Below are positions 1 through 64,000 of a DNA stretch of 64,000 nucleotides, one piece after another. This DNA is from Candidatus Heimdallarchaeum endolithica (lineage in GTDB: Archaea; Asgardarchaeota; Heimdallarchaeia; Heimdallarchaeales; Heimdallarchaeaceae), in contig CP084167.1 of NCBI GenBank assembly GCA_021513715.1, forward strand, positions 2,080,001 through 2,144,000, read 5' to 3'. Positions within the stretch are counted from its first letter, which is position 1; every line of letters starts with the position of its first letter. The notes beneath the pieces were generated by a model. That model saw nothing but the letters and a program-made list of their open reading frames with translations. It did no database searches and was not told where the DNA came from. The translations under genes were made by a program, and so were the position numbers.

Positions 1-1
1 T

Positions 2-130
2 TCCTTCAATAATTATGAAGAACTAGAGAAAACTTTTGTTGAGGGAAAGCTTCATCCTTTGGATTTGAAGAAAGTTGTTGCTACTGAATTAACAAAAATC
101 TTTGAGCCTGTAAAAAAGGTATTTGAGTAA
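2..130 (+). CDS. tyrS: Tyrosyl-tRNA synthetase, C-terminal fragment (runs off window start)
   Basis: Frame 2 reads ...YEELEKTFVEGKLHPLDLKKVVATELTKIFEPV..*; LHPxDLK is the archaeal/eukaryotic TyrRS C-terminal motif. Confidence 0.8.
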   Translation, partial: SFNNYEELEKTFVEGKLHPLDLKKVVATELTKIFEPVKKVFE

Positions 131-147
131 TTCAAAGAATTTATCTT

Positions 148-813
148 CTAATTTTTCTTTCTTTTACTATTTATATACGAACGAATTTTAAGTAGATCTA
201 TTAACAACTTTATGCCTATCAAAAATGTGAAAATTGCCTCTAAAGTAGCATTTACAGCTATCAAGTATAGTTCTGTTTCATAATCTCTTACATTCGCAGC
301 TAATCCTACAACTATAGCTACTACTATCCTGTATGAGCCAAAAAGTGGATAAACTAAACTAAAATTTATTTTTACTTCATCATTTTTTTTAAGTTTTAAA
401 AAAACTCTATCTAAGTAAATGAAAGCTATCAATTTCCCGAAAACAATTGCTAACAGAGTAAAGGCACCTAACACTATTGTGCTTAATGTAAAAAGTGAGA
501 CCAGTTCAGCTACACTATAAACAATAAGCCAGTTTCTTGCTAGTTCGCCTTCTCGCCTGATGAAACCTACAAAAAAATTAGAAAATATCATCCCAAAGCC
601 TATTGCAAGGGGAAGAAAGCTAATAGACATAGTCGACCTTATCAGATATTGTCGAAACCACCCAACATAAGCCCATTTTGTAACTAAAAGGTCTATTATG
701 TTGAATAATGAAGAAAACAATAACAAGATTACACCAGAAAAGCTCCAAATGAATGTTTCTTTAAAATGGTATTCTATTTTTAACGGTAGCAATTTATCGT
801 GAGAAACGTCCAA
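148..813 (-). CDS. Multi-pass membrane protein, paralog of 4384..5079
   Basis: Several hydrophobic helices; aligns by eye over its full length with the 231-aa ORF (WF..Y, R.EG..R..L..Y, IGIK..D..I..YI). Confidence 0.75.
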   Translation of the reverse strand: MDVSHDKLLPLKIEYHFKETFIWSFSGVILLLFSSLFNIIDLLVTKWAYVGWFRQYLIRSTMSISFLPLAIGFGMIFSNFFVGFIRREGELARNWLIVYSVAELVSLFTLSTIVLGAFTLLAIVFGKLIAFIYLDRVFLKLKKNDEVKINFSLVYPLFGSYRIVVAIVVGLAANVRDYETELYLIAVNATLEAIFTFLIGIKLLIDLLKIRSYINSKRKKN

Positions 814-934
814 TTTAATTCACAAACCTTATGGTTAGTAGTTTTCAAACAAAAAATCAGTTCTTTAAACATTACGATAGTGAATAATCAAATAATCTAT
901 TGAATTCCAAATGTAAAATGTGAAAAAGTTCAAT

Positions 935-1849
935 TCAAATTTTATCTGGAAGAACATTCTTGATTATTTGTTCAGGAATAAATGGTTTTAAGTCATTATA
1001 TTTTTGTCCTACACCTATAAATAAAATTGGTTTTCTTGTAGCATGTACAACAGAGATTGTTGCGCCTCCTTTAACATCTGCATCCATCTTATTAATAATT
1101 GAAGCATCAATACCTATTTTACTATTAAATAATTCTGCTTGAGATACTAAAGAATTACCTGTTAAAGCATCACCTACAAAAATCTTCAAATCAGGTTCAA
1201 CAACTCTATCTAATTTCTGTAATTCGGCCATCAAATTCTTATTTGTTTCCATCCTTCCTGCTGTATCAATTAAAACTACATCAATTCCTTTAGCTGAAGC
1301 ATGTGATACCGCATCAAAAGCTACTGCTGCAGCATCAGAACCATATGTTTGAGAAATAATTTTTACCCCCACTTTTTTTGCATGTTGCTCTAATTGCTGT
1401 ATGCTTCCAGCTCTAAAGGTATCTGACGCAGCAAAAACAGAAGAAATGTCATTTTTTTTCAAATAATAGCCTAATTTAGCTATTGAAAGAGTTTTACCAA
1501 CGCCATTTATTCCAAAGAAGGCAATAACCAAAGGCTGTTTTTTCTTTCTATATTCTTCTACTAAACTCAATAAATTAATTGTCTCTTCTGGTTGTAAAAT
1601 TTCTAATAATGAAGAGCGCAAAGCTTCTAGAATAAGGCTTTTTGGAGAAGACATACGTTTATACTCAACATTTAGTAGCTTATCTGAAACACTTTCACAA
1701 ATTTTATCAGCTGTTACCACCGCTACTTCATTTTGTATTAGTATGTCCTTAAGGGGGTGAATTACCTTTTTTATAGTTTTTTGGTTAAGTTCGGCAATAG
1801 TGATCTTCTTCAAAAGAGAAGAGAGGCTTTTTTTCATATTTTTGAACAA
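935..1849 (-). CDS. ftsY: SRP receptor GTPase FtsY
   Basis: GINGVGKT, DTFRAG, DTAGR, KMDADVKGG motifs. Confidence 0.97.
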   Translation of the reverse strand: MFKNMKKSLSSLLKKITIAELNQKTIKKVIHPLKDILIQNEVAVVTADKICESVSDKLLNVEYKRMSSPKSLILEALRSSLLEILQPEETINLLSLVEEYRKKKQPLVIAFFGINGVGKTLSIAKLGYYLKKNDISSVFAASDTFRAGSIQQLEQHAKKVGVKIISQTYGSDAAAVAFDAVSHASAKGIDVVLIDTAGRMETNKNLMAELQKLDRVVEPDLKIFVGDALTGNSLVSQAELFNSKIGIDASIINKMDADVKGGATISVVHATRKPILFIGVGQKYNDLKPFIPEQIIKNVLPDKI

Positions 1850-1871
1850 AAAAATTCCCCCTTAAGAAAAA

Positions 1872-2309
1872 TTACCCTTGTTGTATCATTCTAACGAAAG
1901 AGTCTATCTCTTTTAGTCTTTCAATTACTTGATTATAACTTGCTTGAACTTGTGAGATTTGATTATTTACATCTGTTTTTCTTTTTTCTATATTTGCTAA
2001 TGCCTGGTCTATTAGTATCTCTGCATGTACTCCTGCACCTAAAGAGGAAATAACTTTCTCTGTTTTCTTTACTGATGCATGAATGAAATTACCTGCACCT
2101 ATTGGAACAAGGATATTTTTTTCATCAGAGATATTCTTGAGCTCTTTCATTGCTTTTTCAGCATTATTCATATCAGCTAAATAACTTTGAAAGACCTCTA
2201 GCTGTTTCTGATATTGACCAGCTTGTTGCTCTAGTTGTTGAGCAGAATAAAGTAACTTACTTAATTCTTCCTGGCCAATTTGGGGTTTATTACTTGCCAA
2301 TCTTATCAC
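1872..2309 (-). CDS. pfdA: Prefoldin alpha subunit
   Basis: Coiled-coil ends flanking LVPIGAG...LGAGV hairpins; conserved position between rplX and ftsY. Confidence 0.93.
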   Translation of the reverse strand: MIRLASNKPQIGQEELSKLLYSAQQLEQQAGQYQKQLEVFQSYLADMNNAEKAMKELKNISDEKNILVPIGAGNFIHASVKKTEKVISSLGAGVHAEILIDQALANIEKRKTDVNNQISQVQASYNQVIERLKEIDSFVRMIQQG

Positions 2310-2310
2310 A

Positions 2311-2586
2311 CTAAGCCTTTTTTGGGATTTTTAAGTTGTCATCAGTTGTGAATGTATGAACATACTGATCCGTTATTTCATTGGGATCAGTAACCTCACG
2401 AATACTATCTTCAGTAAGAACAATTTCAGTTCGCTTTACGTGATGTTTACTACCCATAATTGCATAAATATTTTCCAAAGCATCTTGTGGATTTAATGCG
2501 CGAACAAACTTGCTAAATTTTATCCTTTGTTTGCCCTTCTTATAATGTCCAGTAATTTTGTAAACTTTTACGCTCATTGAGTTCAC
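2311..2586 (-). CDS. rpl18a: 50S ribosomal protein L18Ae/LX (eL20)
   Basis: FSKFVRA...ALENIYAIMGSKHHVKRTEI motif and synteny. Confidence 0.92.
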   Translation of the reverse strand: MNSMSVKVYKITGHYKKGKQRIKFSKFVRALNPQDALENIYAIMGSKHHVKRTEIVLTEDSIREVTDPNEITDQYVHTFTTDDNLKIPKKA

Positions 2587-2747
2587 CTTTTTATCTCATA
2601 GGAGCGTTGATTAGTACCTTTTTCAAGTTTTTGAATTTAGTGTTTCTTTAAAAAATGACAAAAATAAAAGAAAAAGAGTTTTACTCACAAATATTTGGGG
2701 TATCGTCCAATCGAAATCTGTAAAAAGAATAAGAAAAAAATAACTTA

Positions 2748-3473
2748 ATGAGTGAGTGTTTTGTTATAGAATACGATACTATTGATTATTTAAGTGCGTT
2801 AAATATTCAGAATAGAATAAGAAACATAAAAGAGGAAGATAGAGAACACGACAATTTTTTGTTACTGTTACAGCATGAACCACCAGTTTTTACACTAGGT
2901 AAACAAGGAAAGAGAAGTGAAATCCTTGTTAGTGATGAGGTGTTGGAAAAAGAAGGAATTGAAGTTGTTGAAATCAGAAGAGGTGGAAAAGTAACATATC
3001 ATGGCCCAGGACAATTAGTTGCTTACTTTTTACTAGATCTAATACAATTGAAAATCACCATTCCAGATTTCGTTCACAAAATGGAAGAAGTAGTAATTCA
3101 AACAATAATGGAATACAACATAGAAGGATTCAGAAGAGAAGAATATCCTGGAGTGTGGATAAAACATAATGGTCAAATATCCAAAATAGCTGCTGTCGGA
3201 GCGAGAGCATCAAAGCATATAACATCACACGGATTAGCACTGAATATAAATACAAATATGAGTCATTTTCAAATGATAATTCCATGTGGAATAACAGATT
3301 TTAAACCCATTTCACTCAAGGAAGTTCTAAATAGAAGCGTTGATATGCGTGAAGTGTATGAGAAATTTAAAAACAATTTTGCTAAAGTATTTAACATAGA
3401 AATTAAGGATCTTTCACCAAGAGATTTATTGACAAAAATAGAAAAAAAAGAAAGAGAAACAGAAAAACAATAA
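2748..3473 (+). CDS. lipB: Lipoyl(octanoyl) transferase LipB
   Basis: HEPPVFTLG, RGGKVTYHGPGQLV, HGLALN, IIPCG motifs. Confidence 0.95.
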   Translation: MSECFVIEYDTIDYLSALNIQNRIRNIKEEDREHDNFLLLLQHEPPVFTLGKQGKRSEILVSDEVLEKEGIEVVEIRRGGKVTYHGPGQLVAYFLLDLIQLKITIPDFVHKMEEVVIQTIMEYNIEGFRREEYPGVWIKHNGQISKIAAVGARASKHITSHGLALNINTNMSHFQMIIPCGITDFKPISLKEVLNRSVDMREVYEKFKNNFAKVFNIEIKDLSPRDLLTKIEKKERETEKQ

Positions 3474-3497
3474 AACAATAAAGAAAAGTGAGTAATA

Positions 3498-4367
3498 ATG
3501 CCAAATGTAAGAAAGCCAGAATGGTTAAGAATTGGGAAGGTGCAGAGGGAAGAGATAAGACAAGTTCAAAAACTTATGAGAGAACTGCATCTACATACAG
3601 TATGCGAAGAATCAATGTGCCCAAATATAGGAAAATGCTTTGTAAATAAAACTGCAACATTTCTAGTGATGGGAAATGTCTGTACAAGAAATTGTAAATT
3701 CTGTGATATTGCAACAGGAAGACCACAACCACTAGACCCCATGGAACCAAAACATATTGTTGAGGCAGCTAAAAAACTAAATTTAGAGCATGTAGTAGTC
3801 ACATCAGTAACAAGAGATGATTTAACAGATGGAGGAGCTGCACATTTCGCAGAAATAACAAGAAAATTAAGAGAATATAAAGAAGATTTGATAATAGAAC
3901 TACTTATACCTGACATGAAAGGAAAAGTGGAAAGTATTAAAACAATAATAGAAGCAAAACCAAACATAATTAATCACAATGTAGAGGTAGTACCGAGATT
4001 ATATAAAAAAGTCACACCACAAGCAAATTATGAAATATCATTAAAAGTACTGAAAATGGTTAAAGAATATAGTAAGAAAATATTAACTAAATCAGGAATA
4101 ATGGTTGGACTAGGAGAAACAAAAGAAGAAGTAATACAAGTATTAAAGGATTTAAGAAAAGTAGATTGTGACATATTAACTATAGGACAATATCTGAAAC
4201 CACCAAGCTCAAACTTAGAAATAGAAGAATACGTCCACCCAGATACTTTTAAGGAATATGAAAAAATAGGTTATGAGCTGGGATTTAAGTTCGTAGCTTC
4301 AGCTCCGTTTGTGAGAAGCTCATTTAACGCAAAAGAAGCAGACTTTCTCTTAGCAACAGAAGTATAA
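3498..4367 (+). CDS. lipA: Lipoyl synthase LipA (radical SAM)
   Basis: CEESMCPNIGKC, CTRNCKFC, VRSSF motifs. Confidence 0.97.
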   Translation: MPNVRKPEWLRIGKVQREEIRQVQKLMRELHLHTVCEESMCPNIGKCFVNKTATFLVMGNVCTRNCKFCDIATGRPQPLDPMEPKHIVEAAKKLNLEHVVVTSVTRDDLTDGGAAHFAEITRKLREYKEDLIIELLIPDMKGKVESIKTIIEAKPNIINHNVEVVPRLYKKVTPQANYEISLKVLKMVKEYSKKILTKSGIMVGLGETKEEVIQVLKDLRKVDCDILTIGQYLKPPSSNLEIEEYVHPDTFKEYEKIGYELGFKFVASAPFVRSSFNAKEADFLLATEV

Positions 4368-4383
4368 AAAAAAGGGTTCAATA

Positions 4384-5079
4384 ATGGTCTCAAACGAAGA
4401 AAAGCAGAAGAAAATATTTAACACAGAAATAAACAAATTTTATTTTTTAGCATTAACGGGAAGCATTTTGTTTACAATAGCAGCAGCAATAAATCTGTCG
4501 AACAGGACAATACAATACTTAAGAGCAGTAAATTGGTTCTTTGATTATATTTTTGCAGCAGTAATAGCTTTAAGCTTAATACCAATAGCATTAAGCTTCG
4601 GAGGAATAGCAGACCTATACTTTAAAGATCACGTCAGAAAGGAAGGAATGCAAGGAAGAACATATTTGTTGATTTATGCAATAGGAGAAATATTAAAACC
4701 ATTCACTATAGGAAGCGTGGTCTTCGGAAGCTTGGCGATTCTAATAAGTCTAGCGTCAAGAGCAATGGGATTCAGAAAAATAGATCTAATGCTAACAAGA
4801 ATAAAAAAAATAACAGATATTAAAGTGGGAAGTATATTATACCAAATATTCGGATTCTATTCAATAATTGTTTCAGTAATAGCTTCAATAGCTAATGCAG
4901 CAGGAGATGAAGAATTACTAATTTATCTACTGGTATTCAATGGAACAATAGAAACAATATTGATGATAATGATAGGAATAAAAATAATAGTAGATGTGAC
5001 GATAATAAAAAGATACATCAAAAGAAAAAAAATAAAACCAAGATATATGAGAATCTACGGAACAATAAGAGAAAAATAA
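4384..5079 (+). CDS. Multi-pass membrane protein, paralog of 148..813
   Basis: Hydrophobic helices; full-length similarity to the 148..813 product. Confidence 0.75.
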   Translation: MVSNEEKQKKIFNTEINKFYFLALTGSILFTIAAAINLSNRTIQYLRAVNWFFDYIFAAVIALSLIPIALSFGGIADLYFKDHVRKEGMQGRTYLLIYAIGEILKPFTIGSVVFGSLAILISLASRAMGFRKIDLMLTRIKKITDIKVGSILYQIFGFYSIIVSVIASIANAAGDEELLIYLLVFNGTIETILMIMIGIKIIVDVTIIKRYIKRKKIKPRYMRIYGTIREK

Positions 5080-5180
5080 AGTCTATCACTATCAAAAAAG
5101 GTGTAACTATCACTATCACTATCACTATCAAAAGATAAACAAGGCGAAACAAAACGAAAAAGAAAACAAAAGAAAAGAAG
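5071..5180. repeat. Dispersed ~110-bp element with (CTATCA)n hexamers; inverted copy at 11690..11813
   Basis: 5071..5093 GAAAAATAAAGTCTATCACTATC is the exact reverse complement of 11791..11813; hexamer run and A-rich tail also shared. Confidence 0.75.
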
Positions 5181-5211
5181 AAATGGTGCGGGGAGAGAGA
5201 TTCGAACTCTC
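5173..5211 (-). repeat. att-like duplication of the tRNA-Leu 3' end (39-bp direct repeat of 6526..6564)
   Basis: AAAAGAAGAAATGGTGCGGGGAGAGAGATTCGAACTCTC identical at both positions. Confidence 0.9.
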
Positions 5212-5609
5212 CAAGCCTAAGAAAATAAATCAGTATAAACAGAATAACATTTTTTAACAAAATCATCAATAATTGTTCCTTCAACAGGAAATAGGTAGTG
5301 TTTAAATGACCACCTAATCCTTGAATTATTTTCATAAATAGCTTTTATCAATATTTTTTTGGGTATTTTGCTCCCTTTAAAAAAAGAGAAATAAAATTTT
5401 GATTATTATATTTTCACGCCACACCCCACCAATATTTTGTCGGAAGAAACTATGTACCACCAAAATTGGATTAAGGTAAGATTAGAATTTTAAACAAAGG
5501 TTAGAAAATTTAACAATTATAAAATAAACACGTATAATTTTATCTTATTGAAGTCAGTCAACTTTTTTTGGAAGTGTTAATAAAATAAAAAAGAATAAAG
5601 AGAAACAGT

Positions 5610-5770
5610 GTTAAACTTGGGCTAAGACAAGATTAAAATTATAAAGTGCTAAAAGTTCTACAAGATTAAAAGAAGTTAAAATTGGACTAAGATAGGATTG
5701 AAATGACTTAATTAAAGAAATAAGCTGGTGTTGAATAATAGTTAAAATTGGACTAAGATAGGATTGAAAT
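5610..5770 (+). CRISPR. Mini CRISPR array: degenerate repeat 5610..5639, repeats 5675..5704 and 5741..5770, spacers of 35 and 36 nt
   Basis: GTTAAAATTGGACTAAGATAGGATTGAAAT differs by one base from the main type I-B repeat; a further decayed copy lies at ~5459..5488. Confidence 0.85.
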
Positions 5771-5879
5771 AGAAGTTTGAAAAGTCTCAGCAAATTGACG
5801 AGGATCAACCTTAGAACGAGAAGAACCAAAAGCGAAAACAGCCTTATCAAAACCACAAATATACAGAAAGGACTTAAAA

Positions 5880-6530
5880 TAAGAACTAACCTCTTCAGAA
5901 CGAAGAAAAGGAAAAAAAGGAGGAAAAGGAGGGAGAAAAGAAGACGGAAGAAGAGATGAAGAATTAAAACGATGACGCATAAGGAGACGATAGGAAGGTA
6001 AAAAAGAATCAAAATAGGAAAAGAAAAAATCATAAAATTCCTCAAAAGAGAAAAAAGAACTGAAAAAGGAAGAAGATAAAAAATTAAAATCTAAATCAGA
6101 TAAAAAAAAGAATGCAAAATCAGATAAAAAATTAGGAAGAGAAAAATGCAAAAAAGAAAAATGAGCATAAAATAAAGAAAAATTGCAAAGAGAAAATTTA
6201 CGGGAAGAAAAAGAATCAAGGAAAAAGGAAAGAAAAGATTTCCAATTAAAATGAGAATCAAAAAAATGAAAAGAGGAAGAAGAAAGAGAGAAAGGATCAT
6301 TAAAGGAAATAAGTAAAAAAATGTCCCTTACAAAAAAAGAAAGAGAAGAGGGAGAAGAGGAAGAAAGAAGAGAAAGAAAAGAAAAAAAATCAGGGGAAGA
6401 ATCAATAAAAGTCTGAAGTAAAAAAACAAATTGAGGATCGTGAAGAAAAGAAAAAGAATCGATAACAGAAAAAGTAGGAGAAAAAGCAACCATAAAGAAA
6501 AAAGGAAAAGGAAATATATAAAGATAAAAG
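5880..6530. repeat. ~650-bp low-complexity polypurine (A/G) tract
   Basis: Strongly A/G-rich on +; generates spurious F/S/L-rich ORFs on -. Confidence 0.8.
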
Positions 6531-6536
6531 AAGAAA

Positions 6537-6621
6537 TGGTGCGGGGAGAGAGATTCGAACTCTCGAACCACTAAGGACTGGATCCTAAGTCCAGCGCCTT
6601 TGACCGCTCGGCAATCCCCGC
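6537..6621 (-). tRNA. tRNA-Leu(TAG), CCA encoded
   Basis: GCGGGGA...CTGGA-CTTAGGA-TCCAG, long variable arm, TTCGAAT, TCCCCGCACCA. Confidence 0.96.
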
Positions 6622-6864
6622 GAAAGTTGAAGCAAATGAACAAAGTAGGAAACGAGAAGCTTTTCTATATGGATTAAGAAACGAGTTAACATCTATTTTT
6701 TAAATTTATCTCTGTAAGATAATAAAAGAATATAAAGAAAATAATTATTAAGAAGAGGACACGACAAACAAAAATATTAAAAATCAATTTAATTCTATCA
6801 GTTCAAAAAGACAAAAAGACAAAAAGACAAAAAAAAGTAAAAATGGAGAAAAATGCAACTAGAA

Positions 6865-6972
6865 GCCCCGATGGTGTAGCTCGGCCAATCATAATGGACT
6901 TTCACATGCTAAAGTCCGCGGATGTGGCAGGAATATCCATTGACCCGGGTTCAAATCCCGGTCGGGGCACCA
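6865..6972 (+). tRNA. tRNA-Glu(TTC) with ~30-nt intron at 37/38 (6905..6934)
   Basis: GCCCCGA/TCGGGGC acceptor stem, ATGGA-CTTTCA[intron]A-TCCAT, TTCAAAT, CCA. Confidence 0.93.
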
Positions 6973-7184
6973 AGTTCCTATTTTAATTAGTTTATAGAAA
7001 ATTAAGGTTACGAGGTTAATTGGTAACAAAACAAAATAGTAACCTTCTCCTGTAATTCTGCTTCTAAACAAAAAATCAAGTTAAGAATTAACAGTTAACC
7101 TAGAAGATTTTTAGACCAAAATTTTGAATTAAAAAATCTTGTTTGAGAATGTAATAATAGAAGAGAAGAAATTAGAAGATGAAA

Positions 7185-7203
7185 ACTTGAGCTCTTGATC
7201 ACC
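7185..7203 (-). repeat. Degenerate tRNA-Pro 3' fragment marking the start of a ~1.6-kb duplicated unit
   Basis: ACTTGAGCTCTTGATCACC vs ACTTGAACTCCTGATCACC; the following ~180 bp are nearly identical to 10105..10287. Confidence 0.7.
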
Positions 7204-7386
7204 AGAACATTTATCCAGAAATAGATTATAAGAGATGAGTCTTGATTTAAAATCACTGTAACTATCTTTTTACAAGTTTGAAAACAGTTAAAACTAAAGA
7301 AAATTACTCTTTATTTAAAATCATCAAAACTAGTGTTTAACCCCTTTTTCGCAAAAATTTATTAATAAAAAAAATGTCTATTTTTT

Positions 7387-8766
7387 ATGCTTTTTACTTT
7401 TAAAAAAAGAAAAAATAATTCATTCATGCTTTTACTGTTCGTCTTTTCTTCTCTCATGCTCTTTTCTCCTGATTTTAATCTAGTCACTTCTTCTGCTTCA
7501 AGTTCAGGTACCTTTCCTCCTCCTGATGGTATTTGGAACATTACCGAACCTACAGTTGTTGAAAACGAGTTTATTAAACTTACCAACAGAGTTGATATCA
7601 AGGACGAAGGCTCTCTTATTCTTCGTAACTGTTTTATTGTTATTGAACATGATCGAGTAGGTTCTCTCGGTATTTATGCTATAGACAATTCTTCTTTAGC
7701 GATCTATGATACTACTATCCTAACTTACACTGACAGTCCTTGGTATATTGGTGTAGATAATAATGCCCATCTTCATCTTGAGGGTTCCACTCTTATTGGA
7801 GGGTCGGATAGAACTTATTCACGCGAATTGATACGATTATACAGTTCTGATAATATCGTTATTAACAATTTTATCACTCATACTCGGGGAGCAATAGATA
7901 TCCAATACGGTTCTCACAACTTGGTTAGTGGTAACAACATTTCTCATAATAGTGCAAGCAGTATTGATATGACTGAAAGTTGTTTTAACGTTATTACTAA
8001 TAACTACATATCGTATATTAGTTCATTGGCAATTCGTAGTTCAGGACATAATAACATCATAACAAATAATACTATTACTTATACCAGGTATGAAGGAATA
8101 AGCGTAAGTGGGGATAATAACACCGTTACTGATAACGTTATTTCCGAGAGCAGAAGAAATGGCTTGGGTGTAGGTGGATCTAACAATCACCTTTCTTCTA
8201 ATATGTTGTTCAATAATAGCAACTATGGTCTATATATTTACAAATCTGCTTCTAACAACTTTATCTCTCGTAATGTTTTTTTCAAGAACAATCAAGGTAA
8301 CAACCTTTCTCAAGCTTTTGATGATGGGGTAAATAACACTTGGTTTGACCCCGTCTATTCTATTGGCAATTATTGGTCAGATACCGATGGTTCTGAACCT
8401 TACCCTATCGATGGTGCGGCTAAAGCTTTTGACCCTTTTCCTCGTGGAAGCGATTTCGACGAAGATAACCTTCTGGATTATCTTGAAGATCATGTTTATG
8501 GTACTGACCCCTGGAATCCTGATTCGGATGGAGACCTTTTACCTGACGGTTGGGAAGTTCATTATGGTTCTGACCCTTTAACTCCTGATGCTTATCTTGA
8601 TTTTGACGGCGATGGTTTGACCAACCTTGAAGAATTTTATAACCATACCAATCCTTTAGTTAAAAATCAGATGATGCTCTTAGCGATAGTTCTCTCTCCC
8701 CTATCTTTTGTTTCACTTTTCTCGCTTAAAAATCTCCTCCGTTTTTTAAAAAATAGGAGAAAATAG
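7387..8766 (+). CDS. Cell-surface NosD/CASH parallel beta-helix protein with Ca-binding DxDGD repeats and C-terminal membrane anchor (copy 1)
   Basis: Signal peptide, N-rich beta-helix repeats, GNYWSD, DSDGDLLPDGWE, DGDGLTNLEE. Confidence 0.85.
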   Translation: MLFTFKKRKNNSFMLLLFVFSSLMLFSPDFNLVTSSASSSGTFPPPDGIWNITEPTVVENEFIKLTNRVDIKDEGSLILRNCFIVIEHDRVGSLGIYAIDNSSLAIYDTTILTYTDSPWYIGVDNNAHLHLEGSTLIGGSDRTYSRELIRLYSSDNIVINNFITHTRGAIDIQYGSHNLVSGNNISHNSASSIDMTESCFNVITNNYISYISSLAIRSSGHNNIITNNTITYTRYEGISVSGDNNTVTDNVISESRRNGLGVGGSNNHLSSNMLFNNSNYGLYIYKSASNNFISRNVFFKNNQGNNLSQAFDDGVNNTWFDPVYSIGNYWSDTDGSEPYPIDGAAKAFDPFPRGSDFDEDNLLDYLEDHVYGTDPWNPDSDGDLLPDGWEVHYGSDPLTPDAYLDFDGDGLTNLEEFYNHTNPLVKNQMMLLAIVLSPLSFVSLFSLKNLLRFLKNRRK

Positions 8767-9225
8767 TCTCTTTCTCTTATCTTCATCTTGTCTTTTTCTA
8801 TAGATTTTTATCTTATTTTTCTTCTTTGTTTCTTTCCTTTATTATGAGTTGAAATTTTCGTAATTTCTTCATGACTCTACCCAACCAGGCAACAAATCAG
8901 TGTTATCTGATTGTGAGGACTGGGTTAAGAGAATATAGATGGTTTTTCTACTCAATATTTACTATCCTGCTGTTTAGGTTACTTCCTCTTCATTCTGTAC
9001 TTTTTAGCTACTCTCTTTCTAAGTTTCCTAGGGTGTGGTTGTTTTTTATGTTTATTACTTATTTTTAGTAACTAGTCTTTTAGAGTATTATTAAGATAGT
9101 TCTAATTAGTCATAACACTTCTTAATAGATAAAATTTATAAATATTTATTGAGATTTTCGTTTTAATGTACAGTAAAAAAAAGGAAAAGGATTTTCATAA
9201 GCAATTAACACAAAAGAGGAGAAGT

Positions 9226-9921
9226 ATGAGCCTATATTCTACAGCAGTAAAACTTGCTGAATATGGGGAAGCTGAGGCTAGTATAAAGACTCCACCAAAA
9301 AGAAAAACCTCTAAGTATGTGAGTAAAAAAAACTGGTCGAGATGGAAGTCTTTTGTTTAGATTATTTGTACTGTTTTAGGATCCTCGATTCTTTATGTAA
9401 TTGCTCTTAAAAAGTATCCTACAAACAGCCTTGTTTACCTATTTATGTTCACTATTTTGGGTATTTTTACTGTGAACCTTGGAGTTGGGCTGTTGTTTAA
9501 GTATCTTTCAAGTGGTGCATATAGCATAAGTAGACTTTTTTTTGAATTTTTTTATATAATAGCAATAATCGTAGCTACTATTTCAGCATTATATTTACCA
9601 ACTGTTATTGTTCTTCTAGTAGTAGGAAAAAGTGTAGATTGGCTTAAATATCTCTTTATTATAGCCTTAATTGTTTTTCCTATTGCCTACGTAATTGGTT
9701 TATTATTTAATCATATAAAGGAGACAGGTTTGTCAGTTAGAGAATATTTCTCTTATCTTTTTAATCGTGAGAGAAAAAATGAAGAAAAAAGAAAAGCTAC
9801 AAAACAAATTAACAGGTATAATGATTTTTATAGCGGCCTTAATAGAATTCAAGAAAATTATAAGAGTAGAACTAGTAAAAAGTTAAGAGCAGAGGATTTA
9901 CTCTCCAGTTCGTCAGAATAA
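9226..9921 (+). pseudogene. Membrane protein gene interrupted by one in-frame TAG (9358..9360)
   Basis: ORFs 9166..9360 and 9445..9921 share a frame and the gap is open and hydrophobic; GAGGAG precedes ATG 9226. Confidence 0.7.
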
Positions 9922-10065
9922 CAAAGCGTTTTTTTGTTGTTAGTTACGAGAATACAGTGAATATGAGCTAACAATTATTGGTCATAATAATTAGATTATT
10001 TATTCAAATAGTAAAATATGCATATCTTCCCAGAAGAAAGAACTGAAAAAGCCTCAAAACAAAGG

Positions 10066-10104
10066 AAAATGGTGGCGGAGAGGAGACTTGAACTCCTGAT
10101 CACC
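10066..10104 (-). repeat. att-like duplication of the tRNA-Pro 3' end (39-bp direct repeat of 12461..12499)
   Basis: AAAATGGTGGCGGAGAGGAGACTTGAACTCCTGATCACC identical at both sites. Confidence 0.92.
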
Positions 10105-10287
10105 AGAACATTTATCCAGAAATAGATTATGAGAAAAGAGTCTTGATTTAAAATCACCATAACTATCTTTTTACAAGTTTGAAAACAGTTAAAACTAAAG
10201 AAAATTACTCTTTATTTAAAATCATCAAAACTAGTGTTTAACCCCTTTTTCGCAAAAATTTATTAATAAAAAAAATGTCTATTTTTT

Positions 10288-11673
10288 ATGCTTTTTACTT
10301 TTAAAAAAAGAAAAAATAATTCGTTCGTGCTTTTACTTGTGATTTTTTCTTCTCTCTTGCTCTTTTCACCTACTTTTAGTCCTATAGTTACTTCTTCTTC
10401 CTCTTCTGGAGTCTTTCCTCCTCCTGCAGAGGGTAGATGGAACATTACCGAACCTACGGTAGTGGAAAACGAGTTTATACACCTTACCAACGACATTTCT
10501 GTTAGGGGAGAAGGCTCTCTTATTCTTCGTAATTGTTTTATTGTTGTTGAACACGACGAAATAGGTTATATAGGGATTACTGCCACAGACAATTCTTCTT
10601 TAGAGATATACGATACAACCATTCTAACTTACACCGATAGCCCGTGGACTATTGTCATATATGAAAATGCTCATCTTCACCTTGAGGATTCCACTCTTAT
10701 TGGTGGGTGGAACAGGACTTATTCTCGCGATTTAATACGTTTATACAGTTCTAACAATGTTGTTATTAACAACTTTATCACTCATACCGAGGGGGCAATA
10801 GAGATCCAATACGGTTCTCACAACTTGGTTAGTGGTAATAACATTTCTTACACTAGATGGGCAAGTGGCATTGATATGACCGACACTTGTTTTAACGTTA
10901 TTACTAACAACCACTTGTTGTATAGTGGAACACATGGAATTTATGGTTCAGGACATAATAACATTATATCAAATAACACTATTATTTATACCAAGTATGA
11001 TGGGTTAGCACTAAGTGGGGATAATAACACCGTTACCGATAACGTTATTTCCGAGAGCAAAGAAAGTGGCTTGTCCGTAAGTGGTTCTAACAATCACCTT
11101 TCTTCTAATATTTTGTTTAATAACAGCAAGTATGGAATGTATATTTACAAATCTGCTTCTAACAACTTTCTCTCGCGTAACGTTTTTTTCAAGAACAATC
11201 CGACTAATAATCTTTCTCAAGCAATTGATGATGGGGCGAATAACACCTGGTTTGACCCCGTCTATTCTATTGGTAATTATTGGTCTGATACTGATGGATC
11301 TGAACCTTACCCTATCGATGGTGCGGCTAAAGCTTTTGACCCTTTTCCTCGTGGAAGCGATTTCGACGAAGATAATCTTCTGGATTATCTTGAAGATCAT
11401 GTTTATGGTACTGACCCCTGGAACCCTGATTCGGATGGAGATCTTTTACCTGACGGTTGGGAAGTTCATTATGGTTCTGACCCTTTAACTAATGACTCTT
11501 ATCTTGACCTTGATGGTGATGGTTTAACCAATCTTGAAGAATTTTATAACCATACCAATCCCTTAATCAAAAACCAAATAATGTACTTGATAATCGTTCT
11601 CACTCCTTTATCCTTCGTTTCTATTTTCTCAGTTAAAAATCTCCTCTTTCTTTTAAAAAATAGGAAAAAATAG
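10288..11673 (+). CDS. Cell-surface NosD/CASH beta-helix protein (copy 2)
   Basis: Close paralog of 7387..8766, with near-identical C-terminal portion and upstream region. Confidence 0.85.
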   Translation: MLFTFKKRKNNSFVLLLVIFSSLLLFSPTFSPIVTSSSSSGVFPPPAEGRWNITEPTVVENEFIHLTNDISVRGEGSLILRNCFIVVEHDEIGYIGITATDNSSLEIYDTTILTYTDSPWTIVIYENAHLHLEDSTLIGGWNRTYSRDLIRLYSSNNVVINNFITHTEGAIEIQYGSHNLVSGNNISYTRWASGIDMTDTCFNVITNNHLLYSGTHGIYGSGHNNIISNNTIIYTKYDGLALSGDNNTVTDNVISESKESGLSVSGSNNHLSSNILFNNSKYGMYIYKSASNNFLSRNVFFKNNPTNNLSQAIDDGANNTWFDPVYSIGNYWSDTDGSEPYPIDGAAKAFDPFPRGSDFDEDNLLDYLEDHVYGTDPWNPDSDGDLLPDGWEVHYGSDPLTNDSYLDLDGDGLTNLEEFYNHTNPLIKNQIMYLIIVLTPLSFVSIFSVKNLLFLLKNRKK

Positions 11674-11832
11674 TAAATTTCCTTATTTCCAATTCTTTTG
11701 TTTTTTTTCCTTTTCGTTTTGTTTTGTTTATTTTTTGCTAGTTCAAATGAAAATAATAGTGATAATGATAATGATAGTGATAGTTTTAGAGATAGTGATA
11801 GACTTTATTTTTCTTTTCTTTTAAATTTGATA

Positions 11833-12429
11833 TTATAATTCTTTACTGTAGTTTAGCAGTGTTTGGTACATGTTTTTTTCCTTTTCTTTTTCTATGTATA
11901 TTCTCCTTTCTTTTACATTTTCTTTTATATAATCTAGTGATAATTCTACTACTCTTACTTTGTTTATTTTTTCTTTCTTTAGTTGTTCTTTCATTTTTCT
12001 TTCCAATATTTGTCTTTCTTTCTCTGTTTCTACTGGTACTTTGTTTATTATCACATCAATTGGATCGATGAATGTACTCTCTGGAAATTTTTTTATTTGT
12101 TCTATTTCTTCAGTTAGATCTTCCAAAGGGGGAATACAGACACAAACTAATTTATCTGATAGCAGTAAAACACTCATTATTTCGGTGTTCGTTATACTTG
12201 GAGAGTCTATCAACACTATTTCATATTTCTTCCGCAGATAAGCTAGTAAATTTCTTATAAAGTTTGCAAAATCTTTATGATGATAGTCTCTATCTTTGTT
12301 AATTAGATCTTCTATTGTTGCTGGAGCAGTAGGGATAATGAAATCTACTCCATAATCGTTTGTAATTATACTTTTCTTAATTATTGTATCAACCGTTTCT
12401 AGTTCAAGGTTGTTTCTATAGTTCTGCAT
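11833..12429 (-). pseudogene. MinD/ParA-family ATPase, N-terminally truncated
   Basis: KYEIVLIDSP (Walker B), SDKLV, VIINKVP present; no deviant Walker A; the frame begins ~35 bp from the tRNA-Pro 3' end. Confidence 0.65.
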
Positions 12430-12464
12430 ATGAACTTAGAAAAAAACGTTAAAATCACATAAAA

Positions 12465-12541
12465 TGGTGGCGGAGAGGAGACTTGAACTCCTGATCACCT
12501 GGTCCCAAACCAGGGGCCATACCAAGCTAGACTACCCCGCC
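12465..12541 (-). tRNA. tRNA-Pro(TGG), CCA encoded
   Basis: CCTGG-TTTGGGA-CCAGG anticodon arm, GTTCAAGT T-loop, GGCGGGG/CTCCGCC acceptor stem. Confidence 0.93.
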
Positions 12542-12709
12542 AGTGCTTTTAGTTGGCGTTTTTGCCATTTTTCTTTTTTCTTTTTTGTCAATTTTTTCTT
12601 TTTCTTGACGGATTACTGCTTCCAAATTATTAATTAAAGTTTTCGCTTTCTGATAGTTACAATTTTTCTTTTTCCCTCCCATTGCTTCTTTTCTCTTTTT
12701 TCTTTATTT

Positions 12710-14329
12710 TTATTTGAATAGTTCTACATTTTCTATCATTATTTTCATGTCTTCTATTAACCAATTATTGCATTGTAACCACATTTTTCCTTCTATAAAT
12801 GCTTTTATTACTTCTTCTGTTGTCAATTGTTTTGTCATCACACTTGGTTCATACTCTCTACTGTCTCTATCTTTTGCTCCGAATATATGGCTTATTTCAT
12901 GTTGTACCAGGCTTTCTGCCCATTCATCTATCACTGTTACTTGTATGTATCCCATTCCTGCTTCATTTAGTGCTTTTTGCAGGTAATTTGATTGAGCGAA
13001 GTGGAAAGCTGCATTTTCTCCTCCAAATATAAATCCGAAATGTTCTCCTGTTTTATTTGTGAAAGCGTTTAGCATATCGAACCCATTATTTTTTTCTGAT
13101 CTTCCTTTTTCTACTATCCACTCTTGTTTTAATCCCAACAATTTTTCTGCATCTTTTATTGCTTTTTCATGCATCTCATCTAAGCTTACTATTTTGTTTT
13201 CACTTTCTAGTTTCCACTCTACTCTTACCAGTGGTATTAGTTTTATACCCAGGTTCTTCTCGAAATATTTTGATGCTCTTTCTACTGCTATCTCTGTCTC
13301 GTTTCTTATTTCCTCTCCTTGTGCTATTTTCCAGTTATTATCTAATATTGCTATGAAAATCTTTTTTTCGTAAGCCCTTATCGACACGTTGTCAATTATT
13401 ATTTCAAAATCTTTTTTTATTTCTTCTGTTGTTGTTATTTCTATTGATATGTTTGCTTCTTCATTTTCTTTTTCTTCTTCTTCTTCTTCTTCTATTTCTC
13501 CAAAAATTATTTTTTGATGCATTTTGCTTTTTTCATCTATTTCTTGCACGTGTTTTCTTTCTTTATTGTTAATTTTCACACTTAATTTTACTTTACTCTC
13601 ATTTTCACTTACTACTTTTACATCCATTTCTAGGTAGTGTATATTTTTTAGTTTAATTTTCTGTGTCATAGTCAATATAGATGTTTGATTTGTTTCTGTC
13701 TTTTCCTCATTTTTTCTTAAGATTAGTGCTTTTCCCTCTGTATACTCATTTTCTTTAAAATTTAGTGTAAATTTTTCTTTATTGTATTCTATTATCCAAT
13801 AATCTCCTTCTTGTTCAAAATTTCCATTTTTTATTCTTTCTTCTTCTTCTCCATGTTTTATAACGAAATTTGCATTTAATCTATGCTTGATTATTTTTCT
13901 TCCAATTTTTAACTCTAGGCGTTCTATTTCATAATTTCCCACGTTTAATGCATAATATCCTTTTTCATTTTTAATTAACGGTTTTAACGATACTGTAATG
14001 TTTGTTCTTTTTGTTTTTAAATTATCTATTTCTATTTTTTCTATGTCTGCTTTGAACACTCCCTCATAAGAGTAATTTTCTGATTTTATCCCCACCAGAC
14101 AATAATCTATTTCTGAGATTTCTTCTATTTTTCTATTCATCTGGACTTTTAATGTCACATTTTCTCCTTTTATGTACTCTTTTTCAAGAAAAATCTCTTC
14201 TACTTTTACTAGTTGAATGTTTGTTACTATCAATATTGTTGCTGCTGACGCAACTATTATTATACCTATGATTTCTAGTGCGCTGATTGACTTTGAGATT
14301 TTTCTCTTCATTATATTCTTTTCTCTCAT
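12710..14329 (-). CDS. Membrane-anchored zincin metallopeptidase (M12/reprolysin-like C-terminal domain)
   Basis: N-terminal TM helix; VQHEISHIFGAKD...SVM (HExxH plus Met-turn). Confidence 0.7.
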   Translation of the reverse strand: MREKNIMKRKISKSISALEIIGIIIVASAATILIVTNIQLVKVEEIFLEKEYIKGENVTLKVQMNRKIEEISEIDYCLVGIKSENYSYEGVFKADIEKIEIDNLKTKRTNITVSLKPLIKNEKGYYALNVGNYEIERLELKIGRKIIKHRLNANFVIKHGEEEERIKNGNFEQEGDYWIIEYNKEKFTLNFKENEYTEGKALILRKNEEKTETNQTSILTMTQKIKLKNIHYLEMDVKVVSENESKVKLSVKINNKERKHVQEIDEKSKMHQKIIFGEIEEEEEEEKENEEANISIEITTTEEIKKDFEIIIDNVSIRAYEKKIFIAILDNNWKIAQGEEIRNETEIAVERASKYFEKNLGIKLIPLVRVEWKLESENKIVSLDEMHEKAIKDAEKLLGLKQEWIVEKGRSEKNNGFDMLNAFTNKTGEHFGFIFGGENAAFHFAQSNYLQKALNEAGMGYIQVTVIDEWAESLVQHEISHIFGAKDRDSREYEPSVMTKQLTTEEVIKAFIEGKMWLQCNNWLIEDMKIMIENVELFK

Positions 14330-14436
14330 TTCAATAATTAAAACGTTTTTAATCAGTAAAAAGTAATAAAATTCAATTTTTCAAAAAAGAACTTAAAAAG
14401 AACTAAATTATCCATTCAGTTCATTATTTTTTAATT

Positions 14437-15126
14437 CTAGTCTTTTTTCTCTTCTATTTTTTCTTTTTGTCCAATTTTTCTTTCTGTTCCTTTTATTAAC
14501 CTTGACACATTTTCCCTATGTCTCCAGATTACGAACAACAAACATATTGCTCCTACTATTGCTGCTTGCCAATTATTGTTAAAGAAAGGATCAGTTCCCG
14601 CGAACAACCATAACAATGGAGGATAGAGCATACCTGCTACTAAATTTGAAAGTGAAGTATATTTAGTTTTTTTAAGTATAACAACCCACAAACTCATTAT
14701 TATTACAAATGCTATTGGATTTATTCCTAATATTGCTCCTCCTCCCACACTTGCTGATTTCCCTCCTTTAAACTTTAACCATACTGGAAAACTATGCCCT
14801 ATTATTGTTGTAAAGACTATTAATGACAGAAATAACCCTTCATTTGTTAATTCTACTTGTCCTATTTTTCCTAGTCCTTCAAAATTTTTTGTCCATATCA
14901 ATATTCTCCCACTTAGAACGGCAATTGTTCCTTTTACCATATCACCTATCATTGTCATTATTCCTGCTTTTTTTCCGCACAGACGCATTACGTTTGCCAT
15001 TCCTATATTTCCACTACCATGTTTTCTTACATCAATATTATAACCTATTTTTCCTATTAAGAAACCTACGGGAATCGAGCCACAAATATATCCTACAAGA
15101 AGTACAAGAATCTCTAAAAGCACCAT
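14437..15126 (-). CDS. plsY: Glycerol-3-phosphate acyltransferase PlsY
   Basis: GSIP, GSGNIGMANVMR, DMVKG, GHSFPVWLKFKGGK, HRENVSRL..GTE motifs. Confidence 0.93.
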   Translation of the reverse strand: MVLLEILVLLVGYICGSIPVGFLIGKIGYNIDVRKHGSGNIGMANVMRLCGKKAGIMTMIGDMVKGTIAVLSGRILIWTKNFEGLGKIGQVELTNEGLFLSLIVFTTIIGHSFPVWLKFKGGKSASVGGGAILGINPIAFVIIMSLWVVILKKTKYTSLSNLVAGMLYPPLLWLFAGTDPFFNNNWQAAIVGAICLLFVIWRHRENVSRLIKGTERKIGQKEKIEEKKD

Positions 15127-15222
15127 GCTTTTCCTACTTTTATGGTATTATTTAAAATTTATTTGCTTTTATAAATAAAAAACAAAAAAAGAAGAGAATT
15201 TATTTAAAATTCTTTATTTTAA

Positions 15223-17337
15223 TTAATTAAGTACTATTTTTACATCTACTGCTGAGATTCCTTTTCCTTCTTCATATGCGAAGAATGGGTTTACGTCCAT
15301 TTCTTTAATATCGTTTTTGAAATCTCTTGCAAGCAGTGATATTTTCACCATAGTGTCAACTATTGCCTTTATATCTGAAGGTTTTTCTCCTCTTACTCCT
15401 TTTAACAATGTGTATGATTTTGTTTTTCTTAACACATTTTCAGCTTCTTTGTAGCTTAGTGGAGCTAAACCGAAAGCTGCATCTTTAAGGAAGTTGGTAT
15501 ATATTCCACCCAATCCTATCATTACTAGTGGACCAAATTGAGGATCTTGTAATATCCCTGTTATTAATTCTCGTCCTAGAGGAGCCATATATTGCACTTC
15601 TATTAGGCTTTCTGCGTTTGGATAATGTTTCTTTACATTTTCCATTATTTCAGTAAAAGCTTTTTCTACTTCTTCTTCATTTTTTATACCTACTTTTACT
15701 CCTCCGATGTCACTTTTATGCATAATTCCTTCCCCTGTTATCTTCATAACTACAGGGAAACCTACTTCTTTAGCGATGTGTTTAGCTTCATCGCTTGTTT
15801 TTGCTAATTTAGCTGCAGGAGTAGTTATTCCATATGCCTTTACCACTTCTTTTGCTTCTGTGCCATATAACGTTTTTCTACCTTCAGCCCTTACTTTCTT
15901 GAATATTTCTTCTACCCTCTGTTTATCTACTTCTATTTCAGGTATAGGTTCATCTTCTGGTCTGTTTTTTATTTTAGCATATCTGGCCATAGCGGACATA
16001 GCTCCAACTCCTCTCTCTGGAAGTGTAAATGTGGGTATTTTGTGTTTCTTCAAATAATATATTGCGGGGCCTAATGATTCTCCCCCTATAAAAACTGCAA
16101 TGATAGGTTTTTCAGGATATTTTTCATGCATCTCCACAATTCTTTCTGCAGTTTCTTGTCCCTCAGTCATAGCTTGTGGCGTTAAAATAACGACTATTCC
16201 ATCTATATTTTCTTCTTTACATGCTAGCTCTATTATCCGTCCATAATCCTCTCCTTGTGCCGTTCCTAAGGCATCTATCGGATTTTTGAAACTTGATGCA
16301 GGAGGTAAAAATTCTCTTAATTTTGCCTCAAACTCGGGAGATATCTCTGCTAGTTCTAATCCTTCTCTTTCGGCAGCATCGGTTGCTAGAATTCCAGGTC
16401 CTCCAGCATTAGTAATTATTACTATTCTGTTTCCCTTTGGTATAGGCATGCAGCTGAATGAAAATGCCATATCAAATAATTCTTCAGCATTATCAGCTCT
16501 TATTACGCCACATTTTTCAAAAGCAACATCATAAGTTGTATCTGCACCAGCCATACTTCCTGTGTGTGAAGATGCTGCCTTTGCTCCAGCTTTTGATCTT
16601 CCTGATTTAATAATAAGGACAGGTTTTGTTCTCGTTACTTCAGAACAAATCTTAATGAATTCTTCTCCTCGATTTATGCTTTCCAAATAAGCTAATATTG
16701 CTTTTGTATGTTCATCTTCACCCAAAGCTTCAATAAAATCTGTTGCGTCTAGGTCTGCTTTATTACCTATACTTATAAAAGATGAGAAGCCAATCCCTTC
16801 TGCTCTACTCCAATCTAGAATACCAGTTAAAAGAGCTCCACTTTGGGATATAAATGCAATATCTCCTCTTATTGGAGTTTGTTCTGCAAAACTTGCATTT
16901 ATAGGTGCAATGGTATCTATTATACCTAAAATGTTAGGTCCTACCATTCTCATGTTGTATTTTTTCACAAGTTCAACTAGTTCCTTTTCAAGTTTTGCTC
17001 CTTCTTCTCCAACTTCTTTAAAACCAGCAGTTATTACAGCAACATATGGAACATTCTTTTCACCTAGTTCTTCAATTGTTGAAGGAATAAATCTTGCAGG
17101 AATACAAATTACTGCTAGATCAATCGTATCTTCGATATCGCTTACACGAGAATAACACTTGACACCCAAAATTTCATAATTATAACGTTCAGCTTTGGGA
17201 TTGACAGCATACAACCTTCCTTTAAAACCGCAATCAATCATATTTTTTAATGCTGCATAACCGACTTTCTTTTCATCAGAAGAAGCGCCAATAATTACCA
17301 CGCTTTCAGGCCTTAATAGTTTTTCAAGCTTAGTCAC
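15223..17337 (-). CDS. acd: ADP-forming acetate/acyl-CoA ligase, fused alpha-beta
   Basis: CoA-binding N-terminus, SSHTGSMAG phospho-His, NAGGPG, HKSDIGGV ATP-grasp domain. Confidence 0.93.
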   Translation of the reverse strand: MTKLEKLLRPESVVIIGASSDEKKVGYAALKNMIDCGFKGRLYAVNPKAERYNYEILGVKCYSRVSDIEDTIDLAVICIPARFIPSTIEELGEKNVPYVAVITAGFKEVGEEGAKLEKELVELVKKYNMRMVGPNILGIIDTIAPINASFAEQTPIRGDIAFISQSGALLTGILDWSRAEGIGFSSFISIGNKADLDATDFIEALGEDEHTKAILAYLESINRGEEFIKICSEVTRTKPVLIIKSGRSKAGAKAASSHTGSMAGADTTYDVAFEKCGVIRADNAEELFDMAFSFSCMPIPKGNRIVIITNAGGPGILATDAAEREGLELAEISPEFEAKLREFLPPASSFKNPIDALGTAQGEDYGRIIELACKEENIDGIVVILTPQAMTEGQETAERIVEMHEKYPEKPIIAVFIGGESLGPAIYYLKKHKIPTFTLPERGVGAMSAMARYAKIKNRPEDEPIPEIEVDKQRVEEIFKKVRAEGRKTLYGTEAKEVVKAYGITTPAAKLAKTSDEAKHIAKEVGFPVVMKITGEGIMHKSDIGGVKVGIKNEEEVEKAFTEIMENVKKHYPNAESLIEVQYMAPLGRELITGILQDPQFGPLVMIGLGGIYTNFLKDAAFGLAPLSYKEAENVLRKTKSYTLLKGVRGEKPSDIKAIVDTMVKISLLARDFKNDIKEMDVNPFFAYEEGKGISAVDVKIVLN

Positions 17338-17743
17338 ACTGATTCACCAAAATCTAACCTTTGTCCTCAACCGATTATTAAATGATTTAAGTGTGTCGAT
17401 TGATATAATTTACTTTTTACGTAAGCTTTTCGCACACGGGCTTTCAAGAGAGAAAACAAAAGGAAGTTTAATTACTTGATAAGTCAACCTAAACGTATAA
17501 TAAGAGGAGACGGTTGAGACAGACATCATACACGAATCGTGGGAATCATAAAGAAGAAAATAACTTTTTTTCTTCACTCCACAAGAGAAAAAAAGAAATA
17601 CAGTTCTCCAAAACAGAGGAAGAAATTCTTTTTCGTCTACTGGGGATGTAACAAAAACTTTAGAAAAAAGGTTAATATTCTGCTAAAAACTATTTTCTTT
17701 TTGAATTATCGCTAACATTTTGTGGTCTTTATAAGTTCTATTT

Positions 17744-18181
17744 TTGTATAAAAAAGGAGAACAATCAAAGGAAAAATTAGGAGTGAAAATATTGTCTTTT
17801 GGAATTCTAACAAATAAAATTAGTGAAGAAATAACTGATTGTATAAGTGAATTAAGATTCAAGTCACCAGGGATTTTAGATATAGCAGTTGTTTCTGTCG
17901 AAGGGTTACCCATAGCTTCATTAATGTTGGACAACATTGATGAAACTCGCATTTCAGCAATGACTGCAGCAAGCTTGTCTCTAGGGGAACGTGTGGTTTC
18001 AGAATTAAGAAAAGGAAAAGTAAAAAAAATTCTTATTGAAGGAGATAATGGATATATTGTTACAATGCAAGCAGGAGAAAATGCAGTTATCACCGTTTCC
18101 ACCACGCCAGATACAAAACTTGGTTTACTATTTCTAGATTTAGAAAGAGCAGCTATTAAATTAGGGAAACTATTGACTTAA
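17744..18181 (+). CDS. Roadblock/LC7 (MglB-like) protein; true start may be slightly downstream
   Basis: AVVSVEGLPIAS...RISAMTAASLSLGER...KLGLLFL. Confidence 0.9.
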   Translation: MYKKGEQSKEKLGVKILSFGILTNKISEEITDCISELRFKSPGILDIAVVSVEGLPIASLMLDNIDETRISAMTAASLSLGERVVSELRKGKVKKILIEGDNGYIVTMQAGENAVITVSTTPDTKLGLLFLDLERAAIKLGKLLT

Positions 18182-18204
18182 AAATAGAAAATTGTATGCT
18201 AAAA

Positions 18205-20562
18205 TCACTTTATAATAAATTTTGAATAGGGTAAACTTAAATCTTTAACTACAGAGGTTATTTCCTCATTTGAGTAAATCTGCCTTAGTTGTTTAATAAT
18301 TATAGGAGAGGACAATATTTTTGAAAGAAATTCATTTTCGCGTTTAATATTAATGACTTCAGGTTTCTGCGTAAAGACAATTTCTTGCAACACTTCTTCT
18401 AATTCTGAAGATAGTTTCTCTCTAAGATAAATTTCAAAAACCAAAGAATTTATTATAAACTCGAGTTTAGATCTGACTTGCATATATAGTCTATCATCCA
18501 ATTGAAGTGCTTGTGCTCTGTACATACACTCAGAAAAGAAACTTACCACTTTTTGGTTGTGAGAGACTTGAATAGGTAGAGTGGTAATTTGACTTGTTCT
18601 AAAATCGTAGAGATAGTAAATTTTTTTGTTTCTGTGTTTAATATAATAATGTAAAAGTTCTGAATTTAGAAGAGAAAGAAGAAAAAACCAGTCCAACTTA
18701 GAACGCATTTCTTGTTTGATAACAAGAGTGATAACATCTGTTTCATTAATCGTTAGGGGCGTTTTACTTTTAACTAAAGCAAATCTATTAATTGAAGACT
18801 GATATGGCGTTACGATTTTTGGAACACTATCAATTAAATTTAAAGAGCGATAGGCTGCATAATCAAAGAAGTTCTTACTACCATATTTTTTTTGTGTTTC
18901 TTTGAGTTTCTCGATATACTTATGTAGATACTGCTCAATCATAGGGTAATCTGAAATAGACTTGTCTTTGAGAAATATCCAATATCGCTCTTGTTTTTTA
19001 AGAAAATAGCGGATAATATCACTATTTTTAATTAATCTTCTTAAAACTCTTTGTTCATTTTCAGGGAGAGAAAGTTTAACTTTTTTATATCCTTCAAATA
19101 TATTATCTTTAATTTTTTTTAAAGTAAATATTGAATTATTACCTGTTGAACAACCCTTCCCGATATAACACACACCAGGAATATTATTTTCTTTATCTCC
19201 TCCAAGTGTTAAACAACTATGTTCATCGAGATATTCAACCAGTTTAGGAACATTAAAGTTCCATCTTGAAGAGGAGAGGGATTCTTGATCGATTTGTTTA
19301 ACAAGAAAATCATGTTTATTGATAGAGGTTATTCTCTCAGAATTTTGTAAAATATAAACATCAAACAATCCTTTTTCTTTTCTTTTTTCTAAAGTTACAA
19401 TAGAAACATCGACCCCCAACTTTTTTTCGCTCTCAGAAAACAAACTCCTATTACTTTGGAAGTCCATGATTTCAAGGATTCTAGAATTCTTCTGGATAAA
19501 ATATCTCAATTTATTGCTATCTTTACCCTCTAACCAGTATCGAGGAACTATAAAAGAAACAACCCCAGAGGGACGTAATATTGATAATGCACGTTCCCAG
19601 AAAACGTTAGATAGATCACCGTTGGGATTATAAGTTTCATAAATGCTTGCATAAATATATCTTTCAATTTGTGGTAAACGTTTAACATTGATGTAGGGGG
19701 GATTTCCTACGATAATATCAAAACCTTCTCGATTTCTCAATTGAGGAAAAAATAATTTCCAATGAACTAATTTTTGTTTTCTTAAAAAGTTATAAACTTC
19801 TGTGACTAATGTTTTTTTTCTAAATTTAGATAAAAAAAGTTCAACCCAGTGGTTTGTAGAATCCTTTCCATTAATATATCCTTTATTAATAAAACCTAGT
19901 AAACTATTCCCTTGTCTAAAATTAGCGCGAGGAAGTTTAATATTAGAACAATTTAGAGCTTCCATTACTTGTTTAAATAACTTTAATTGAGCCAATTCTA
20001 TAGCCTTTGCGGAAAGATCAACACCAAAAAGACTATTCTGAACGATATCTATAGCGATTTTTTTGCTTTCCTCTTCTAATTCAGAAGGAGAAGGAGAATA
20101 TAAAAGAATAAATACGTTTTTACGCAGTAAAAATAAGTAATCAAATGTATAGATGAGAAAGACACCCCAACCCATCGATATATCACAGACAGTTATATTT
20201 GGAAAAATATGTTGGTGTAAATATGTTAGAATCTTTTTTTCATGATTTGAGAGATTTGAGTTAAGAGACAAGATTTTCTTAACTAATTGCTGAATATTGC
20301 TGTCAAACTTCGATAAATACCAAAGAAAAGCGTTAGAAACAATATAATCAACTATAAAGTCAGGGGTATAGTAGATACCAAAGTTTTTTTTCTTGGAACT
20401 ATTAAATAAATTCAATTCAGACTCATAGATATTTATTTTATGCACAACATCAGAAAGAGATAAAGGAATATAGGAGGTCAATTTTGCTATCCAGAGTATG
20501 TATTGGAGAAAAATAAAAAAGGTTACGCTTAAAGAACAAAAAAAGAATAAAGTTCTAAACAA
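18205..20562 (-). CDS. N6-adenine DNA methyltransferase (Eco57I/TaqI-like, gamma class)
   Basis: GIYYTP, motif I variant DISMGWGVF, GFDIIVGNPPY, TaqI_C-like LLNS region. Confidence 0.88.
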   Translation of the reverse strand: MFRTLFFFCSLSVTFFIFLQYILWIAKLTSYIPLSLSDVVHKINIYESELNLFNSSKKKNFGIYYTPDFIVDYIVSNAFLWYLSKFDSNIQQLVKKILSLNSNLSNHEKKILTYLHQHIFPNITVCDISMGWGVFLIYTFDYLFLLRKNVFILLYSPSPSELEEESKKIAIDIVQNSLFGVDLSAKAIELAQLKLFKQVMEALNCSNIKLPRANFRQGNSLLGFINKGYINGKDSTNHWVELFLSKFRKKTLVTEVYNFLRKQKLVHWKLFFPQLRNREGFDIIVGNPPYINVKRLPQIERYIYASIYETYNPNGDLSNVFWERALSILRPSGVVSFIVPRYWLEGKDSNKLRYFIQKNSRILEIMDFQSNRSLFSESEKKLGVDVSIVTLEKRKEKGLFDVYILQNSERITSINKHDFLVKQIDQESLSSSRWNFNVPKLVEYLDEHSCLTLGGDKENNIPGVCYIGKGCSTGNNSIFTLKKIKDNIFEGYKKVKLSLPENEQRVLRRLIKNSDIIRYFLKKQERYWIFLKDKSISDYPMIEQYLHKYIEKLKETQKKYGSKNFFDYAAYRSLNLIDSVPKIVTPYQSSINRFALVKSKTPLTINETDVITLVIKQEMRSKLDWFFLLSLLNSELLHYYIKHRNKKIYYLYDFRTSQITTLPIQVSHNQKVVSFFSECMYRAQALQLDDRLYMQVRSKLEFIINSLVFEIYLREKLSSELEEVLQEIVFTQKPEVINIKRENEFLSKILSSPIIIKQLRQIYSNEEITSVVKDLSLPYSKFIIK

Positions 20563-20594
20563 GAAAAGAAAATAGACAAAAAATAATTAGTTAT

Positions 20595-21089
20595 CTATAA
20601 AAGATACTCTCCTTCTTCCTCTTCCTTTTCAGTTGCGGCCTTTTCGATAACGCGTATTGATTCTCCAGAAATAGTAACGGGTATTTGAAGATCAACACTT
20701 AAAAGCTCCAAGGTAACTTCTTCTTTTGCAGAATGAATATCTGTGACACGTGCTCGAGAACCCTTAAAGGGACCAGAGACGATTTCGACTATATCACCAG
20801 GGTTTACTCCTTCAATAACAGGACGAGGCATAAGAAAATGTTCTAGCTCATTAATAGGTATCTCTTCAGCTCTAGAAGAACGAGGACGTTTCCTTACGTG
20901 TCGGACTCCTTCAACTAGTAACTCTATGTGATCAATGGAACTTGATTCTATAAAGATATAACCTTTAAGAGAACCAGTAACCAAAATAGCTTTAATATCA
21001 AGCTCTGGTCGTTTATCTGCTCGACGAGCTAAATACTCAGAAACAGATTGTTCCTGCCCTATTGCTGTTCTCAATGCATATATTGGCAT
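20595..21089 (-). CDS. spt5: Transcription elongation factor Spt5/NusG
   Basis: IYALRTAIGQE, LKGYIFIE, KOW GDIVEIVSGPFKG; start chosen at ATG 21089. Confidence 0.96.
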   Translation of the reverse strand: MPIYALRTAIGQEQSVSEYLARRADKRPELDIKAILVTGSLKGYIFIESSSIDHIELLVEGVRHVRKRPRSSRAEEIPINELEHFLMPRPVIEGVNPGDIVEIVSGPFKGSRARVTDIHSAKEEVTLELLSVDLQIPVTISGESIRVIEKAATEKEEEEGEYLL

Positions 21090-21135
21090 AATTTCATCTC
21101 CACGAGGTTTAAGTAAAACGTAAGAAAGAATAATA

Positions 21136-21330
21136 TCATTTGTTAATAGCGTCAAGTATAACGTTGAACATAAGATGAAGAACCCAACCGATTAATCCAA
21201 TGACTATAATACCTAAAGCAGTAATTTTAGCAGTCATGGAAAGCTCGCGACGACTAGGCTTTTTAGCATGACGAAGTAAACGTCGACTACGAATAACGAA
21301 AGAACGAGTATTGTTAATAAATTTGCTCAT
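21136..21330 (-). CDS. secE: Protein translocase SecE/Sec61 gamma
   Basis: AKKPSRRE...ITALGIIVIGLIGW. Confidence 0.93.
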   Translation of the reverse strand: MSKFINNTRSFVIRSRRLLRHAKKPSRRELSMTAKITALGIIVIGLIGWVLHLMFNVILDAINK

Positions 21331-21406
21331 TATCTATACCTCTATTTTAAATATACTTCATGTTTAATTTTTTACTAGCATTCATAAACTTTGTTTATAA
21401 CGAAAG

Positions 21407-21904
21407 TTATTCCTCATTCTCAGAGAGAATATCAGCATACAATCCTTCATCTATCTCCTTCTGAACTACACGAGGAGCTTTACCATCACAAGTAATACCC
21501 ATACAAACCATGGTCCCAAGCAACTCTTTACAAGCAGCACCAAGAGTAGCAGCAGTAAGATCAGGCCATTTAGCTTTAGCAGCATTGATCAACTGTTGAA
21601 AAGTAATATTGCCAACAACCTCAGTGTTAGGAGTACCAGAACCCTTGGAAAGACCAGCTTCTTTTAAAATAAGAGCAGAAGCAGGAGGAATACCAACGGA
21701 AAGGGTAAACTCACGTGTTTTCTTGAAAACGGTAACAGTAACAGGAACCTTCATACCTTTATAAGCTTGAGTTTGCTTGTTAATTTCATCGACAACTTGC
21801 TTGATATTAACACCAGTAGGACCAAGAGCAGGGCCCATAGCACCACCAGGGGTAGCTTTACCACCATCTACTAAAAGATCAACAGTAACTGTATCTGAAC
21901 TCAT
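21407..21904 (-). CDS. rpl11: 50S ribosomal protein L11
   Basis: GGKATPG..MGPALGP, GMKVPV, GIPPASALI. Confidence 0.97.
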   Translation of the reverse strand: MSSDTVTVDLLVDGGKATPGGAMGPALGPTGVNIKQVVDEINKQTQAYKGMKVPVTVTVFKKTREFTLSVGIPPASALILKEAGLSKGSGTPNTEVVGNITFQQLINAAKAKWPDLTAATLGAACKELLGTMVCMGITCDGKAPRVVQKEIDEGLYADILSENEE

Positions 21905-21979
21905 AATATATTCTCCTCTAAATAATGTTAGTATATCTTAAGTCAGAAACAAAACAACGTTACTTAAATATATTGATTT

Positions 21980-22262
21980 TAAACAAATAAAAAAAGAAGA
22001 GAAACATAAATCAAAAATAAAAAAAAAGAAGAGAAAGAAAAAAGAAAGAAAAAGAAAAAATGGAAAAAAAGAAGTAGAGGAAAAAAGGGAAAAAAGAGAA
22101 GAAAGAATAAGAGGGGAAAAAAAAGAGAAAATAAAGAATTTGAAAGAAAAATGGGAGGGAGAAGAAAGAATAAGGAAAGAGAAGAAAAAAAGAAAAAAAC
22201 AAAATCCATAAAAGTTAAAAAGAAATCGGTAATCAAAAGAATAGAAGGAAAAAACAAAAAAA
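21980..22262. repeat. Polypurine low-complexity tract upstream of tRNA-Gly
   Basis: Strongly A/G-rich on +. Confidence 0.8.
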
Positions 22263-22263
22263 A

Positions 22264-22370
22264 GCGCCAATAGTCTAGTGGCTAGGACCTCTGACTTCCA
22301 TTAGAAGGCTTCTAATAAGCATTCACGAAGAAATCAGAATACCTGGGTTCAATTCCCAGTTGGCGCACCA
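22264..22370 (+). tRNA. tRNA-Gly(TCC) with ~32-nt intron (22301..22332)
   Basis: GCGCCAA/TTGGCGC, TCTGA-CTTCCA[intron]A-TCAGA, TTCAATT, CCA. Confidence 0.93.
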
Positions 22371-22389
22371 GCTTTTTTATTTACTACTT

Positions 22390-22612
22390 TTAGATTAGGA
22401 AGTCTGTTATTTTTGTTTGTCCTCTTTTTTCATTATTTCTTTTCTTTTGCTTGTACATTGACCATAATCCTTTTGGCGTTAGCATTTTTAGCAATTCTCC
22501 ATCGATACCATAATCAATTTTTATAGAAATCAATTAGTATATTCTCGTTGACCATAAATTTCTCTAAAATAATTTCTGATTCATGTTCTTGAAGGTGTTT
22601 CCTTGAAGCCAT
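22390..22612 (-). pseudogene. Frameshifted remnant of a DUF4365-like PD-(D/E)xK nuclease
   Basis: MASRKHLQEHESE... then DYGIDGE in a shifted frame and VNVQAK in the original frame. Confidence 0.45.
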
Positions 22613-22737
22613 TTCAAATTCAAAAATAACATTTCGATATATAAACATAATAATAAAAAAATAAGATGTGTTACATTAGACTATGTTTTTTTCTTTTTTA
22701 TAAATTAATTAAAAGATTAAAGATTAGCGTGAATATC

Positions 22738-23649
22738 ATGTTCCAAAAACATGTTAGTATTAGCGTTACTGATGTTCTTGAAGATGATTTTTGTACAATA
22801 AGACCGTATATTGCAGTTCTACTTAAAATGAATAAATTGAGAGAGTATGCTTCTTCTTCAAGATCTATGGAGCTAGGAACTTTTTACCATCTACTTCTAC
22901 AATCTGTTTTATCAAACAATTTCGACTTAGTACAACATTTTTACATACACGAAAAACTATCCGTCAAAGAATCTTTTTTTACCGCTTTATATGAGTTGAC
23001 AGAAAGATTTTTCTTTCCTGATGGAGAGAAGGACTTTGATTGTATAATTGAAAGAGAAAAAGAAGTAAAGTTTGACGATAAGCTTTATTTTAATTTACGC
23101 ACTTTGGCTATGCTTTGTTCTACTTTAGTTGAAGAGAATAATAAAGGAAGATTAATTTCTCTTGTTATAGGAACTGAATACAAAATTGAGTATGAATTAT
23201 CAGAAAAATTTCTTTTAACAGGCAGAATAGATATTGTAGCTTGGACAGTAGATCGAACAGCAATAAGAGTGATAGAACTAAAAACAGGAAAAAAATCACC
23301 AAGAGATAAAAGGCAAGTGTTAACCTACTCAGAAATTATTAGAAAAAAGAAACCTAATATCGAAATTACTCCTGAACTGTGGTACTTAAATAACAATGAT
23401 GAAAAGAAAAGAATAATATTAGATATACCTAAGGAGGATATAGAATTAAAAAGGATTAGTAGTATTATATCCTTTGTTGAGAAACTAAAATCTGAAAAAC
23501 AATTATCACCTAGAATTAAAAACAAGAAATATTGTAACAAAAAGTGTAGAATGTGTGAATATATAGATGAATTCTTTGTACAAAATAAAACAATGCCCAA
23601 AAAGGACGAAATTGTTTGGAAAAAAATAAGGCTTAAACAAGAAAAGTAA
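22738..23649 (+). CDS. Solo Cas4/RecB-like PD-(D/E)xK nuclease with Fe-S cysteines
   Basis: N-terminal Cys, GTFYH, GRIDIV, IELKTG, QVLTY, C-terminal CxxxCxxC. Confidence 0.82.
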   Translation: MFQKHVSISVTDVLEDDFCTIRPYIAVLLKMNKLREYASSSRSMELGTFYHLLLQSVLSNNFDLVQHFYIHEKLSVKESFFTALYELTERFFFPDGEKDFDCIIEREKEVKFDDKLYFNLRTLAMLCSTLVEENNKGRLISLVIGTEYKIEYELSEKFLLTGRIDIVAWTVDRTAIRVIELKTGKKSPRDKRQVLTYSEIIRKKKPNIEITPELWYLNNNDEKKRIILDIPKEDIELKRISSIISFVEKLKSEKQLSPRIKNKKYCNKKCRMCEYIDEFFVQNKTMPKKDEIVWKKIRLKQEK

Positions 23650-23807
23650 GTTAAATTACATTCATTATCTCAAAAAAAAATAGATCTTTTGACAGTTATT
23701 AAACCATTTTCGTTGAATTTACAACATCAAGAAAAGCATAACAATAAGCGAAAAATTTAATTAAGAAAGAAAAAGCATTAATCAGAAATTAATTAAAAAT
23801 AATTTAT

Positions 23808-23915
23808 GCTCGCGTAGTCTAGTTTGGCTAGGACTCGTCACTGCCAAGCTGCTTTCTGTATGAAAGTAGTTGTGGAACTGACGGAACCCGGGTTCAAATC
23901 CCGGCGCGTGCACCA
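23808..23915 (+). tRNA. tRNA-Gly(GCC) with ~31-nt intron (23847..23877)
   Basis: CGTCA-CTGCCA[intron]C-TGACG, TTCAAAT, CCA; U3:U70 mismatch in the acceptor stem. Confidence 0.88.
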
Positions 23916-23916
23916 C

Positions 23917-24111
23917 TTTCATTTTTCTTATTTCAAATTAACACTTTTTCAACCTTGTTTCTTTTCGTGAATCACACGTGCTTGCCAATAAAATTTTTCA
24001 TTTTTCTTATTTCAAATTAACACTTTTTCAACCTTGTTTCTTTTCGTGAATCACACGTGCTTGCCAATAAAATTTTTCATTTTTCTTATTTCAAATTAAT
24101 ACTTTTTCAAC
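23917..24111. repeat. 79-bp tandem repeat, ~2.5 copies
   Basis: Unit recurs at 23917, 23996 and 24075. Confidence 0.92.
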
Positions 24112-24238
24112 TTTTAAATGTTGTATGAAATCGGTTTTTACCTAATATATTTCTTTAGTAATTTAAAAAAGATAATTAACGAATCAGCATATCTAGCGTT
24201 TTACTTTGTTTTTTTTTTAAATTAATTTTAACCTATCC

Positions 24239-25132
24239 TCAATTTATTTTATCCTTTTTTTTGTTTATTTCCTCAACTAATTTTTTTATTTCCTTATCCT
24301 GATCTTCCTTATTTAGTGCAAATCTAAACATTGCATCAGGTTTTTGTATTTTTACTATATCACTTGTTATTGTTAATTTTTCTCTATTTATCATTCTATA
24401 ATTATCTATTGCTGTAAAGTATTTTTCTGGTTCGTATGTTATTATTGTTCCTGGTCCTACTAATATTACTATATTTGCTTTTCTCACGCACCACGCTGGA
24501 TGAGCTGAGTTGTTAAACCCCTCAATTAGTATTATTTTTTCTTTTTTTTCCCAATAATTAAATGTTGATTCTGTTGCTTTAGCATAATAATCCATATTTA
24601 GAGCTATATACTCTTCTTCATTTGAGTATGTATTTATTTTCTCTGCTTTTTTTCTTAATTCTTCTATTATCTCTTCTTCATTAAAGAACTTTGTATTTTT
24701 ATAGCTTTGATTATTTATTATGTAGTAATTTTTGCTTTTATTCTCTTCTTCTATAATTGTAAATCTTTGTATTAGCGCCACACTTTCTGTAAATCTATTA
24801 TAATAAGTTTGAGTCACTCCTTCCTTTATGAATTCGTAAGGTATTGCTGGTGTATTTAATTTATGAACTGGGTTATTAATTGTTGGATTTTCTACTTTAG
24901 TCTCTGCTTGTTCTACTAGTTCTACTATATCTAGTGATAGTATCTCTTTGTATTTATCAAAATTTTTTCTTATTTCTTTGAAGTTATAATATAAATTATT
25001 CCCACTTAAAGGTTTGAAAGGTTGGACTTTTATTCCTTGTTCTTCTTTGAATTGTCTCATTATTTCCTTGCTTAGTGTCGTTTTACCCGAGTTGTATTCC
25101 AATAATCCAGCTACAAAGATAACAAAAACCAT
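24239..25132 (-). CDS. Archaeal P-loop ATPase/GTPase (COG4028-like)
   Basis: VAGLLEYNSGKTT, PFKPLSGNN, NNPV, LIEGFNN motifs. Confidence 0.75.
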   Translation of the reverse strand: MVFVIFVAGLLEYNSGKTTLSKEIMRQFKEEQGIKVQPFKPLSGNNLYYNFKEIRKNFDKYKEILSLDIVELVEQAETKVENPTINNPVHKLNTPAIPYEFIKEGVTQTYYNRFTESVALIQRFTIIEEENKSKNYYIINNQSYKNTKFFNEEEIIEELRKKAEKINTYSNEEEYIALNMDYYAKATESTFNYWEKKEKIILIEGFNNSAHPAWCVRKANIVILVGPGTIITYEPEKYFTAIDNYRMINREKLTITSDIVKIQKPDAMFRFALNKEDQDKEIKKLVEEINKKKDKIN

Positions 25133-25180
25133 ATTTGCACAATTACTTTACTCAATTTAAGTATTTTTTTCAGTATATTT

Positions 25181-28100
25181 ATTTCAATCCTATATTAGTC
25201 CAATTTTAACCTGCAAAGCTTTTGATATAACTTCAAAGTAGCTAGAATTTCAATCCTAAATTAGTCCAATTTTAACACCAACTGGTTCAAAGTACTATTT
25301 CAGCAAAGCTATATTTCAATCCTATATTAGTCCAATTTTAACATTTTCTCCTTGAAGGGTAGGGGGCTAGTCTTCCATATTTCAATCCTATATTAGTCCA
25401 ATTTTAACACCAACTGGTTCAAAGTACTATTTCAGCAAAGCTATATTTCAATCCTATATTAGTCCAATTTTAACCCAATTTTTACATTCATCTATAGCAT
25501 GATTACAAAAATTTCAATCCTATATTAGTCCAATTTTAACGTTTATTCAGAAACAGATAATAGAACAGTTGAGGTCGAATTTCAATCCTATATTAGTCCA
25601 ATTTTAACGATTGTGAGTGTTTGTTCATAAAGCGTAGAATTAACATATTTCAATCCTATATTAGTCCAATTTTAACTTCTGTTTCAGCATAGTCTTGATA
25701 ATTGGGATAGGAATTTCAATCCTATATTAGTCCAATTTTAACTTTGATTGCTGATTTTACTTTAGAAGTTAAGAATTTTAAGGATTTCAATCCTATATTA
25801 GTCCAATTTTAACTATTGAATGAAATCTTATCTGAATACTCTTCTAATAATTTCAATCCTATATTAGTCCAATTTTAACTTGTTGTTACTTCTTCAACAG
25901 TACATTCAATATTTGTATTTCAATCCTATATTAGTCCAATTTTAACGTTCTCTGCACCCCCGAGTATGAATTTCCCGACTGCATTTCAATCCTATATTAG
26001 TCCAATTTTAACTTGTTGTTACTTCTTCAACAGTACATTCAATATTTGTATTTCAATCCTATATTAGTCCAATTTTAACGTTCAAGTATGAAATTCAGAC
26101 CGAAACCATTTGAAAAATTTCAATCCTATATTAGTCCAATTTTAACAGTCAAACAATAAAGAAGCGTGAGAGTCATATTTTACATTTCAATCCTATATTA
26201 GTCCAATTTTAACGCATTGTTTATTAGGACAGTCAAGTACTTCAAAATAATTTCAATCCTATATTAGTCCAATTTTAACACTTAAAGTTAATGGAGAGTT
26301 TGAGGTAAAGGCTAAATTTCAATCCTATATTAGTCCAATTTCAACACTACCAGCGAAAGGATCAAGAACAATATCATCTTCTATTTCAATCCTATATTAG
26401 TCCAATTTTAACGAGATAAATCAGCATCTTCAGTCATATCATAAGTAATATATTTCAATCCTATATTAGTCCAATTTTAACTTCATCTAAAATTATCAGG
26501 AGTGTCTTCAACAACATATTTCAATCCTATATTAGTCCAATTTTAACCAATACTCAAATCTCAGAAATGAGTGATATGATCGTATTTCAATCCTATATTA
26601 GTCCAATTTTAACTCTGACTGGCCGAATTGGTATGACTTCTGATAGTGAATTTCAATCCTATATTAGTCCAATTTTAACCCAATTTTTACATTCATCTAT
26701 AGCATGATTACAAAAATTTCAATCCTATATTAGTCCAATTTTAACCCAATTTTTACATTCATCTATAGCATGATTACAAAAATTTCAATCCTATATTAGT
26801 CCAATTTTAACCTCTTGTTTCTGGTTTCTCTATTCTAACAGGTAAAATATTTCAATCCTATATTAGTCCAATTTTAACCACTTCAAGAGTTTTACTATTA
26901 CTTTGAATGATAAAATTTCAATCCTATATTAGTCCAATTTTAACTACACAAAAAAGAATAGTAATATATAAAAGAAGAAAATTTCAATCCTATATTAGTC
27001 CAATTTTAACGAATAAGCCTCCTACTTTATAATAACGCTTCTTCTTAAAAGTATTTCAATCCTATATTAGTCCAATTTTAACTATTCTGTTTTAGCAATA
27101 GCTATTTTTTCAAAAGCTATTTCAATCCTATATTAGTCCAATTTTAACGAATACTCAGAAGGCAATTAATCAACCTGACTAAACATTTCAATCCTATATT
27201 AGTCCAATTTTAACAGTTCCTACTTCATAGATCGTTTTTCTCTTGTCCAAATTTCAATCCTATATTAGTCCAATTTTAACTAATCATTACCTGATGTATA
27301 AGAAGATGAAAATCCAATTTCAATCCTATATTAGTCCAATTTTAACCTATCTCCTTCACATGATATTTCAACTGTCTTCTTAATTTCAATCCTATATTAG
27401 TCCAATTTTAACTAAGTAAGAAAGGATCTTATCACCGATAGTACGAAAATTTCAATCCTATATTAGTCCAATTTTAACAAGAACTTTTCTAATTTTTTCT
27501 TTTTTAAAAATAATATTTCAATCCTATATTAGTCCAATTTTAACTTATTATATTCTCACCCTTATTAAATGCTAGAATATATTTCAATCCTATATTAGTC
27601 CAATTTTAACATTTGAGCCTATAAAAGCAAGTAATGGGCCAATCACATTTCAATCCTATATTAGTCCAATTTTAACTAAATGAACCAGATAAAAGTAATG
27701 TCACAAATTATGATTTCAATCCTATATTAGTCCAATTTTAACAATAGAGTCTTCTTATTCAACAAATACAGATGAGAAATTTCAATCCTATATTAGTCCA
27801 ATTTTAACTTCCATAATAAGATCAATAACATCATTATGAAGAAAATTTCAATCCTATATTAGTCCAATTTTAACACATTGCTATTGTCCCGACAATAACA
27901 TCATCATATTTATTTCAATCCTATATTAGTCCAATTTTAACTAGCAACTTGTTTAGCTTTTTGAGAAATTACTGCAATTTCAATCCTATATTAGTCCAAT
28001 TTTAACCCGCCCCAGCAACTAGTGCCAGTAAAATAACAGTTGATTTCAATCCTATATTAGTCCAATTTTAACAGGGTTTTGTTTAAACAGTTGTTCATCG

Positions 28101-28270
28101 GCTCCATGATTTCAATCCTATATTAGTCCAATTTTAACAATACTGAAAACTTTATTCTCCATGCACTTAAACAGATTTCAATCCTATATTAGTCCAATTT
28201 TAACCGTCATACTGAAAAGTGATCTTCTTGTTGCTAACAGATTTCAATCCTATATTAGTCCAATTTTAAC
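25181..28270 (-). CRISPR. Type I-B CRISPR array, 47 repeats / 46 spacers (35-42 nt)
   Basis: 30-bp repeat ATTTCAATCCTATATTAGTCCAATTTTAAC on +; ATTGAAAT 3' end and leader beside cas2 imply minus-strand transcription. Confidence 0.98.
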
Positions 28271-28382
28271 ACTTGTTATATTCTTCTACCACTTCATTTT
28301 TCTCTTATCTTCTAAAGATGTTTGTCTGGGATCATATATAGTGTTATTCCTTTATAAATATCCCAGATTTTTTTATAATAAG
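28271..28382 (-). promoter_or_regulatory. CRISPR leader with TATA-like TTTATAAA
   Basis: AT-rich, lies between cas2 and the first repeat; homologous to 38063..38150. Confidence 0.8.
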
Positions 28383-28646
28383 TTATATGAATTGCCCTGT
28401 TTCTACTTTTTCAATCCCTAAGTTAGACAACTTAACTAGTTCTTTACTTCGTATAGTATAAATTCTCACACAATCATGTTCTTCATTCATTAGACGTTTT
28501 AGGCCATTTTCTATTTCTACTAGTTGTGTTTTCGTTATTTCTCCTTCAAAAACTGAATTTTGAACTCTTTCTAAGAAGCATCTCAGAAAGTTACATACTT
28601 TTGACACTCTTTCTACTCCCACGTCATAAACTATTATGGCATACAT
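28383..28646 (-). CDS. cas2: CRISPR-associated Cas2
   Basis: IIVYDV, RVQNSVFEGEIT. Confidence 0.97.
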   Translation of the reverse strand: MYAIIVYDVGVERVSKVCNFLRCFLERVQNSVFEGEITKTQLVEIENGLKRLMNEEHDCVRIYTIRSKELVKLSNLGIEKVETGQFI

Positions 28647-28647
28647 T

Positions 28648-29727
28648 TTACCACCAAATTACGAAGGGTTCATATTTTTTCATCCCCAATAAATGTTTGC
28701 ACAATTTTATGCATTCCAAATAAATCAATCTCTCATAAGAAACATTTCTTTTAAGGGAGCGATGTTTTATTGTAGAATTTAATTTTTTCTCATATTCCAT
28801 CACAAAAATTTTTTTACCTTTTTCATTCAACAAGCAGCTATTTAACTCTTTTACAAAATGCTTTTCTGTTATTATCTGTTTGTTAGTTAATTTAAATATG
28901 ACCCGATCTACTATTAATGGTTTAAATATTTCTGAGAGGTCTAAAGATAGTGAATATCTTCTTTCTGATGGTTCATGTAAAAAAGCGATTGTTTGATTCA
29001 ATTGTGTGTGGTAAATATTTTTTATTATTGTTGAATAAAGAAGGGCGTTTCCAAAACTTATCATAGCATTAATAGGATTCAGGGGAGGTTGTTTTGTTCT
29101 TTTCTCAAATTTAAAAGTATTTTTTATAATAACATCAAAGCAGGCATAATATTTATTCCGTATACCACCTTCAAGAGCTCTTAATTTGTTAATATCAATT
29201 ATATTTGTGATTTTTTTTATCTCATTTTCAATATATTCTATCTTACTTTCAAAGTCTCTTCCCTCGCTTTGGTAATATTTTAGATTTCTCAACATATTTA
29301 GAGATGCTCCTTCAATAAATTTTCTTGCTAGAAGAATTCTCTTTCTGTAATCTAAGTAGTGTGCAGCTTGGTTTATATGCATTTTTCCAGACAGTAAACT
29401 TTCTTTTGGAATAATGGAACCCTCATAATTACCATAATATCCAAAGAAATGGACGGGGATTGATTTTTTGCATAGCAAGGAGATAACTCCTGAAGTAAGA
29501 GATACTCTACCATATAAAAACAGATTTCCTATTTGCTCAATTGGTAAGATCCTTTTTTCATATTCAAGTTTATTGGCAATATTTTCTGTTTCAACGTCAA
29601 ATTCCTCTTCATCAATCTCGGCCTTAAATACTTTATTATTTTCTTCTTGTTTTTGATAAATGAAATAAATGGTATTATATTTTCTAATTAATTTACCATT
29701 TTTTAAAATATAGAAATTTTTATTCAC
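28648..29727 (-). CDS. cas1: CRISPR-associated Cas1 (type I-B)
   Basis: HFFGYYG, NAMISFGNALLY, FLHEP...SLSLDLSEIFKP. Confidence 0.97.
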   Translation of the reverse strand: MNKNFYILKNGKLIRKYNTIYFIYQKQEENNKVFKAEIDEEEFDVETENIANKLEYEKRILPIEQIGNLFLYGRVSLTSGVISLLCKKSIPVHFFGYYGNYEGSIIPKESLLSGKMHINQAAHYLDYRKRILLARKFIEGASLNMLRNLKYYQSEGRDFESKIEYIENEIKKITNIIDINKLRALEGGIRNKYYACFDVIIKNTFKFEKRTKQPPLNPINAMISFGNALLYSTIIKNIYHTQLNQTIAFLHEPSERRYSLSLDLSEIFKPLIVDRVIFKLTNKQIITEKHFVKELNSCLLNEKGKKIFVMEYEKKLNSTIKHRSLKRNVSYERLIYLECIKLCKHLLGMKKYEPFVIWW

Positions 29728-29730
29728 TTT

Positions 29731-30243
29731 TCACACCCAACAAAACTCAAAATATGCACATTTTCTACAATAACTTTTTTTTTCAGGTTTTGGAGGACTA
29801 GGCATTGCAAGTATTTCTTTTATTTCAGCTAATATGTTTTCTAACTTTTTTTCTATTTCAGCATTTAAAGTTAAATTGATTCTTTTTTTAACAAGAGGAT
29901 AGTCAATAATTCCTTCTACGAGTTCAATTTTTTTGGTCCGTTTAAGATAATATATATAATAATAAAGTTGATATTTATGCGCGTCCTCAAGACTTTGTGA
30001 TTTTTTAATTTCATGCAAAATCAATTTTTCTCCTTTTTTCAAAAAATCAATAGCTATTTTGTTATCAACGATAATGTTTTTTTTCATTCTAGGATAAGTT
30101 ACTTCATGAATAAAACTACCTAGTCTTACTTCTTCAGAGGATTGTTCCATTCCCATGTTATAGGAAAATAACCACAGCTTTGTTTTGCATACTATGGAGT
30201 AATTGATTTGTAACCCCCTAAAAAAGTCGAACTCGTTCAGCAT
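29731..30243 (-). CDS. cas4: CRISPR-associated Cas4
   Basis: CKTKLWLF, HEIKKS, QLYYY, CRKCAYFEFC. Confidence 0.96.
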   Translation of the reverse strand: MLNEFDFFRGLQINYSIVCKTKLWLFSYNMGMEQSSEEVRLGSFIHEVTYPRMKKNIIVDNKIAIDFLKKGEKLILHEIKKSQSLEDAHKYQLYYYIYYLKRTKKIELVEGIIDYPLVKKRINLTLNAEIEKKLENILAEIKEILAMPSPPKPEKKSYCRKCAYFEFCWV

Positions 30244-30306
30244 AATAATTTCATTTTACTAAAATATTAAAGCATTTTTAAAAATTTTAAAATTGGCTTT
30301 TGTTTT

Positions 30307-33000
30307 TTAAATTATGTTTTCTTCTTCAATTTCAAGCTTATCCATATTCAAATTTTCTAGCTTGTTAATTCCTAGTTCTTTTATTTTTTTTAATGAACTA
30401 TGGGGTAGTTGCTTAAGAACATAGAAGCCTTTAAACATTTCTCGTTCCAAAAAAACGTATGTTTTAAAATTTTTACCAAAAGCGTAAATAGGGACATGAA
30501 AGGAATAGGAATATAATTTTTTTAAGATAGTCCACTTGCTCGTTTCTATCTGTGTTTTCTTTTTAATTATTTTTGCAATGCTATTGGTACTTTCATTTTT
30601 GCTTTCAAATGGGAGAACCCAATTATCTTTGTTTGTTCTATCAGCAATTAGTGCACCTAATGCTTTTTCGATTTCATCATCACCAAATTCTTTCATTACG
30701 TCAGGTATCAGTACTTGAATTCCTGCCATGCGCCTAAAAACGGTTTGCGCTTGACTTTTCTTCTCCGCGGAGAAATATTTTAACCATTCAAGTGTCTCCT
30801 CTATTTTTTCTTCATAATATTCTCTAAGCGTTCTACCATTAATCTTCGCTTTAAAGACTTGCTCTATTATTTCTCTTTCATTTTCATAATTTAGTATCCC
30901 CTTTTTCTCATATTTTTCTAATACTTCAATCGTTTTATTTAGCATTATCTCTGGTTGGTAAATAGCTTTGGTTCCTTTGTCTATTCCAGTATAGATGTAC
31001 ACATTCGGAGTTGATTCTTTGTAGTCACTTTCTCTGTTCCTATAAATACGCCCCCATCTTTGAATTTGTGAGTCTACAGGAGATATTTCAGTAATTAATA
31101 TATCAAAGTCCACATCAACAGATGCTTCTACCATTTGTGTAGAAATAAGTATTAAATGCTTCCGATTTTTTAAATTATTCTTTATTTTTGATATTCTCTT
31201 ACTCTTTTCTTTTTCAATTATTCTAGAATGCAAAAGTTCTGCATATATTTTATGATTTTTAAACGTTTCATATAAACTAATAGCTTTTCCTACATTATTA
31301 ACAATAATAAGGACATTTTTATCAGGATTAGTTGTCAGTATCTTATTTAACTTTCGGAAAGAATCTTTTGAAACAAAGTAGGATGGGTTATTGTCTTTAG
31401 AATCGTAATTAAAGAGCAAATCATCGATTAATTGAATCTTATGTCTTCTGAGGGAAAAGTTCTTTATTGATTTTTTATCAGAGATATCTTCTTTAAGATC
31501 AATGAGTGTAAAATCTAGATTTATTTCTTGTGTATTTCCTTTGTTTTTAAACAAAAACTTTCGAAAGTATGGAGGAAATGTTGCTGTGATAATAAGTATT
31601 TTACCACTTAATTTATTTATTATCTCTAATGTTTTTATAATTATTGCAGCCATCTCTGGATTATAAGCTTGAATTTCGTCAATAATTACTGTACTGGTTG
31701 GATAAAGAGAAAGAACTTTATCGAAACCATAATATTTCAACGATGTTAGAAAGATCTGATCAGGTGTTGTTAACAAAACAGGGGTAGAAAAAAGTTTAGC
31801 AGAAAGCATTTTGCAATTTATATCTATCTTCTTTCCTTCTTTTTCTTCATCCAAATATTCCATAAATGATGTAGAATGGAGGATACCCAAGTATTTTTCA
31901 TCAAAATAGTTAATTTCTGCTTTTTTTCCATTTTTTGCTATTTTAAACTCTTGAAATCGAGTAAATAAATCATTTAATGCAACACGTAAAGGGAGTGTAT
32001 AAATTACCTTTCGTCCTGACTTTTTGGCCCATAATAAAGCAAATTCTGTTTTACCAGACCCTGTAGGAGCAACTAAGACTATGTTTTTTTTAGAATGGTC
32101 TATTTTTGCAATGATCTCTTTTTGCCATATTTTTTCTTTGTTTGTTATTAATTTAATGGCTTTTGATATTTCCACCTCTAACTGCTGGAAAACGGTTTCT
32201 ATACTTGATATCTCTTCCACGTTTATCTGACCACTGGCCCCATAATCACATCGTCTTAAACACCCTAGAAAAACAAAAAAGGAGTAATCGGGCTTTTCAT
32301 TGTCAATTTCATATAATTTTAATTCTGTTGTTAAACCATACCCTTTCTTGATTTTTTGCAACAATTTCGTCAATCTTATAAATCCTGGTTCTATCTCGTT
32401 TAGTAAAGCATTACTTATGTGTTCACCTAACAATTCTTTTTGTTTTTCTATAAGTGCAATTAACAGCGATTTGATTTGATTGTTGTTTTTAATAATAAAT
32501 TCTATGAATTTCTCTATTTCTGGATAATTATCAATTATATAACGTATATTCTTTTCTTGTTTAACATAAAAATCATTGTAGTGATGAAGTAAAATGGCTG
32601 TTCGAATTTTTTGATTTCTTTCATCATTATTTAAAAAAATAAGAGAAAAAATCACAGAAAGAATTTCATGATCCTTTACTTTTTGATCAGTTAGTTCTTT
32701 AAAGAATTTCTTGACACTTAGCCATTCTTTTTCTTTTTTTTCTGCGTATTTAAAGACCAATCCTTGAAAATAGGGATTGATTTTGCCAAGATCATGAATA
32801 AAAGCAGCTTTTACTAAATCTTCGAGGAAAAAATCACTTTTTATTTCTTTGAAATCTATTACATTTTCATTTGCTTTGATAAACTCATGTAATTTTTTTA
32901 CTTGATATATAATATCTTGTGTGTGTTCCCATAAAAGATATCTTTTTTGATCTTTTGATTTTGCTCTTAAAACTTCTATTAATTCCAATTTTATAACCAC
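30307..33000 (-). CDS. cas3: Cas3 HD nuclease-helicase
   Basis: IHDLGK, APTGSGKTE, IDEIQ, QRWGRIYR. Confidence 0.97.
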   Translation of the reverse strand: MVIKLELIEVLRAKSKDQKRYLLWEHTQDIIYQVKKLHEFIKANENVIDFKEIKSDFFLEDLVKAAFIHDLGKINPYFQGLVFKYAEKKEKEWLSVKKFFKELTDQKVKDHEILSVIFSLIFLNNDERNQKIRTAILLHHYNDFYVKQEKNIRYIIDNYPEIEKFIEFIIKNNNQIKSLLIALIEKQKELLGEHISNALLNEIEPGFIRLTKLLQKIKKGYGLTTELKLYEIDNEKPDYSFFVFLGCLRRCDYGASGQINVEEISSIETVFQQLEVEISKAIKLITNKEKIWQKEIIAKIDHSKKNIVLVAPTGSGKTEFALLWAKKSGRKVIYTLPLRVALNDLFTRFQEFKIAKNGKKAEINYFDEKYLGILHSTSFMEYLDEEKEGKKIDINCKMLSAKLFSTPVLLTTPDQIFLTSLKYYGFDKVLSLYPTSTVIIDEIQAYNPEMAAIIIKTLEIINKLSGKILIITATFPPYFRKFLFKNKGNTQEINLDFTLIDLKEDISDKKSIKNFSLRRHKIQLIDDLLFNYDSKDNNPSYFVSKDSFRKLNKILTTNPDKNVLIIVNNVGKAISLYETFKNHKIYAELLHSRIIEKEKSKRISKIKNNLKNRKHLILISTQMVEASVDVDFDILITEISPVDSQIQRWGRIYRNRESDYKESTPNVYIYTGIDKGTKAIYQPEIMLNKTIEVLEKYEKKGILNYENEREIIEQVFKAKINGRTLREYYEEKIEETLEWLKYFSAEKKSQAQTVFRRMAGIQVLIPDVMKEFGDDEIEKALGALIADRTNKDNWVLPFESKNESTNSIAKIIKKKTQIETSKWTILKKLYSYSFHVPIYAFGKNFKTYVFLEREMFKGFYVLKQLPHSSLKKIKELGINKLENLNMDKLEIEEENII

Positions 33001-33854
33001 CCAAAGTCATTTACTATTGGAAAAGTTTCTAATTTTTTATCCAAATTAATGTCACAAAATTCTACCTCTATAGGACTTTGTAAAATAAGACTATGATCAG
33101 GACTGATGTATATAACTTCTTTAAACTCTGCACGCCTGTAAGTTTCCTTAGTTATTTGCTTTTTAGATTCAACTGGTTGTCCATTATTTTCAAAAATTAC
33201 CTTAGTTGGTACAAAAAATACAGGAAATTTCAGATTTTTGATAGGAAAATTTGTTCTAGTTATAAAAGTAGGATAATGTAATTTAATATCACCTTCAATT
33301 ATCTCTTTTTCAACAGATTCAACAAAATTAACAGATCTGATGTAAGCAATATCTTCTCCCCGGCCTAGACTTAATACCTTTTTTGTTTTTTCCAGTGATT
33401 CAGCAATTTCCTTTATCAGCATAAGTTGCTCTCTTTTTCCTTTTTTTCCTGCTTTTATAAAAATAAATAGATGACCATTAAATAGTTCTTGTACATAGAT
33501 TGGTGTTCTTTGAGCTGTTTGACCATATCCATAAAGAGGTATAGGTTTGTTCTTACTTGCTTGCTTGTTTACTAGCATATTCCGTTCCTTATCAATATAC
33601 ACTTCACCTCTGATGCTATGCTGATAATTCCAAAAAGAGCTCTCAAAACCGCCAAAAATTGCAATTTTTAACTCCCACCAAGTTTCAATTCCTTGAATAT
33701 GCCCGTACCAATCATTACAAGCATTTTGTAACATACCAATAATCGCTGACTTAGGGGGTAAGGGAAAGCTTTGCGCATAATAAAAAGTAAAGGGATTTCT
33801 ATAGAGCGCAAAGGGTTGAAATATTTCAATGAATAATATTGCTTCTTCTGTCAT
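32991..33854 (-). CDS. cas5: Cas5
   Basis: FALYRNP...SFPLPPKSAIIGML, LSLGRGED. Confidence 0.93.
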   Translation of the reverse strand: MTEEAILFIEIFQPFALYRNPFTFYYAQSFPLPPKSAIIGMLQNACNDWYGHIQGIETWWELKIAIFGGFESSFWNYQHSIRGEVYIDKERNMLVNKQASKNKPIPLYGYGQTAQRTPIYVQELFNGHLFIFIKAGKKGKREQLMLIKEIAESLEKTKKVLSLGRGEDIAYIRSVNFVESVEKEIIEGDIKLHYPTFITRTNFPIKNLKFPVFFVPTKVIFENNGQPVESKKQITKETYRRAEFKEVIYISPDHSLILQSPIEVEFCDINLDKKLETFPIVNDFGWL

Positions 33855-33892
33855 ATAATCCCTTTTTTTATTTTTAAAGCAAAATGAGGATG

Positions 33893-34924
33893 CTAATTCC
33901 TATTTTTTGCTTCATGTTCTTCAGCAACAAATTCAGGTTCTACTTCTACTGAACTTCTTTTGTATCCATATAATTGAGAAATATTTTGTGGTACAGTTGT
34001 GTCATCTTCTAAAAATTCCTCTACTTTGTTCAATATATCGTCAAATTGTGCGTTAATAATCTGTTTATTACGATCAATATCAACAATAAATTTTGGAGCT
34101 TCTTTCTCAATAATTTGATGTTCAATCTCATTCATAATAGTACCATCCTCTTTTTCGATTTTTCTTTCATTTGTAATTACTTTATATACATTTGATTTAC
34201 TTATTTCAATCTTATCCATATAAGTTTCATACCTTGCATCGTTATAAAGCCCCACAATCATCAGCCAGGGTGAAAGATTTTCCATGCGCCCTTTAATTTC
34301 CCTTTTAAGTGTAAATATTGTTTCTAATAATTGTTTAATTCTTTCATTTTTTTCTTGTTCATCAATCCTGAATTGATCTCCATCTTCGTCTAAGATTCCT
34401 ATTCTATTTACATCTATAACTAAATTATATACATAGAAATCCTTTTTTTCTTCGGAAGTGAAAGGATTACTACCTTCGCCTCCAGCTCGTTTCATAACGT
34501 CTAGATTTGCCAAAAATTGTGTATCAAAGTTGAATGGTGTCATAGAAATAGCATGTGAAATTTTAACAGGAGATACACGAGTAGTTGCACCTTCAGAACT
34601 ACCTTTTTTGGCAATCATAAAACCAAATAAATCAAATTCTGGGAAGCCTAGGATTTCTGAATCCTTAAGTAGTTGATTATTAGGACAAACTACACCTCCT
34701 TTAGTATTAGTTAATTGATCTGGTCCGGCTAATTTCCACTTATTTGGAAAAAGCTTGTTTCCATGGTGTAAGATACTGTACCGAAGAGCATAACGGCTAA
34801 CCAATACATATTGGCGACCATCCCATTTTGTTATTTTTTTTAGTTCTTGATAATTTCCTGAGCCTTGGTCATAATTCAAGGAATTACCATAGAATACTAT
34901 ATCTACTACAATATATTTACTCAT
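33893..34924 (-). CDS. cas7: Cas7 (Cst2/DevR, type I-B)
   Basis: SLNYDQG.GNYQELKK, VSRYALRY, EFDLFGFM, RVSPVKISHAIS. Confidence 0.93.
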   Translation of the reverse strand: MSKYIVVDIVFYGNSLNYDQGSGNYQELKKITKWDGRQYVLVSRYALRYSILHHGNKLFPNKWKLAGPDQLTNTKGGVVCPNNQLLKDSEILGFPEFDLFGFMIAKKGSSEGATTRVSPVKISHAISMTPFNFDTQFLANLDVMKRAGGEGSNPFTSEEKKDFYVYNLVIDVNRIGILDEDGDQFRIDEQEKNERIKQLLETIFTLKREIKGRMENLSPWLMIVGLYNDARYETYMDKIEISKSNVYKVITNERKIEKEDGTIMNEIEHQIIEKEAPKFIVDIDRNKQIINAQFDDILNKVEEFLEDDTTVPQNISQLYGYKRSSVEVEPEFVAEEHEAKNRN

Positions 34925-35207
34925 CTTTTTCTTTCTCCTTTAAATTTTTACTGTTTGTGTTATATGTATTCATTATTCCGATGATTATTGAATAAGCGTA
35001 ATTGGGAAAAACCTCTTTTGGCATTAAATCATAAGTTGAATTTAGTTGTTCAATCAGTTTACTAAGTTCTTTTTTTGGCTGGTTAATTGCTTTTAAAAGA
35101 ACATAAAAGAATCGTGTTTGGTCATTTGCCTTCACAGTATCCAGAAGAGTGTAAACTAATTTTTGCTTATAGTTGTCTGAAACATCCGTAAAAGATTTTT
35201 CAGTCAT
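34917..35207 (-). CDS. cas11: Stand-alone small subunit (Cas11-like)
   Basis: 96-aa helical protein between cas8 and cas7 resembling the Cas8b C-terminal domain. Confidence 0.7.
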   Translation of the reverse strand: MTEKSFTDVSDNYKQKLVYTLLDTVKANDQTRFFYVLLKAINQPKKELSKLIEQLNSTYDLMPKEVFPNYAYSIIIGIMNTYNTNSKNLKEKEKDE

Positions 35208-35299
35208 TGTTCTTAACTTACGTAATTCAATTTTTGTTTTTTTATTACCATAAACTTTTTGCCAGTAAATTTTTTTAACCTCCTTCTCACTATTTTTTA

Positions 35300-36937
35300 T
35301 TATTTAATTAATTGTAATATAATAATCAAAGCATATTCTTGCCAAGAGTGCTCATTCAGCACTACTTTGTCAAATAGCCATTTGTTTATTTTTTTCAACA
35401 ATTTTTTTGAATCTTTTTTGTTACATTCGTTTAATTTTTTTAGCAAATAATTTAAAAAGTAGATTTTTTGCTTTTTCAGTAAGATATGGATTAAATCCGT
35501 AGAAAGTTTCAATTTCTCATCTTTTGGGATCAAAGAAAGTATCAAACTAGAATAATAAGAAGAATTTCTGATTTCTTCGTTTATGTCTCTTACCAAGAAA
35601 TTATAATCGCTAAAAAAATCTTTTGAGAATAAACGTTTTTCATTTTTTAATTCACGAATTATTGCTTCGATTATTAAAGAATAAAGAGATGAACTAAATC
35701 GAAAAATTTTATTTGAAGAATCAGTGATGCACAAGAGACAATGTTGTAAAATTAGCGGATAAAGAGGTCTTCCACTAATAAATTCTCTTAAAAGCCATTT
35801 TTGTTTGTATTTTTTCTTGATTTTTTGATACTTTAAATAAATATTGATGTTTGATCTTATTTTATTATCTAACAATATACTTGCATGAAGCTTTGAAATT
35901 CCAATATAGTTTACGGATTGTATGTTTTGCTGATTGTCGACGCCGTCATGTTCTATGACATACATATTTTCTAATGAAAAAATACTTTTTTGTTCAAACA
36001 TGTAATCTAAAATACTGTTCCATGTCACTTTAAGAACGTCCTTATTACGATCCTTTTTTTCCAGTCTATTTAGCGATAGCCGAATACTTTTGTTAATATG
36101 GTAACTACTGTGTAGGTTGTTTGTATAAAATAATATAAATTTAGGTTCAAAAAAACTGGTAAAGGCAATAGGAAAACAAAGTAAATAAATAATCACAGAT
36201 TGTTCAAACAGTTCATTAAAATCATCTAGCGTTTGTATTTTACAATATAGAATATTCAAAGCTTCGCTTTCTGCAAACATAAACTTTGAAATAGTTTTAT
36301 CTAAAGCATTAGGGGTATCACTACCTTTAATTTTAGTTCTATAAAGCATATCTTCAAAGGCGAGAAAGACATCACTTTCTTTCCCTTTTTTGTTCTTTGA
36401 AGGGTTACAGAAAGGTAAATTTAAAAAAAATGGTTCTGTAAAGATTATACCAACATTTTCTATTTTTTTCAATACATTAGGACTTGTTTTAGAGCCAAAA
36501 GAATTTTTAAGATCACATTCAAATTCAGAAAAACTTTCTTTGATTTCGTCTTTAAAGTGATTATTAATATCAATAATAGCTTGTCGAACTTCATTTGGCG
36601 ATTGAAAAGAAGAGGGGACATTTTTATAACTTAACAATTCCTTTTGTAAATTCCTTTTCATCTCTTCAAAATGTTTCTTTTTTGTTTTACTTTTACTAGC
36701 TAAATCTTGCTTATTTATCCATTTTATTGCGGTTTCCTTAATATAATATAAAAAATAAGCATAATAGAATTTCTCTTTATAAAGTGGTTGACTAATTATT
36801 TTGTCAAAGCTTTCACCATAAACATCTTCAATTAAAAAGATATATCCTAAGATCCCTGCGTCTATATACCAATTACCAGTAAAAGATATTTGTTCAGTAG
36901 AATTATTTTTCTTTTCATCATGAATGATAACTGTCAT
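35300..36937 (-). CDS. cas8: Cas8 large subunit (Cst1/Cas8b1-like)
   Basis: FTGNWYIDAGILG N-terminal motif; position in the operon. Confidence 0.85.
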   Translation of the reverse strand: MTVIIHDEKKNNSTEQISFTGNWYIDAGILGYIFLIEDVYGESFDKIISQPLYKEKFYYAYFLYYIKETAIKWINKQDLASKSKTKKKHFEEMKRNLQKELLSYKNVPSSFQSPNEVRQAIIDINNHFKDEIKESFSEFECDLKNSFGSKTSPNVLKKIENVGIIFTEPFFLNLPFCNPSKNKKGKESDVFLAFEDMLYRTKIKGSDTPNALDKTISKFMFAESEALNILYCKIQTLDDFNELFEQSVIIYLLCFPIAFTSFFEPKFILFYTNNLHSSYHINKSIRLSLNRLEKKDRNKDVLKVTWNSILDYMFEQKSIFSLENMYVIEHDGVDNQQNIQSVNYIGISKLHASILLDNKIRSNINIYLKYQKIKKKYKQKWLLREFISGRPLYPLILQHCLLCITDSSNKIFRFSSSLYSLIIEAIIRELKNEKRLFSKDFFSDYNFLVRDINEEIRNSSYYSSLILSLIPKDEKLKLSTDLIHILLKKQKIYFLNYLLKKLNECNKKDSKKLLKKINKWLFDKVVLNEHSWQEYALIIILQLIK

Positions 36938-37124
36938 TAGACAACCAAAAATAAATAAAGAGATAATTATTTAAACTTACCTTATTTAAAATAAAGGTAG
37001 GGTCTAGTTTTCCTTCCTGTTGTACGTAAAAAAGAGGTAATTAGGCGGAGACTCTTAATTATTTATTTTGTAGAAAATTAAAGCCCACTTTAAAATGCAA
37101 TTATACCGATTTATTAAATTTAAA

Positions 37125-37862
37125 CTATTTTTTTAAATTAACAAAACCAAAACCCATAGTATTTCGTTCTCCAAAACCCGTATCAAGGCCAAATTTGATT
37201 AATTTATATTGAAAATCATCTACATAGCTCCACTCAAATTCCCACATAGTTGCAGCAAATTTATGTCCTTCACCATGTATGAATAGTTTATTATAAACAG
37301 TTTTTTTATAAGAAAATTGCTCAAAAATATCAATATTTTGGATATAGGTTTTATAAAAATGATTATATTTTTTAATAAGATTTTCTGAGAGTTGTTTAAG
37401 AAAAGCGTGAAAAGGGTAGTGTGGTCTCCAATAAACATATCTCCTTTTTCTTTCTTTTTCGGGAATTTGATACTCGTCATATTTCTGTTCAGGTATTCGT
37501 ATTATTATGGGGGTTGATGAAACAATGTGGATATTTCGTCTTGGTAGAACAATGTCAATAGGCTGAACATCAGTAATTCTAAATTGCATCTCACCAATGT
37601 TGATTACATCTTCGTGTTTCTTTTTCAACATTAGCTGCTCGTATAGAGAATTAATTATTTTCTTCAGAGGTGAAGAAATAATTAAATACTTTTGAGAATC
37701 ACCAAAAATATTAGAAAAACAAAAAAATTTGTAGTCATCCTTTTTATCATGTAAGGAAGAAAAGTCTTTCTTGAGTAGAGAATAAATAAAACCACTAAGT
37801 TTGTTATAAGCATAATCAATATATTGCTTTTTTACATCGTCCATTTTAATAAGTAATCTCAT
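37125..37862 (-). CDS. cas6: Cas6 endoribonuclease
   Basis: YKFFCFSNIF, C-terminal GFGERNTMGFG glycine loop. Confidence 0.96.
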   Translation of the reverse strand: MRLLIKMDDVKKQYIDYAYNKLSGFIYSLLKKDFSSLHDKKDDYKFFCFSNIFGDSQKYLIISSPLKKIINSLYEQLMLKKKHEDVINIGEMQFRITDVQPIDIVLPRRNIHIVSSTPIIIRIPEQKYDEYQIPEKERKRRYVYWRPHYPFHAFLKQLSENLIKKYNHFYKTYIQNIDIFEQFSYKKTVYNKLFIHGEGHKFAATMWEFEWSYVDDFQYKLIKFGLDTGFGERNTMGFGFVNLKK

Positions 37863-37903
37863 CCAAGATTACCTGAATAGTTATAACTATAAATATTTAT
37901 ATC

Positions 37904-38062
37904 AATTCAACCTATAAATCAAATTTAAACTACTCGTCACAAGTCTCTTCTTACTCATCTTTTCTAACTTCAATCCTATATTAGTCCAATTTAAATGATA
38001 GCAGAGTAATTATGTGGCGGTCTGCAAAACCGATTTCAATCCTATATTAGTCCAATTTTAAC
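37904..38062 (-). CRISPR. Mini array upstream of cas6: perfect repeat 38033..38062, 3-mismatch repeat 37967..37996, decayed repeat ~37904..37930; 36-nt spacers 37997..38032 and 37931..37966
   Basis: Same repeat as the main array, regular 36-nt spacing, own leader. Confidence 0.9.
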
Positions 38063-38150
38063 CTTATTTTATTCTTCAGTCTACATTTTTCACTTATCTT
38101 CTTAATTTGTTTCCTTGGGATCGTACATAGTGTTATTCCTTTATAAACAT
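38063..38150 (-). promoter_or_regulatory. Second CRISPR leader copy
   Basis: Shares CATTTTTC.CTTATCTTCT, TGGGATC and ATAGTGTTATTCCTTTATAAA blocks with 28271..28360 at similar distance from the repeat. Confidence 0.85.
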
Positions 38151-38221
38151 CATTGATATTCGTAGATTAAACATTAATATTAGATAATTTAATCTATAAT
38201 ATTCAGATTAAGAAACGTTTT

Positions 38222-38297
38222 TGGAGCAGGGCAAGGGATTTGCACCCCTGTAAAATGGTTTTGCAGACCATCGCATCAACTACTCTGCCAGCCCTGC
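38222..38297 (-). tRNA. tRNA-Cys(GCA), CCA encoded
   Basis: GCAGGGC/GCCCTGC stem, ATGGT-CTGCAAA-ACCAT, U73 discriminator; atypical T-loop TGCAAAT. Confidence 0.92.
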
Positions 38298-38519
38298 TTT
38301 CTTCTTTTTCCATGGAGTTTTAATTTACGATAATTCTTTTTTTTTGTACCTAAAAAAGCTTTTCTATTGTTATCTTCTTCTTTTAAAGCTTCAAACTTTA
38401 TTTTTTAGTTTACTATTTTTTCTCAAAATATTGTTCTTAAAAAAAATAAATAATTAAAAAGAGAATAAAGAAAAGAAAAGAAAAAATTTTCTTCAGAAGA
38501 CTTTGGTCTTTATTTTGCT

Positions 38520-38822
38520 TTATCCGAATAAAGCTCCAAGACCTAGATCTTCTTCTTCTTCCTCTTCTTCAGGTTCTTCTTTTTTCTCTTCAGCTTTTTC
38601 TTCTGCACCACCTGCTGAAGCTGGAGCTGAAGGAGCTGCGGCAGCCATTACTGCTGTTTCTAGAGCTTGTTCGATGTCTACTTCTTCAAGAGCTGCTACT
38701 AGAGCTTTTACTCTTGACTCATCTACTGAAGCTCCTGCTGCTTCAAGAACCTTTTTTACTGCTTGTTCATTTATTTCTTTTCCTAATTCATGTAGGATCA
38801 TTGCTGCATATACATATTCCAT
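38520..38822 (-). CDS. rpl12: 50S ribosomal protein L12 (P1/P2)
   Basis: [11 protein letters not shown]...acidic tail GLGALFG. Confidence 0.97.
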
Positions 38823-38833
38823 TTTTTTTTCAC

Positions 38834-39850
38834 CTATCCAAATAGTGCGCCTAATCCGAGGTCTTCTTCCTCTTCTTCTGGCTCTTCTTCTTTTTCTTCT
38901 TGTTTTTGTTTATTGTCCGTGCTTACAGTGGTTTTTTGTGCCACCGAAGCCGTTTTTGCTGCTTCTAGCGCTTTAGCAGAAACAGCACTACTATCTATTT
39001 CACCTATTATTCTAGTCAACGCTAATGCTTGGCTTCTTACTTTTGCGAGTAACATAGGTAATGTTCGTGTTGTTGCTATTCCAGCATTAACAGTCAAGTT
39101 TATTGCTTGTTGATAGACTTTTTGTATCAAAATAGGTAAGCTTCTTTTTGTTACTATTCCTGCATTAACTGCTAAGTTCAAAGCTCTACTATGGGCATAT
39201 TGTAAGTTATTGAGATATTGTTCATAGTCTACTATCAAATCTTTTCCGTGTAATAGTGTTCCATCTTGTAGAGCTACTGTCATGCTTAATCCCACGAAGA
39301 AAGGCTCAATGTTCAATCTTCGTAGTAATAAAGCGACAGAACGAGTTACTTTTTCTCCTTCTTTTGTAACGACGGAGGGTTCAGCTATTTTTATCTGTCC
39401 TCCTTCAATTCTAGTTTTCAGTCCGAGTGATTGCAATTCAGATATTACGGGTCCTGGAGGGATACCTGTATTCATTGCAGGAACAACTATATCATTTGAA
39501 GCTATTTGTCCTGGTTTTGCTGGGGCAGGAACTTTGTTTGTGTTCATGTATGTTGCTAGTTTGAAAGGATTAGTTTTTGTTAATAAAAATGCACAAGGTC
39601 CTTTAATGTATTCTTTTAGTTGTTCTATCCCCTTTACTTTATCTTTCACTTGATCTATTGCTCGTTTCATTAAATTGTTCTTTGCCATTACTATTTTAGC
39701 TTCTTTTCTAAGTTCTGATCTCATCTTCTGTACTACACGTGCATTAATGTTCTCAATTTTTACGAGACCGATAATAGGATAGGAAAGCAATTCTGATTTG
39801 AGTTTCTCTACTGTTTGTATTTTTGCTTCTGAAATTCTTACTGACGACAT
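38834..39850 (-). CDS. rplP0: 50S ribosomal protein L10 (P0)
   Basis: MAKNNL, NPFKL, PAPAKPG, TGIPPGP, GLGALFG tail. Confidence 0.97.
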
Positions 39851-39859
39851 TTATGTCAC

Positions 39860-40540
39860 CTATTCTACTTTTACTGAAGGACCCATAGTCGATTTAAGAT
39901 AAATTGATTTTATGTTACTTGCTCCTCTTTCGAGTTTTCCCTCTACAGCACGAAGTACAGCCATTGCATTTTCTGCTAAGTATTGTGTTTCCATGTTTAT
40001 TGTTCCAATTCGTGAATGTACGACAGGATTTTGCCTCAGACGTAATTTAACGGTTCGACTATAGTTTTTCACTAGGGGTTCTAGTTGTTCGGTTGGCGGG
40101 ACGGGTCTAGGCATTTTTCCTCTAGGCCCTAAATATCGCCCTAATGTTTTACCGATAACAGGCATAAGTTGTGCGCTGGAAATGAAGAAATCATAACTCT
40201 GTGCAATCTTCTTTGCTAACTTAGGATCACGAGATATGTTTTCCAACTCTTTTCTATCAATTATTTTTGATATTTTGAGTTCTTGTGCTTCAATTAGATG
40301 AGAACCTTCACCGAAGAGACAGATTTTTATTTCTTTTTCTATCTCGTGGGGAAGAATAACATCTATCTGAAACCTCTTAGATGGGTCTTTGAGATTTACA
40401 TCCTTAAGATTTATAGCCATATCAATCGATTCAACGAACTTTCTTTTGGGCGATTTTTCTTTTACAGCTTCAATAGCTTTACTAAATTGTTGTTCATTCA
40501 TAATATCAACCTCTACCGCTTCCGTTTGGGATATAACCAA
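39860..40540 (-). CDS. rpl1: 50S ribosomal protein L1
   Basis: KRKFVESID, LGPRGKMP, KSTMGP. Confidence 0.97.
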   Translation of the reverse strand: MVISQTEAVEVDIMNEQQFSKAIEAVKEKSPKRKFVESIDMAINLKDVNLKDPSKRFQIDVILPHEIEKEIKICLFGEGSHLIEAQELKISKIIDRKELENISRDPKLAKKIAQSYDFFISSAQLMPVIGKTLGRYLGPRGKMPRPVPPTEQLEPLVKNYSRTVKLRLRQNPVVHSRIGTINMETQYLAENAMAVLRAVEGKLERGASNIKSIYLKSTMGPSVKVE

Positions 40541-40766
40541 CGGTCAAGCGCGGTTAGAACCTAATATCACCACTTCCATTTTCTTTTTAAAGTTTTTTAA
40601 CTTCGAGAAAATGAGTTGCTCAATCGAATCTTTCAAGATATCAGTAAAAAGATGCAATTTGTATTTTATAGGCTACAGAAAGTTGTTAAACAAAGTTTTT
40701 CTTTTGGATAAACTCCTTTTTTAGAGAAAGAACAAAAATCATTATTAAAACAAAAAACTTATTATT

Positions 40767-40988
40767 TTGCAAAAAAGAATTGGCATGATTTATTTGGAAA
40801 AAAGTGATATCACAAGAAAAAAATTTCCCTTTTCATTAACAATAGATGACATTTTTATCTTATTTGGTATTTTAATGAATGGGATAAGTATAGTTATTGG
40901 TTTTATCCTTGGATTTACAATTGCAAGCCTGTTTCTTCTCCTATGCGAAATAATTTTAGTGGGAATGTATATTTTGAAAATGGTATGA
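40767..40988 (+). CDS. Small two-TM membrane protein (hypothetical)
   Basis: Two hydrophobic segments directly upstream of the HerA-like ATPase. Confidence 0.45.
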   Translation: MQKRIGMIYLEKSDITRKKFPFSLTIDDIFILFGILMNGISIVIGFILGFTIASLFLLLCEIILVGMYILKMV

Positions 40989-41097
40989 CCTAGAGACCTC
41001 TTTCAGTTAATCTAGACTCTATTTTCTCTTTTTTTATCAAACTTTGTGTTTTTATAGGCTATTTAGGTTAACAAATTAAATCGCTAAAAGTGGTTTA

Positions 41098-43857
41098 ATG
41101 TTTAAAAAGCGATATTCTAATTACTCTCAAAATAAAAAAGTTATTCATAAGAAAAAACTTTTTCACCGTAAAATTCTTCGATATCTCATTATTATTATTA
41201 TATCTTTTTTTTCATTTCTATGTATTTTTCATGATCTTCCTGTAAATAGCAAACTAATATTGAGTATCAGGTCACTCTTTGATATAGAAATTAATTTTAG
41301 ATTTTTAGATATTATTAGTTTTTTTTCTACTATGATCATTAAAACAAAGAAAATTCTTTGGAGAATTTTATATACCACTTTAGCACTCTGTATATTTTTA
41401 ATGATAATAAAATTCCTTCCTTTTTCTGAAATAGAAAATGACTCATTCTTTATTGAGAAAAAGTTCGCTTTACCTTATTACAGAATATCGACTATTGCTA
41501 CTGTTCAAAAAAATACGGCTTTATTTCTTCAAAAAAAGTTTTTTGCAGAAAAACACCATCAAGATTTTGTAGAGGATATTTTTAGCTCCTACTTCAGGTT
41601 TAAAATACTGTTGATAAAAGAAGTAAATAACATAATATTTTCATTTGTATTTGCCGAAAAAGGCTTCAATCCAAAGAAAATAGAAAAAAGTATCAAAAAC
41701 AAACTTCTATACATTGAAAACTCATTATTACTCCATTACAATCTTGAAACAAGAGTTTTATCGAAAAAGCAGATAAAACATCTTCGTTTTCTCATAAACC
41801 ACCAGAAGAAGAGATATAGGCTAAACAAAACAAATCTAGAAAAACAAAAAACAAATTTAATGGATAAATTCTATCAAGTTTTTATTAATCCAGAAATAAA
41901 GAGTTCCACATTATATATTAATATGTTTAAACATAAAAAGAAAACGAAATATTCTTGTGATTATTATGTTTCTACAAATACAAATTTGGAAAAAAAAATT
42001 ATCGAAAATTCTTTACATGTTAAATTAAAAAGACTTATTTTTTCTTCCTCTATTTGGCATGTTATTTTTTCAAAAAAACAAGTTAAAAGTTGCAAAGTAA
42101 TTAATAATACTAATGTCTTTTCTTTTTTTCATGTTCCAGATGGAATTACAAGTGGATCAATTTCAGCAATTAGAGAAAAAAATCTAGACTTCAAAAAAAA
42201 AGATAAAATTGACAAAGTTATAGAAGTTGGCTCAATTTTAGAGGGTAATAACAACTTTGAGGAATGTAGGATTAATATTGAAGACATATTGTATAATATT
42301 GAAGTTTATGGAATGGTTGGACAGGGAAAAACAAGTTTTGTGACAAATATTATTTCTCATTTATTGAAAGCAAATATTAATTGTTTAATTTTTGATGTTA
42401 AAGGCGAGTATGCTGCTTCATTTGTTACAAATGAGAATGTAGAGATTTATACAATAGGTAAACCTAATCCGCTCTGTATTAATCTATTTAAAAACACAGA
42501 TGAAGAAGATCTGAAATCAACTATTTTAATAATTGAAGAAATGATGGAGTCATCCAAACAAGAATTTAGCCCTGCAATGAAAAATTTATTTGAAAATACC
42601 CTTTTTTTAACACATAAATCGAACAATCCAAACCTTAGTACTTTTGTAGAAAAATTGTTTGAACTTTCAGAAAAGATTAAAGAGAGGATAAACACTTCTT
42701 ACATTCAACAAACATTAGACGCAGTTCTAAATAGATTAAACTATATTTTTAACCCTACAAATTTTGAGATTTTGGGAGTAAATACTACAACACTAGATTT
42801 TTCTATTCTTGATAGAGGAAAGAGCATAATTTTGGATCTCAGTGAGCTTCAAAAGCGTGCGGCAAGACCATCTGATATTTTTTTAATTACAAATCTTATA
42901 CTGAAAATGTTCTATAAATATGCCTCTTTAAAGGGAACAAGTGATTCTTTACGCTATGTTGTTGTTTTAGAAGAAGCAGTAAACATTATTCCTAAAATAT
43001 ATAACTCAGACAGTTCTGCATCACTAATAACGGCAGAAAACAATTTTCTACTTGGAAGAAATTTAGGGATAGGACATATTACTGTATCTCAACTTTGGGA
43101 AAGTGTAAGTAGTATTGTTCATGGAAATTCAGCAACAAAAGTAATTTTTAGAACAAGTGAAAAGTCTGAATATATCGCTTCAACACTAAACTTACCAGAA
43201 GCAGCTATTAAAAGAATTCACACACTTCCTACTAGACATTGCTTAATACTAAGCAAAAACGATATAAAAGCACAAGAAATAAAAACAAAAGATTGCGAAT
43301 TCAAACCTGTTTCTCAAATAAAATATAGATCAATTCTTAATCAACGATATAAGAACATTCGATACCCATTATTATATAGGAACTTTATTGAAATGCGAAA
43401 TATAATTAACCAGAACATATTCTTCACCAATGAAAATGACATAGAAGTTGAAACAGGAAATAATAACTTACAAAGTGCAAAAAAACTTATGGAATTCAAA
43501 AAACAAACGAAAGTTGAAAGAAAAAGTTCATTACTTTCTAGTATGATTTCTAAAAAAACAGAAAACAACGCATTTGAAATTAGCGACAATATTTTTGAAA
43601 AAGAAAATTTGATTGATTGCGTAGAATGTAAGCATTATAACGATAATAATGCTTGTAAAATAAATGAATACTCTGCAAAATTGATTGTTGAGATATTATT
43701 CTCTCAAATTTCTTCAGATAAAATAACGCAATTAAAACTTTCTCAACTAAAAAAATTAATTCATGTAATATCTAAATCGAAGAAAATAGAACTAACAAAA
43801 AGTTTAGAGTATTGTATTATGATTCAAATAAAGAATATATTACAAATAAAACATTAA
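41098..43857 (+). CDS. Membrane-anchored HerA/VirB4-like (DUF87) ATPase
   Basis: GMVGQGKT, IFDVKGEY, VVLEEA, GRNLGIG...SQ; N-terminal TM helices. Confidence 0.82.
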   Translation: MFKKRYSNYSQNKKVIHKKKLFHRKILRYLIIIIISFFSFLCIFHDLPVNSKLILSIRSLFDIEINFRFLDIISFFSTMIIKTKKILWRILYTTLALCIFLMIIKFLPFSEIENDSFFIEKKFALPYYRISTIATVQKNTALFLQKKFFAEKHHQDFVEDIFSSYFRFKILLIKEVNNIIFSFVFAEKGFNPKKIEKSIKNKLLYIENSLLLHYNLETRVLSKKQIKHLRFLINHQKKRYRLNKTNLEKQKTNLMDKFYQVFINPEIKSSTLYINMFKHKKKTKYSCDYYVSTNTNLEKKIIENSLHVKLKRLIFSSSIWHVIFSKKQVKSCKVINNTNVFSFFHVPDGITSGSISAIREKNLDFKKKDKIDKVIEVGSILEGNNNFEECRINIEDILYNIEVYGMVGQGKTSFVTNIISHLLKANINCLIFDVKGEYAASFVTNENVEIYTIGKPNPLCINLFKNTDEEDLKSTILIIEEMMESSKQEFSPAMKNLFENTLFLTHKSNNPNLSTFVEKLFELSEKIKERINTSYIQQTLDAVLNRLNYIFNPTNFEILGVNTTTLDFSILDRGKSIILDLSELQKRAARPSDIFLITNLILKMFYKYASLKGTSDSLRYVVVLEEAVNIIPKIYNSDSSASLITAENNFLLGRNLGIGHITVSQLWESVSSIVHGNSATKVIFRTSEKSEYIASTLNLPEAAIKRIHTLPTRHCLILSKNDIKAQEIKTKDCEFKPVSQIKYRSILNQRYKNIRYPLLYRNFIEMRNIINQNIFFTNENDIEVETGNNNLQSAKKLMEFKKQTKVERKSSLLSSMISKKTENNAFEISDNIFEKENLIDCVECKHYNDNNACKINEYSAKLIVEILFSQISSDKITQLKLSQLKKLIHVISKSKKIELTKSLEYCIMIQIKNILQIKH

Positions 43858-43882
43858 TAAGTTGCCTTTTTTGTTAGTTTAA

Positions 43883-44886
43883 AAGCATGTCCAAAAATTA
43901 ATTTTTATTAATGTGGGGGTTTATGTCGGAATTATGACTTACTTTCAGATCATAGACCCCCACAAAGTAAGAGAATTCATAATCATTAATGAACCTTTCC
44001 TTAAGAAACTGGTGAAAGAGGAACCGAGAGAAAGTAAGAGAGGGAGAAAAAGAATAGCAGAAAGGTGGGTGATACTGGCTTTAGCAATTATTGCGAGAAT
44101 AGAAGGAATAGCTTGGAGGAAGTTAGAGGAAAAGTTGTCTTTATGCGATTTTTTGATAGAAGAGGGGTGGATGAAGAAGATTCCTTCCAAATCTACTTTT
44201 CATGCAGTGTGGAGAGCGACAGAAAGTAAGTTGCTGGAGCGGTGGATAATAGATTTAGGTAGGGAAATAGTGAGGAAAAAAGGCTTGAAAGCTATGGCAG
44301 TGGATAGTTCAGGGTTTAAAATTCGTCAGGCTTCTGTTTGGCGTTTTCTCAAGTGGGCAAGAGGAGGACTAAAGAAAACCTCTAAACTTTTCTGGAAGAT
44401 ACACCTTATAGTTGGTTTACCCTCTCGAGCTATAGTCTCTCTTGCTCATTCTGCTAGTAACACTCACGATAGTAAAGTCTTCGGTTTGCTCTGGCAGAAA
44501 CTTCCTTCTGCACTCTTGAGACCTTTCCTGCGATTCTATGGAGACTGTGCCTACTGGACAGAAAATATCGTGGGACTTCTTAGCCAACATTCCTTTTTCC
44601 CTGTTATTCCCCCAAAAAGTAATGTTCGTTATCCCTCTCCTCCTCCCCTCGGACCAATAGTTCAAGCTCATCGTCTCTACCCTGGTCTGTATCGTCATAA
44701 TCATCATCCCGAGTATCGTAGTAGTATTGAACACGTCTTTGGTCTCCTCAAACTCTCTCTTCCCCCAATCCTTGATCGTTTACCCTCCACCATCCTCTCT
44801 ACCTTGTACAGTTCTCTCCTCTGTTACAACTACCTTTTACTCCTTCGGACCGTTTAGTTGGTGAAAAAGAATTTTTGGACATGCTT
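43883..44886 (+). mobile_element. IS element (IS4/IS5-type DDE), 1004 bp
   Basis: Terminal inverted repeats AAGCATGTCCAAAAATT / AATTTTTGGACATGCTT; 9-bp target duplication TTAGTTTAA at 43874..43882 and 44887..44895. Confidence 0.92.
43913..44857 (+). CDS. DDE transposase (DDE_Tnp_1-like)
   Basis: AVDSSG, KIHLIV, HDS, YGDCAY, YRSSIEHVFG. Confidence 0.92.
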   Translation: MGVYVGIMTYFQIIDPHKVREFIIINEPFLKKLVKEEPRESKRGRKRIAERWVILALAIIARIEGIAWRKLEEKLSLCDFLIEEGWMKKIPSKSTFHAVWRATESKLLERWIIDLGREIVRKKGLKAMAVDSSGFKIRQASVWRFLKWARGGLKKTSKLFWKIHLIVGLPSRAIVSLAHSASNTHDSKVFGLLWQKLPSALLRPFLRFYGDCAYWTENIVGLLSQHSFFPVIPPKSNVRYPSPPPLGPIVQAHRLYPGLYRHNHHPEYRSSIEHVFGLLKLSLPPILDRLPSTILSTLYSSLLCYNYLLLLRTV

Positions 44887-44969
44887 TTAGTTTAAAATAA
44901 AAATTTACTATCAAATATTTTTTTCAAAGATATGAAGAACAAAGTTCTAACTATTCACCTACTAAAAAT

Positions 44970-45695
44970 TTGCAAAAACTGGTAATATTTATATTCAATA
45001 AAAATAAGGTTGTATCAGAGATGCAAAAAAAACAAAAGGAATCTGAAACAAAAAAGGGTATAACTCTATTTCAAGAAAATATGCCAAAATCCTCAAAAGA
45101 AGTAAATAAACGTAAGAACATGGTGGAAAAAAAAACAGATAAAGAGAAAAAATCCTTCATGATCAAACTTGTTTTAATTGGAGATGGGGCGGTAGGTAAA
45201 ACTTCGATAAGGAGAAAATATCTAGGAGAAGGATTTGTAAAAGAACACCTCGCCACTCTAGGTGCAGACTTTGCTGTAAAAGAAACAACAATAGATGGAG
45301 ATAGTATCAAATTCCAAATTTGGGACATTGCAGGCCAGGAATTCTTTAAAAGAGTAAGAAGTCGTTTTTATCGTGGTTGTTTTGGTGCCTTAGCTATTTT
45401 TGATTTAACAAGAAGAGAAACTTTTACAAACCTTTCTACATGGTTAGAAGAACTTTACCAAAATAATGGTAGAGGAGTAATACCCGTTATTATTTTAGGA
45501 AATAAGAGTGACCTTCCAAATCAAGAAGTTAGCGAAGAGGAGATAGCAAAGTTTGTAGATGATTTGAATAAAAAAACAAAAGAGAAGGGAGTTGAAAACT
45601 TTTTCCTAAAAACATCTGCAAAAACAGGCGTAAATATCGATAAAGCTTTTGCTATTATTGGAAATTATATTGTAAAAAAATTTGAAGATGAATAA
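44970..45695 (+). CDS. Rab/Ras-like small GTPase (start may be downstream)
   Basis: GDGAVGKT, WDIAGQE, GNKSD, TSAKTG. Confidence 0.95.
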   Translation: MQKLVIFIFNKNKVVSEMQKKQKESETKKGITLFQENMPKSSKEVNKRKNMVEKKTDKEKKSFMIKLVLIGDGAVGKTSIRRKYLGEGFVKEHLATLGADFAVKETTIDGDSIKFQIWDIAGQEFFKRVRSRFYRGCFGALAIFDLTRRETFTNLSTWLEELYQNNGRGVIPVIILGNKSDLPNQEVSEEEIAKFVDDLNKKTKEKGVENFFLKTSAKTGVNIDKAFAIIGNYIVKKFEDE

Positions 45696-45924
45696 TACTT
45701 TGAAATAAAATTCACAACAGAATTAGTTTACACATAAAGAGGAACATAAAATATCTACAATAATTTAATATTTAGACTGAATTTTTTTAGACTAAATTTT
45801 TTTCCAAAAAACGAAATAATTCTAGCTATCAAAGCAATATTTTTAAAACAACTTACAAACAGAAAAATCGGAAAAAGCAAAGTTAAGCTTTCTCGCAAAA
45901 AAAATGTAATGAGTGAAATAATAA

Positions 45925-46389
45925 ATGCCAAGCGCGTATGATGTTCCTGCAGATAAATTGATATTACGAATTGCTGAAGAATTAAAGAATAACCCCAATA
46001 TTCAACCACCAGAATGGGCATTATATTCTAAGACAGGTGTTCATAAAGAAAATATTCCTGTTCAAAAGGATTGGTGGTACATTAGAGCAGCTTCTATCCT
46101 CAGAAAGATATACTTAAAAGGACCAATAGGTGTTTCAAGACTCCGTGTAATTTATGGTGGGAAACATCGTAGAGGTGTAAGAAGAGAACATTTCGCAAAA
46201 GGAAGTGGCTCTATTATCAGAAAGATTATTCAGCAATTAGAAAAAGCAAATTATATTCAAAAGAAAACTGATCATCTTAAAAAAGGAAAGGCTATCTATG
46301 GACGAATAATTAGCCCAGAAGGGCAATCCTTTGTTGATCGAATTTCGGCTGAAATAAAGCGAGAAATTCCTGCTTTAGAGAGATATTAA
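45925..46389 (+). CDS. rps19e: 30S ribosomal protein S19e
   Basis: KTGVHKE..P...WWYIRAASILRK, GSGSIIRK. Confidence 0.97.
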   Translation: MPSAYDVPADKLILRIAEELKNNPNIQPPEWALYSKTGVHKENIPVQKDWWYIRAASILRKIYLKGPIGVSRLRVIYGGKHRRGVRREHFAKGSGSIIRKIIQQLEKANYIQKKTDHLKKGKAIYGRIISPEGQSFVDRISAEIKREIPALERY

Positions 46390-46414
46390 GTAATAGAAAA
46401 TTTGTCCTAATAAG

Positions 46415-46765
46415 TTGGTGAGAAAGTTGGGTTATGATGAAGAATTAGAAGAAATTCGACGTCGAAAACTAGCTCAATTACAACAAAATGAAGCAGTACG
46501 ACAGATGCAAAAGGAACAAGAAGCAAATATTGAAGCTCAAAAACAAACTATCCTACGTCAAATTCTCACAGAAGATGCTAGACAAAGGTTAGCAAATGTA
46601 AAATTAGTAAGACCACAATTAGCAGAATCTGTTGAACTTCAACTGATTCAACTTGCCCAACAAGGTGCTCTCAGGAGCAAAGTCAATGATGCTCAACTTA
46701 AAGAACTCTTAAAAAAACTACAAGGACAAAATAGAGAAACAAAAATTGATATAAGGCGAATATAA
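46415..46765 (+). CDS. PDCD5-family dsDNA-binding protein
   Basis: ELEEIRRRKL...ILTEDARQRLANVKLVRP. Confidence 0.93.
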   Translation: MVRKLGYDEELEEIRRRKLAQLQQNEAVRQMQKEQEANIEAQKQTILRQILTEDARQRLANVKLVRPQLAESVELQLIQLAQQGALRSKVNDAQLKELLKKLQGQNRETKIDIRRI

Positions 46766-46920
46766 TGGCGAGAAATAAAGTATTATCCAGAAAACTGCGA
46801 TATGCAAAAAGTATGAAGACAAACAGTTCAGTTCCAAGCTGGATTGTTGTACGAACTAATCGTAGAGTAAGAACTCATCCAAAAAGAAGAAGCTGGAGAC
46901 AAGTAAGGGTTAAAAAATAG
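46765..46920 (+). CDS. rpl39e: 50S ribosomal protein L39e (below ORF-track cutoff)
   Basis: MARNK...VPSWIVVRT...HPKRRSWR; synteny. Confidence 0.95.
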   Translation: MARNKVLSRKLRYAKSMKTNSSVPSWIVVRTNRRVRTHPKRRSWRQVRVKK

Positions 46921-46927
46921 GAGTTGA

Positions 46928-47335
46928 ATGAAAATGTCACAAGAACCTCTCGAAATAATTTATACTATTCCTTTCTTCCCAAAATTAAATAAGACTCCAA
47001 GATATAAAAGAGCTCCAAGAGCTATAAGATTGTTAAAAGAGTATATCCTTAAACATACAAAAGCAGATATTGTTGTGATTGATAATAAATTAAATGAATA
47101 TATCTGGGAAAGAGGAATCGAAAAACCACCTAGAAAAGTAAAAGTTCGCACTTTAGTTGAAATAGAGGAAGAACTTAAAGTTGCAACAGTAAAACTAGTA
47201 ACAGAAAAAGTAGAAGTTGAAGCTCGCCCAGAATTAGAAGGAATCACAGTTCCAACTGAATTAGAGGAAGAGGAAGAAGAGGAAGAAGAAGAAGACACTC
47301 CAGAAGAATCTTCAGAAGAAGAACCCTCTTCCTAA
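46928..47335 (+). CDS. rpl31e: 50S ribosomal protein L31e with acidic tail
   Basis: KRAPRAI, LNEYIWERGIEKPPRKVKV. Confidence 0.96.
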   Translation: MKMSQEPLEIIYTIPFFPKLNKTPRYKRAPRAIRLLKEYILKHTKADIVVIDNKLNEYIWERGIEKPPRKVKVRTLVEIEEELKVATVKLVTEKVEVEARPELEGITVPTELEEEEEEEEEEDTPEESSEEEPSS

Positions 47336-47370
47336 AACTTTTATCTTTTTTTAAAAACAAGGCGATTAAA

Positions 47371-48048
47371 TTGGAAATTTCAAAAGGAACCATTTTAGGC
47401 AATTCAGGGATAGGAATATTTGGATTAGCAACAGACAAGTATGCCATAGTTCCTTTTGGGATCAAAGAAACAACAAAAGAGCTGATTGAAAAGACACTAG
47501 AGTGTAAAATAATTCAAAATTCTGTTGCCAACACTGTTTTACTTGGAACAATGTTAGCTGGTAACTCGAAAACACTCCTAATTCCACCAAATATGACGGA
47601 AACAGAATACAATAACTTTTCTCAATTAGAGGAACTTGATGTCGAGATTGTAGAAATTAAAAGTAAATATACAGCTCTAGGAAATCTCATACTTTTAAAT
47701 GATAAAGGGGCAGTAATAAGTGAAATATTCGAGAAAAAAGCTCAGAAACAAATTGAAGACGCTCTTGGAATTGAAACTACAGTAGGTAATATCTTATCTT
47801 CTCCCTTAGTGGGGACAACAGGATTAGCAACAAATAGAGGCTGTTTAGTTCACCCACTAACAACAGAAGAAGAAAAAAGAGAACTCGCTTCTCTGTTGAA
47901 AGTTAAAGTAGACTTGACAACAGTAAATAGAGGAGTTCCTTACCCAAAAATAGGAATAATAGCAAATTCTACTGGAGCTTTTGTCGGAGAAGATACAACA
48001 GGTCCTGAAAGCATGAGAATTTTTGAATTGCTTCTAAGTTCGCTATAA
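47371..48048 (+). CDS. eif6: Translation initiation factor 6 (aIF6)
   Basis: ALGNLILLNDKGA, TNRGCLVHP, TVNRG, TTGPE. Confidence 0.96.
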   Translation: MEISKGTILGNSGIGIFGLATDKYAIVPFGIKETTKELIEKTLECKIIQNSVANTVLLGTMLAGNSKTLLIPPNMTETEYNNFSQLEELDVEIVEIKSKYTALGNLILLNDKGAVISEIFEKKAQKQIEDALGIETTVGNILSSPLVGTTGLATNRGCLVHPLTTEEEKRELASLLKVKVDLTTVNRGVPYPKIGIIANSTGAFVGEDTTGPESMRIFELLLSSL

Positions 48049-48058
48049 AAAAATAAGT

Positions 48059-48304
48059 TTAAATTTTTAATAAGATAAATGTTTTCCCTCTAATTTCGAC
48101 CAATTTACTATTAGTTAATTTAGCTATATTTTTTGCAATAGGTTCAATAGATTCATTTGGAATAATCTTCAAACACTTGATTTTAACAGCTGAATCTCTT
48201 TTTAAAAGATTCTCAACTTCTTCAATAATAGTTTCTGTAACACCTTTTTTTCCTATTCTAAGTTTTGCTGGTTCTTGTTTAACATGAGATAGTAATTCCT
48301 TCAT
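48059..48304 (-). CDS. yhbY: YhbY/CRM RNA-binding protein
   Basis: LRIGKKGVT, VKIK, IRGKTFIL. Confidence 0.88.
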   Translation of the reverse strand: MKELLSHVKQEPAKLRIGKKGVTETIIEEVENLLKRDSAVKIKCLKIIPNESIEPIAKNIAKLTNSKLVEIRGKTFILLKI

Positions 48305-48311
48305 TGTACAT

Positions 48312-48683
48312 TTACCTTTTTTTGTGTTTATAATATGGGAATCTATTGTATTGACCACAAATATTACACTTAATTGATACAACTCGATTAGTGGATGACA
48401 AACGAACTTTACAGTTTACTCCTGGTTTTAAGAGCGTTTTACAATGGCGACAAATTCTTTTTTTCCAATAATTGGGAAGACTAACACGGGTTCGCATTTG
48501 AATCTTTCTAGCTTGTTCGACATATTTTTGTGCGAGTTTAAAATCAGTTTTAATCAAATGGTCAGCTTTAGTGAGTAAATTGTTAATTTGCTCTATAGCA
48601 ACCTCCCGTAAGATTTTCTTTCTCATTTGTTTTGGTTTAGGTCTTTTTCGAAAGTAAGAATACTTTTTTTCCCAGTTAGTCAT
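48312..48683 (-). CDS. rnp4: RNase P protein component 4 (Rpp21)
   Basis: KRICRHCKTLLKPGVNCKVR...CNICG...RFPY. Confidence 0.94.
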   Translation of the reverse strand: MTNWEKKYSYFRKRPKPKQMRKKILREVAIEQINNLLTKADHLIKTDFKLAQKYVEQARKIQMRTRVSLPNYWKKRICRHCKTLLKPGVNCKVRLSSTNRVVSIKCNICGQYNRFPYYKHKKR

Positions 48684-48708
48684 TAAAAACAAAATCTTAA
48701 CAATTTTT

Positions 48709-49542
48709 TTAACTATTTGGTAGAGTAGAAAAACCAACCCTCTTTTTAATAGTGTTAGATAAACTGTTCTGAATCATTTTACAAAGCAAATCGTTGTCAA
48801 AATGACTTTCAATTGCAGGATAACCTAAAGCAAAGAAAATTTTATTTTGTTCAATTTCTTTTGCTGAAAAAAATCTAACCAATATAGTACAATCAGGATC
48901 GTGAATGTCCAGAAGTTCATTAAACTGATTAAAAAAAATATCTTTTTTCTTTTCGTCTCCTAATTCCTTTGAGATAATGATACCTTGAAGATAGCTATAA
49001 TCTGAATTTTTTACTTTTTTGAATCTATTACTGAGAACAACTTTACACTTATATTGCTTAACTAAACGTTGTAAGATAGGAGTTATCCTCTCATTTTTGT
49101 TAGAAATGGGAATAAATGTGAAAAAAGTAAATAAGGAATCGCCTAATTGAAAAGTTTTTTCACAAATGGTCTTATTTACAGAGCGAAAATAAAACCTTGA
49201 AATCTTATGAGATATCTCCTTATGATTAAGAGGAGAGAGAAATAATCGACTATTGTCTGACAGAAGACTTATCCTTGATTCTAGTTTAACAACAGAGTTT
49301 AAGATATCTGTAGTTTTACTACTACTAATTAAGAAAAAGATCTTTACTGCTTTTTCTTCAAAATGGAAAGTAAAGGAAAGATTTAGCTCAATAATAAGTT
49401 TGACAAGATCTTTTACTGCTTTATTTTTTTCTTCGAAGGAACAGTCTATACAGATAATTGCATAACCAACAATACCAACAAATGTTTTTCCTGATTGAAG
49501 TAATATAAGATTATCAGTGGCTACAATGTCAAATTTATTCAT
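48709..49542 (-). CDS. Hypothetical protein
   Basis: 277-aa ORF co-oriented between ftsZ and rnp4; no motif recognised. Confidence 0.6.
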   Translation of the reverse strand: MNKFDIVATDNLILLQSGKTFVGIVGYAIICIDCSFEEKNKAVKDLVKLIIELNLSFTFHFEEKAVKIFFLISSSKTTDILNSVVKLESRISLLSDNSRLFLSPLNHKEISHKISRFYFRSVNKTICEKTFQLGDSLFTFFTFIPISNKNERITPILQRLVKQYKCKVVLSNRFKKVKNSDYSYLQGIIISKELGDEKKKDIFFNQFNELLDIHDPDCTILVRFFSAKEIEQNKIFFALGYPAIESHFDNDLLCKMIQNSLSNTIKKRVGFSTLPNS

Positions 49543-49731
49543 TTTTCTTTCAATTAATATAATAATTAGAAAGATAAAAAGACCACAAAATTCTTAGATT
49601 ATCAACTTTAAAAAAAGTGCTCTTGGACAACAAGTTAAAATTTAATATTCCACCTTTAAAACAAACAAAGTCAAGTAAACAAAAAAACTAACTAAAATTG
49701 AAAAAACAAACAAAAAAAGTAAATGATGTAG

Positions 49732-50913
49732 CTAGTTATACCATAAGTCCTCAATAGTTGTTTCGTCTTCTTCAAGTTCAAGATAAGGAGAATCAACTTC
49801 AGCGATAACAACAGTAACAAACAATTCATCATCAGCCATAGTATCATCAATACTCAGACCCCAAATGAATAAAGCGTCAGGGGCGATACGAGAAGTTATT
49901 TCATTGGTGATAGCTTCAAGCTCCATTGTGGTAATCTTCTTATTAGCTTTAATATTAACAAGAGCACCAGTAGACTTAGAAATATCTGCCTCTAGCATAC
50001 TGTTGGTTAATACAGCATTAACTGCGTCAAGAGCACGATTCTCTCCTTTTCCTTTACCAATACTAATAACAGCAGGGCCACTATTACGCAAAATTTTCTT
50101 AGTGTCAGCAAGATCAACATTAATCTTAGCAGTTTCAACAATAACATCGGTTAAACCAACAACAGCATTAATCAAAACTTCATCAGCCATTTCAAAAGCA
50201 TCTAATACTGAAAAATCAGCAGCTTCCAATACTAACTTCTCATTAGGAACAATAATAATAGTATTAGAGTGGCGGTTCAACTCTTGTAAACCACGTAAAG
50301 CAGTACGCATCTTACTTTCTCCTTCAGAAGCAAAAGGGAGAGTACAAACACTAATAACCAAACAACCTTCTTCTTGAGCTATCTTTGCAATATAGGGAGC
50401 AGCGCCAGTACCTGTACCTTTTCCAAGTCCACAAGCAATAAAAACTAAATCAGTTCCACGAACAAGTTCACGTATCTCTTCCTCGTTCTCAACTGCAGCA
50501 GCATGACCAATATTAGGATCATTACCTGCACCAGTACCACGAGTTAATTCCTTACCAATAAGAAGCTTTTTCTCAGCCTTGGTATTTAAAAGATGACGAG
50601 CATCAGTATTAATAGCAATTGTAGTAGCACCACCAATACCACCACGCTCAATGATATTATTAATGGCGTTACTACCAGCTCCACCAACACCAATGGCTAA
50701 AATACGATCATCTCGAACATATTCAAGAATCTCAGCATTAGCGTTATTAGTATCATATTTAGAAGTACGAGAAGAACTAGTCTGAAGAAGAGACAATAAC
50801 TCTTCATCAGAAGTACCGACATCAGGACTTAAAGGACGACTAAGAGAAGAAGAATCAACCTGAGAAACATCATTGTTAAGGTGAATAGGATTAAGATTAC
50901 TATTATCACTCAT
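49732..50913 (-). CDS. ftsZ: Cell division protein FtsZ
   Basis: GVGGAGSNA, INTD, GAGNDP..G, GLGKGTGTGAAP, INVDLAD. Confidence 0.96.
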   Translation of the reverse strand: MSDNSNLNPIHLNNDVSQVDSSSLSRPLSPDVGTSDEELLSLLQTSSSRTSKYDTNNANAEILEYVRDDRILAIGVGGAGSNAINNIIERGGIGGATTIAINTDARHLLNTKAEKKLLIGKELTRGTGAGNDPNIGHAAAVENEEEIRELVRGTDLVFIACGLGKGTGTGAAPYIAKIAQEEGCLVISVCTLPFASEGESKMRTALRGLQELNRHSNTIIIVPNEKLVLEAADFSVLDAFEMADEVLINAVVGLTDVIVETAKINVDLADTKKILRNSGPAVISIGKGKGENRALDAVNAVLTNSMLEADISKSTGALVNIKANKKITTMELEAITNEITSRIAPDALFIWGLSIDDTMADDELFVTVVIAEVDSPYLELEEDETTIEDLWYN

Positions 50914-50990
50914 AGTTGCTCAAGGAGTAGCAATAAAAAATAAAATAGAAATACAAATATCATTGTCAAAATATCAAGGTATTACAAAAA

Positions 50991-51260
50991 AAGAGAAGAG
51001 AAGAGAAGAGAAGAGAAGAGAAGAGAAGAGAAGAGAAGAGAAGAGAAGAGAAGAGAAGAGAAGAGAAGAGAAGAGAAGAGAAGAGAAGAGAAGAGAAGAG
51101 AAGAGAAGAGAAGAGAAGAGAAGAGAAGAGAAGAGAAGAGAAGAGAAGAGAAGAGAAGAGAAGAGAAGAGAAGAGAAGAGAAGAGAAGAGAAGAGAAGAG
51201 AAGAGAAGAGAAGAGAAGAGAAGAGAAGAGAAGAGAAGAGAAGAGAAGAGAAGAGAAGAG
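50991..51260. repeat. Perfect pentanucleotide satellite (AAGAG)54
   Basis: 270 bp without a mismatch. Confidence 0.97.
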
Positions 51261-51380
51261 AAAGGAAAAAAGAATAAAGAAATCTAACACAGAAAGAAGA
51301 AATTTTCAAAAATAAAGATACAAAGGAAGTAAAAATACAAGAAAAAAGGAAAATAAGAAAGAAAAAAAGACAAAAAAAAA

Positions 51381-51404
51381 AGTCAGCTGACAAGAACTCT
51401 CCAA
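51381..51404. other. 3' arm of the 23S pre-rRNA processing stem (pairs with 55593..55616)
   Basis: AGTCAGCTGACAAGAACTCTCCAA is the exact reverse complement of 55593..55616. Confidence 0.88.
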
Positions 51405-51915
51405 GTATCTGACGAACTGATACCTATTTGGTCGAACTAAGCTTGAGCGATTAGTAGCAGTGGGCTAAACATCTCGCCGAAGCTCGACGCGCACACCCCT
51501 GCTCTATCTACCGGATCTTCTTTCCGTGCTCTCGTCTATACCAGTGGTTGCTGTCACCAGCCCCCATGAGGTACAGAATGGGAGACTCGTTTCGAGAGAC
51601 GCTTCGAGCATAGATGCTTTCCGCTCTTATCGTCAAGGGCTTAGCTACTCGGCGATGCCCTGGAGGACAACCGATACACCAGAGGCCCCAACTAGATGTT
51701 CCTCTCGTACTAATCGAATTTTACTCTCAATCTCCCGCCAGCACCATCAGATAGAATCCAACCTGTCTCACAACGGTCTAAACCCAGCTCACGTTCCCTT
51801 TTAATGGGCGAACAACCCCACTCTTGGAAGCTGAATCACCTCCAAGCTAGGAAGAGCCGACATCGAGGTAGCAAGCCGTGAGGTCGATGTGAACTCTTAC
51901 CCACGACAACTCTGT

Positions 51916-52338
51916 TCAGGGCTACACTAGTCTTTTTTTTCGACTTTGGCTATTAGATTAGTTGTCAGCCTCGGCTTAAGGCAAGTTACCGATCTAATAA
52001 CCTCTTGACCTCACACTTTCAAAATGGCTCTTCATCTTTTCCAAGGGTCTTTTTTCTTGATGGTTAAGGCAGATGTTGGATCCGTTTCTATCTAATCCGC
52101 TCAAGTTTTCCTTTTTTTTGACCATTAGGCGAAAACTTGTAATTAAGTAATCCTCAATCGATAACTTTTTTTTGCGGTATATTATTCATTCGGGTAAAAT
52201 TTGACCCACCTTAGCTTTATTCTTTAAATCAGTTTCATTTTTTCGTGCCCTTGAAAAGATAAAGTTTGTGCAATTCTTTGCAGGAAAAGTTCCTTTCTTT
52301 TGTCTAGCCACTTTGATAGTGTGCCATCAAAGTGTAGT
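51916..52338 (-). other. ORF-less BHB-type intron (423 nt) at ~E. coli 2450/2451
   Basis: Interrupts CAGGGGTA^ACAGAG; CTACACT/AGTGTAG stem, TAA bulge, GGGG/CCCT helix, GAA bulge. Confidence 0.85.
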
Positions 52339-52983
52339 TACCCCTGAGGTAACTTTTCCGCCACCTCCGCCGCCTACTATGGGCAATGCGAAGGATCGCT
52401 AGGCCCTGCGTTAACATCTGCGAACCTTCTCTATCAGTTCACAGTCAACCAAGCTTTTGCCCTTGCACTCTACACCGGATTTCTGTCCCGGTTGAGCTTG
52501 GCTTTGGGCCCTCTTGATATCTTTTCAAGAGGCTACCGCCCCAGTGAAACTGCCAGGCAGAGGGTGTCCCCCTCGCAAGAGGTGAGTCGTACCAATGCTC
52601 AAAGTCAGTATTTCACTTTCGGCTCCCCTACATCCCGGAGAATGTAGGATCGACGCCTCCTGACTATTCTATGTATGAACACCAATACAACAGCCTCTGA
52701 CAGCAGTAAAGCTCTACAGGGTCTTCTCTTCCCGATGGTGCATTCCAGACTGTTCGCTGGACTGTGGGTTCAGTAGGATTCAGGTGGAGACAGTGGGCAC
52801 CTCGTTGGTCCCTTCATGGACGTCTGTAATTAGCAGACAAGGCATTTGCCTACCTTAAGAAGCTCATAGTTAGCTCCGGCGTTTACTGGGTCTTAGCCTG
52901 GTTGTACCCAGGTTTCAATCACCAGCACCGGCCAGGATTCACAAACTGTACACAGGTTTTCACCCTTGCAGTTTGCTATGTTT

Positions 52984-53661
52984 TTTAACTAGAGGGAACG
53001 CGCCTCCAAACGATCAATTTTCTTTCAAAACCTTCTTTTTAAACTTTATACTCATCATTTTTTGCTTTATTAGTGCATTAATGCTTTTTTTACTATAAAT
53101 CTGAAGCCCTGATATGCTTCCAAATTTGTAGACATTACCAACAACTTCATAATTTTTCAAGAATTGCTCAAATCTCTTCAACAGATTTTCATTTGATGCG
53201 TATATCACAATTCTATCTGTTATTGTCCCATCAGCATCTAATAATCCTGAAATAAAGTTTATTTTTTCCTCTTTACTCAAACGATTAAAGAATTTGATGG
53301 GTTCTTCTCTTAATTTTTTGAATTGTATAAACAAATTTTTGTTATGCACTAATATTCTTGTTTTTAGTCCACCTGGACTTTTGTATTGGTATTCATGTAC
53401 TTTACTAAACCGCCCTAGGTATCCTCTGGCATATTTTAGTAAGTATGTGTTGCTTTCGATTTGGTCTATCCATACAGAGTATGATCTATTAGCTGGATTA
53501 TGATAACATGTTCCATCACCATATAGAAATCCTGCCAGATAGCCAAGCTTTTCTAGTTTTGTTGCTTCATACATGTTTCATTATTCTTATGTTATTGGAA
53601 TATTTAAAGTCCTTTGAAAGAAAACTGATCATTTGTAGGTTTGTTCGCCGCTCCCAACTAT
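52984..53661 (-). mobile_element. BHB-type 23S intron (678 nt) at ~E. coli 1785 carrying a homing endonuclease
   Basis: TGTT-TAAT-AAA-TAG pairs with CTA-GTTA-AAA-AACA; splicing restores CGACTGTTTAATAAAAACATAG. Confidence 0.9.
53014..53574 (-). CDS. Double-motif LAGLIDADG homing endonuclease
   Basis: YLAGFLYGDG and FISGLLDADG. Confidence 0.93.
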   Translation of the reverse strand: MYEATKLEKLGYLAGFLYGDGTCYHNPANRSYSVWIDQIESNTYLLKYARGYLGRFSKVHEYQYKSPGGLKTRILVHNKNLFIQFKKLREEPIKFFNRLSKEEKINFISGLLDADGTITDRIVIYASNENLLKRFEQFLKNYEVVGNVYKFGSISGLQIYSKKSINALIKQKMMSIKFKKKVLKEN

Positions 53662-55909
53662 TTATTAAACAGTCGGGTGCCCCTTGTCACTGCGACCTGG
53701 GAAGGCATACACCTTTCCAGGCACCCCTTATACCCAAGATACGGGGCTAATTTGCCGAATTCCTTCACCTGATTTCTCCTAACACGCCTTAGCCTTCTCA
53801 GCTAGCCACACCTGTCACGGTTCTGGGTACGGTCGCGCATAATCGTTCTTCTTGCATTTTCATGGACTGTTGGGATTGATGGCAGCCAGCAACCGATGGC
53901 CAGCCTATTCATCCATTCTTCTGGTTCTCACCATAACGGTTCTCCCCAGAATTCGGGATTTAACTAGGATACGCTCCTAGGCCACCTACCCACCAGTGTC
54001 TGCTCAAAGCTTGTGTCACCACACCTATATGCGCGGTACAGGAATATGAACCTGTTTCCCTTTCGAGTGATTCGTATTAAGATCACCCTTAGGACCGACT
54101 AACCCTTGGCTGACGAACAGTGCCAAGGAACCCTTGGGCTTTCGGCGATGAGGATTCTCACCTCACTATGCTCCTACTACCGCCGAGATCTGCAAATCAA
54201 GCCGGTCCACTGGGAGTCACCCCCCAGCTTCAGCCCAACCTGATCGCCCGCCTACCCAAAACTCTTTTGAAGTTCGGGTTGGTATCGGGACCTGGTTTAG
54301 CCCCGTCCATTTTCTGAGCCCAACAACTCGATGAGTAAGCTGTTACGCTTTTTTTAACGGATAGCTGCTTCTAAGCTTACCGCCTCATTGTCTAAGCCGT
54401 TGGACGTCATTCAGTTTAACATTTAACCAGGATTTAGGGCCCTTAACCAACCTCTGGGTTGAACCCCTCGCGGCCATATCCCTTGCGGATACACGCCCGT
54501 CTGCCACCATCTACGGCGCATGCAAGTTCGGAGTTGGAAGGATTGGCGAGGATTTCACTCCCCGGGACAACCCGTCCGTAGCTCTACCTCACATGCAACC
54601 TCCGGTGACGCTATACTGTGGTTATACTTCGGCGGGAACAAGCTATCAGGAGTCTAGATTGGTCTTTTGCCACTACCCCCAGTTCAGAGGAACAAATTGC
54701 ATATTAGAAACCCTTCAGGCCTCCACGCTCCTTTCGAAGCGCTTCACCTTAACCAGGGGTAGATCGACTCCTTTCGTGTCTCAGACCCGTGACTTCACGC
54801 ACTTATCGTACGTCGCACCTGGCACATAAGTGCTGCGTGCAGGTCGCTTTCGCTACGCCACCACATACGTTTAGGCTCGCCACGAATCTGAACTCCTCGG
54901 CCCGTGTTTCTAGACGGAACGGATGACCCCGCTCCTCTCAACTCGTACTAACACCTCACGGTGAGTTCCTTCGCTGAGAATCTACGCTTTCGAGCCATCC
55001 ACGTCTGTTACCAAGCTGTTTCAGGGTCTTTTCACTCCCATATTTTGGATACTTTTCAACTTTTGCTCACGCTACTAGTGCGCTATCGGTCTGGGGGAAT
55101 ATTTAGGTTTGGGACATAGTTTTCCCATATTTGCGCGACAAATCCAAGCCACGCTAGTCTTGATACTGCAAGGCCGAGCGCTTACGTCTACGGGGCTTTT
55201 ACCCTCTATAGCGCAATGTTCCACATTGTCTTCGACTTAACGCTGACGGTCCAGAACGCAGTCAAAAACACCACATATACCCTAATCTTTCGAAAAGGGA
55301 ATTCGGTTTGACCTGTTCCGCTTTCACTCGCCGTTACTAACGGAATCACAATTGTTTTCTTTTCCTGTGGGTACTTGGATGTTTCGGTTCCCCACGTTCC
55401 CCACCATTACTGGTTGACACAACTTATTAGACTGTGTCAGGATACCCATTCGGTGACCCTCGGATCGTAGACTGTTTGCGTCTCCCCGAGGACTTTCGCG
55501 GCTTACCACGACCTTCATCGGTTCCCCAGCCAAGTCATCCACAGCTTGGCGTAGGCATAGTTCGATTACTTTAGATATCAGTTTTCGCCTATTTGGAGAG
55601 TTCTTGTCAGCTGACTGGTTTTTTACTTAACTTACCAGTTCTTGGAGTTGATAATCATCATGTTTTTCATGATTTTTTAGTGTTTTTTCTTGACTTTCTT
55701 CCCTTTATATAATTATCGTTCACTCACATTTTCTATTTTTGTGAGTTGTTAAGAGAATGTTTTTTCAATAATAAAGCAGTTCTTGCTTTTCTTGCCGGTT
55801 AAGGCATTTCACAACAGTTTTCTGTGGATTTTTTCCACAATAACTACTTTTTTTGTCGTTAATAAAAACTTATTGATTATTGATTCAGTTTTATTTCCGA
55901 TAGAAAGAG

Positions 55910-56368
55910 AGTTCATATTTTCATGAAATAGAAAAACGAATACTTTCTGATTCAGAGCTCCATTATTTCACATATGCTGGCACCTATATAACGGATATAC
56001 TTGATACTTTTGTGGATTATGAATACAGTACCAATGACTGTCCAGATAATGGGGATGACCCTGAATGGGAACTTCATGTTAATCATCTAGATGATAACAT
56101 AAACTTTGAGCAGGAACACTATGTTACTTCATATTGGGATGGATTAACTGCATTGAGCGTGCGAACTTATTCAAATTCACATTAGTTTACTTCAGAAGTT
56201 GATGAACTTACTGGCAGTTTTTTGGATTACGACCATCTTTTACGCCAAACGTTTACCTTTACAATGACTCAAGGTTCATCTGGAGGAAGTGGAGGAAACG
56301 GGACGCTTTTAATACGTTCTCTAAATGTGCCTCTCTCCTTCCACAGTTCGTCAAATTGTCAACAATAG
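55910..56368 (+). pseudogene. Decayed gene fragment (secreted-protein-like) with in-frame TAG at 56183..56185
   Basis: ~150-codon frame (SYFHEIEKRILS...GSSGGSGGNG) lacking an intact start and broken by a single stop. Confidence 0.45.
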
Positions 56369-56617
56369 AGTTACTTAGATTTAATGACAGATTAACCATA
56401 AAGCAGGTTTCTTCTACTCAATTCAAAATAATTAACAAATTTAAGTTCCTAGATATGCAGAATAGACAAAATTTTAATAAATAGTCCTACTCTCTTTTAA
56501 TGAAAAAAGTAAAACATAATACATTTAATTGTGCATCCATTTATGTAGAGAAATAGTTGATAATCCATGGCTACCGACCATATACTATAGTGTATTTAGG
56601 ATTTCTGGAGGTAAAAA

Positions 56618-57094
56618 ATGGATACGAAATACTTTAATAAAGCAAAACAGAACTTCAGCAAACAACACACTATCATTCAACATTTTAGATGGTTTGTTAT
56701 ATTTTTTGCCACAAGTTTTTGCTCATTATTACTCTTATTTATTCTATTTGCTAGCCTTGAAGAAGCATATGATTCCGTTGAAGATTTCTTCAAATATAAT
56801 TCTTGGATCTTTTGGCCATCTTTAATTGCATTTTCGCTTTTGACTGCAACGATAGTTATTCTGCTATTGTGGAAAGGATATCTGAACATGAAACACACCT
56901 TGATATTTGTCAGTGTTGGTCTATGTTATCTTCTTTTAGGTTTAATAATTTTCCTTATATTTGAAGGTAATTTGTTGCGCACGAATGCTCAAATAGAGAC
57001 TATCATACTTATAGTTATTGATTTGTGTTCAGTTATTCTTGCTTTCCTAACTACTTTTGCAATTCAATTTTTTGGGAGAAGAAACAAAAAATGA
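56618..57094 (+). CDS. Four-TM membrane protein (hypothetical)
   Basis: GGAGG before ATG; four hydrophobic helices. Confidence 0.7.
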   Translation: MDTKYFNKAKQNFSKQHTIIQHFRWFVIFFATSFCSLLLLFILFASLEEAYDSVEDFFKYNSWIFWPSLIAFSLLTATIVILLLWKGYLNMKHTLIFVSVGLCYLLLGLIIFLIFEGNLLRTNAQIETIILIVIDLCSVILAFLTTFAIQFFGRRNKK

Positions 57095-57706
57095 TTTTTC
57101 TACTTTTTTCTAACCACTCTATTTTTCGCTTGATAAAATTGAATCTTCGATTTTTCAGCAAAAATTTAAACGTATGCCCTGTTTCTTTTATTTAATGCGA
57201 ATATGTACTCTTGGAGCGGGTTTTGTGATGCTTTTTTTATACTAAAATGTTCTAATATTACTATTTTATTGGCATTTAAGGTCAATCGAATACATTTCAA
57301 GTTGGATGATTTTAGATGTTAAACATCCATTACGAATTTCGTTCTGACCTAGTTAAGCTTTGTCAAGTGAAAACTGCTCGAAATCTTTGAATTTATCAAG
57401 AATCAAAGATTCTTTATTAAATCAGAGATATTAGAGCGTTTTAAATGAATAGAGCAACGTTAGACCTTCACCTTACATTACTAGAAAAACTAAACTAATC
57501 AAGATAATTAATGTAACCATTAACAATAGAAAATATGCTCTTGTTTTTCCTTCAGAAACTTCTCAATTGTGCTTGACCCACTCGAAACCACAAAAATGAT
57601 CAATTTTGTACCTTCACAAATCAACTTACTTATACATTTTTGGTCGCGATTTTGCTTCTCTGTTGCTTATGGTTATTCTTTTATACAATTATTCGTTCTT
57701 TTCTTT

Positions 57707-59299
57707 ATGCTTGAGATTCTTTCCTCTGATCTTCACTCCAGAATAACTTTTTTTGAAGTTAACAATAAGAAAATTTTAACTCCTACACTTGTTCCTGTCG
57801 TTGATCCCAGGGATAATATCATCACACCTCATGAAATGAAACACACATTTGGCTTTAATTTTCTTATTACTAGCTCTTATTTGTATTTGAAACGATACGG
57901 TATGCCCAACGTTCATTCCCCTCCGATTCATCAGACTTTGGACTTCGATGGCATTGTTATGATGGATAGTGGAGCATATCAAATTCTTGCTTATGGAGAC
58001 GTCTCTATTTCCCCTCTTCAATCTTTAGAGCTTCAATCATTAGTTCAAACAGATATTGGTGTTATACTTGATGTTCCCACTCCCCCCTCTGATAGTTTTG
58101 ATGAAGCCAAAAACAAAGTGGAACAAACAATTGAACGTATAGAATTGTCTTTAGATCATGTAAAAACACATGACAAAACTTTATGGACGCTCCCTATCCA
58201 AGGAGGAAAGAATGTGTCTCTTATTGATAATTATATTCAAAAAGTTAAGGAAAAGAATTATCTCGATTATTTCAGTTTTTATGCTCTAGGTAGTGTTGTT
58301 CCTATTATGGCTTCATATGATTACACTACTCTTTTCTCTATGATTCATCATGCACGAATTAACCTTCCTTATCACATTCCATTACACATTTTCGGTGCTG
58401 GTCATCCTATGATTTTCCCTTTTATTGTTGCTTTGGGAGGCGATACTTTTGATAGTGCAGCCTATATCCTCTTTGCTAAAGATAACCGTTACATGACTTC
58501 TACAGGTACACTTATTCTTGATAATATCCAAGAGTTTCCTTGTGATTGCGAGGTTTGTTCAAAATATACTCCTAAAGAATTAAGAGAGAGCCCACATAAT
58601 GAACGTATTCGTGCTCTTGCAGCTCACAATTTACATATTTCATCTACCGAAATCAAGTTAATTCGTGAAGCAATTCGTAATGGTAATTTATGGGAATTAC
58701 TTGAACAACGAGCTCTCAGCCATCCCAATCTTTACCAAGCTTTTCATGTTTTGACAGAACTTAGTAAAAAAGGTTTTTTTGATATCGGAACCCCTATCAC
58801 AAAAAGTGGAGGCTTAAAAATCTATAATCATCTTTCTTTTGCTCGACCTGAATTCAAAGTTATCAGAGAACGTATTCTAAAAAACCATCAGAAAAATAGT
58901 GAAAGCCTTTACATTTACTTACTTTCAGGAGAAAAAACACCTATTGAACTTTTTAATCTTAATCCAGAGCTAAAAGATAAACTAATTGAACATTTACCTT
59001 CTGCCGATGTATCTCTCTTTTTACCCTTTTTTGGTGTCTTTCCTTTTGAACTTCATGAAACTTACCCCTTCTCGCAATTTGTTTTTTCTAATGTCATTGA
59101 CTCTATCATCCTAGAAAAAGCCATAGAGATTACGACTAATTATATAATAAAAAAAGGATATAGTAAGATCATCATTCTTCCTGCAGAAAGAAAAGAAAAA
59201 CTCAATTTAATTAGGGATAAGCTTCAAGATAAATTACAAATGTTAGATAAAGTTGAACTAAACGTCTATACTTCTAATGAAAAAAGTGAGGAAGATTAA
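57707..59299 (+). CDS. tgtA: Archaeosine tRNA-guanine(15) transglycosylase
   Basis: MMDSGAYQ, PIQGG, HIFGAGHP, DTFDSAAY, PCDCEVC, HNL; start chosen at ATG 57707. Confidence 0.95.
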   Translation: MLEILSSDLHSRITFFEVNNKKILTPTLVPVVDPRDNIITPHEMKHTFGFNFLITSSYLYLKRYGMPNVHSPPIHQTLDFDGIVMMDSGAYQILAYGDVSISPLQSLELQSLVQTDIGVILDVPTPPSDSFDEAKNKVEQTIERIELSLDHVKTHDKTLWTLPIQGGKNVSLIDNYIQKVKEKNYLDYFSFYALGSVVPIMASYDYTTLFSMIHHARINLPYHIPLHIFGAGHPMIFPFIVALGGDTFDSAAYILFAKDNRYMTSTGTLILDNIQEFPCDCEVCSKYTPKELRESPHNERIRALAAHNLHISSTEIKLIREAIRNGNLWELLEQRALSHPNLYQAFHVLTELSKKGFFDIGTPITKSGGLKIYNHLSFARPEFKVIRERILKNHQKNSESLYIYLLSGEKTPIELFNLNPELKDKLIEHLPSADVSLFLPFFGVFPFELHETYPFSQFVFSNVIDSIILEKAIEITTNYIIKKGYSKIIILPAERKEKLNLIRDKLQDKLQMLDKVELNVYTSNEKSEED

Positions 59300-59851
59300 A
59301 TGATAGACAAAGTTAGAGAACTATTAAAGCAAATTGATAATTTAGTCACCTATGAACATAGTCGACTAGAAGATGAGATTGATTCATTAAAAAAACAACT
59401 GAGTGAAATAAACGAGTTTGACATTGAATATGACAACTTAAAAAAAGAAGCAAAAAAAATAGCTGACGAGAATAAAGAACTAAAAAACGATAATAAAAAA
59501 TTGGTTAATGAAGTTCAACAATTAAAAGATTTCAAAAACAAATATGAAAAATTAGAAGACGAATTTAAGAAAAAGACTATGCTTCTGTCTGGTTTGAAAT
59601 TCACCCTAAAAGTCATTACTACTTGGATTCCAAGTCAAAAAGAGAATATTTCTGTTCTTCTTGCTTTAGCTTCATCAGATAATTATTCTTCCAATTATGA
59701 TAAACTCAGTGAGAAAACTAAAATACCTGTTGTCACTTTGAAAAATCGTGTTGTTCCTCTTTTAAAAGAAAAAAATCTTGTAATTGAAACTCAAAACGTT
59801 ATTACTTTAAATTTAGACGCATTAGATGACGTTACAGAAGAGATTTTTTAG
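59300..59851 (+). CDS. Coiled-coil protein with C-terminal winged-helix-like domain
   Basis: Heptad-rich N-terminal half; LSEKTKIPVVTLKNRVVPLLKEKNLV. Confidence 0.7.
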   Translation: MIDKVRELLKQIDNLVTYEHSRLEDEIDSLKKQLSEINEFDIEYDNLKKEAKKIADENKELKNDNKKLVNEVQQLKDFKNKYEKLEDEFKKKTMLLSGLKFTLKVITTWIPSQKENISVLLALASSDNYSSNYDKLSEKTKIPVVTLKNRVVPLLKEKNLVIETQNVITLNLDALDDVTEEIF

Positions 59852-59914
59852 TTAGCATTGAAATTTGCAATAATACAGTAGAAAATTTATTAATTCTCTT
59901 TTACAAATATCCTT

Positions 59915-60328
59915 ATGCGCGATACAGAAAAAAATATCCAAGAACTAATTATTAAAGCAAAAGAAGTTTCATTGCAAGCATATGCCCCTTATAGTAATTT
60001 TCGTGTAGGAGCAGCTTTACTTACAGCTTCAGGAAAAATATACACTGGTTGCAATGTTGAATTTTCTGACTATCTTGCTTTACATGCAGAGTTAAATGCG
60101 ATTGGAGCTGCTGTAAAAAATGGAGAAAGAAATTTTGATTCAATTTTAATTTATTCTTATTGTTCTCCTCCTGTCCTTCCTTGTGGCTCATGTAGACAAA
60201 AGCTTTTCGAATTTTCTCAACTCAATAAAAAAGATATTAAAATAATTGTTGTAAATGATAAAGGAGAAAAGAGTAAATATCTTTTAAGCGAATTACTTCC
60301 TTCAGGAAATATCCCTGTAGAAAAATGA
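59915..60328 (+). CDS. cdd: Cytidine deaminase
   Basis: AYAPYSNFRVGAA, HAE, PCGSCRQ. Confidence 0.96.
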   Translation: MRDTEKNIQELIIKAKEVSLQAYAPYSNFRVGAALLTASGKIYTGCNVEFSDYLALHAELNAIGAAVKNGERNFDSILIYSYCSPPVLPCGSCRQKLFEFSQLNKKDIKIIVVNDKGEKSKYLLSELLPSGNIPVEK

Positions 60329-60387
60329 GGCTATTTTCCTCTATAGCTTAACTACAATATTTATTCTACCTTATTTCTAATTTTGAT

Positions 60388-60930
60388 CTATTGATTCTGA
60401 TTACCAAATAATTTATTATAAAGTCTCATGGAATTAGTTATGGTTTCAAAAGCTTCTTCTTTTGAACCCCAGCCTATAACTTCAGTATTTTTACCATATT
60501 CTAGACCTTTGTAGGTCCTAAAAAATTCTGCAATTTCAGCTAAGGTATGAGGATAGATATCTTTTAGTGTGTAAACATCATGATATAACGGGTCTCCACT
60601 TGCTACTGCTAGTATTTTATCATCTCTCCCTTTTTCATCACGCATCTTCAGAACACCTATGGGTCTAGCTGGAAGAACACACCCTGGGAAAGTAGGTTCT
60701 GTAATCAAAACCAAAATATCCAAAGCATCTCCATCTTCATAATACGTTCTAGGAATTAATCCATAGTCTCCTGGAAAATGTACAGATGAATGAAGAACAC
60801 GATCAAGCACTAGGTAACCTTCCTTTCTAAATTCATATTTATTTTTATTATTTTTTGGATTTTCTATAATGACGAATACCTCTTCTGGAGGATTCGGTCC
60901 AGTTTCTATTTTTTCCCATAAAGTTTTCAT
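60388..60930 (-). CDS. ppa: Inorganic pyrophosphatase
   Basis: LDRVL, YGLIPRT, DGDALD, DEKGRDDK. Confidence 0.96.
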   Translation of the reverse strand: MKTLWEKIETGPNPPEEVFVIIENPKNNKNKYEFRKEGYLVLDRVLHSSVHFPGDYGLIPRTYYEDGDALDILVLITEPTFPGCVLPARPIGVLKMRDEKGRDDKILAVASGDPLYHDVYTLKDIYPHTLAEIAEFFRTYKGLEYGKNTEVIGWGSKEEAFETITNSMRLYNKLFGNQNQ

Positions 60931-61055
60931 TAACCAAAAAGTATTAACTTACATTAAAAAATCTTTGATTTACACAATTTTTATTGATTCTTAAATCCCT
61001 AACAAAAAAATCTATTTAACTAGCTACAATTAGAAAGATAAAAATGGTAAGAAAA

Positions 61056-62951
61056 TTAGTTAAGAAAAGTAAAAGGGGATATAATACCAGTCTTGTGTTT
61101 TTCTTTTGCTTCTAAAAGTCGTTTTCGTTGATTATTAAGTTCGATAAAGAACTCCTCTGGCATCATTTTCTCTTCCTTAAATATCGCTTCTATTCTATCA
61201 AGTTTCTCCAAGAATTTATCAACTCTGATTGAAAACTCTGCTTCGTATCTTTCCTTTGAGTAATCAACATTAAATACTTCTTTGAATAATTTTACAAGAT
61301 CCTCATATTTTGGTATGTATCCTATTGGTGTTTCAATTGCTCCACATTCATTATGGACTCTACTTTCTGCCCAAAGCAACCATATTTTTTTATCCAGAAT
61401 TTCGTCATAATAACGATTATTTTCATCTTTTAGGAAGTAATTAGTTGAGAAAATTTTTGGTCGTTTATCATCTTCGACTTTTTTACCAAACTCATAATGG
61501 GCTTTAAGGTATTTACCTAATGGTACTACTATAAAATCTAAGTTAGCCATTGGTTGGTGCTTTCTTACGCCTGCTTTTCCAAGTGTTGCGGCAGTAGTTT
61601 CTGATTCTACAGAAGCTCCTATGAAAACTCCGTGATTCCAATTAAAAGATTCGTATACTGGAACTGAGGTATCACTATCTCTCCCACCATAAATAATCGC
61701 GGAAACTTTTACTCCTTCAGGGTTATTTAAAGCTTCATCACAGTTTTCCAGATCCTCTATTCTAATTGTATAACGAGCGTTAGGGTGAGAGAATTTTAAT
61801 TCGTTTCCTTCTTCATCTTTTTTTCCTTCTTCCCATTCTCCTAAAAGAGAACTAGTCCAATTCGTACCTTTTTTTGGTACCTCAATATCATTACCCATCC
61901 CTAACCAATAAGGCTTCCCATCTTTAACAAGCACATTAGAGAATATTGTTTCTCCAGGTGTAGTTAAAGCCTTAAAGATTTCAGGATCATCTCTTGGATT
62001 TACATCTCGAATAATTCCAAAAATTCCACTCTCAATATTAACAGCTCTTACTTCTCCGTCCTTATTAATTCGTAAATAAGCTATGTCATCACCGACAATG
62101 GAATTTCCAGGAATCATTGCAGTACTTGTTTTTCCACAAGCACTTGGAAATGCACCTAAGAAGTAAGTTTTTCTATTTTTCTTTGGGGGTATTACTGCAG
62201 AAATAAACATGTGCTCTGTTAACCAACCTTCATTGATTGCTTTATTGATTGCTAAACGAAGAGCAAGTTTTTTGAGGCCTAAACTATTACCTGCATATTG
62301 ATTATTTACTGATAAAACTCTATTTTCTTCTAAATCAATATAAATTCGTCTTTTATCAATGTTCTTGGTAACATTCTTTTCTGTTAAAGGTCCAGCTGAA
62401 TGAATAAAGTAAAAGAAATCATTAGGGTCCTTTAATCTCTTAAATTGTTCATATCCTGTCCTATAAAGAATATCTTCAGAATGAGCTACATAAGCTGAAT
62501 CAGTAATTTGTAAAGCAGAAATTGAAAAATCAGAGTTTGTAGGTCCAAGACAGAAAAAGCGGACAATAGCAAGTTTTCCTTCCATACATCCATCCATTAT
62601 AGACAGTATTTCTTTTAATCCTTCATCTCGATCTATTGTATTAATGTGTTTTCCATATTCATCTTTTTTTTCAGCAGGAACAAGTAAACGAGTATTAGCT
62701 TTATCTCGAGCTTGATCATAATAAGAATCAAAATGGATGGTATGTCCATCTAAATGTAGAGGTTTCTCTTCGCCAAGATCTAATGCTAGTTTTCTAACAT
62801 ATTCAATATCTTCATCAGAATCGTCAATAACCACTCCCTTTTCAGGTTTACACAACGAGAAAAATTCTTCAACCACTTGTATAACTTTTGGGTTGTTCAA
62901 AGCTTCAAGTTTCTTAATATCTTTTTCACTGAGCCATTTTTCTAGTGCCAT
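61056..62951 (-). CDS. pckG: GTP-dependent phosphoenolpyruvate carboxykinase
   Basis: YAGNSLGLKK, AFPSACGKTS, VGDDIA, HPNARY, YGGRD. Confidence 0.96.
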   Translation of the reverse strand: MALEKWLSEKDIKKLEALNNPKVIQVVEEFFSLCKPEKGVVIDDSDEDIEYVRKLALDLGEEKPLHLDGHTIHFDSYYDQARDKANTRLLVPAEKKDEYGKHINTIDRDEGLKEILSIMDGCMEGKLAIVRFFCLGPTNSDFSISALQITDSAYVAHSEDILYRTGYEQFKRLKDPNDFFYFIHSAGPLTEKNVTKNIDKRRIYIDLEENRVLSVNNQYAGNSLGLKKLALRLAINKAINEGWLTEHMFISAVIPPKKNRKTYFLGAFPSACGKTSTAMIPGNSIVGDDIAYLRINKDGEVRAVNIESGIFGIIRDVNPRDDPEIFKALTTPGETIFSNVLVKDGKPYWLGMGNDIEVPKKGTNWTSSLLGEWEEGKKDEEGNELKFSHPNARYTIRIEDLENCDEALNNPEGVKVSAIIYGGRDSDTSVPVYESFNWNHGVFIGASVESETTAATLGKAGVRKHQPMANLDFIVVPLGKYLKAHYEFGKKVEDDKRPKIFSTNYFLKDENNRYYDEILDKKIWLLWAESRVHNECGAIETPIGYIPKYEDLVKLFKEVFNVDYSKERYEAEFSIRVDKFLEKLDRIEAIFKEEKMMPEEFFIELNNQRKRLLEAKEKHKTGIISPFTFLN

Positions 62952-63086
62952 AAGCTTCTTGGAATCTCTCTAATTATTATATTTATTGCTACATATATAA
63001 AATTGATTAAAATCGATGAAGAGTATACTGAAAATTTTTATTAGATTGAAGTAATAATAATTTAGAGTTATAAGGAAGGAAAAGAA

Positions 63087-63233
63087 GTGTCTGATGAGGA
63101 AATAAAAGATTGTCCAAAATGTAATGGAAAAATGATAAAAAAATATGACTATCTACCAGATGATATGGAATTTAAAGAACCAAAACATTACTGGATTTGC
63201 CCATCTTGTATGTATTATGAAGTTATTGAATAA
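63087..63233 (+). CDS. Small CPxC zinc-ribbon protein (48 aa, not in ORF track)
   Basis: GTG start; MSDEEIKDCPKCNG...HYWICPSCMYYEVIE. Confidence 0.7.
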   Translation: MSDEEIKDCPKCNGKMIKKYDYLPDDMEFKEPKHYWICPSCMYYEVIE

Positions 63234-63399
63234 AATCTTTTTTTGAAATAGTTTTTTCACAGATTCCTGCGATAAAGTTCTATCATTTAAACTTTTTCGG
63301 CTGTTAAGAGAGATATTTTCAAAGAATAATAATGCTAAACTACTGTTACTTTTGTTAAAATAGATAAAAATTAGATTTTTCTTTGGTTTGTAAAATAAA

Positions 63400-63477
63400 T
63401 GGCGAAGTTTCGAGAAGAATCTTTCATTCGAGGTAACATGTACCGTAAGTCTAGATTCACGGAGGAAAACTTCGCCA
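63400..63477. ncRNA. Candidate structured RNA / stem-loop element
   Basis: 11-bp terminal stem TGGCGAAGTTT/AAACTTCGCCA with nested GAATCT/AGATTC and GGTA/TACC pairings in a GC-richer island. Confidence 0.4.
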
Positions 63478-63557
63478 ATGAATTTAAAGAAATTCGATTA
63501 TTAAAATAGTACCATTGTATATTTTTAGTTTAGTTAAAAAACAAAATGAAAAGAAGG

Positions 63558-63998
63558 CTAAATTACACTAAAGTTGATATCGACTGTGATAATATTCACA
63601 ACTAACGAAAAAGATGTAGAAGGAGCATAATCATAATCTAATTTTTGTAGATAATTTGAAGATTCAGCATTAATTGATAAATCAGTACTGAATGTTCCTA
63701 AACTATATGATTTGATGATTTGTGCTCTTTTAGACAACTCTAGTTTTGCTTCAGAGTTAATTAGTGGAAAATACTCTTTTTGGTAACTATCTACTTGAGT
63801 AGTGTTCAAATTTATAATAATGAAGTTAACTTCAACTTCATCAGTCTTTATATTTTCAATTGAAACAAAGATATCATAATATAATTTAAGCATTTTATAA
63901 TCATCAAAGGTTTGATAAATAATATTAGTTACATCTGCTGTTCTGTTAGGTGAATAAACTAGTAAATCAGGTGAACCTACATTATAAATTGAGCCACC
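63558..63998 (-). CDS. C-terminal part of a hypothetical (probably extracellular beta-rich) protein running off the window end
   Basis: Frame stays open from the window edge to the stop at 63558. Confidence 0.6.
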   Translation of the reverse strand, partial: GGSIYNVGSPDLLVYSPNRTADVTNIIYQTFDDYKMLKLYYDIFVSIENIKTDEVEVNFIIINLNTTQVDSYQKEYFPLINSEAKLELSKRAQIIKSYSLGTFSTDLSINAESSNYLQKLDYDYAPSTSFSLVVNIITVDINFSVI

Positions 63999-64000
63999 AT

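Follow-up and report, generated by a model that had tools for sequence, protein, structure and literature searches.

A CRISPR array fragment inside its own target: a probable recombination scar at a tRNA-Leu gene of Candidatus Heimdallarchaeum endolithica

How did a CRISPR array with two intact repeats come to lie between two copies of a tRNA-Leu 3' end, and what do its spacers recognise? The locus is found in a 64,000-nucleotide stretch of the Candidatus Heimdallarchaeum endolithica genome (contig CP084167.1), which is referred to as the window and supplies all coordinates unless stated otherwise. A preliminary description, made from the sequence of the window, had presented the 1.35-kb segment between the two copies as an element without a real ORF, whose only cargo is the mini-array, and had considered it either a minimal integrative RNA-guide cassette or the remnant of such an element.

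A reduced island at tRNA-Leu

The direct repeats that border the segment are exact, as described before: positions 5173–5211 are identical to positions 6526–6564 in 39 of 39 bp. The right copy, attR, comprises the last 28 nt of an intact tRNA-Leu(TAG) gene (6537–6621, minus strand; 6526–6621 including attR) together with 11 nt downstream of it, and the left copy, attL (unstranded), duplicates both parts. A comparison with the sister species, proposed in the preliminary description, reveals what the segment is derived from. At the same tRNA-Leu, and with the same 39-bp duplication, Candidatus Heimdallarchaeum aukensis harbours a 2.85-kb att-flanked island; the single ORF between its att copies is intact and encodes 917 aa (746 aa in the annotation). 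Both ends of this gene are still present in the window, on the minus strand. The purine-rich stretch 5771–6493 is its 5' part (codons 1–241, Phe/Ser-rich, with the frame still open), is preceded by a TTTATATA box upstream of the ATG and has 95% amino-acid identity to residues 1–235 of the sister protein. Positions 5217–5335 are its 3' end, with the stop codon at 5217–5219 and the last 39 codons at 5220–5335, the translation of which aligns to residues 872–917 of the sister protein, P0001. Hence, the view that the segment has no real ORF and no cargo besides the array does not hold. Compared to the sister, 1,930 bp of the ORF have been exchanged for 435 bp (5336–5770). The segment contains neither an integrase nor any complete gene. 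The DNA to the left of the exchange (3000–5335) is 96.9% identical to the sister locus, that to the right (5771–6817) 94.8%.

The borders are those of an element integrated into a tRNA gene, as for the tyrosine-recombinase type. A repeat of the tRNA 3' end is found on both sides, and an empty site exists in another genus (genomes G002 and G006), where lipA, ~690 bp and tRNA-Leu follow each other with a single att copy. With an intact island at the same tRNA-Leu of the sister, the earlier notion of a remnant of a tRNA-integrated element was right in spirit. No recombinase or replication gene was recognised on the island, and P0001, the product of its sole gene, could not be assigned as an integrase; it has no match in Pfam or among PDB sequences, and one insignificant match only in PHROGs (E = 0.016). 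With a pLDDT of 59.5, its AlphaFold2 model is of low confidence, and no usable fold match came from Foldseek or the ESM Atlas. A PD-(D/E)xK-like motif (NGFDD...E[LQM]K) can be recognised by eye only.

The family of P0001 has only seven representatives in 1.8 billion proteins and is limited to one archaeal family, where it occurs in 16 of 30 genomes, compared to 0 of 52 elsewhere in the class. A third strain encodes an intact copy, P0003, with 96% identity, and a protein-based metagenome scan for DNA of that strain returned no match. As a general marker of tRNA-integrating elements the family was rejected: one paralog adjoins a tRNA without an att repeat, and 10 other loci of the family have no tRNA within 1.5 kb.

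The array fragment and its guides

The 435-bp replacement is composed, in order, of an IS end, a clipped pseudo-repeat, a MITE relic, a degenerate repeat (R1'), a unit termed 'S1' and the mini-array R2-S2-R3, all on the plus strand. R2 (5675–5704) and R3 (5741–5770) are identical and form the only pristine pair of repeats in the fragment. As the preliminary description had stated, they have the same T>G change: T17G is the sole difference to the repeats of the main array of the resident type I-B system (29 of 30 positions identical), and R2 and R3 are referred to as G17 repeats. This system, 'C1' of Wu et al. 2022, extends from 25181 to 38062 on the minus strand and consists of the main array with 47 repeats (25181–28270), cas1, cas4, cas3, cas5, cas7, a 545-aa ORF and cas6 (28648–37862), and a 2-repeat array (37967–38062). 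The repeat search gave 50 matches, with 0 expected by chance. A leader common to both resident arrays lies on the GTTAAAAT side, in agreement with the predicted orientation. The 8-nt 5' handle of R2 and R3 (ATTGAAAT) is identical to that of the resident repeat, and judged by repeat and handle the mini-array is predicted to be compatible with the host system, as proposed before; Cas6 and Cascade would have to come from there. With one or two spacers between near-identical repeats of the host type, R2-S2-R3 has the composition of a mini-array.

Apart from the same locus on one contig, no other G17 repeat was detected in the window's genome, in the sister, in 30 genomes of the family or in JGI metagenome contigs. 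The possibility, raised earlier, that the variant repeat belongs to another resident array is thus not borne out. Likewise, none of the searched collections contains an array with G17 repeats that could have been the donor, an absence that does not exclude one.

Upstream of R2 the units are degenerate. The IS relic (5336–5462) preserves the right end, about 130 bp, of an IS that is ~763 bp long, has terminal inverted repeats of 15 bp and encodes a transposase with weak rve/rve_3 matches under the Pfam cut-offs. The relic is only 72–77% identical to about ten full copies, and a search of 47 genomes of the order yielded none that is closer. The pseudo-repeat psiR0 (5463–5488), whose first 3–4 nt are replaced by the IS end, has five changes. 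In the adjacent spacer-position segment (5489–5609) lies a MITE relic (5513–5592, 75% identical); the parent MITE has a length of ~140 bp, the TIR TAGTACTTCCG and more than 20 copies. R1' (5610–5639) matches in 25 of 30 positions and has an altered 5' handle (ATTAAAAT). The two relics are 72–79% identical to all resident copies, whereas the full resident IS copies are 86–99% identical among themselves and the MITE copies nearly identical (alignment inspected by eye); the fragment was therefore old or foreign on arrival. The preliminary description had noted both the degenerate repeats on the 5' side and a polarity of decay opposite to the normal one. The degenerate units are indeed upstream, and the polarity is accounted for by their nature as old debris, clipped by an IS, split by a MITE and in one case without a spacer.

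The 35-nt unit 'S1' (5640–5674) had been listed as a spacer. It looks rather like an indel-bearing copy of R1', with 12 of 12 positions identical at the 3' end and a score that 0.25% of shuffles reach, and no target was found in the window's genome (G000), the sister (G001), the island gene or the paralogs of that gene. A leader for the mini-array was rejected: a first MAFFT alignment was suggestive, but in shuffle tests neither of the resident leaders proved significantly similar (z = 1.8 and −1.4), while the stretch between psiR0 and R1' scores as MITE relic (z = 11.2). A TATA-like TTATAAAA at 5519–5526 was seen by eye only.

The search with the spacer S2 (5705–5740; 36 nt, the modal length), suggested earlier, identified a target in the sister's copy of the island gene. 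S2 matches the part of the gene that is deleted in the window in 33 of 36 positions (L017:5385–5420), with mismatches at positions 9, 27 and 30 and a 5'-CCA flank. The match has a blastn-short E value of 1e-8 in 131 kb, no shuffle reaches its score, and it falls on the conserved motif IIQHQLISLIKS. As in other mini-arrays, the target is thus a related element's copy and lies inside the 1,930 bp that are missing from the carrier.

A second site is marked by the right junction. The gene homology restarts at the first base after R3, where a spacer would begin ('S3', 5771–5806, plus strand). In the intact gene this site (L017:4798–4833) is preceded by CCA, the Trp codon of the motif FAESFQTSW. The targets of S2 and 'S3' are 587 bp apart on the same strand, and the S2 target and the junction site correspond to the two motifs that are best conserved across the protein family. 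With a CCA background of 1.2% on the island strand, the joint probability that both sites are CCA-flanked by chance is about 1.5e-4. R3 directly abuts the PAM-proximal end of the protospacer, as expected of a product of recombination between array and target, and the 1,930 bp were removed wholly on this PAM-proximal side. At the left junction (5331–5335, unstranded), a three-way alignment shows a 5-bp microhomology, TTCAT, which occurs both in the gene and inside the IS.

Origin of the fragment

We consider it likely that the 1.35-kb segment is a scar, left when a fragment of an old or foreign array was planted in its own target by spacer-protospacer recombination and a microhomology join. The starting point is the 2.85-kb, att-flanked tRNA-Leu island of the Heimdallarchaeum lineage, with its one large gene. 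A type I-B array with G17 repeats would have held at least two spacers against this gene, S2 and S3, as suggested by the PAM-correct matches, and the two junctions suggest that part of that array entered the gene by copying or recombination. At one end, the 36-bp identity between S3 and its protospacer may have served as the anchor, which would explain why R3 now abuts the gene exactly at the former PAM position. The other end may have been joined through the 5 bp of microhomology, within an IS that lay beside the array beforehand. Homology-facilitated illegitimate recombination or the templated repair of a Cas3-made gap would be the underlying process. The fragment lacks a leader and consists of old debris in its upstream part. 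As a counterpoint, an anchor of 36 bp is short for homologous recombination. The locus fits a crossover no better than it fits an untrimmed fragment that Cas1-Cas2 integrated aberrantly.

If transcribed, R2-S2-R3, and R3 with the sequence downstream of it, would give crRNAs usable by the resident Cas6 and Cascade, and such crRNAs would be directed at intact island copies when these arrive on incoming DNA. The scar would be protected, because repeat sequence, here AAT, occupies the place of the PAM. The term minimal integrative RNA-guide cassette does not describe this situation, as the island carried a large gene, the array fragment replaced it and the guides aim at that very gene.

The fragment may have had the same history and now be silent and neutral, with R2 and R3 identical only through a recent duplicate origin. 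We regard such inert debris as quite possible, if short of probable; the lack of a leader and the bordering IS and MITE relics agree with it. The metagenome contig L040 has the same architecture with 2.7% divergence. R2, R3 and 'S1' are unchanged there, and the array part differs in 3 of 308 nt compared to 25 of 636 in the gene remnant, counts that are too small to prove constraint. Moreover, part of the excess in the gene remnant is one recombination tract, which starts at the junction; of ten differences specific to the window, nine are inside 5785–5914. The repeats themselves argue against inert debris. G21A and G26A are common to psiR0 and R1', which were therefore duplicated later; each of the two nevertheless gained three more, private changes, while R2 and R3 have none (sequence read directly). 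In addition, S2 and the junction site coincide with the two best-conserved motifs of the family, as expected for spacers that are kept where targets cannot escape.

It is unlikely that the segment is an element-borne weapon, that is, a non-autonomous derivative of the island that is moved in trans and whose mini-array turns the host Cascade on intact competitors (superinfection exclusion). Both att copies are intact, the architecture recurs in a second strain, and virus and phage mini-arrays show the same pattern, a spacer directed at the adjacent gene of a close relative and loss of that site from the carrier (PMC6858448). However, such a derivative has neither an integrase nor any complete gene, no leader was found by the shuffle test, and the guide would destroy the helper that the element needs. 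A second chromosomal site is without support, since L040, the sole further copy known, breaks off at attL, and the similar divergence of island and flanks from the sister fits vertical descent at one site.

Also improbable is that the scar acts as a self-spreading allele, where crRNA-directed Cascade-Cas3 would cut incoming intact islands and repair from the scar would convert them. This would fit the recombination tract, since it begins at the junction, and targeting-biased recombination is known from Haloferax (PMC12814878). If true, this would make the mini-array, at its tRNA-linked locus, a natural CRISPR-based gene drive that spreads in the population.

We give very little credence to growth in situ, with a solitary G17 repeat that landed in the gene and to which Cas1-Cas2 then added S3 and S2 ectopically. 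The identity of R2 and R3 is what fresh duplicates would show, and about 10–11 of the 13 nt that precede R2 agree with the terminal part of the resident leader (alignment at contig positions 2118033–2118076), but 18–27% of shuffles reach that score. Growth in situ leaves unexplained both the exact restart of the gene homology at a CCA-flanked site after R3 and the missing 1.9 kb; moreover, spacers enter on the leader side, so that the unit adjoining the gene should be a repeat and not a protospacer. A role as an RNA anti-CRISPR or as solitary repeat units sequestering Cas proteins is conceivable for R1' and the repeat-like 'S1', but the pristine unit carries a PAM-correct guide and nothing in the analysis supports this role.

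Relation to known mini-arrays and self-targeting systems

To our knowledge, natural junctions that arise from recombination between element and host arrays are rarely preserved. Here the junction is intact: a repeat is fused to its PAM-flanked protospacer, the opposite side shows a microhomology join, and a second PAM-correct spacer has its target 587 bp away, within the missing sequence. A scar of this kind would provide a concrete route for CRISPR memory to be written into, and to disable, the remembered element. The same route would explain why the spacers of mini-arrays tend to match genes beside the array in close relatives.

Mini-arrays of mobile elements are described as leaderless with host-like repeats, and it has been proposed that they arose when elements recombined with host arrays (Faure et al. 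2019, as summarised in PMC6858448 and PMC8616872). The leaderless mini-arrays of phages and other elements resemble the present one in their one or two spacers, host-like repeats, lack of cas genes and of a leader, and a target in the neighbouring gene of a close relative, the site being deleted in the carrier. In contrast to what is described there, the carrier here is a gutted chromosomal island without a complete gene, the junction is preserved with a repeat abutting a PAM-flanked protospacer, and the fragment brings along relics of an IS and a MITE. The mini-arrays of the Saccharolobus viruses SPV1 and SPV2 (Medvedeva et al. 2019, PMC6858448) also concern an archaeal host, have host-matching repeats and carry spacers against close relatives with targets near the array. 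They have promoter-bearing leaders and are intergenic in replicating viruses, whereas here a leader is absent and a gene was replaced.

There is precedent for spacer-target recombination and for self-targeting deletions (Varble 2019, Vercoe 2013, as cited in PMC8616872). In the staphylococcal case, as summarised there, homology of spacer and target joins the array to the target as well; it was experimental and involved type II/III systems and transducing phage particles, while the present locus is a natural product, fixed in the chromosome of an Asgard archaeon, and its second junction is illegitimate. In Haloferax, I-B self-targeting results in MMEJ deletions and homologous-recombination repair (PMC7521656), and the chromosomal target, the microhomology joins and the recombination repair are all paralleled here (PMC5435918, PMC7521656).

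For Heimdallarchaeum itself, Wu et al. 2022 (PMC8813620) report a 'territorial dispute' of C1 spacers with HeimM1, the spacers being aimed at the sister's alternative allele of a nearby locus. The locus described here is a second Heimdallarchaeum example of spacers aimed at a sister species' allele of a tRNA-linked locus. In the Haloferax studies (PMC5435918, PMC7521656) and in Wu et al. (PMC8813620), the array stays put, whereas here part of the array lies inside the target. The mini-array is absent from the arrays C1–C7 listed in that work (PMC8813620) and adds a further array to this genome, one of two for Heimdallarchaeum that are closed. Among the resident spacers, the leader-proximal spacer 37997–38032 matches the sister's tRNA-Cys, with a target that again adjoins CCA, and the spacer 26614–26649 matches its own genome (G000:3794–3829) with the flank CAT, and CCA may therefore not be the sole PAM.

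The interrupted island gene

The 39-bp tRNA-Leu direct repeat pointed out in the preliminary description is exact (5173-5211 and 6526-6564), its right copy taking in the tRNA-Leu(TAG) 3' end and 11 nt downstream. In the sister species Ca. H. aukensis, the same att copies at the same tRNA-Leu enclose 2.85 kb filled by a single ORF (L017:4129-6882 in the sister locus), 917 codons long when read from its first ATG; the NCBI annotation starts at an internal Met, giving 746 aa. Both ends of this gene remain in the window: the first 241 codons, a purine-rich stretch at 5771-6493 on the minus strand, and the last 39 codons at 5220-5335. The segment, earlier called protein-less, is thus not so by design. 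Window 5771-6817 is 94.8% identical to the sister DNA, and the protein is 95% identical over residues 1-235. Between the remnants, 435 bp (5336-5770) stand where the intact gene has 1,930 bp (L017:4834-6763). As genomes of another genus carry an empty site, with lipA, ~690 bp and tRNA-Leu with one att, the island is an insertion specific to the genus Heimdallarchaeum.

Neither Pfam nor PDB sequences gave a match for the island protein, and PHROG gave one insignificant match (E = 0.016); the AlphaFold2 model is poor and gave no fold match. Only 7 representatives occur among 1.8 billion proteins. Within the family, 16 of 30 genomes have homologous frames, against none of the 52 other genomes searched in the class. 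Other members of the protein family do not adjoin tRNAs. Some of the homologous frames are embedded in open frames 1,000-4,600 codons long (e.g. G002:C38:203799-205934 and G017:C25:6757-8937 in two genomes), recalling the giant genes of 'aloposons' in Wu et al. (PMC8813620); this genome's own giant genes do not match the island protein. By eye, a PD-(D/E)xK-like motif (NGFDD...E[LQM]K) can be seen in the family alignment, which no tool supports. A paralog in this genome (L022, G000:C1:2196142-2200062) is cut after 554 codons, with the break near L022:2441; behind it come a purine-rich stretch and, by eye, an ORF resembling a TnpB/IS605-type gene. In the sister, the paralog is complete, with 803 aa, and adjoins a tRNA.

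The array fragment and the resident type I-B system

The source genome is closed (3.33 Mb, G+C 31%), and the window carries a type I-B system with cas1b, cas4, cas3, cas5b, cas7 and cas6 (NCBIfam). A main array of 47 repeats (46 spacers; 25181-28270, minus) and a small one of 2 repeats (37967-38062, minus) have a common leader on the GTTAAAAT side of the repeats. The 46-spacer array matches the C1 array that Wu et al. 2022 (PMC8813620) describe for Ca. H. endolithica; in their list of arrays C1-C7, the orphan array C4 has 18 spacers, hence the mini-array is not among them.

Within the 435 bp, repeats R2 (5675-5704) and R3 (5741-5770) have one and the same sequence, which departs from the resident repeat solely at position 17 (T to G), and degenerate copies, R1' (5610-5639, 25/30) and the pseudo-repeat psiR0 (5463-5488), lie upstream, as had been described. 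The proposed orientation also proved correct, the resident leaders lying 5' of GTTAAAAT and the PAM side of the spacer targets agreeing. psiR0 and R1' have the derived changes G21A and G26A in common and 3 private changes each, R2 and R3 none. That the variant repeat derives from another resident array finds no support, as no other G17 repeat exists in this genome, the sister genome, 30 family genomes or the JGI metagenome contigs, except for one contig with the same locus.

The remainder is largely debris of mobile elements. Positions 5336-5462 are the right-end ~130 bp of an insertion sequence (IS) of ~763 bp; psiR0 adjoins the IS end, which replaces its first 3-4 nt. About ten full copies exist (e.g. 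G000:C1:514727-515489). They have 15-bp terminal inverted repeats (GGTRGTGTCTAGTTT) and encode a transposase of 235 aa whose rve-type Pfam matches are weak. Among 47 genomes of the order searched, the IS was found only in the two Heimdallarchaeum genomes. Between psiR0 and R1', 5513-5592 is 75% identical to a ~140-bp MITE (z = 11.2 for the whole stretch in a shuffle test), which has >20 copies in this genome (e.g. C1:1435796-1435874), ends TAGTACTTCCG...CGGAAGTACTA and target duplications of 6-7 bp. A leader in this stretch was rejected, as the scores against the two resident leaders (z = 1.8 and -1.4) are no better than shuffles. Both relics are 72-79% identical to every copy in both Heimdallarchaeum genomes, more divergent than the genomic copies are from each other (86-99% alike for the IS, nearly identical by inspection for aligned MITE copies); therefore, on arrival the fragment was either old by then or derived from a different lineage.

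Of the two units between the repeats that had been taken as spacers, S1 (5640-5674, 35 nt) has no match in either closed Heimdallarchaeum genome. It resembles R1' (12/12 at the 3' end, a score reached by 0.25% of shuffles), and from this likeness we read it as a damaged repeat. S2 (5705-5740), with 36 nt of the modal C1 spacer length, matches the sister's island gene at 33/36, within the stretch deleted in the window. Homology to the gene picks up again at 5771, the first base past R3, so that the protospacer S3 (5771-5806) forms the junction. In the intact gene, CCA directly precedes both sites on the spacer-sense strand; it is found at 1.2% of positions on that island strand, giving a joint chance of ~1.5e-4. 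Among type I-B systems, others are known to use CCA or CCT PAMs. Both sites are on the same strand, with 587 bp between them, and they coincide with DPRQFAESFQTS(W) and IIQHQLISLIKS, the two motifs that are conserved best in the protein family. Independently of the mini-array, CCA also precedes the target of the leader-proximal resident spacer 37997-38032. This spacer, the only one in the 2-repeat array that lies upstream of cas6, has a 33/36 match in the sister tRNA-Cys gene, on its antisense strand (L035:14194-14229). Main-array spacer 26614-26649 matches its own genome at 35/36 (G000:C1:3794-3829) with the flank CAT. Either the system may accept PAMs besides CCA, or this self-target may have escaped or be tolerated. 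The site lies near the chromosome start, where Wu et al. (PMC8813620) locate provirus HeimV1. Altogether, the sequence features of the preliminary description stand, while its reading as a protein-less guide cassette is only partly supported, since the island once held a large gene.

Origin and persistence of the scar

Judging from the junctions, the scar most likely arose by recombination of an array fragment into its own target gene. An array with G17 repeats would have carried spacers S2 and S3 against the island gene. At the right junction, between R3 and the protospacer, a crossover or strand invasion may have taken place within the 36-bp spacer/protospacer identity, while at the left the IS interior would have been joined to the gene at a common TTCAT, an illegitimate join at microhomology. 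The net process would be homology-facilitated illegitimate recombination or, equivalently, gap repair copying leftwards from array S3 followed by microhomology closure. In type I systems Cas3 resects in the PAM-proximal direction, and the deleted DNA is entirely PAM-proximal of the S3 site. Self-targeting by archaeal I-B systems is repaired by homologous recombination or microhomology-mediated deletion (PMC5435918, PMC7521656), and spacer-target recombination has been demonstrated by experiment in staphylococci (Varble 2019, as quoted in PMC8616872). An untrimmed fragment that Cas1-Cas2 integrated aberrantly could also account for both junctions.

The closest known kind are the leaderless mini-arrays of phages and other elements, for which PMC6858448 and PMC8616872 describe spacers that match adjacent genes of close relatives, with the site deleted in the carrier, and propose recombination with host arrays as the origin. 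The scar has the same relation to the sister's gene, but here the recombination junction is preserved, and the carrier is a gutted chromosomal island with IS and MITE debris. Further parallels are the 'territorial dispute' of C1 versus HeimM1 in Wu et al. (PMC8813620) and the tRNA-Cys spacer of the window. The locus is a natural record of how CRISPR memory comes to sit within its own target.

A 1,237-bp metagenome contig (Ga0164318_10380424) runs from attL into the gene remnant in identical part order with 33 mismatches (2.7%). R2, R3 and S1 are without change and S2 has one, at position 33; the array part differs at 3 of 308 nt versus 25 of 636 in the gene remnant. In a three-way comparison with the sister, 9 of 10 window-specific differences fall within 5785-5914, beside the junction, a clustering with a chance probability of ~1e-5. 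Near the junction the contig and the sister differ at one site only (5779), and farther away window and contig group together against the sister. This mosaic implies at least one further recombination event that started at or near the junction.

Possible present role and other features of the window

R2-S2-R3 forms a full processing unit, whose 5' handle ATTGAAAT is that of the resident system, and R3 with the downstream sequence could form a second guide. Both predicted guides would recognise intact island copies, where CCA is present; the scar may be spared because repeat sequence occupies the former PAM position. S2 has 3 mismatches to the H. aukensis allele, one at position 9, which might favour priming over direct interference. 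Lacking a leader, the mini-array may or may not be transcribed; the truncated gene keeps a TTTATATA box, from which a predicted transcript would run antisense into the array. The lack of changes in R2 and R3, against the 3 private ones in each degenerate copy, hints at constraint, in small numbers.

The large-subunit rRNA gene (51431-55566, minus) spans 4,136 nt versus a 2,987-nt model, and an ORF inside it (53014-53574) has a LAGLIDADG_3 domain (E = 2e-10), so that the gene probably holds an intron with a homing endonuclease; the 64-kb window has no small-subunit rRNA. Three more tRNA genes of ~104 nt each (6865-6969, 22264-22367 and 23808-23912), found by Rfam and not by ARAGORN, presumably contain introns.

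Follow-up and report, generated by a model that had tools for sequence, protein, structure and literature searches.

The genome of Candidatus Heimdallarchaeum endolithica PR6 (G000) is a single contig of 3.33 Mb with 30.8% G+C. We analysed a 64,000-nucleotide stretch of it (the window; coordinates refer to it unless another sequence is named). At 25171–38217 the window carries a CRISPR island that takes the place of some 130 bp at the empty site (G001:2018264–2018397) of the sister species Ca. H. aukensis PM71 (G001; 3.08 Mb; PMC8813620). All nine island ORFs are cas genes or occupy cas positions, and no integrase or Tn7 gene was found inside 25171–38217. On the minus strand lie cas6 (37125–37862; TIGR01877); a 545-aa ORF without a family match (35300–36937), which gene order suggests is cas8b; a 96-aa ORF that may encode a small subunit (34917–35207); cas7 of the Cst2/DevR family and cas5b (32991–34924); a full-length cas3 of 897 aa (30307–33000), assigned by HD and helicase family matches rather than by its catalytic residues; cas4, cas1b and cas2 (28383–30243); and the main leader (28292–28381) with the main array of 47 repeats (together 25181–28381), whose last repeat lies at the far edge of the island. 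The gene set cas6-cas8b-cas7-cas5-cas3-cas4-cas1-cas2 is that of type I-B, with Cst2/DevR, Cas1b and Cas3 assigned by family, Cas5b by a match below the cut-off and cas8b by position only. Within 25181–26800, several spacers of the main array occur two or three times (23/24/42, 34/36 and 43/45). Wu et al. 2022 (PMC8813620) place arrays C3 and C4 beside tRNA genes, and we take these to be the island at 25171–38217 and mini-array B, described below.

Between cas6 and a tRNA-Cys gene lies a second, much smaller array, which we call mini-array A. A reading of this DNA from its letters alone (the sequence-only reading) had described a separate mini-array with its own leader upstream of cas6, and direct reading bore this out: the leader occupies 38063–38170 on the minus strand and shares 79% identity with the main leader across 38081–38170. 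Repeat 1 (38033–38062) is identical to the main-array repeat and supplies the 5′ handle of the crRNA of the first spacer, A1 (36 nt, 37997–38032). Repeat 2 (37967–37996) has three changes, one of them in the handle of the next spacer. To these features we add a second 36-nt spacer, A2 (37931–37966), and a degenerate, gapped remnant of a third repeat (about 37904–37930), read from the sequence; all lie on the minus strand. No target was found for A2, or for spacer B1 of mini-array B, in the organism's own genome or in the fetched loci, and A2 is probably inactive or regulatory. The closest Cas6 relatives (57–60%) are Thermoplasmatota-like and lie in other contexts without such a mini-array.

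The tRNA-Cys(GCA) gene at 38222–38297 (minus strand) is the single copy in the genome. It scores and folds as a normal tRNA (Rfam, 55.2 bits; stem pairs intact), and we refer to it as allele R. Direct reading confirmed that A1 matches this adjacent gene over 38256–38292 at 29/36 positions, with seven mismatches and one gap, and that the match includes 13 contiguous nucleotides at crRNA positions 2–14; crRNA position 1 is mismatched. A match of this quality within 1 kb would be expected by chance with a probability of about 1e-7. Because the A1 crRNA would run along the minus strand, A1 is antisense to the tRNA, as had been claimed. The corresponding protospacer position is 38253–38292 on the plus strand, where the flank is AAA (38253–38255).

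Searching relatives with the region revealed a better match to A1 than the genome's own gene. The tRNA-Cys of H. aukensis, which we call allele S, matches A1 at 33/36 positions without a gap; crRNA positions 1–17 are perfect, the mismatches are at positions 18, 24 and 35, and the flank is CCA where R has AAA. About 6e-11 such matches are expected by chance per genome. Among 36 tRNA-Cys collected from Asgard genomes and viruses, the next-best match to A1 was 30/36. At this locus S has the same sequence, letter for letter, in H. aukensis, in a third strain, L133, whose site is empty, and in strain contig L050, and is thus ancestral. The suggestion that A1 derives from a real but different tRNA-Cys is thereby given a concrete source in the sister lineage. 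R differs from S at 15 positions, all stems being kept through compensatory pairs, and no donor of R above about 81% was found among 400 Asgard genomes. Positions 18 and 24 of a crRNA are unpaired in Cascade; two of the three A1–S mismatches fall there, a pattern that is suggestive only (p ~0.07–0.17), and a clean A1 seed has a chance probability of ~0.1–0.17. One of the mismatches removes a D-loop G that is present in 33/33 of the cellular tRNA-Cys collected, and A1 carries one further C-to-T change in each of L069 and L078. For these reasons the three mismatches are most simply read as drift in the spacer.

Flanks of other spacers agree with the earlier view that AAA is not a PAM, and support a CCW PAM independently of A1. 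The protospacer of spacer B2 is flanked by CCA, as are those of two spacers of the other I-B system. Deriving a PAM from main-array protospacers, a check that had been proposed, gave CCT: spacer 61 of the L140 main array, which belongs to the same island in another strain, matches a giant aloposon gene perfectly. Since the aloposon gene matched by the L140 trailer is present in both genomes, this match supports the PAM and not site-specific targeting. On the 5′ side, as for type I-B, the flanks are therefore CCA for A1 and B2 and CCT for L140 spacer 61; CCW occurs by chance at 1.7% per site. The I-B system of Clostridioides difficile reportedly also uses CCW. Main spacer 25 (26614–26649) has a 35/36 self-match at G000:C1:3794–3829 with a CAT flank, which is not a PAM, and this match is apparently tolerated. 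Taking target, seed and PAM together, we consider it highly probable that A1 is a full-length type I-B guide for DNA aimed at the ancestral tRNA-Cys allele of its own site.

Haplotype contigs were recovered through Cas6 and the neighbouring ribosomal protein, and four haplotypes were distinguished. R together with intact A1 occurs in G000 and in L069, L140 and L141, and intact A1 was seen only with R; L136 and L139 also carry R, on contigs that stop at the first repeat. G001 and L133 combine S with an empty site, and L050 has an unmutated S with the leader, the array being lost beyond the contig end. The L069/L140/L141 islands have a wholly different main array, and mini-array A has been kept although 0 spacers are shared with the G000 main array and cas8/7/5/3 are 88–93% identical, differing by 8–12%. 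Against window positions 30307–36937, cas6, cas4 and cas1 of L140 and L141 are 99% identical while cas8, cas7, cas5 and cas3 are at 88–93%; judging from these identities, the effector block cas8/cas7/cas5/cas3 has been exchanged between island variants. Nothing indicated that A1 is conserved beyond its surroundings, as the target-less A2 and the decayed repeats have likewise been retained. All four combinations of the tRNA allele with a three-change marker 17–25 nt upstream occur among these few haplotypes, which suggests recombination of the tRNA allele at the 5′ boundary of the gene.

L078 and L079 carry S beside the island and A1. In these contigs the tRNA has a single change, and it lies at the PAM (CCA to CAA); the probability that one random tRNA change would strike the two C's of the PAM is 0.03. 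L078 differs from L050 by 0.0–0.1% over 2.4 kb upstream, so that the PAM change is recent. In the same contigs A1 lacks positions 3–17. This 15-nt deletion is also found in L080, giving three assemblies; it removes a hairpin, and the site could be mutation-prone. In L078 an L050-type leader gives way at the first repeat to sequence of the G000 type, and the A1 remnant shares the three old mismatches with G000 and L069. The haplotype is best read as a recombinant in which A1 came to lie beside S and which survived because both were disabled. As such it provides the strongest evidence that A1 would act on DNA through its PAM and would be harmful beside S. Because the escape changes are a PAM change and a seed deletion, they argue for targeting of DNA rather than for antisense RNA.

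A1 looks like a usable guide rather than a dead one. Its element-free target is present in the empty-site strains G001 and L133 at 33/36 with a CCA PAM, the target is a single tRNA-Cys gene, and the allele linked to the guide lacks both the PAM and position 1. The resident chromosome would be spared because its sole tRNA-Cys has been replaced by a functional R without the PAM and first seed base. In our model, A1 was captured from S when R and the island displaced it, or from an incoming copy of S, and would be harmless beside R. Cas6 would still process the A1 crRNA, and Cascade–Cas3 would destroy S or empty-site copies that meet the island in one cell, whether by DNA uptake, by cell contact or among several copies of the chromosome. 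With tRNA-Cys essential and present only once, the haplotype to survive would be R plus island. The unit would thus exclude the rival allele, resist loss by recombination with an empty site and perhaps spread by being copied into chromosomes that have been cut. Any drive must be incomplete, since both S and empty sites are still present in the same vent field. To our knowledge neither mating nor polyploidy has been described in Heimdallarchaeum. Haloferax offers a precedent for the outcome, as I-B targeting during mating biases recombination towards the cutter (PMC12814878). On balance we lean towards a continuing allele-exclusion role for the unit of A1, R and island. We put forward only tentatively the stronger proposal of a natural CRISPR cleave-and-rescue or homing element, in which a transposase-free I-B island, itself bearing an immune allele, would spread and hold its site by cleaving the ancestral form of an essential tRNA gene, L078 would be a drive-resistance haplotype, and site-directed first spacers would be a habit of the CRISPR islands of this genus.

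The same haplotypes could be the relic of one accident, in which a young island took spacers from DNA by its own site and A1 has since persisted unselected. Survivors would then have escaped by replacing the tRNA allele, by mutating PAM and spacer or, near tRNA-Leu, by recombination between spacer and protospacer that deleted the target, and A1 would persist since units are seldom lost from an array of two repeats whose leader is idle. Mini-array B (5459–5770, plus strand), which lacks cas genes, bears on this reading. It lies between tRNA-Leu and a partial copy of tRNA-Leu, in place of a 672-aa gene without a Pfam match in H. aukensis (G001:C1:2068832–2070763). Spacer B2 (5705–5740, plus strand) matches this displaced gene at 33/36 with a CCA PAM. 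The junction between the last repeat of the mini-array and host DNA coincides exactly with the point at which CCA precedes identical letters in H. aukensis; it suggests that a further spacer recombined with its own protospacer, and it resembles an escape scar. The decayed repeats of mini-array B are on its 5′ side, the reverse of the normal polarity.

Other observations also fit a relic. In the array at C1:3195708, the two oldest spacers match, with CCA PAMs, an efflux island that H. aukensis carries next to the same locus. This is the published HeimM1 case: Wu et al. 2022 (PMC8813620) report a "territorial dispute" of H. endolithica C1 spacers with HeimM1. A2 and the decayed repeats have been preserved no less faithfully than A1, tRNA alleles are often swapped within the genus (see below), and chromosomal self-targeting is known to remodel genomes (PMC3630108). 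However, the three shared A1 mismatches lie outside the seed, implying that A1 aged beside an immune allele with its seed kept, whereas escape from self-targeting favours seed changes. Moreover, the changes in L078 imply that even as a relic an A1 that is intact and expressed would cut any S DNA that entered. A relic with lucky survivors would account for most of the observations, and we regard it as a plausible but less likely explanation of the persistence of A1.

Targeting of a spacer's own site was compared between array classes by scoring 40 candidates per query across the whole H. aukensis genome; the method recovered the HeimM1 matches as a positive control. Two of four mini-array spacers matched H. 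aukensis, both at their own site, and none of 46 main-array spacers did (Fisher p 0.005). Two spacers of a 37-nt-repeat array also match H. aukensis, and these are spacers shared with arrays of that genome; we rejected them as own-site targeting and attribute them to an ordinary common invader. Elsewhere, the arrays at G000:C1:1049592–1058465 and at G001 938342–961583 belong to different CRISPR types, which have been swapped at one locus between the two species; two of their spacers are nearly shared. Next to the C1 cas operon, G000:C1:3207145–3207823 holds two convergent small paralogous ORFs, and an orthologue of one of them lies at the other end of the array in H. aukensis (2954878–2955168).

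Exchange of whole tRNA alleles seems common in Heimdallarchaeum. When G000 and G001 orthologues were compared, about 11 of 38 tRNAs differed by 8–35 letters and 26 by 0–3. The swapped tRNAs include Met, Ile, His, Gly-TCC, Val, Ser and Cys, several of them in unbroken synteny without CRISPR, and it follows that R was probably not made by the action of A1. Median identity between the species is 95% over about 100 kb around the locus and 86–90% in four other stretches, a comparison that covers only about 370 kb. The zone at G001:C1:1985000–2090000 has a median of 95% with tiles at 99–100%, against a genome average of 88%; recent exchange between the species possibly explains it, although it may reflect conserved genes instead.

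Whole-tRNA swaps also suggest mobile tRNA copies, and Heimdallarchaeal elements are known to integrate at tRNA genes (PMC8813620). A1 might accordingly have come from a virus or integrative element that carried an S-like tRNA-Cys or used tRNA-Cys as its attachment site, the match to the sister species being a by-product; the three mismatches to S remain, and viral sampling for this host is thin. This was the first option of the sequence-only reading, and it found no support here. Viral scans with A1, the R allele, A2 and B2 returned no match, nor did a scan of the genome collection with A1. Three viral tRNA-Cys share only the anticodon arm, and the best of them reaches 30/36 with an AAG or AGA flank and no CCW PAM. 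The missing D-loop G fits drift in a spacer better than a working tRNA, and a viral source would leave the own-site match of B2 unexplained. We therefore think a viral origin unlikely.

A regulatory or addiction RNA, the second option, would have A1 or A2 bind through Cascade without cutting, or A1 act as an antisense RNA on tRNA-Cys, in the manner of CreTA or crlRNAs. In I-B systems it is common for a mini-array to lie upstream of cas6 and to have a decayed distal repeat (about 17% in archaea; bioRxiv 10.1101/2023.03.03.530964); mini-array A has this position and such a repeat. On paper A1 also pairs with the R tRNA, at −46 kcal/mol compared with −61 for S (unstructured). A linked toxin was not found: an Rfam search of 36900–38500 gave only the tRNA, a search that small RNA toxins could escape. 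No CCW-flanked seed match to A1 was found in the island, including the promoters of cas or toxin genes of the locus, and the best local matches of A2, of 7–8 nt, are at chance level. Furthermore, the resident site has an AAA flank and a mismatch at position 1, A1 is of full length and has a leader, unlike typical crlRNAs, and an effect at the RNA level would not select a PAM change. The natural escapes, a PAM change and a seed deletion, thus speak against this option as well, and we consider regulation very unlikely.

The last option, a relic homing guide, is nearest in spirit to the targeting of S that we favour, as A1 is a guide in a unit of its own, directed at the tRNA gene beside which its element is inserted; its route, however, would be Cas3 cutting and host recombination without transposition, and the guide looks usable rather than relic. 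A true CRISPR-associated transposon is most improbable, even though V-K and I-F3 CASTs place separate guide units to tRNA genes by their insertions (bioRxiv 10.1101/2021.02.06.429022), since the island has a full-length cas3 and adaptation genes, tnsA, tnsB, tnsC and tniQ are absent from it, as are terminal repeats or an att duplication of tRNA-Cys, and the resident allele has been replaced, an alteration of the target gene that CAST insertion does not cause. The expectation that tRNA-targeting mini-arrays would recur at other loci was not borne out, as none lay within 1.5 kb of 30 Asgard cas6 loci. A search with one tRNA motif, in one orientation and in part of the collection, yielded about 18 real repeat-flanked spacers from tRNA T-arms among the matches listed; within the 8 kb displayed, none of them belonged to a mini-array next to a tRNA gene. 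A lookalike on a Micrarchaeota contig (L156:2870–3110) was rejected because it consists of tandem 47-bp repeats from a tRNA 3′ end.

The A1–tRNA-Cys case is a form of CRISPR site competition. The territorial dispute between C1 and HeimM1 (Wu et al. 2022, PMC8813620) involves the same genomes and likewise spacers that match DNA at the same locus in the sister species, but it concerns different spacers, and HeimM1 is a dispensable, deletable island, whereas the target of A1 is an essential single-copy tRNA gene with an immune allele linked to the guide. The passages of that paper that bear on this do not mention A1 or B2, which fall below its 95% cut-off; spacer searches at 95% identity will miss guides such as these. 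In Haloferax mating (Choudhary et al., PMC12814878) a type I-B guide also strikes a relative's chromosome, with a Cas3-dependent bias to the cutter, and Sures et al. (PMC12612501) describe spacers from foreign prokaryote genomes. The targets in those studies are engineered or arbitrary and unlinked; in the case of A1 the guide, the target site and the immune allele lie within 300 bp.

Synthetic Cleave and Rescue (ClvR; PMC6442612), homing endonucleases and inteins resemble the A1 island in linking a nuclease against an essential gene to a recoded copy and cutting the element-free allele. The island differs in being natural and prokaryotic, in relying on Cascade–Cas3 rather than on Cas9 or a protein-guided nuclease, and in having its rescue copy in place; drive by it is a proposal. 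Mini-array A shares its position upstream of cas6, its decayed distal repeat and its fixed spacer content with crlRNA and CreTA mini-arrays (bioRxiv 10.1101/2023.03.03.530964), but it has a leader and near-full complementarity outside its own genome, and neither a promoter target nor a toxin was found for it. The tRNA-homing guides of CASTs (truncated units in V-K, atypical guides in I-F3) are, like A1, separate guides to a tRNA gene by the element; A1 differs in the lack of a transposase, the presence of Cas3, a full-length spacer and an own allele that it does not match. Small arrays borne by mobile elements (PMC6858448; Cas12r of Thermus Lalka phages, bioRxiv 10.64898/2026.04.20.719267) serve in competition for the same host or tRNA attachment sites; their guides strike rival elements, not a host tRNA gene. 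If continuing allele exclusion by A1 is correct, it would explain how defence islands without a recombinase take and hold sites, by aiming at the allele they displaced. Engineered cleave-and-rescue drives would also gain a parallel in nature, one for which the target, the PAM, the immune allele and an escape haplotype are all in hand. Exchange of chromosomal DNA between Heimdallarchaeum lineages, close relatives of eukaryotes, would be indirectly indicated.

Several further features were noted. Both tRNA-Lys orthologues (G000:C1:2516104–2517424 and 2352157–2352247) look broken or rearranged relative to H. aukensis; ARAGORN did not call intact tRNA-Lys genes, and a partial tRNA-Asn copy marks an aloposon end. 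Three tandem 79-bp copies lie just downstream of tRNA-Gly(GCC) (23917–24153) and are absent in H. aukensis. A gene at 7185–8833 and 10086–12431 is duplicated in tandem, together with a host segment, with a period of about 2.9 kb; H. aukensis has one copy of it, at a different place. Finally, a long perfect array of a 5-letter purine unit occupies 50987–51260.
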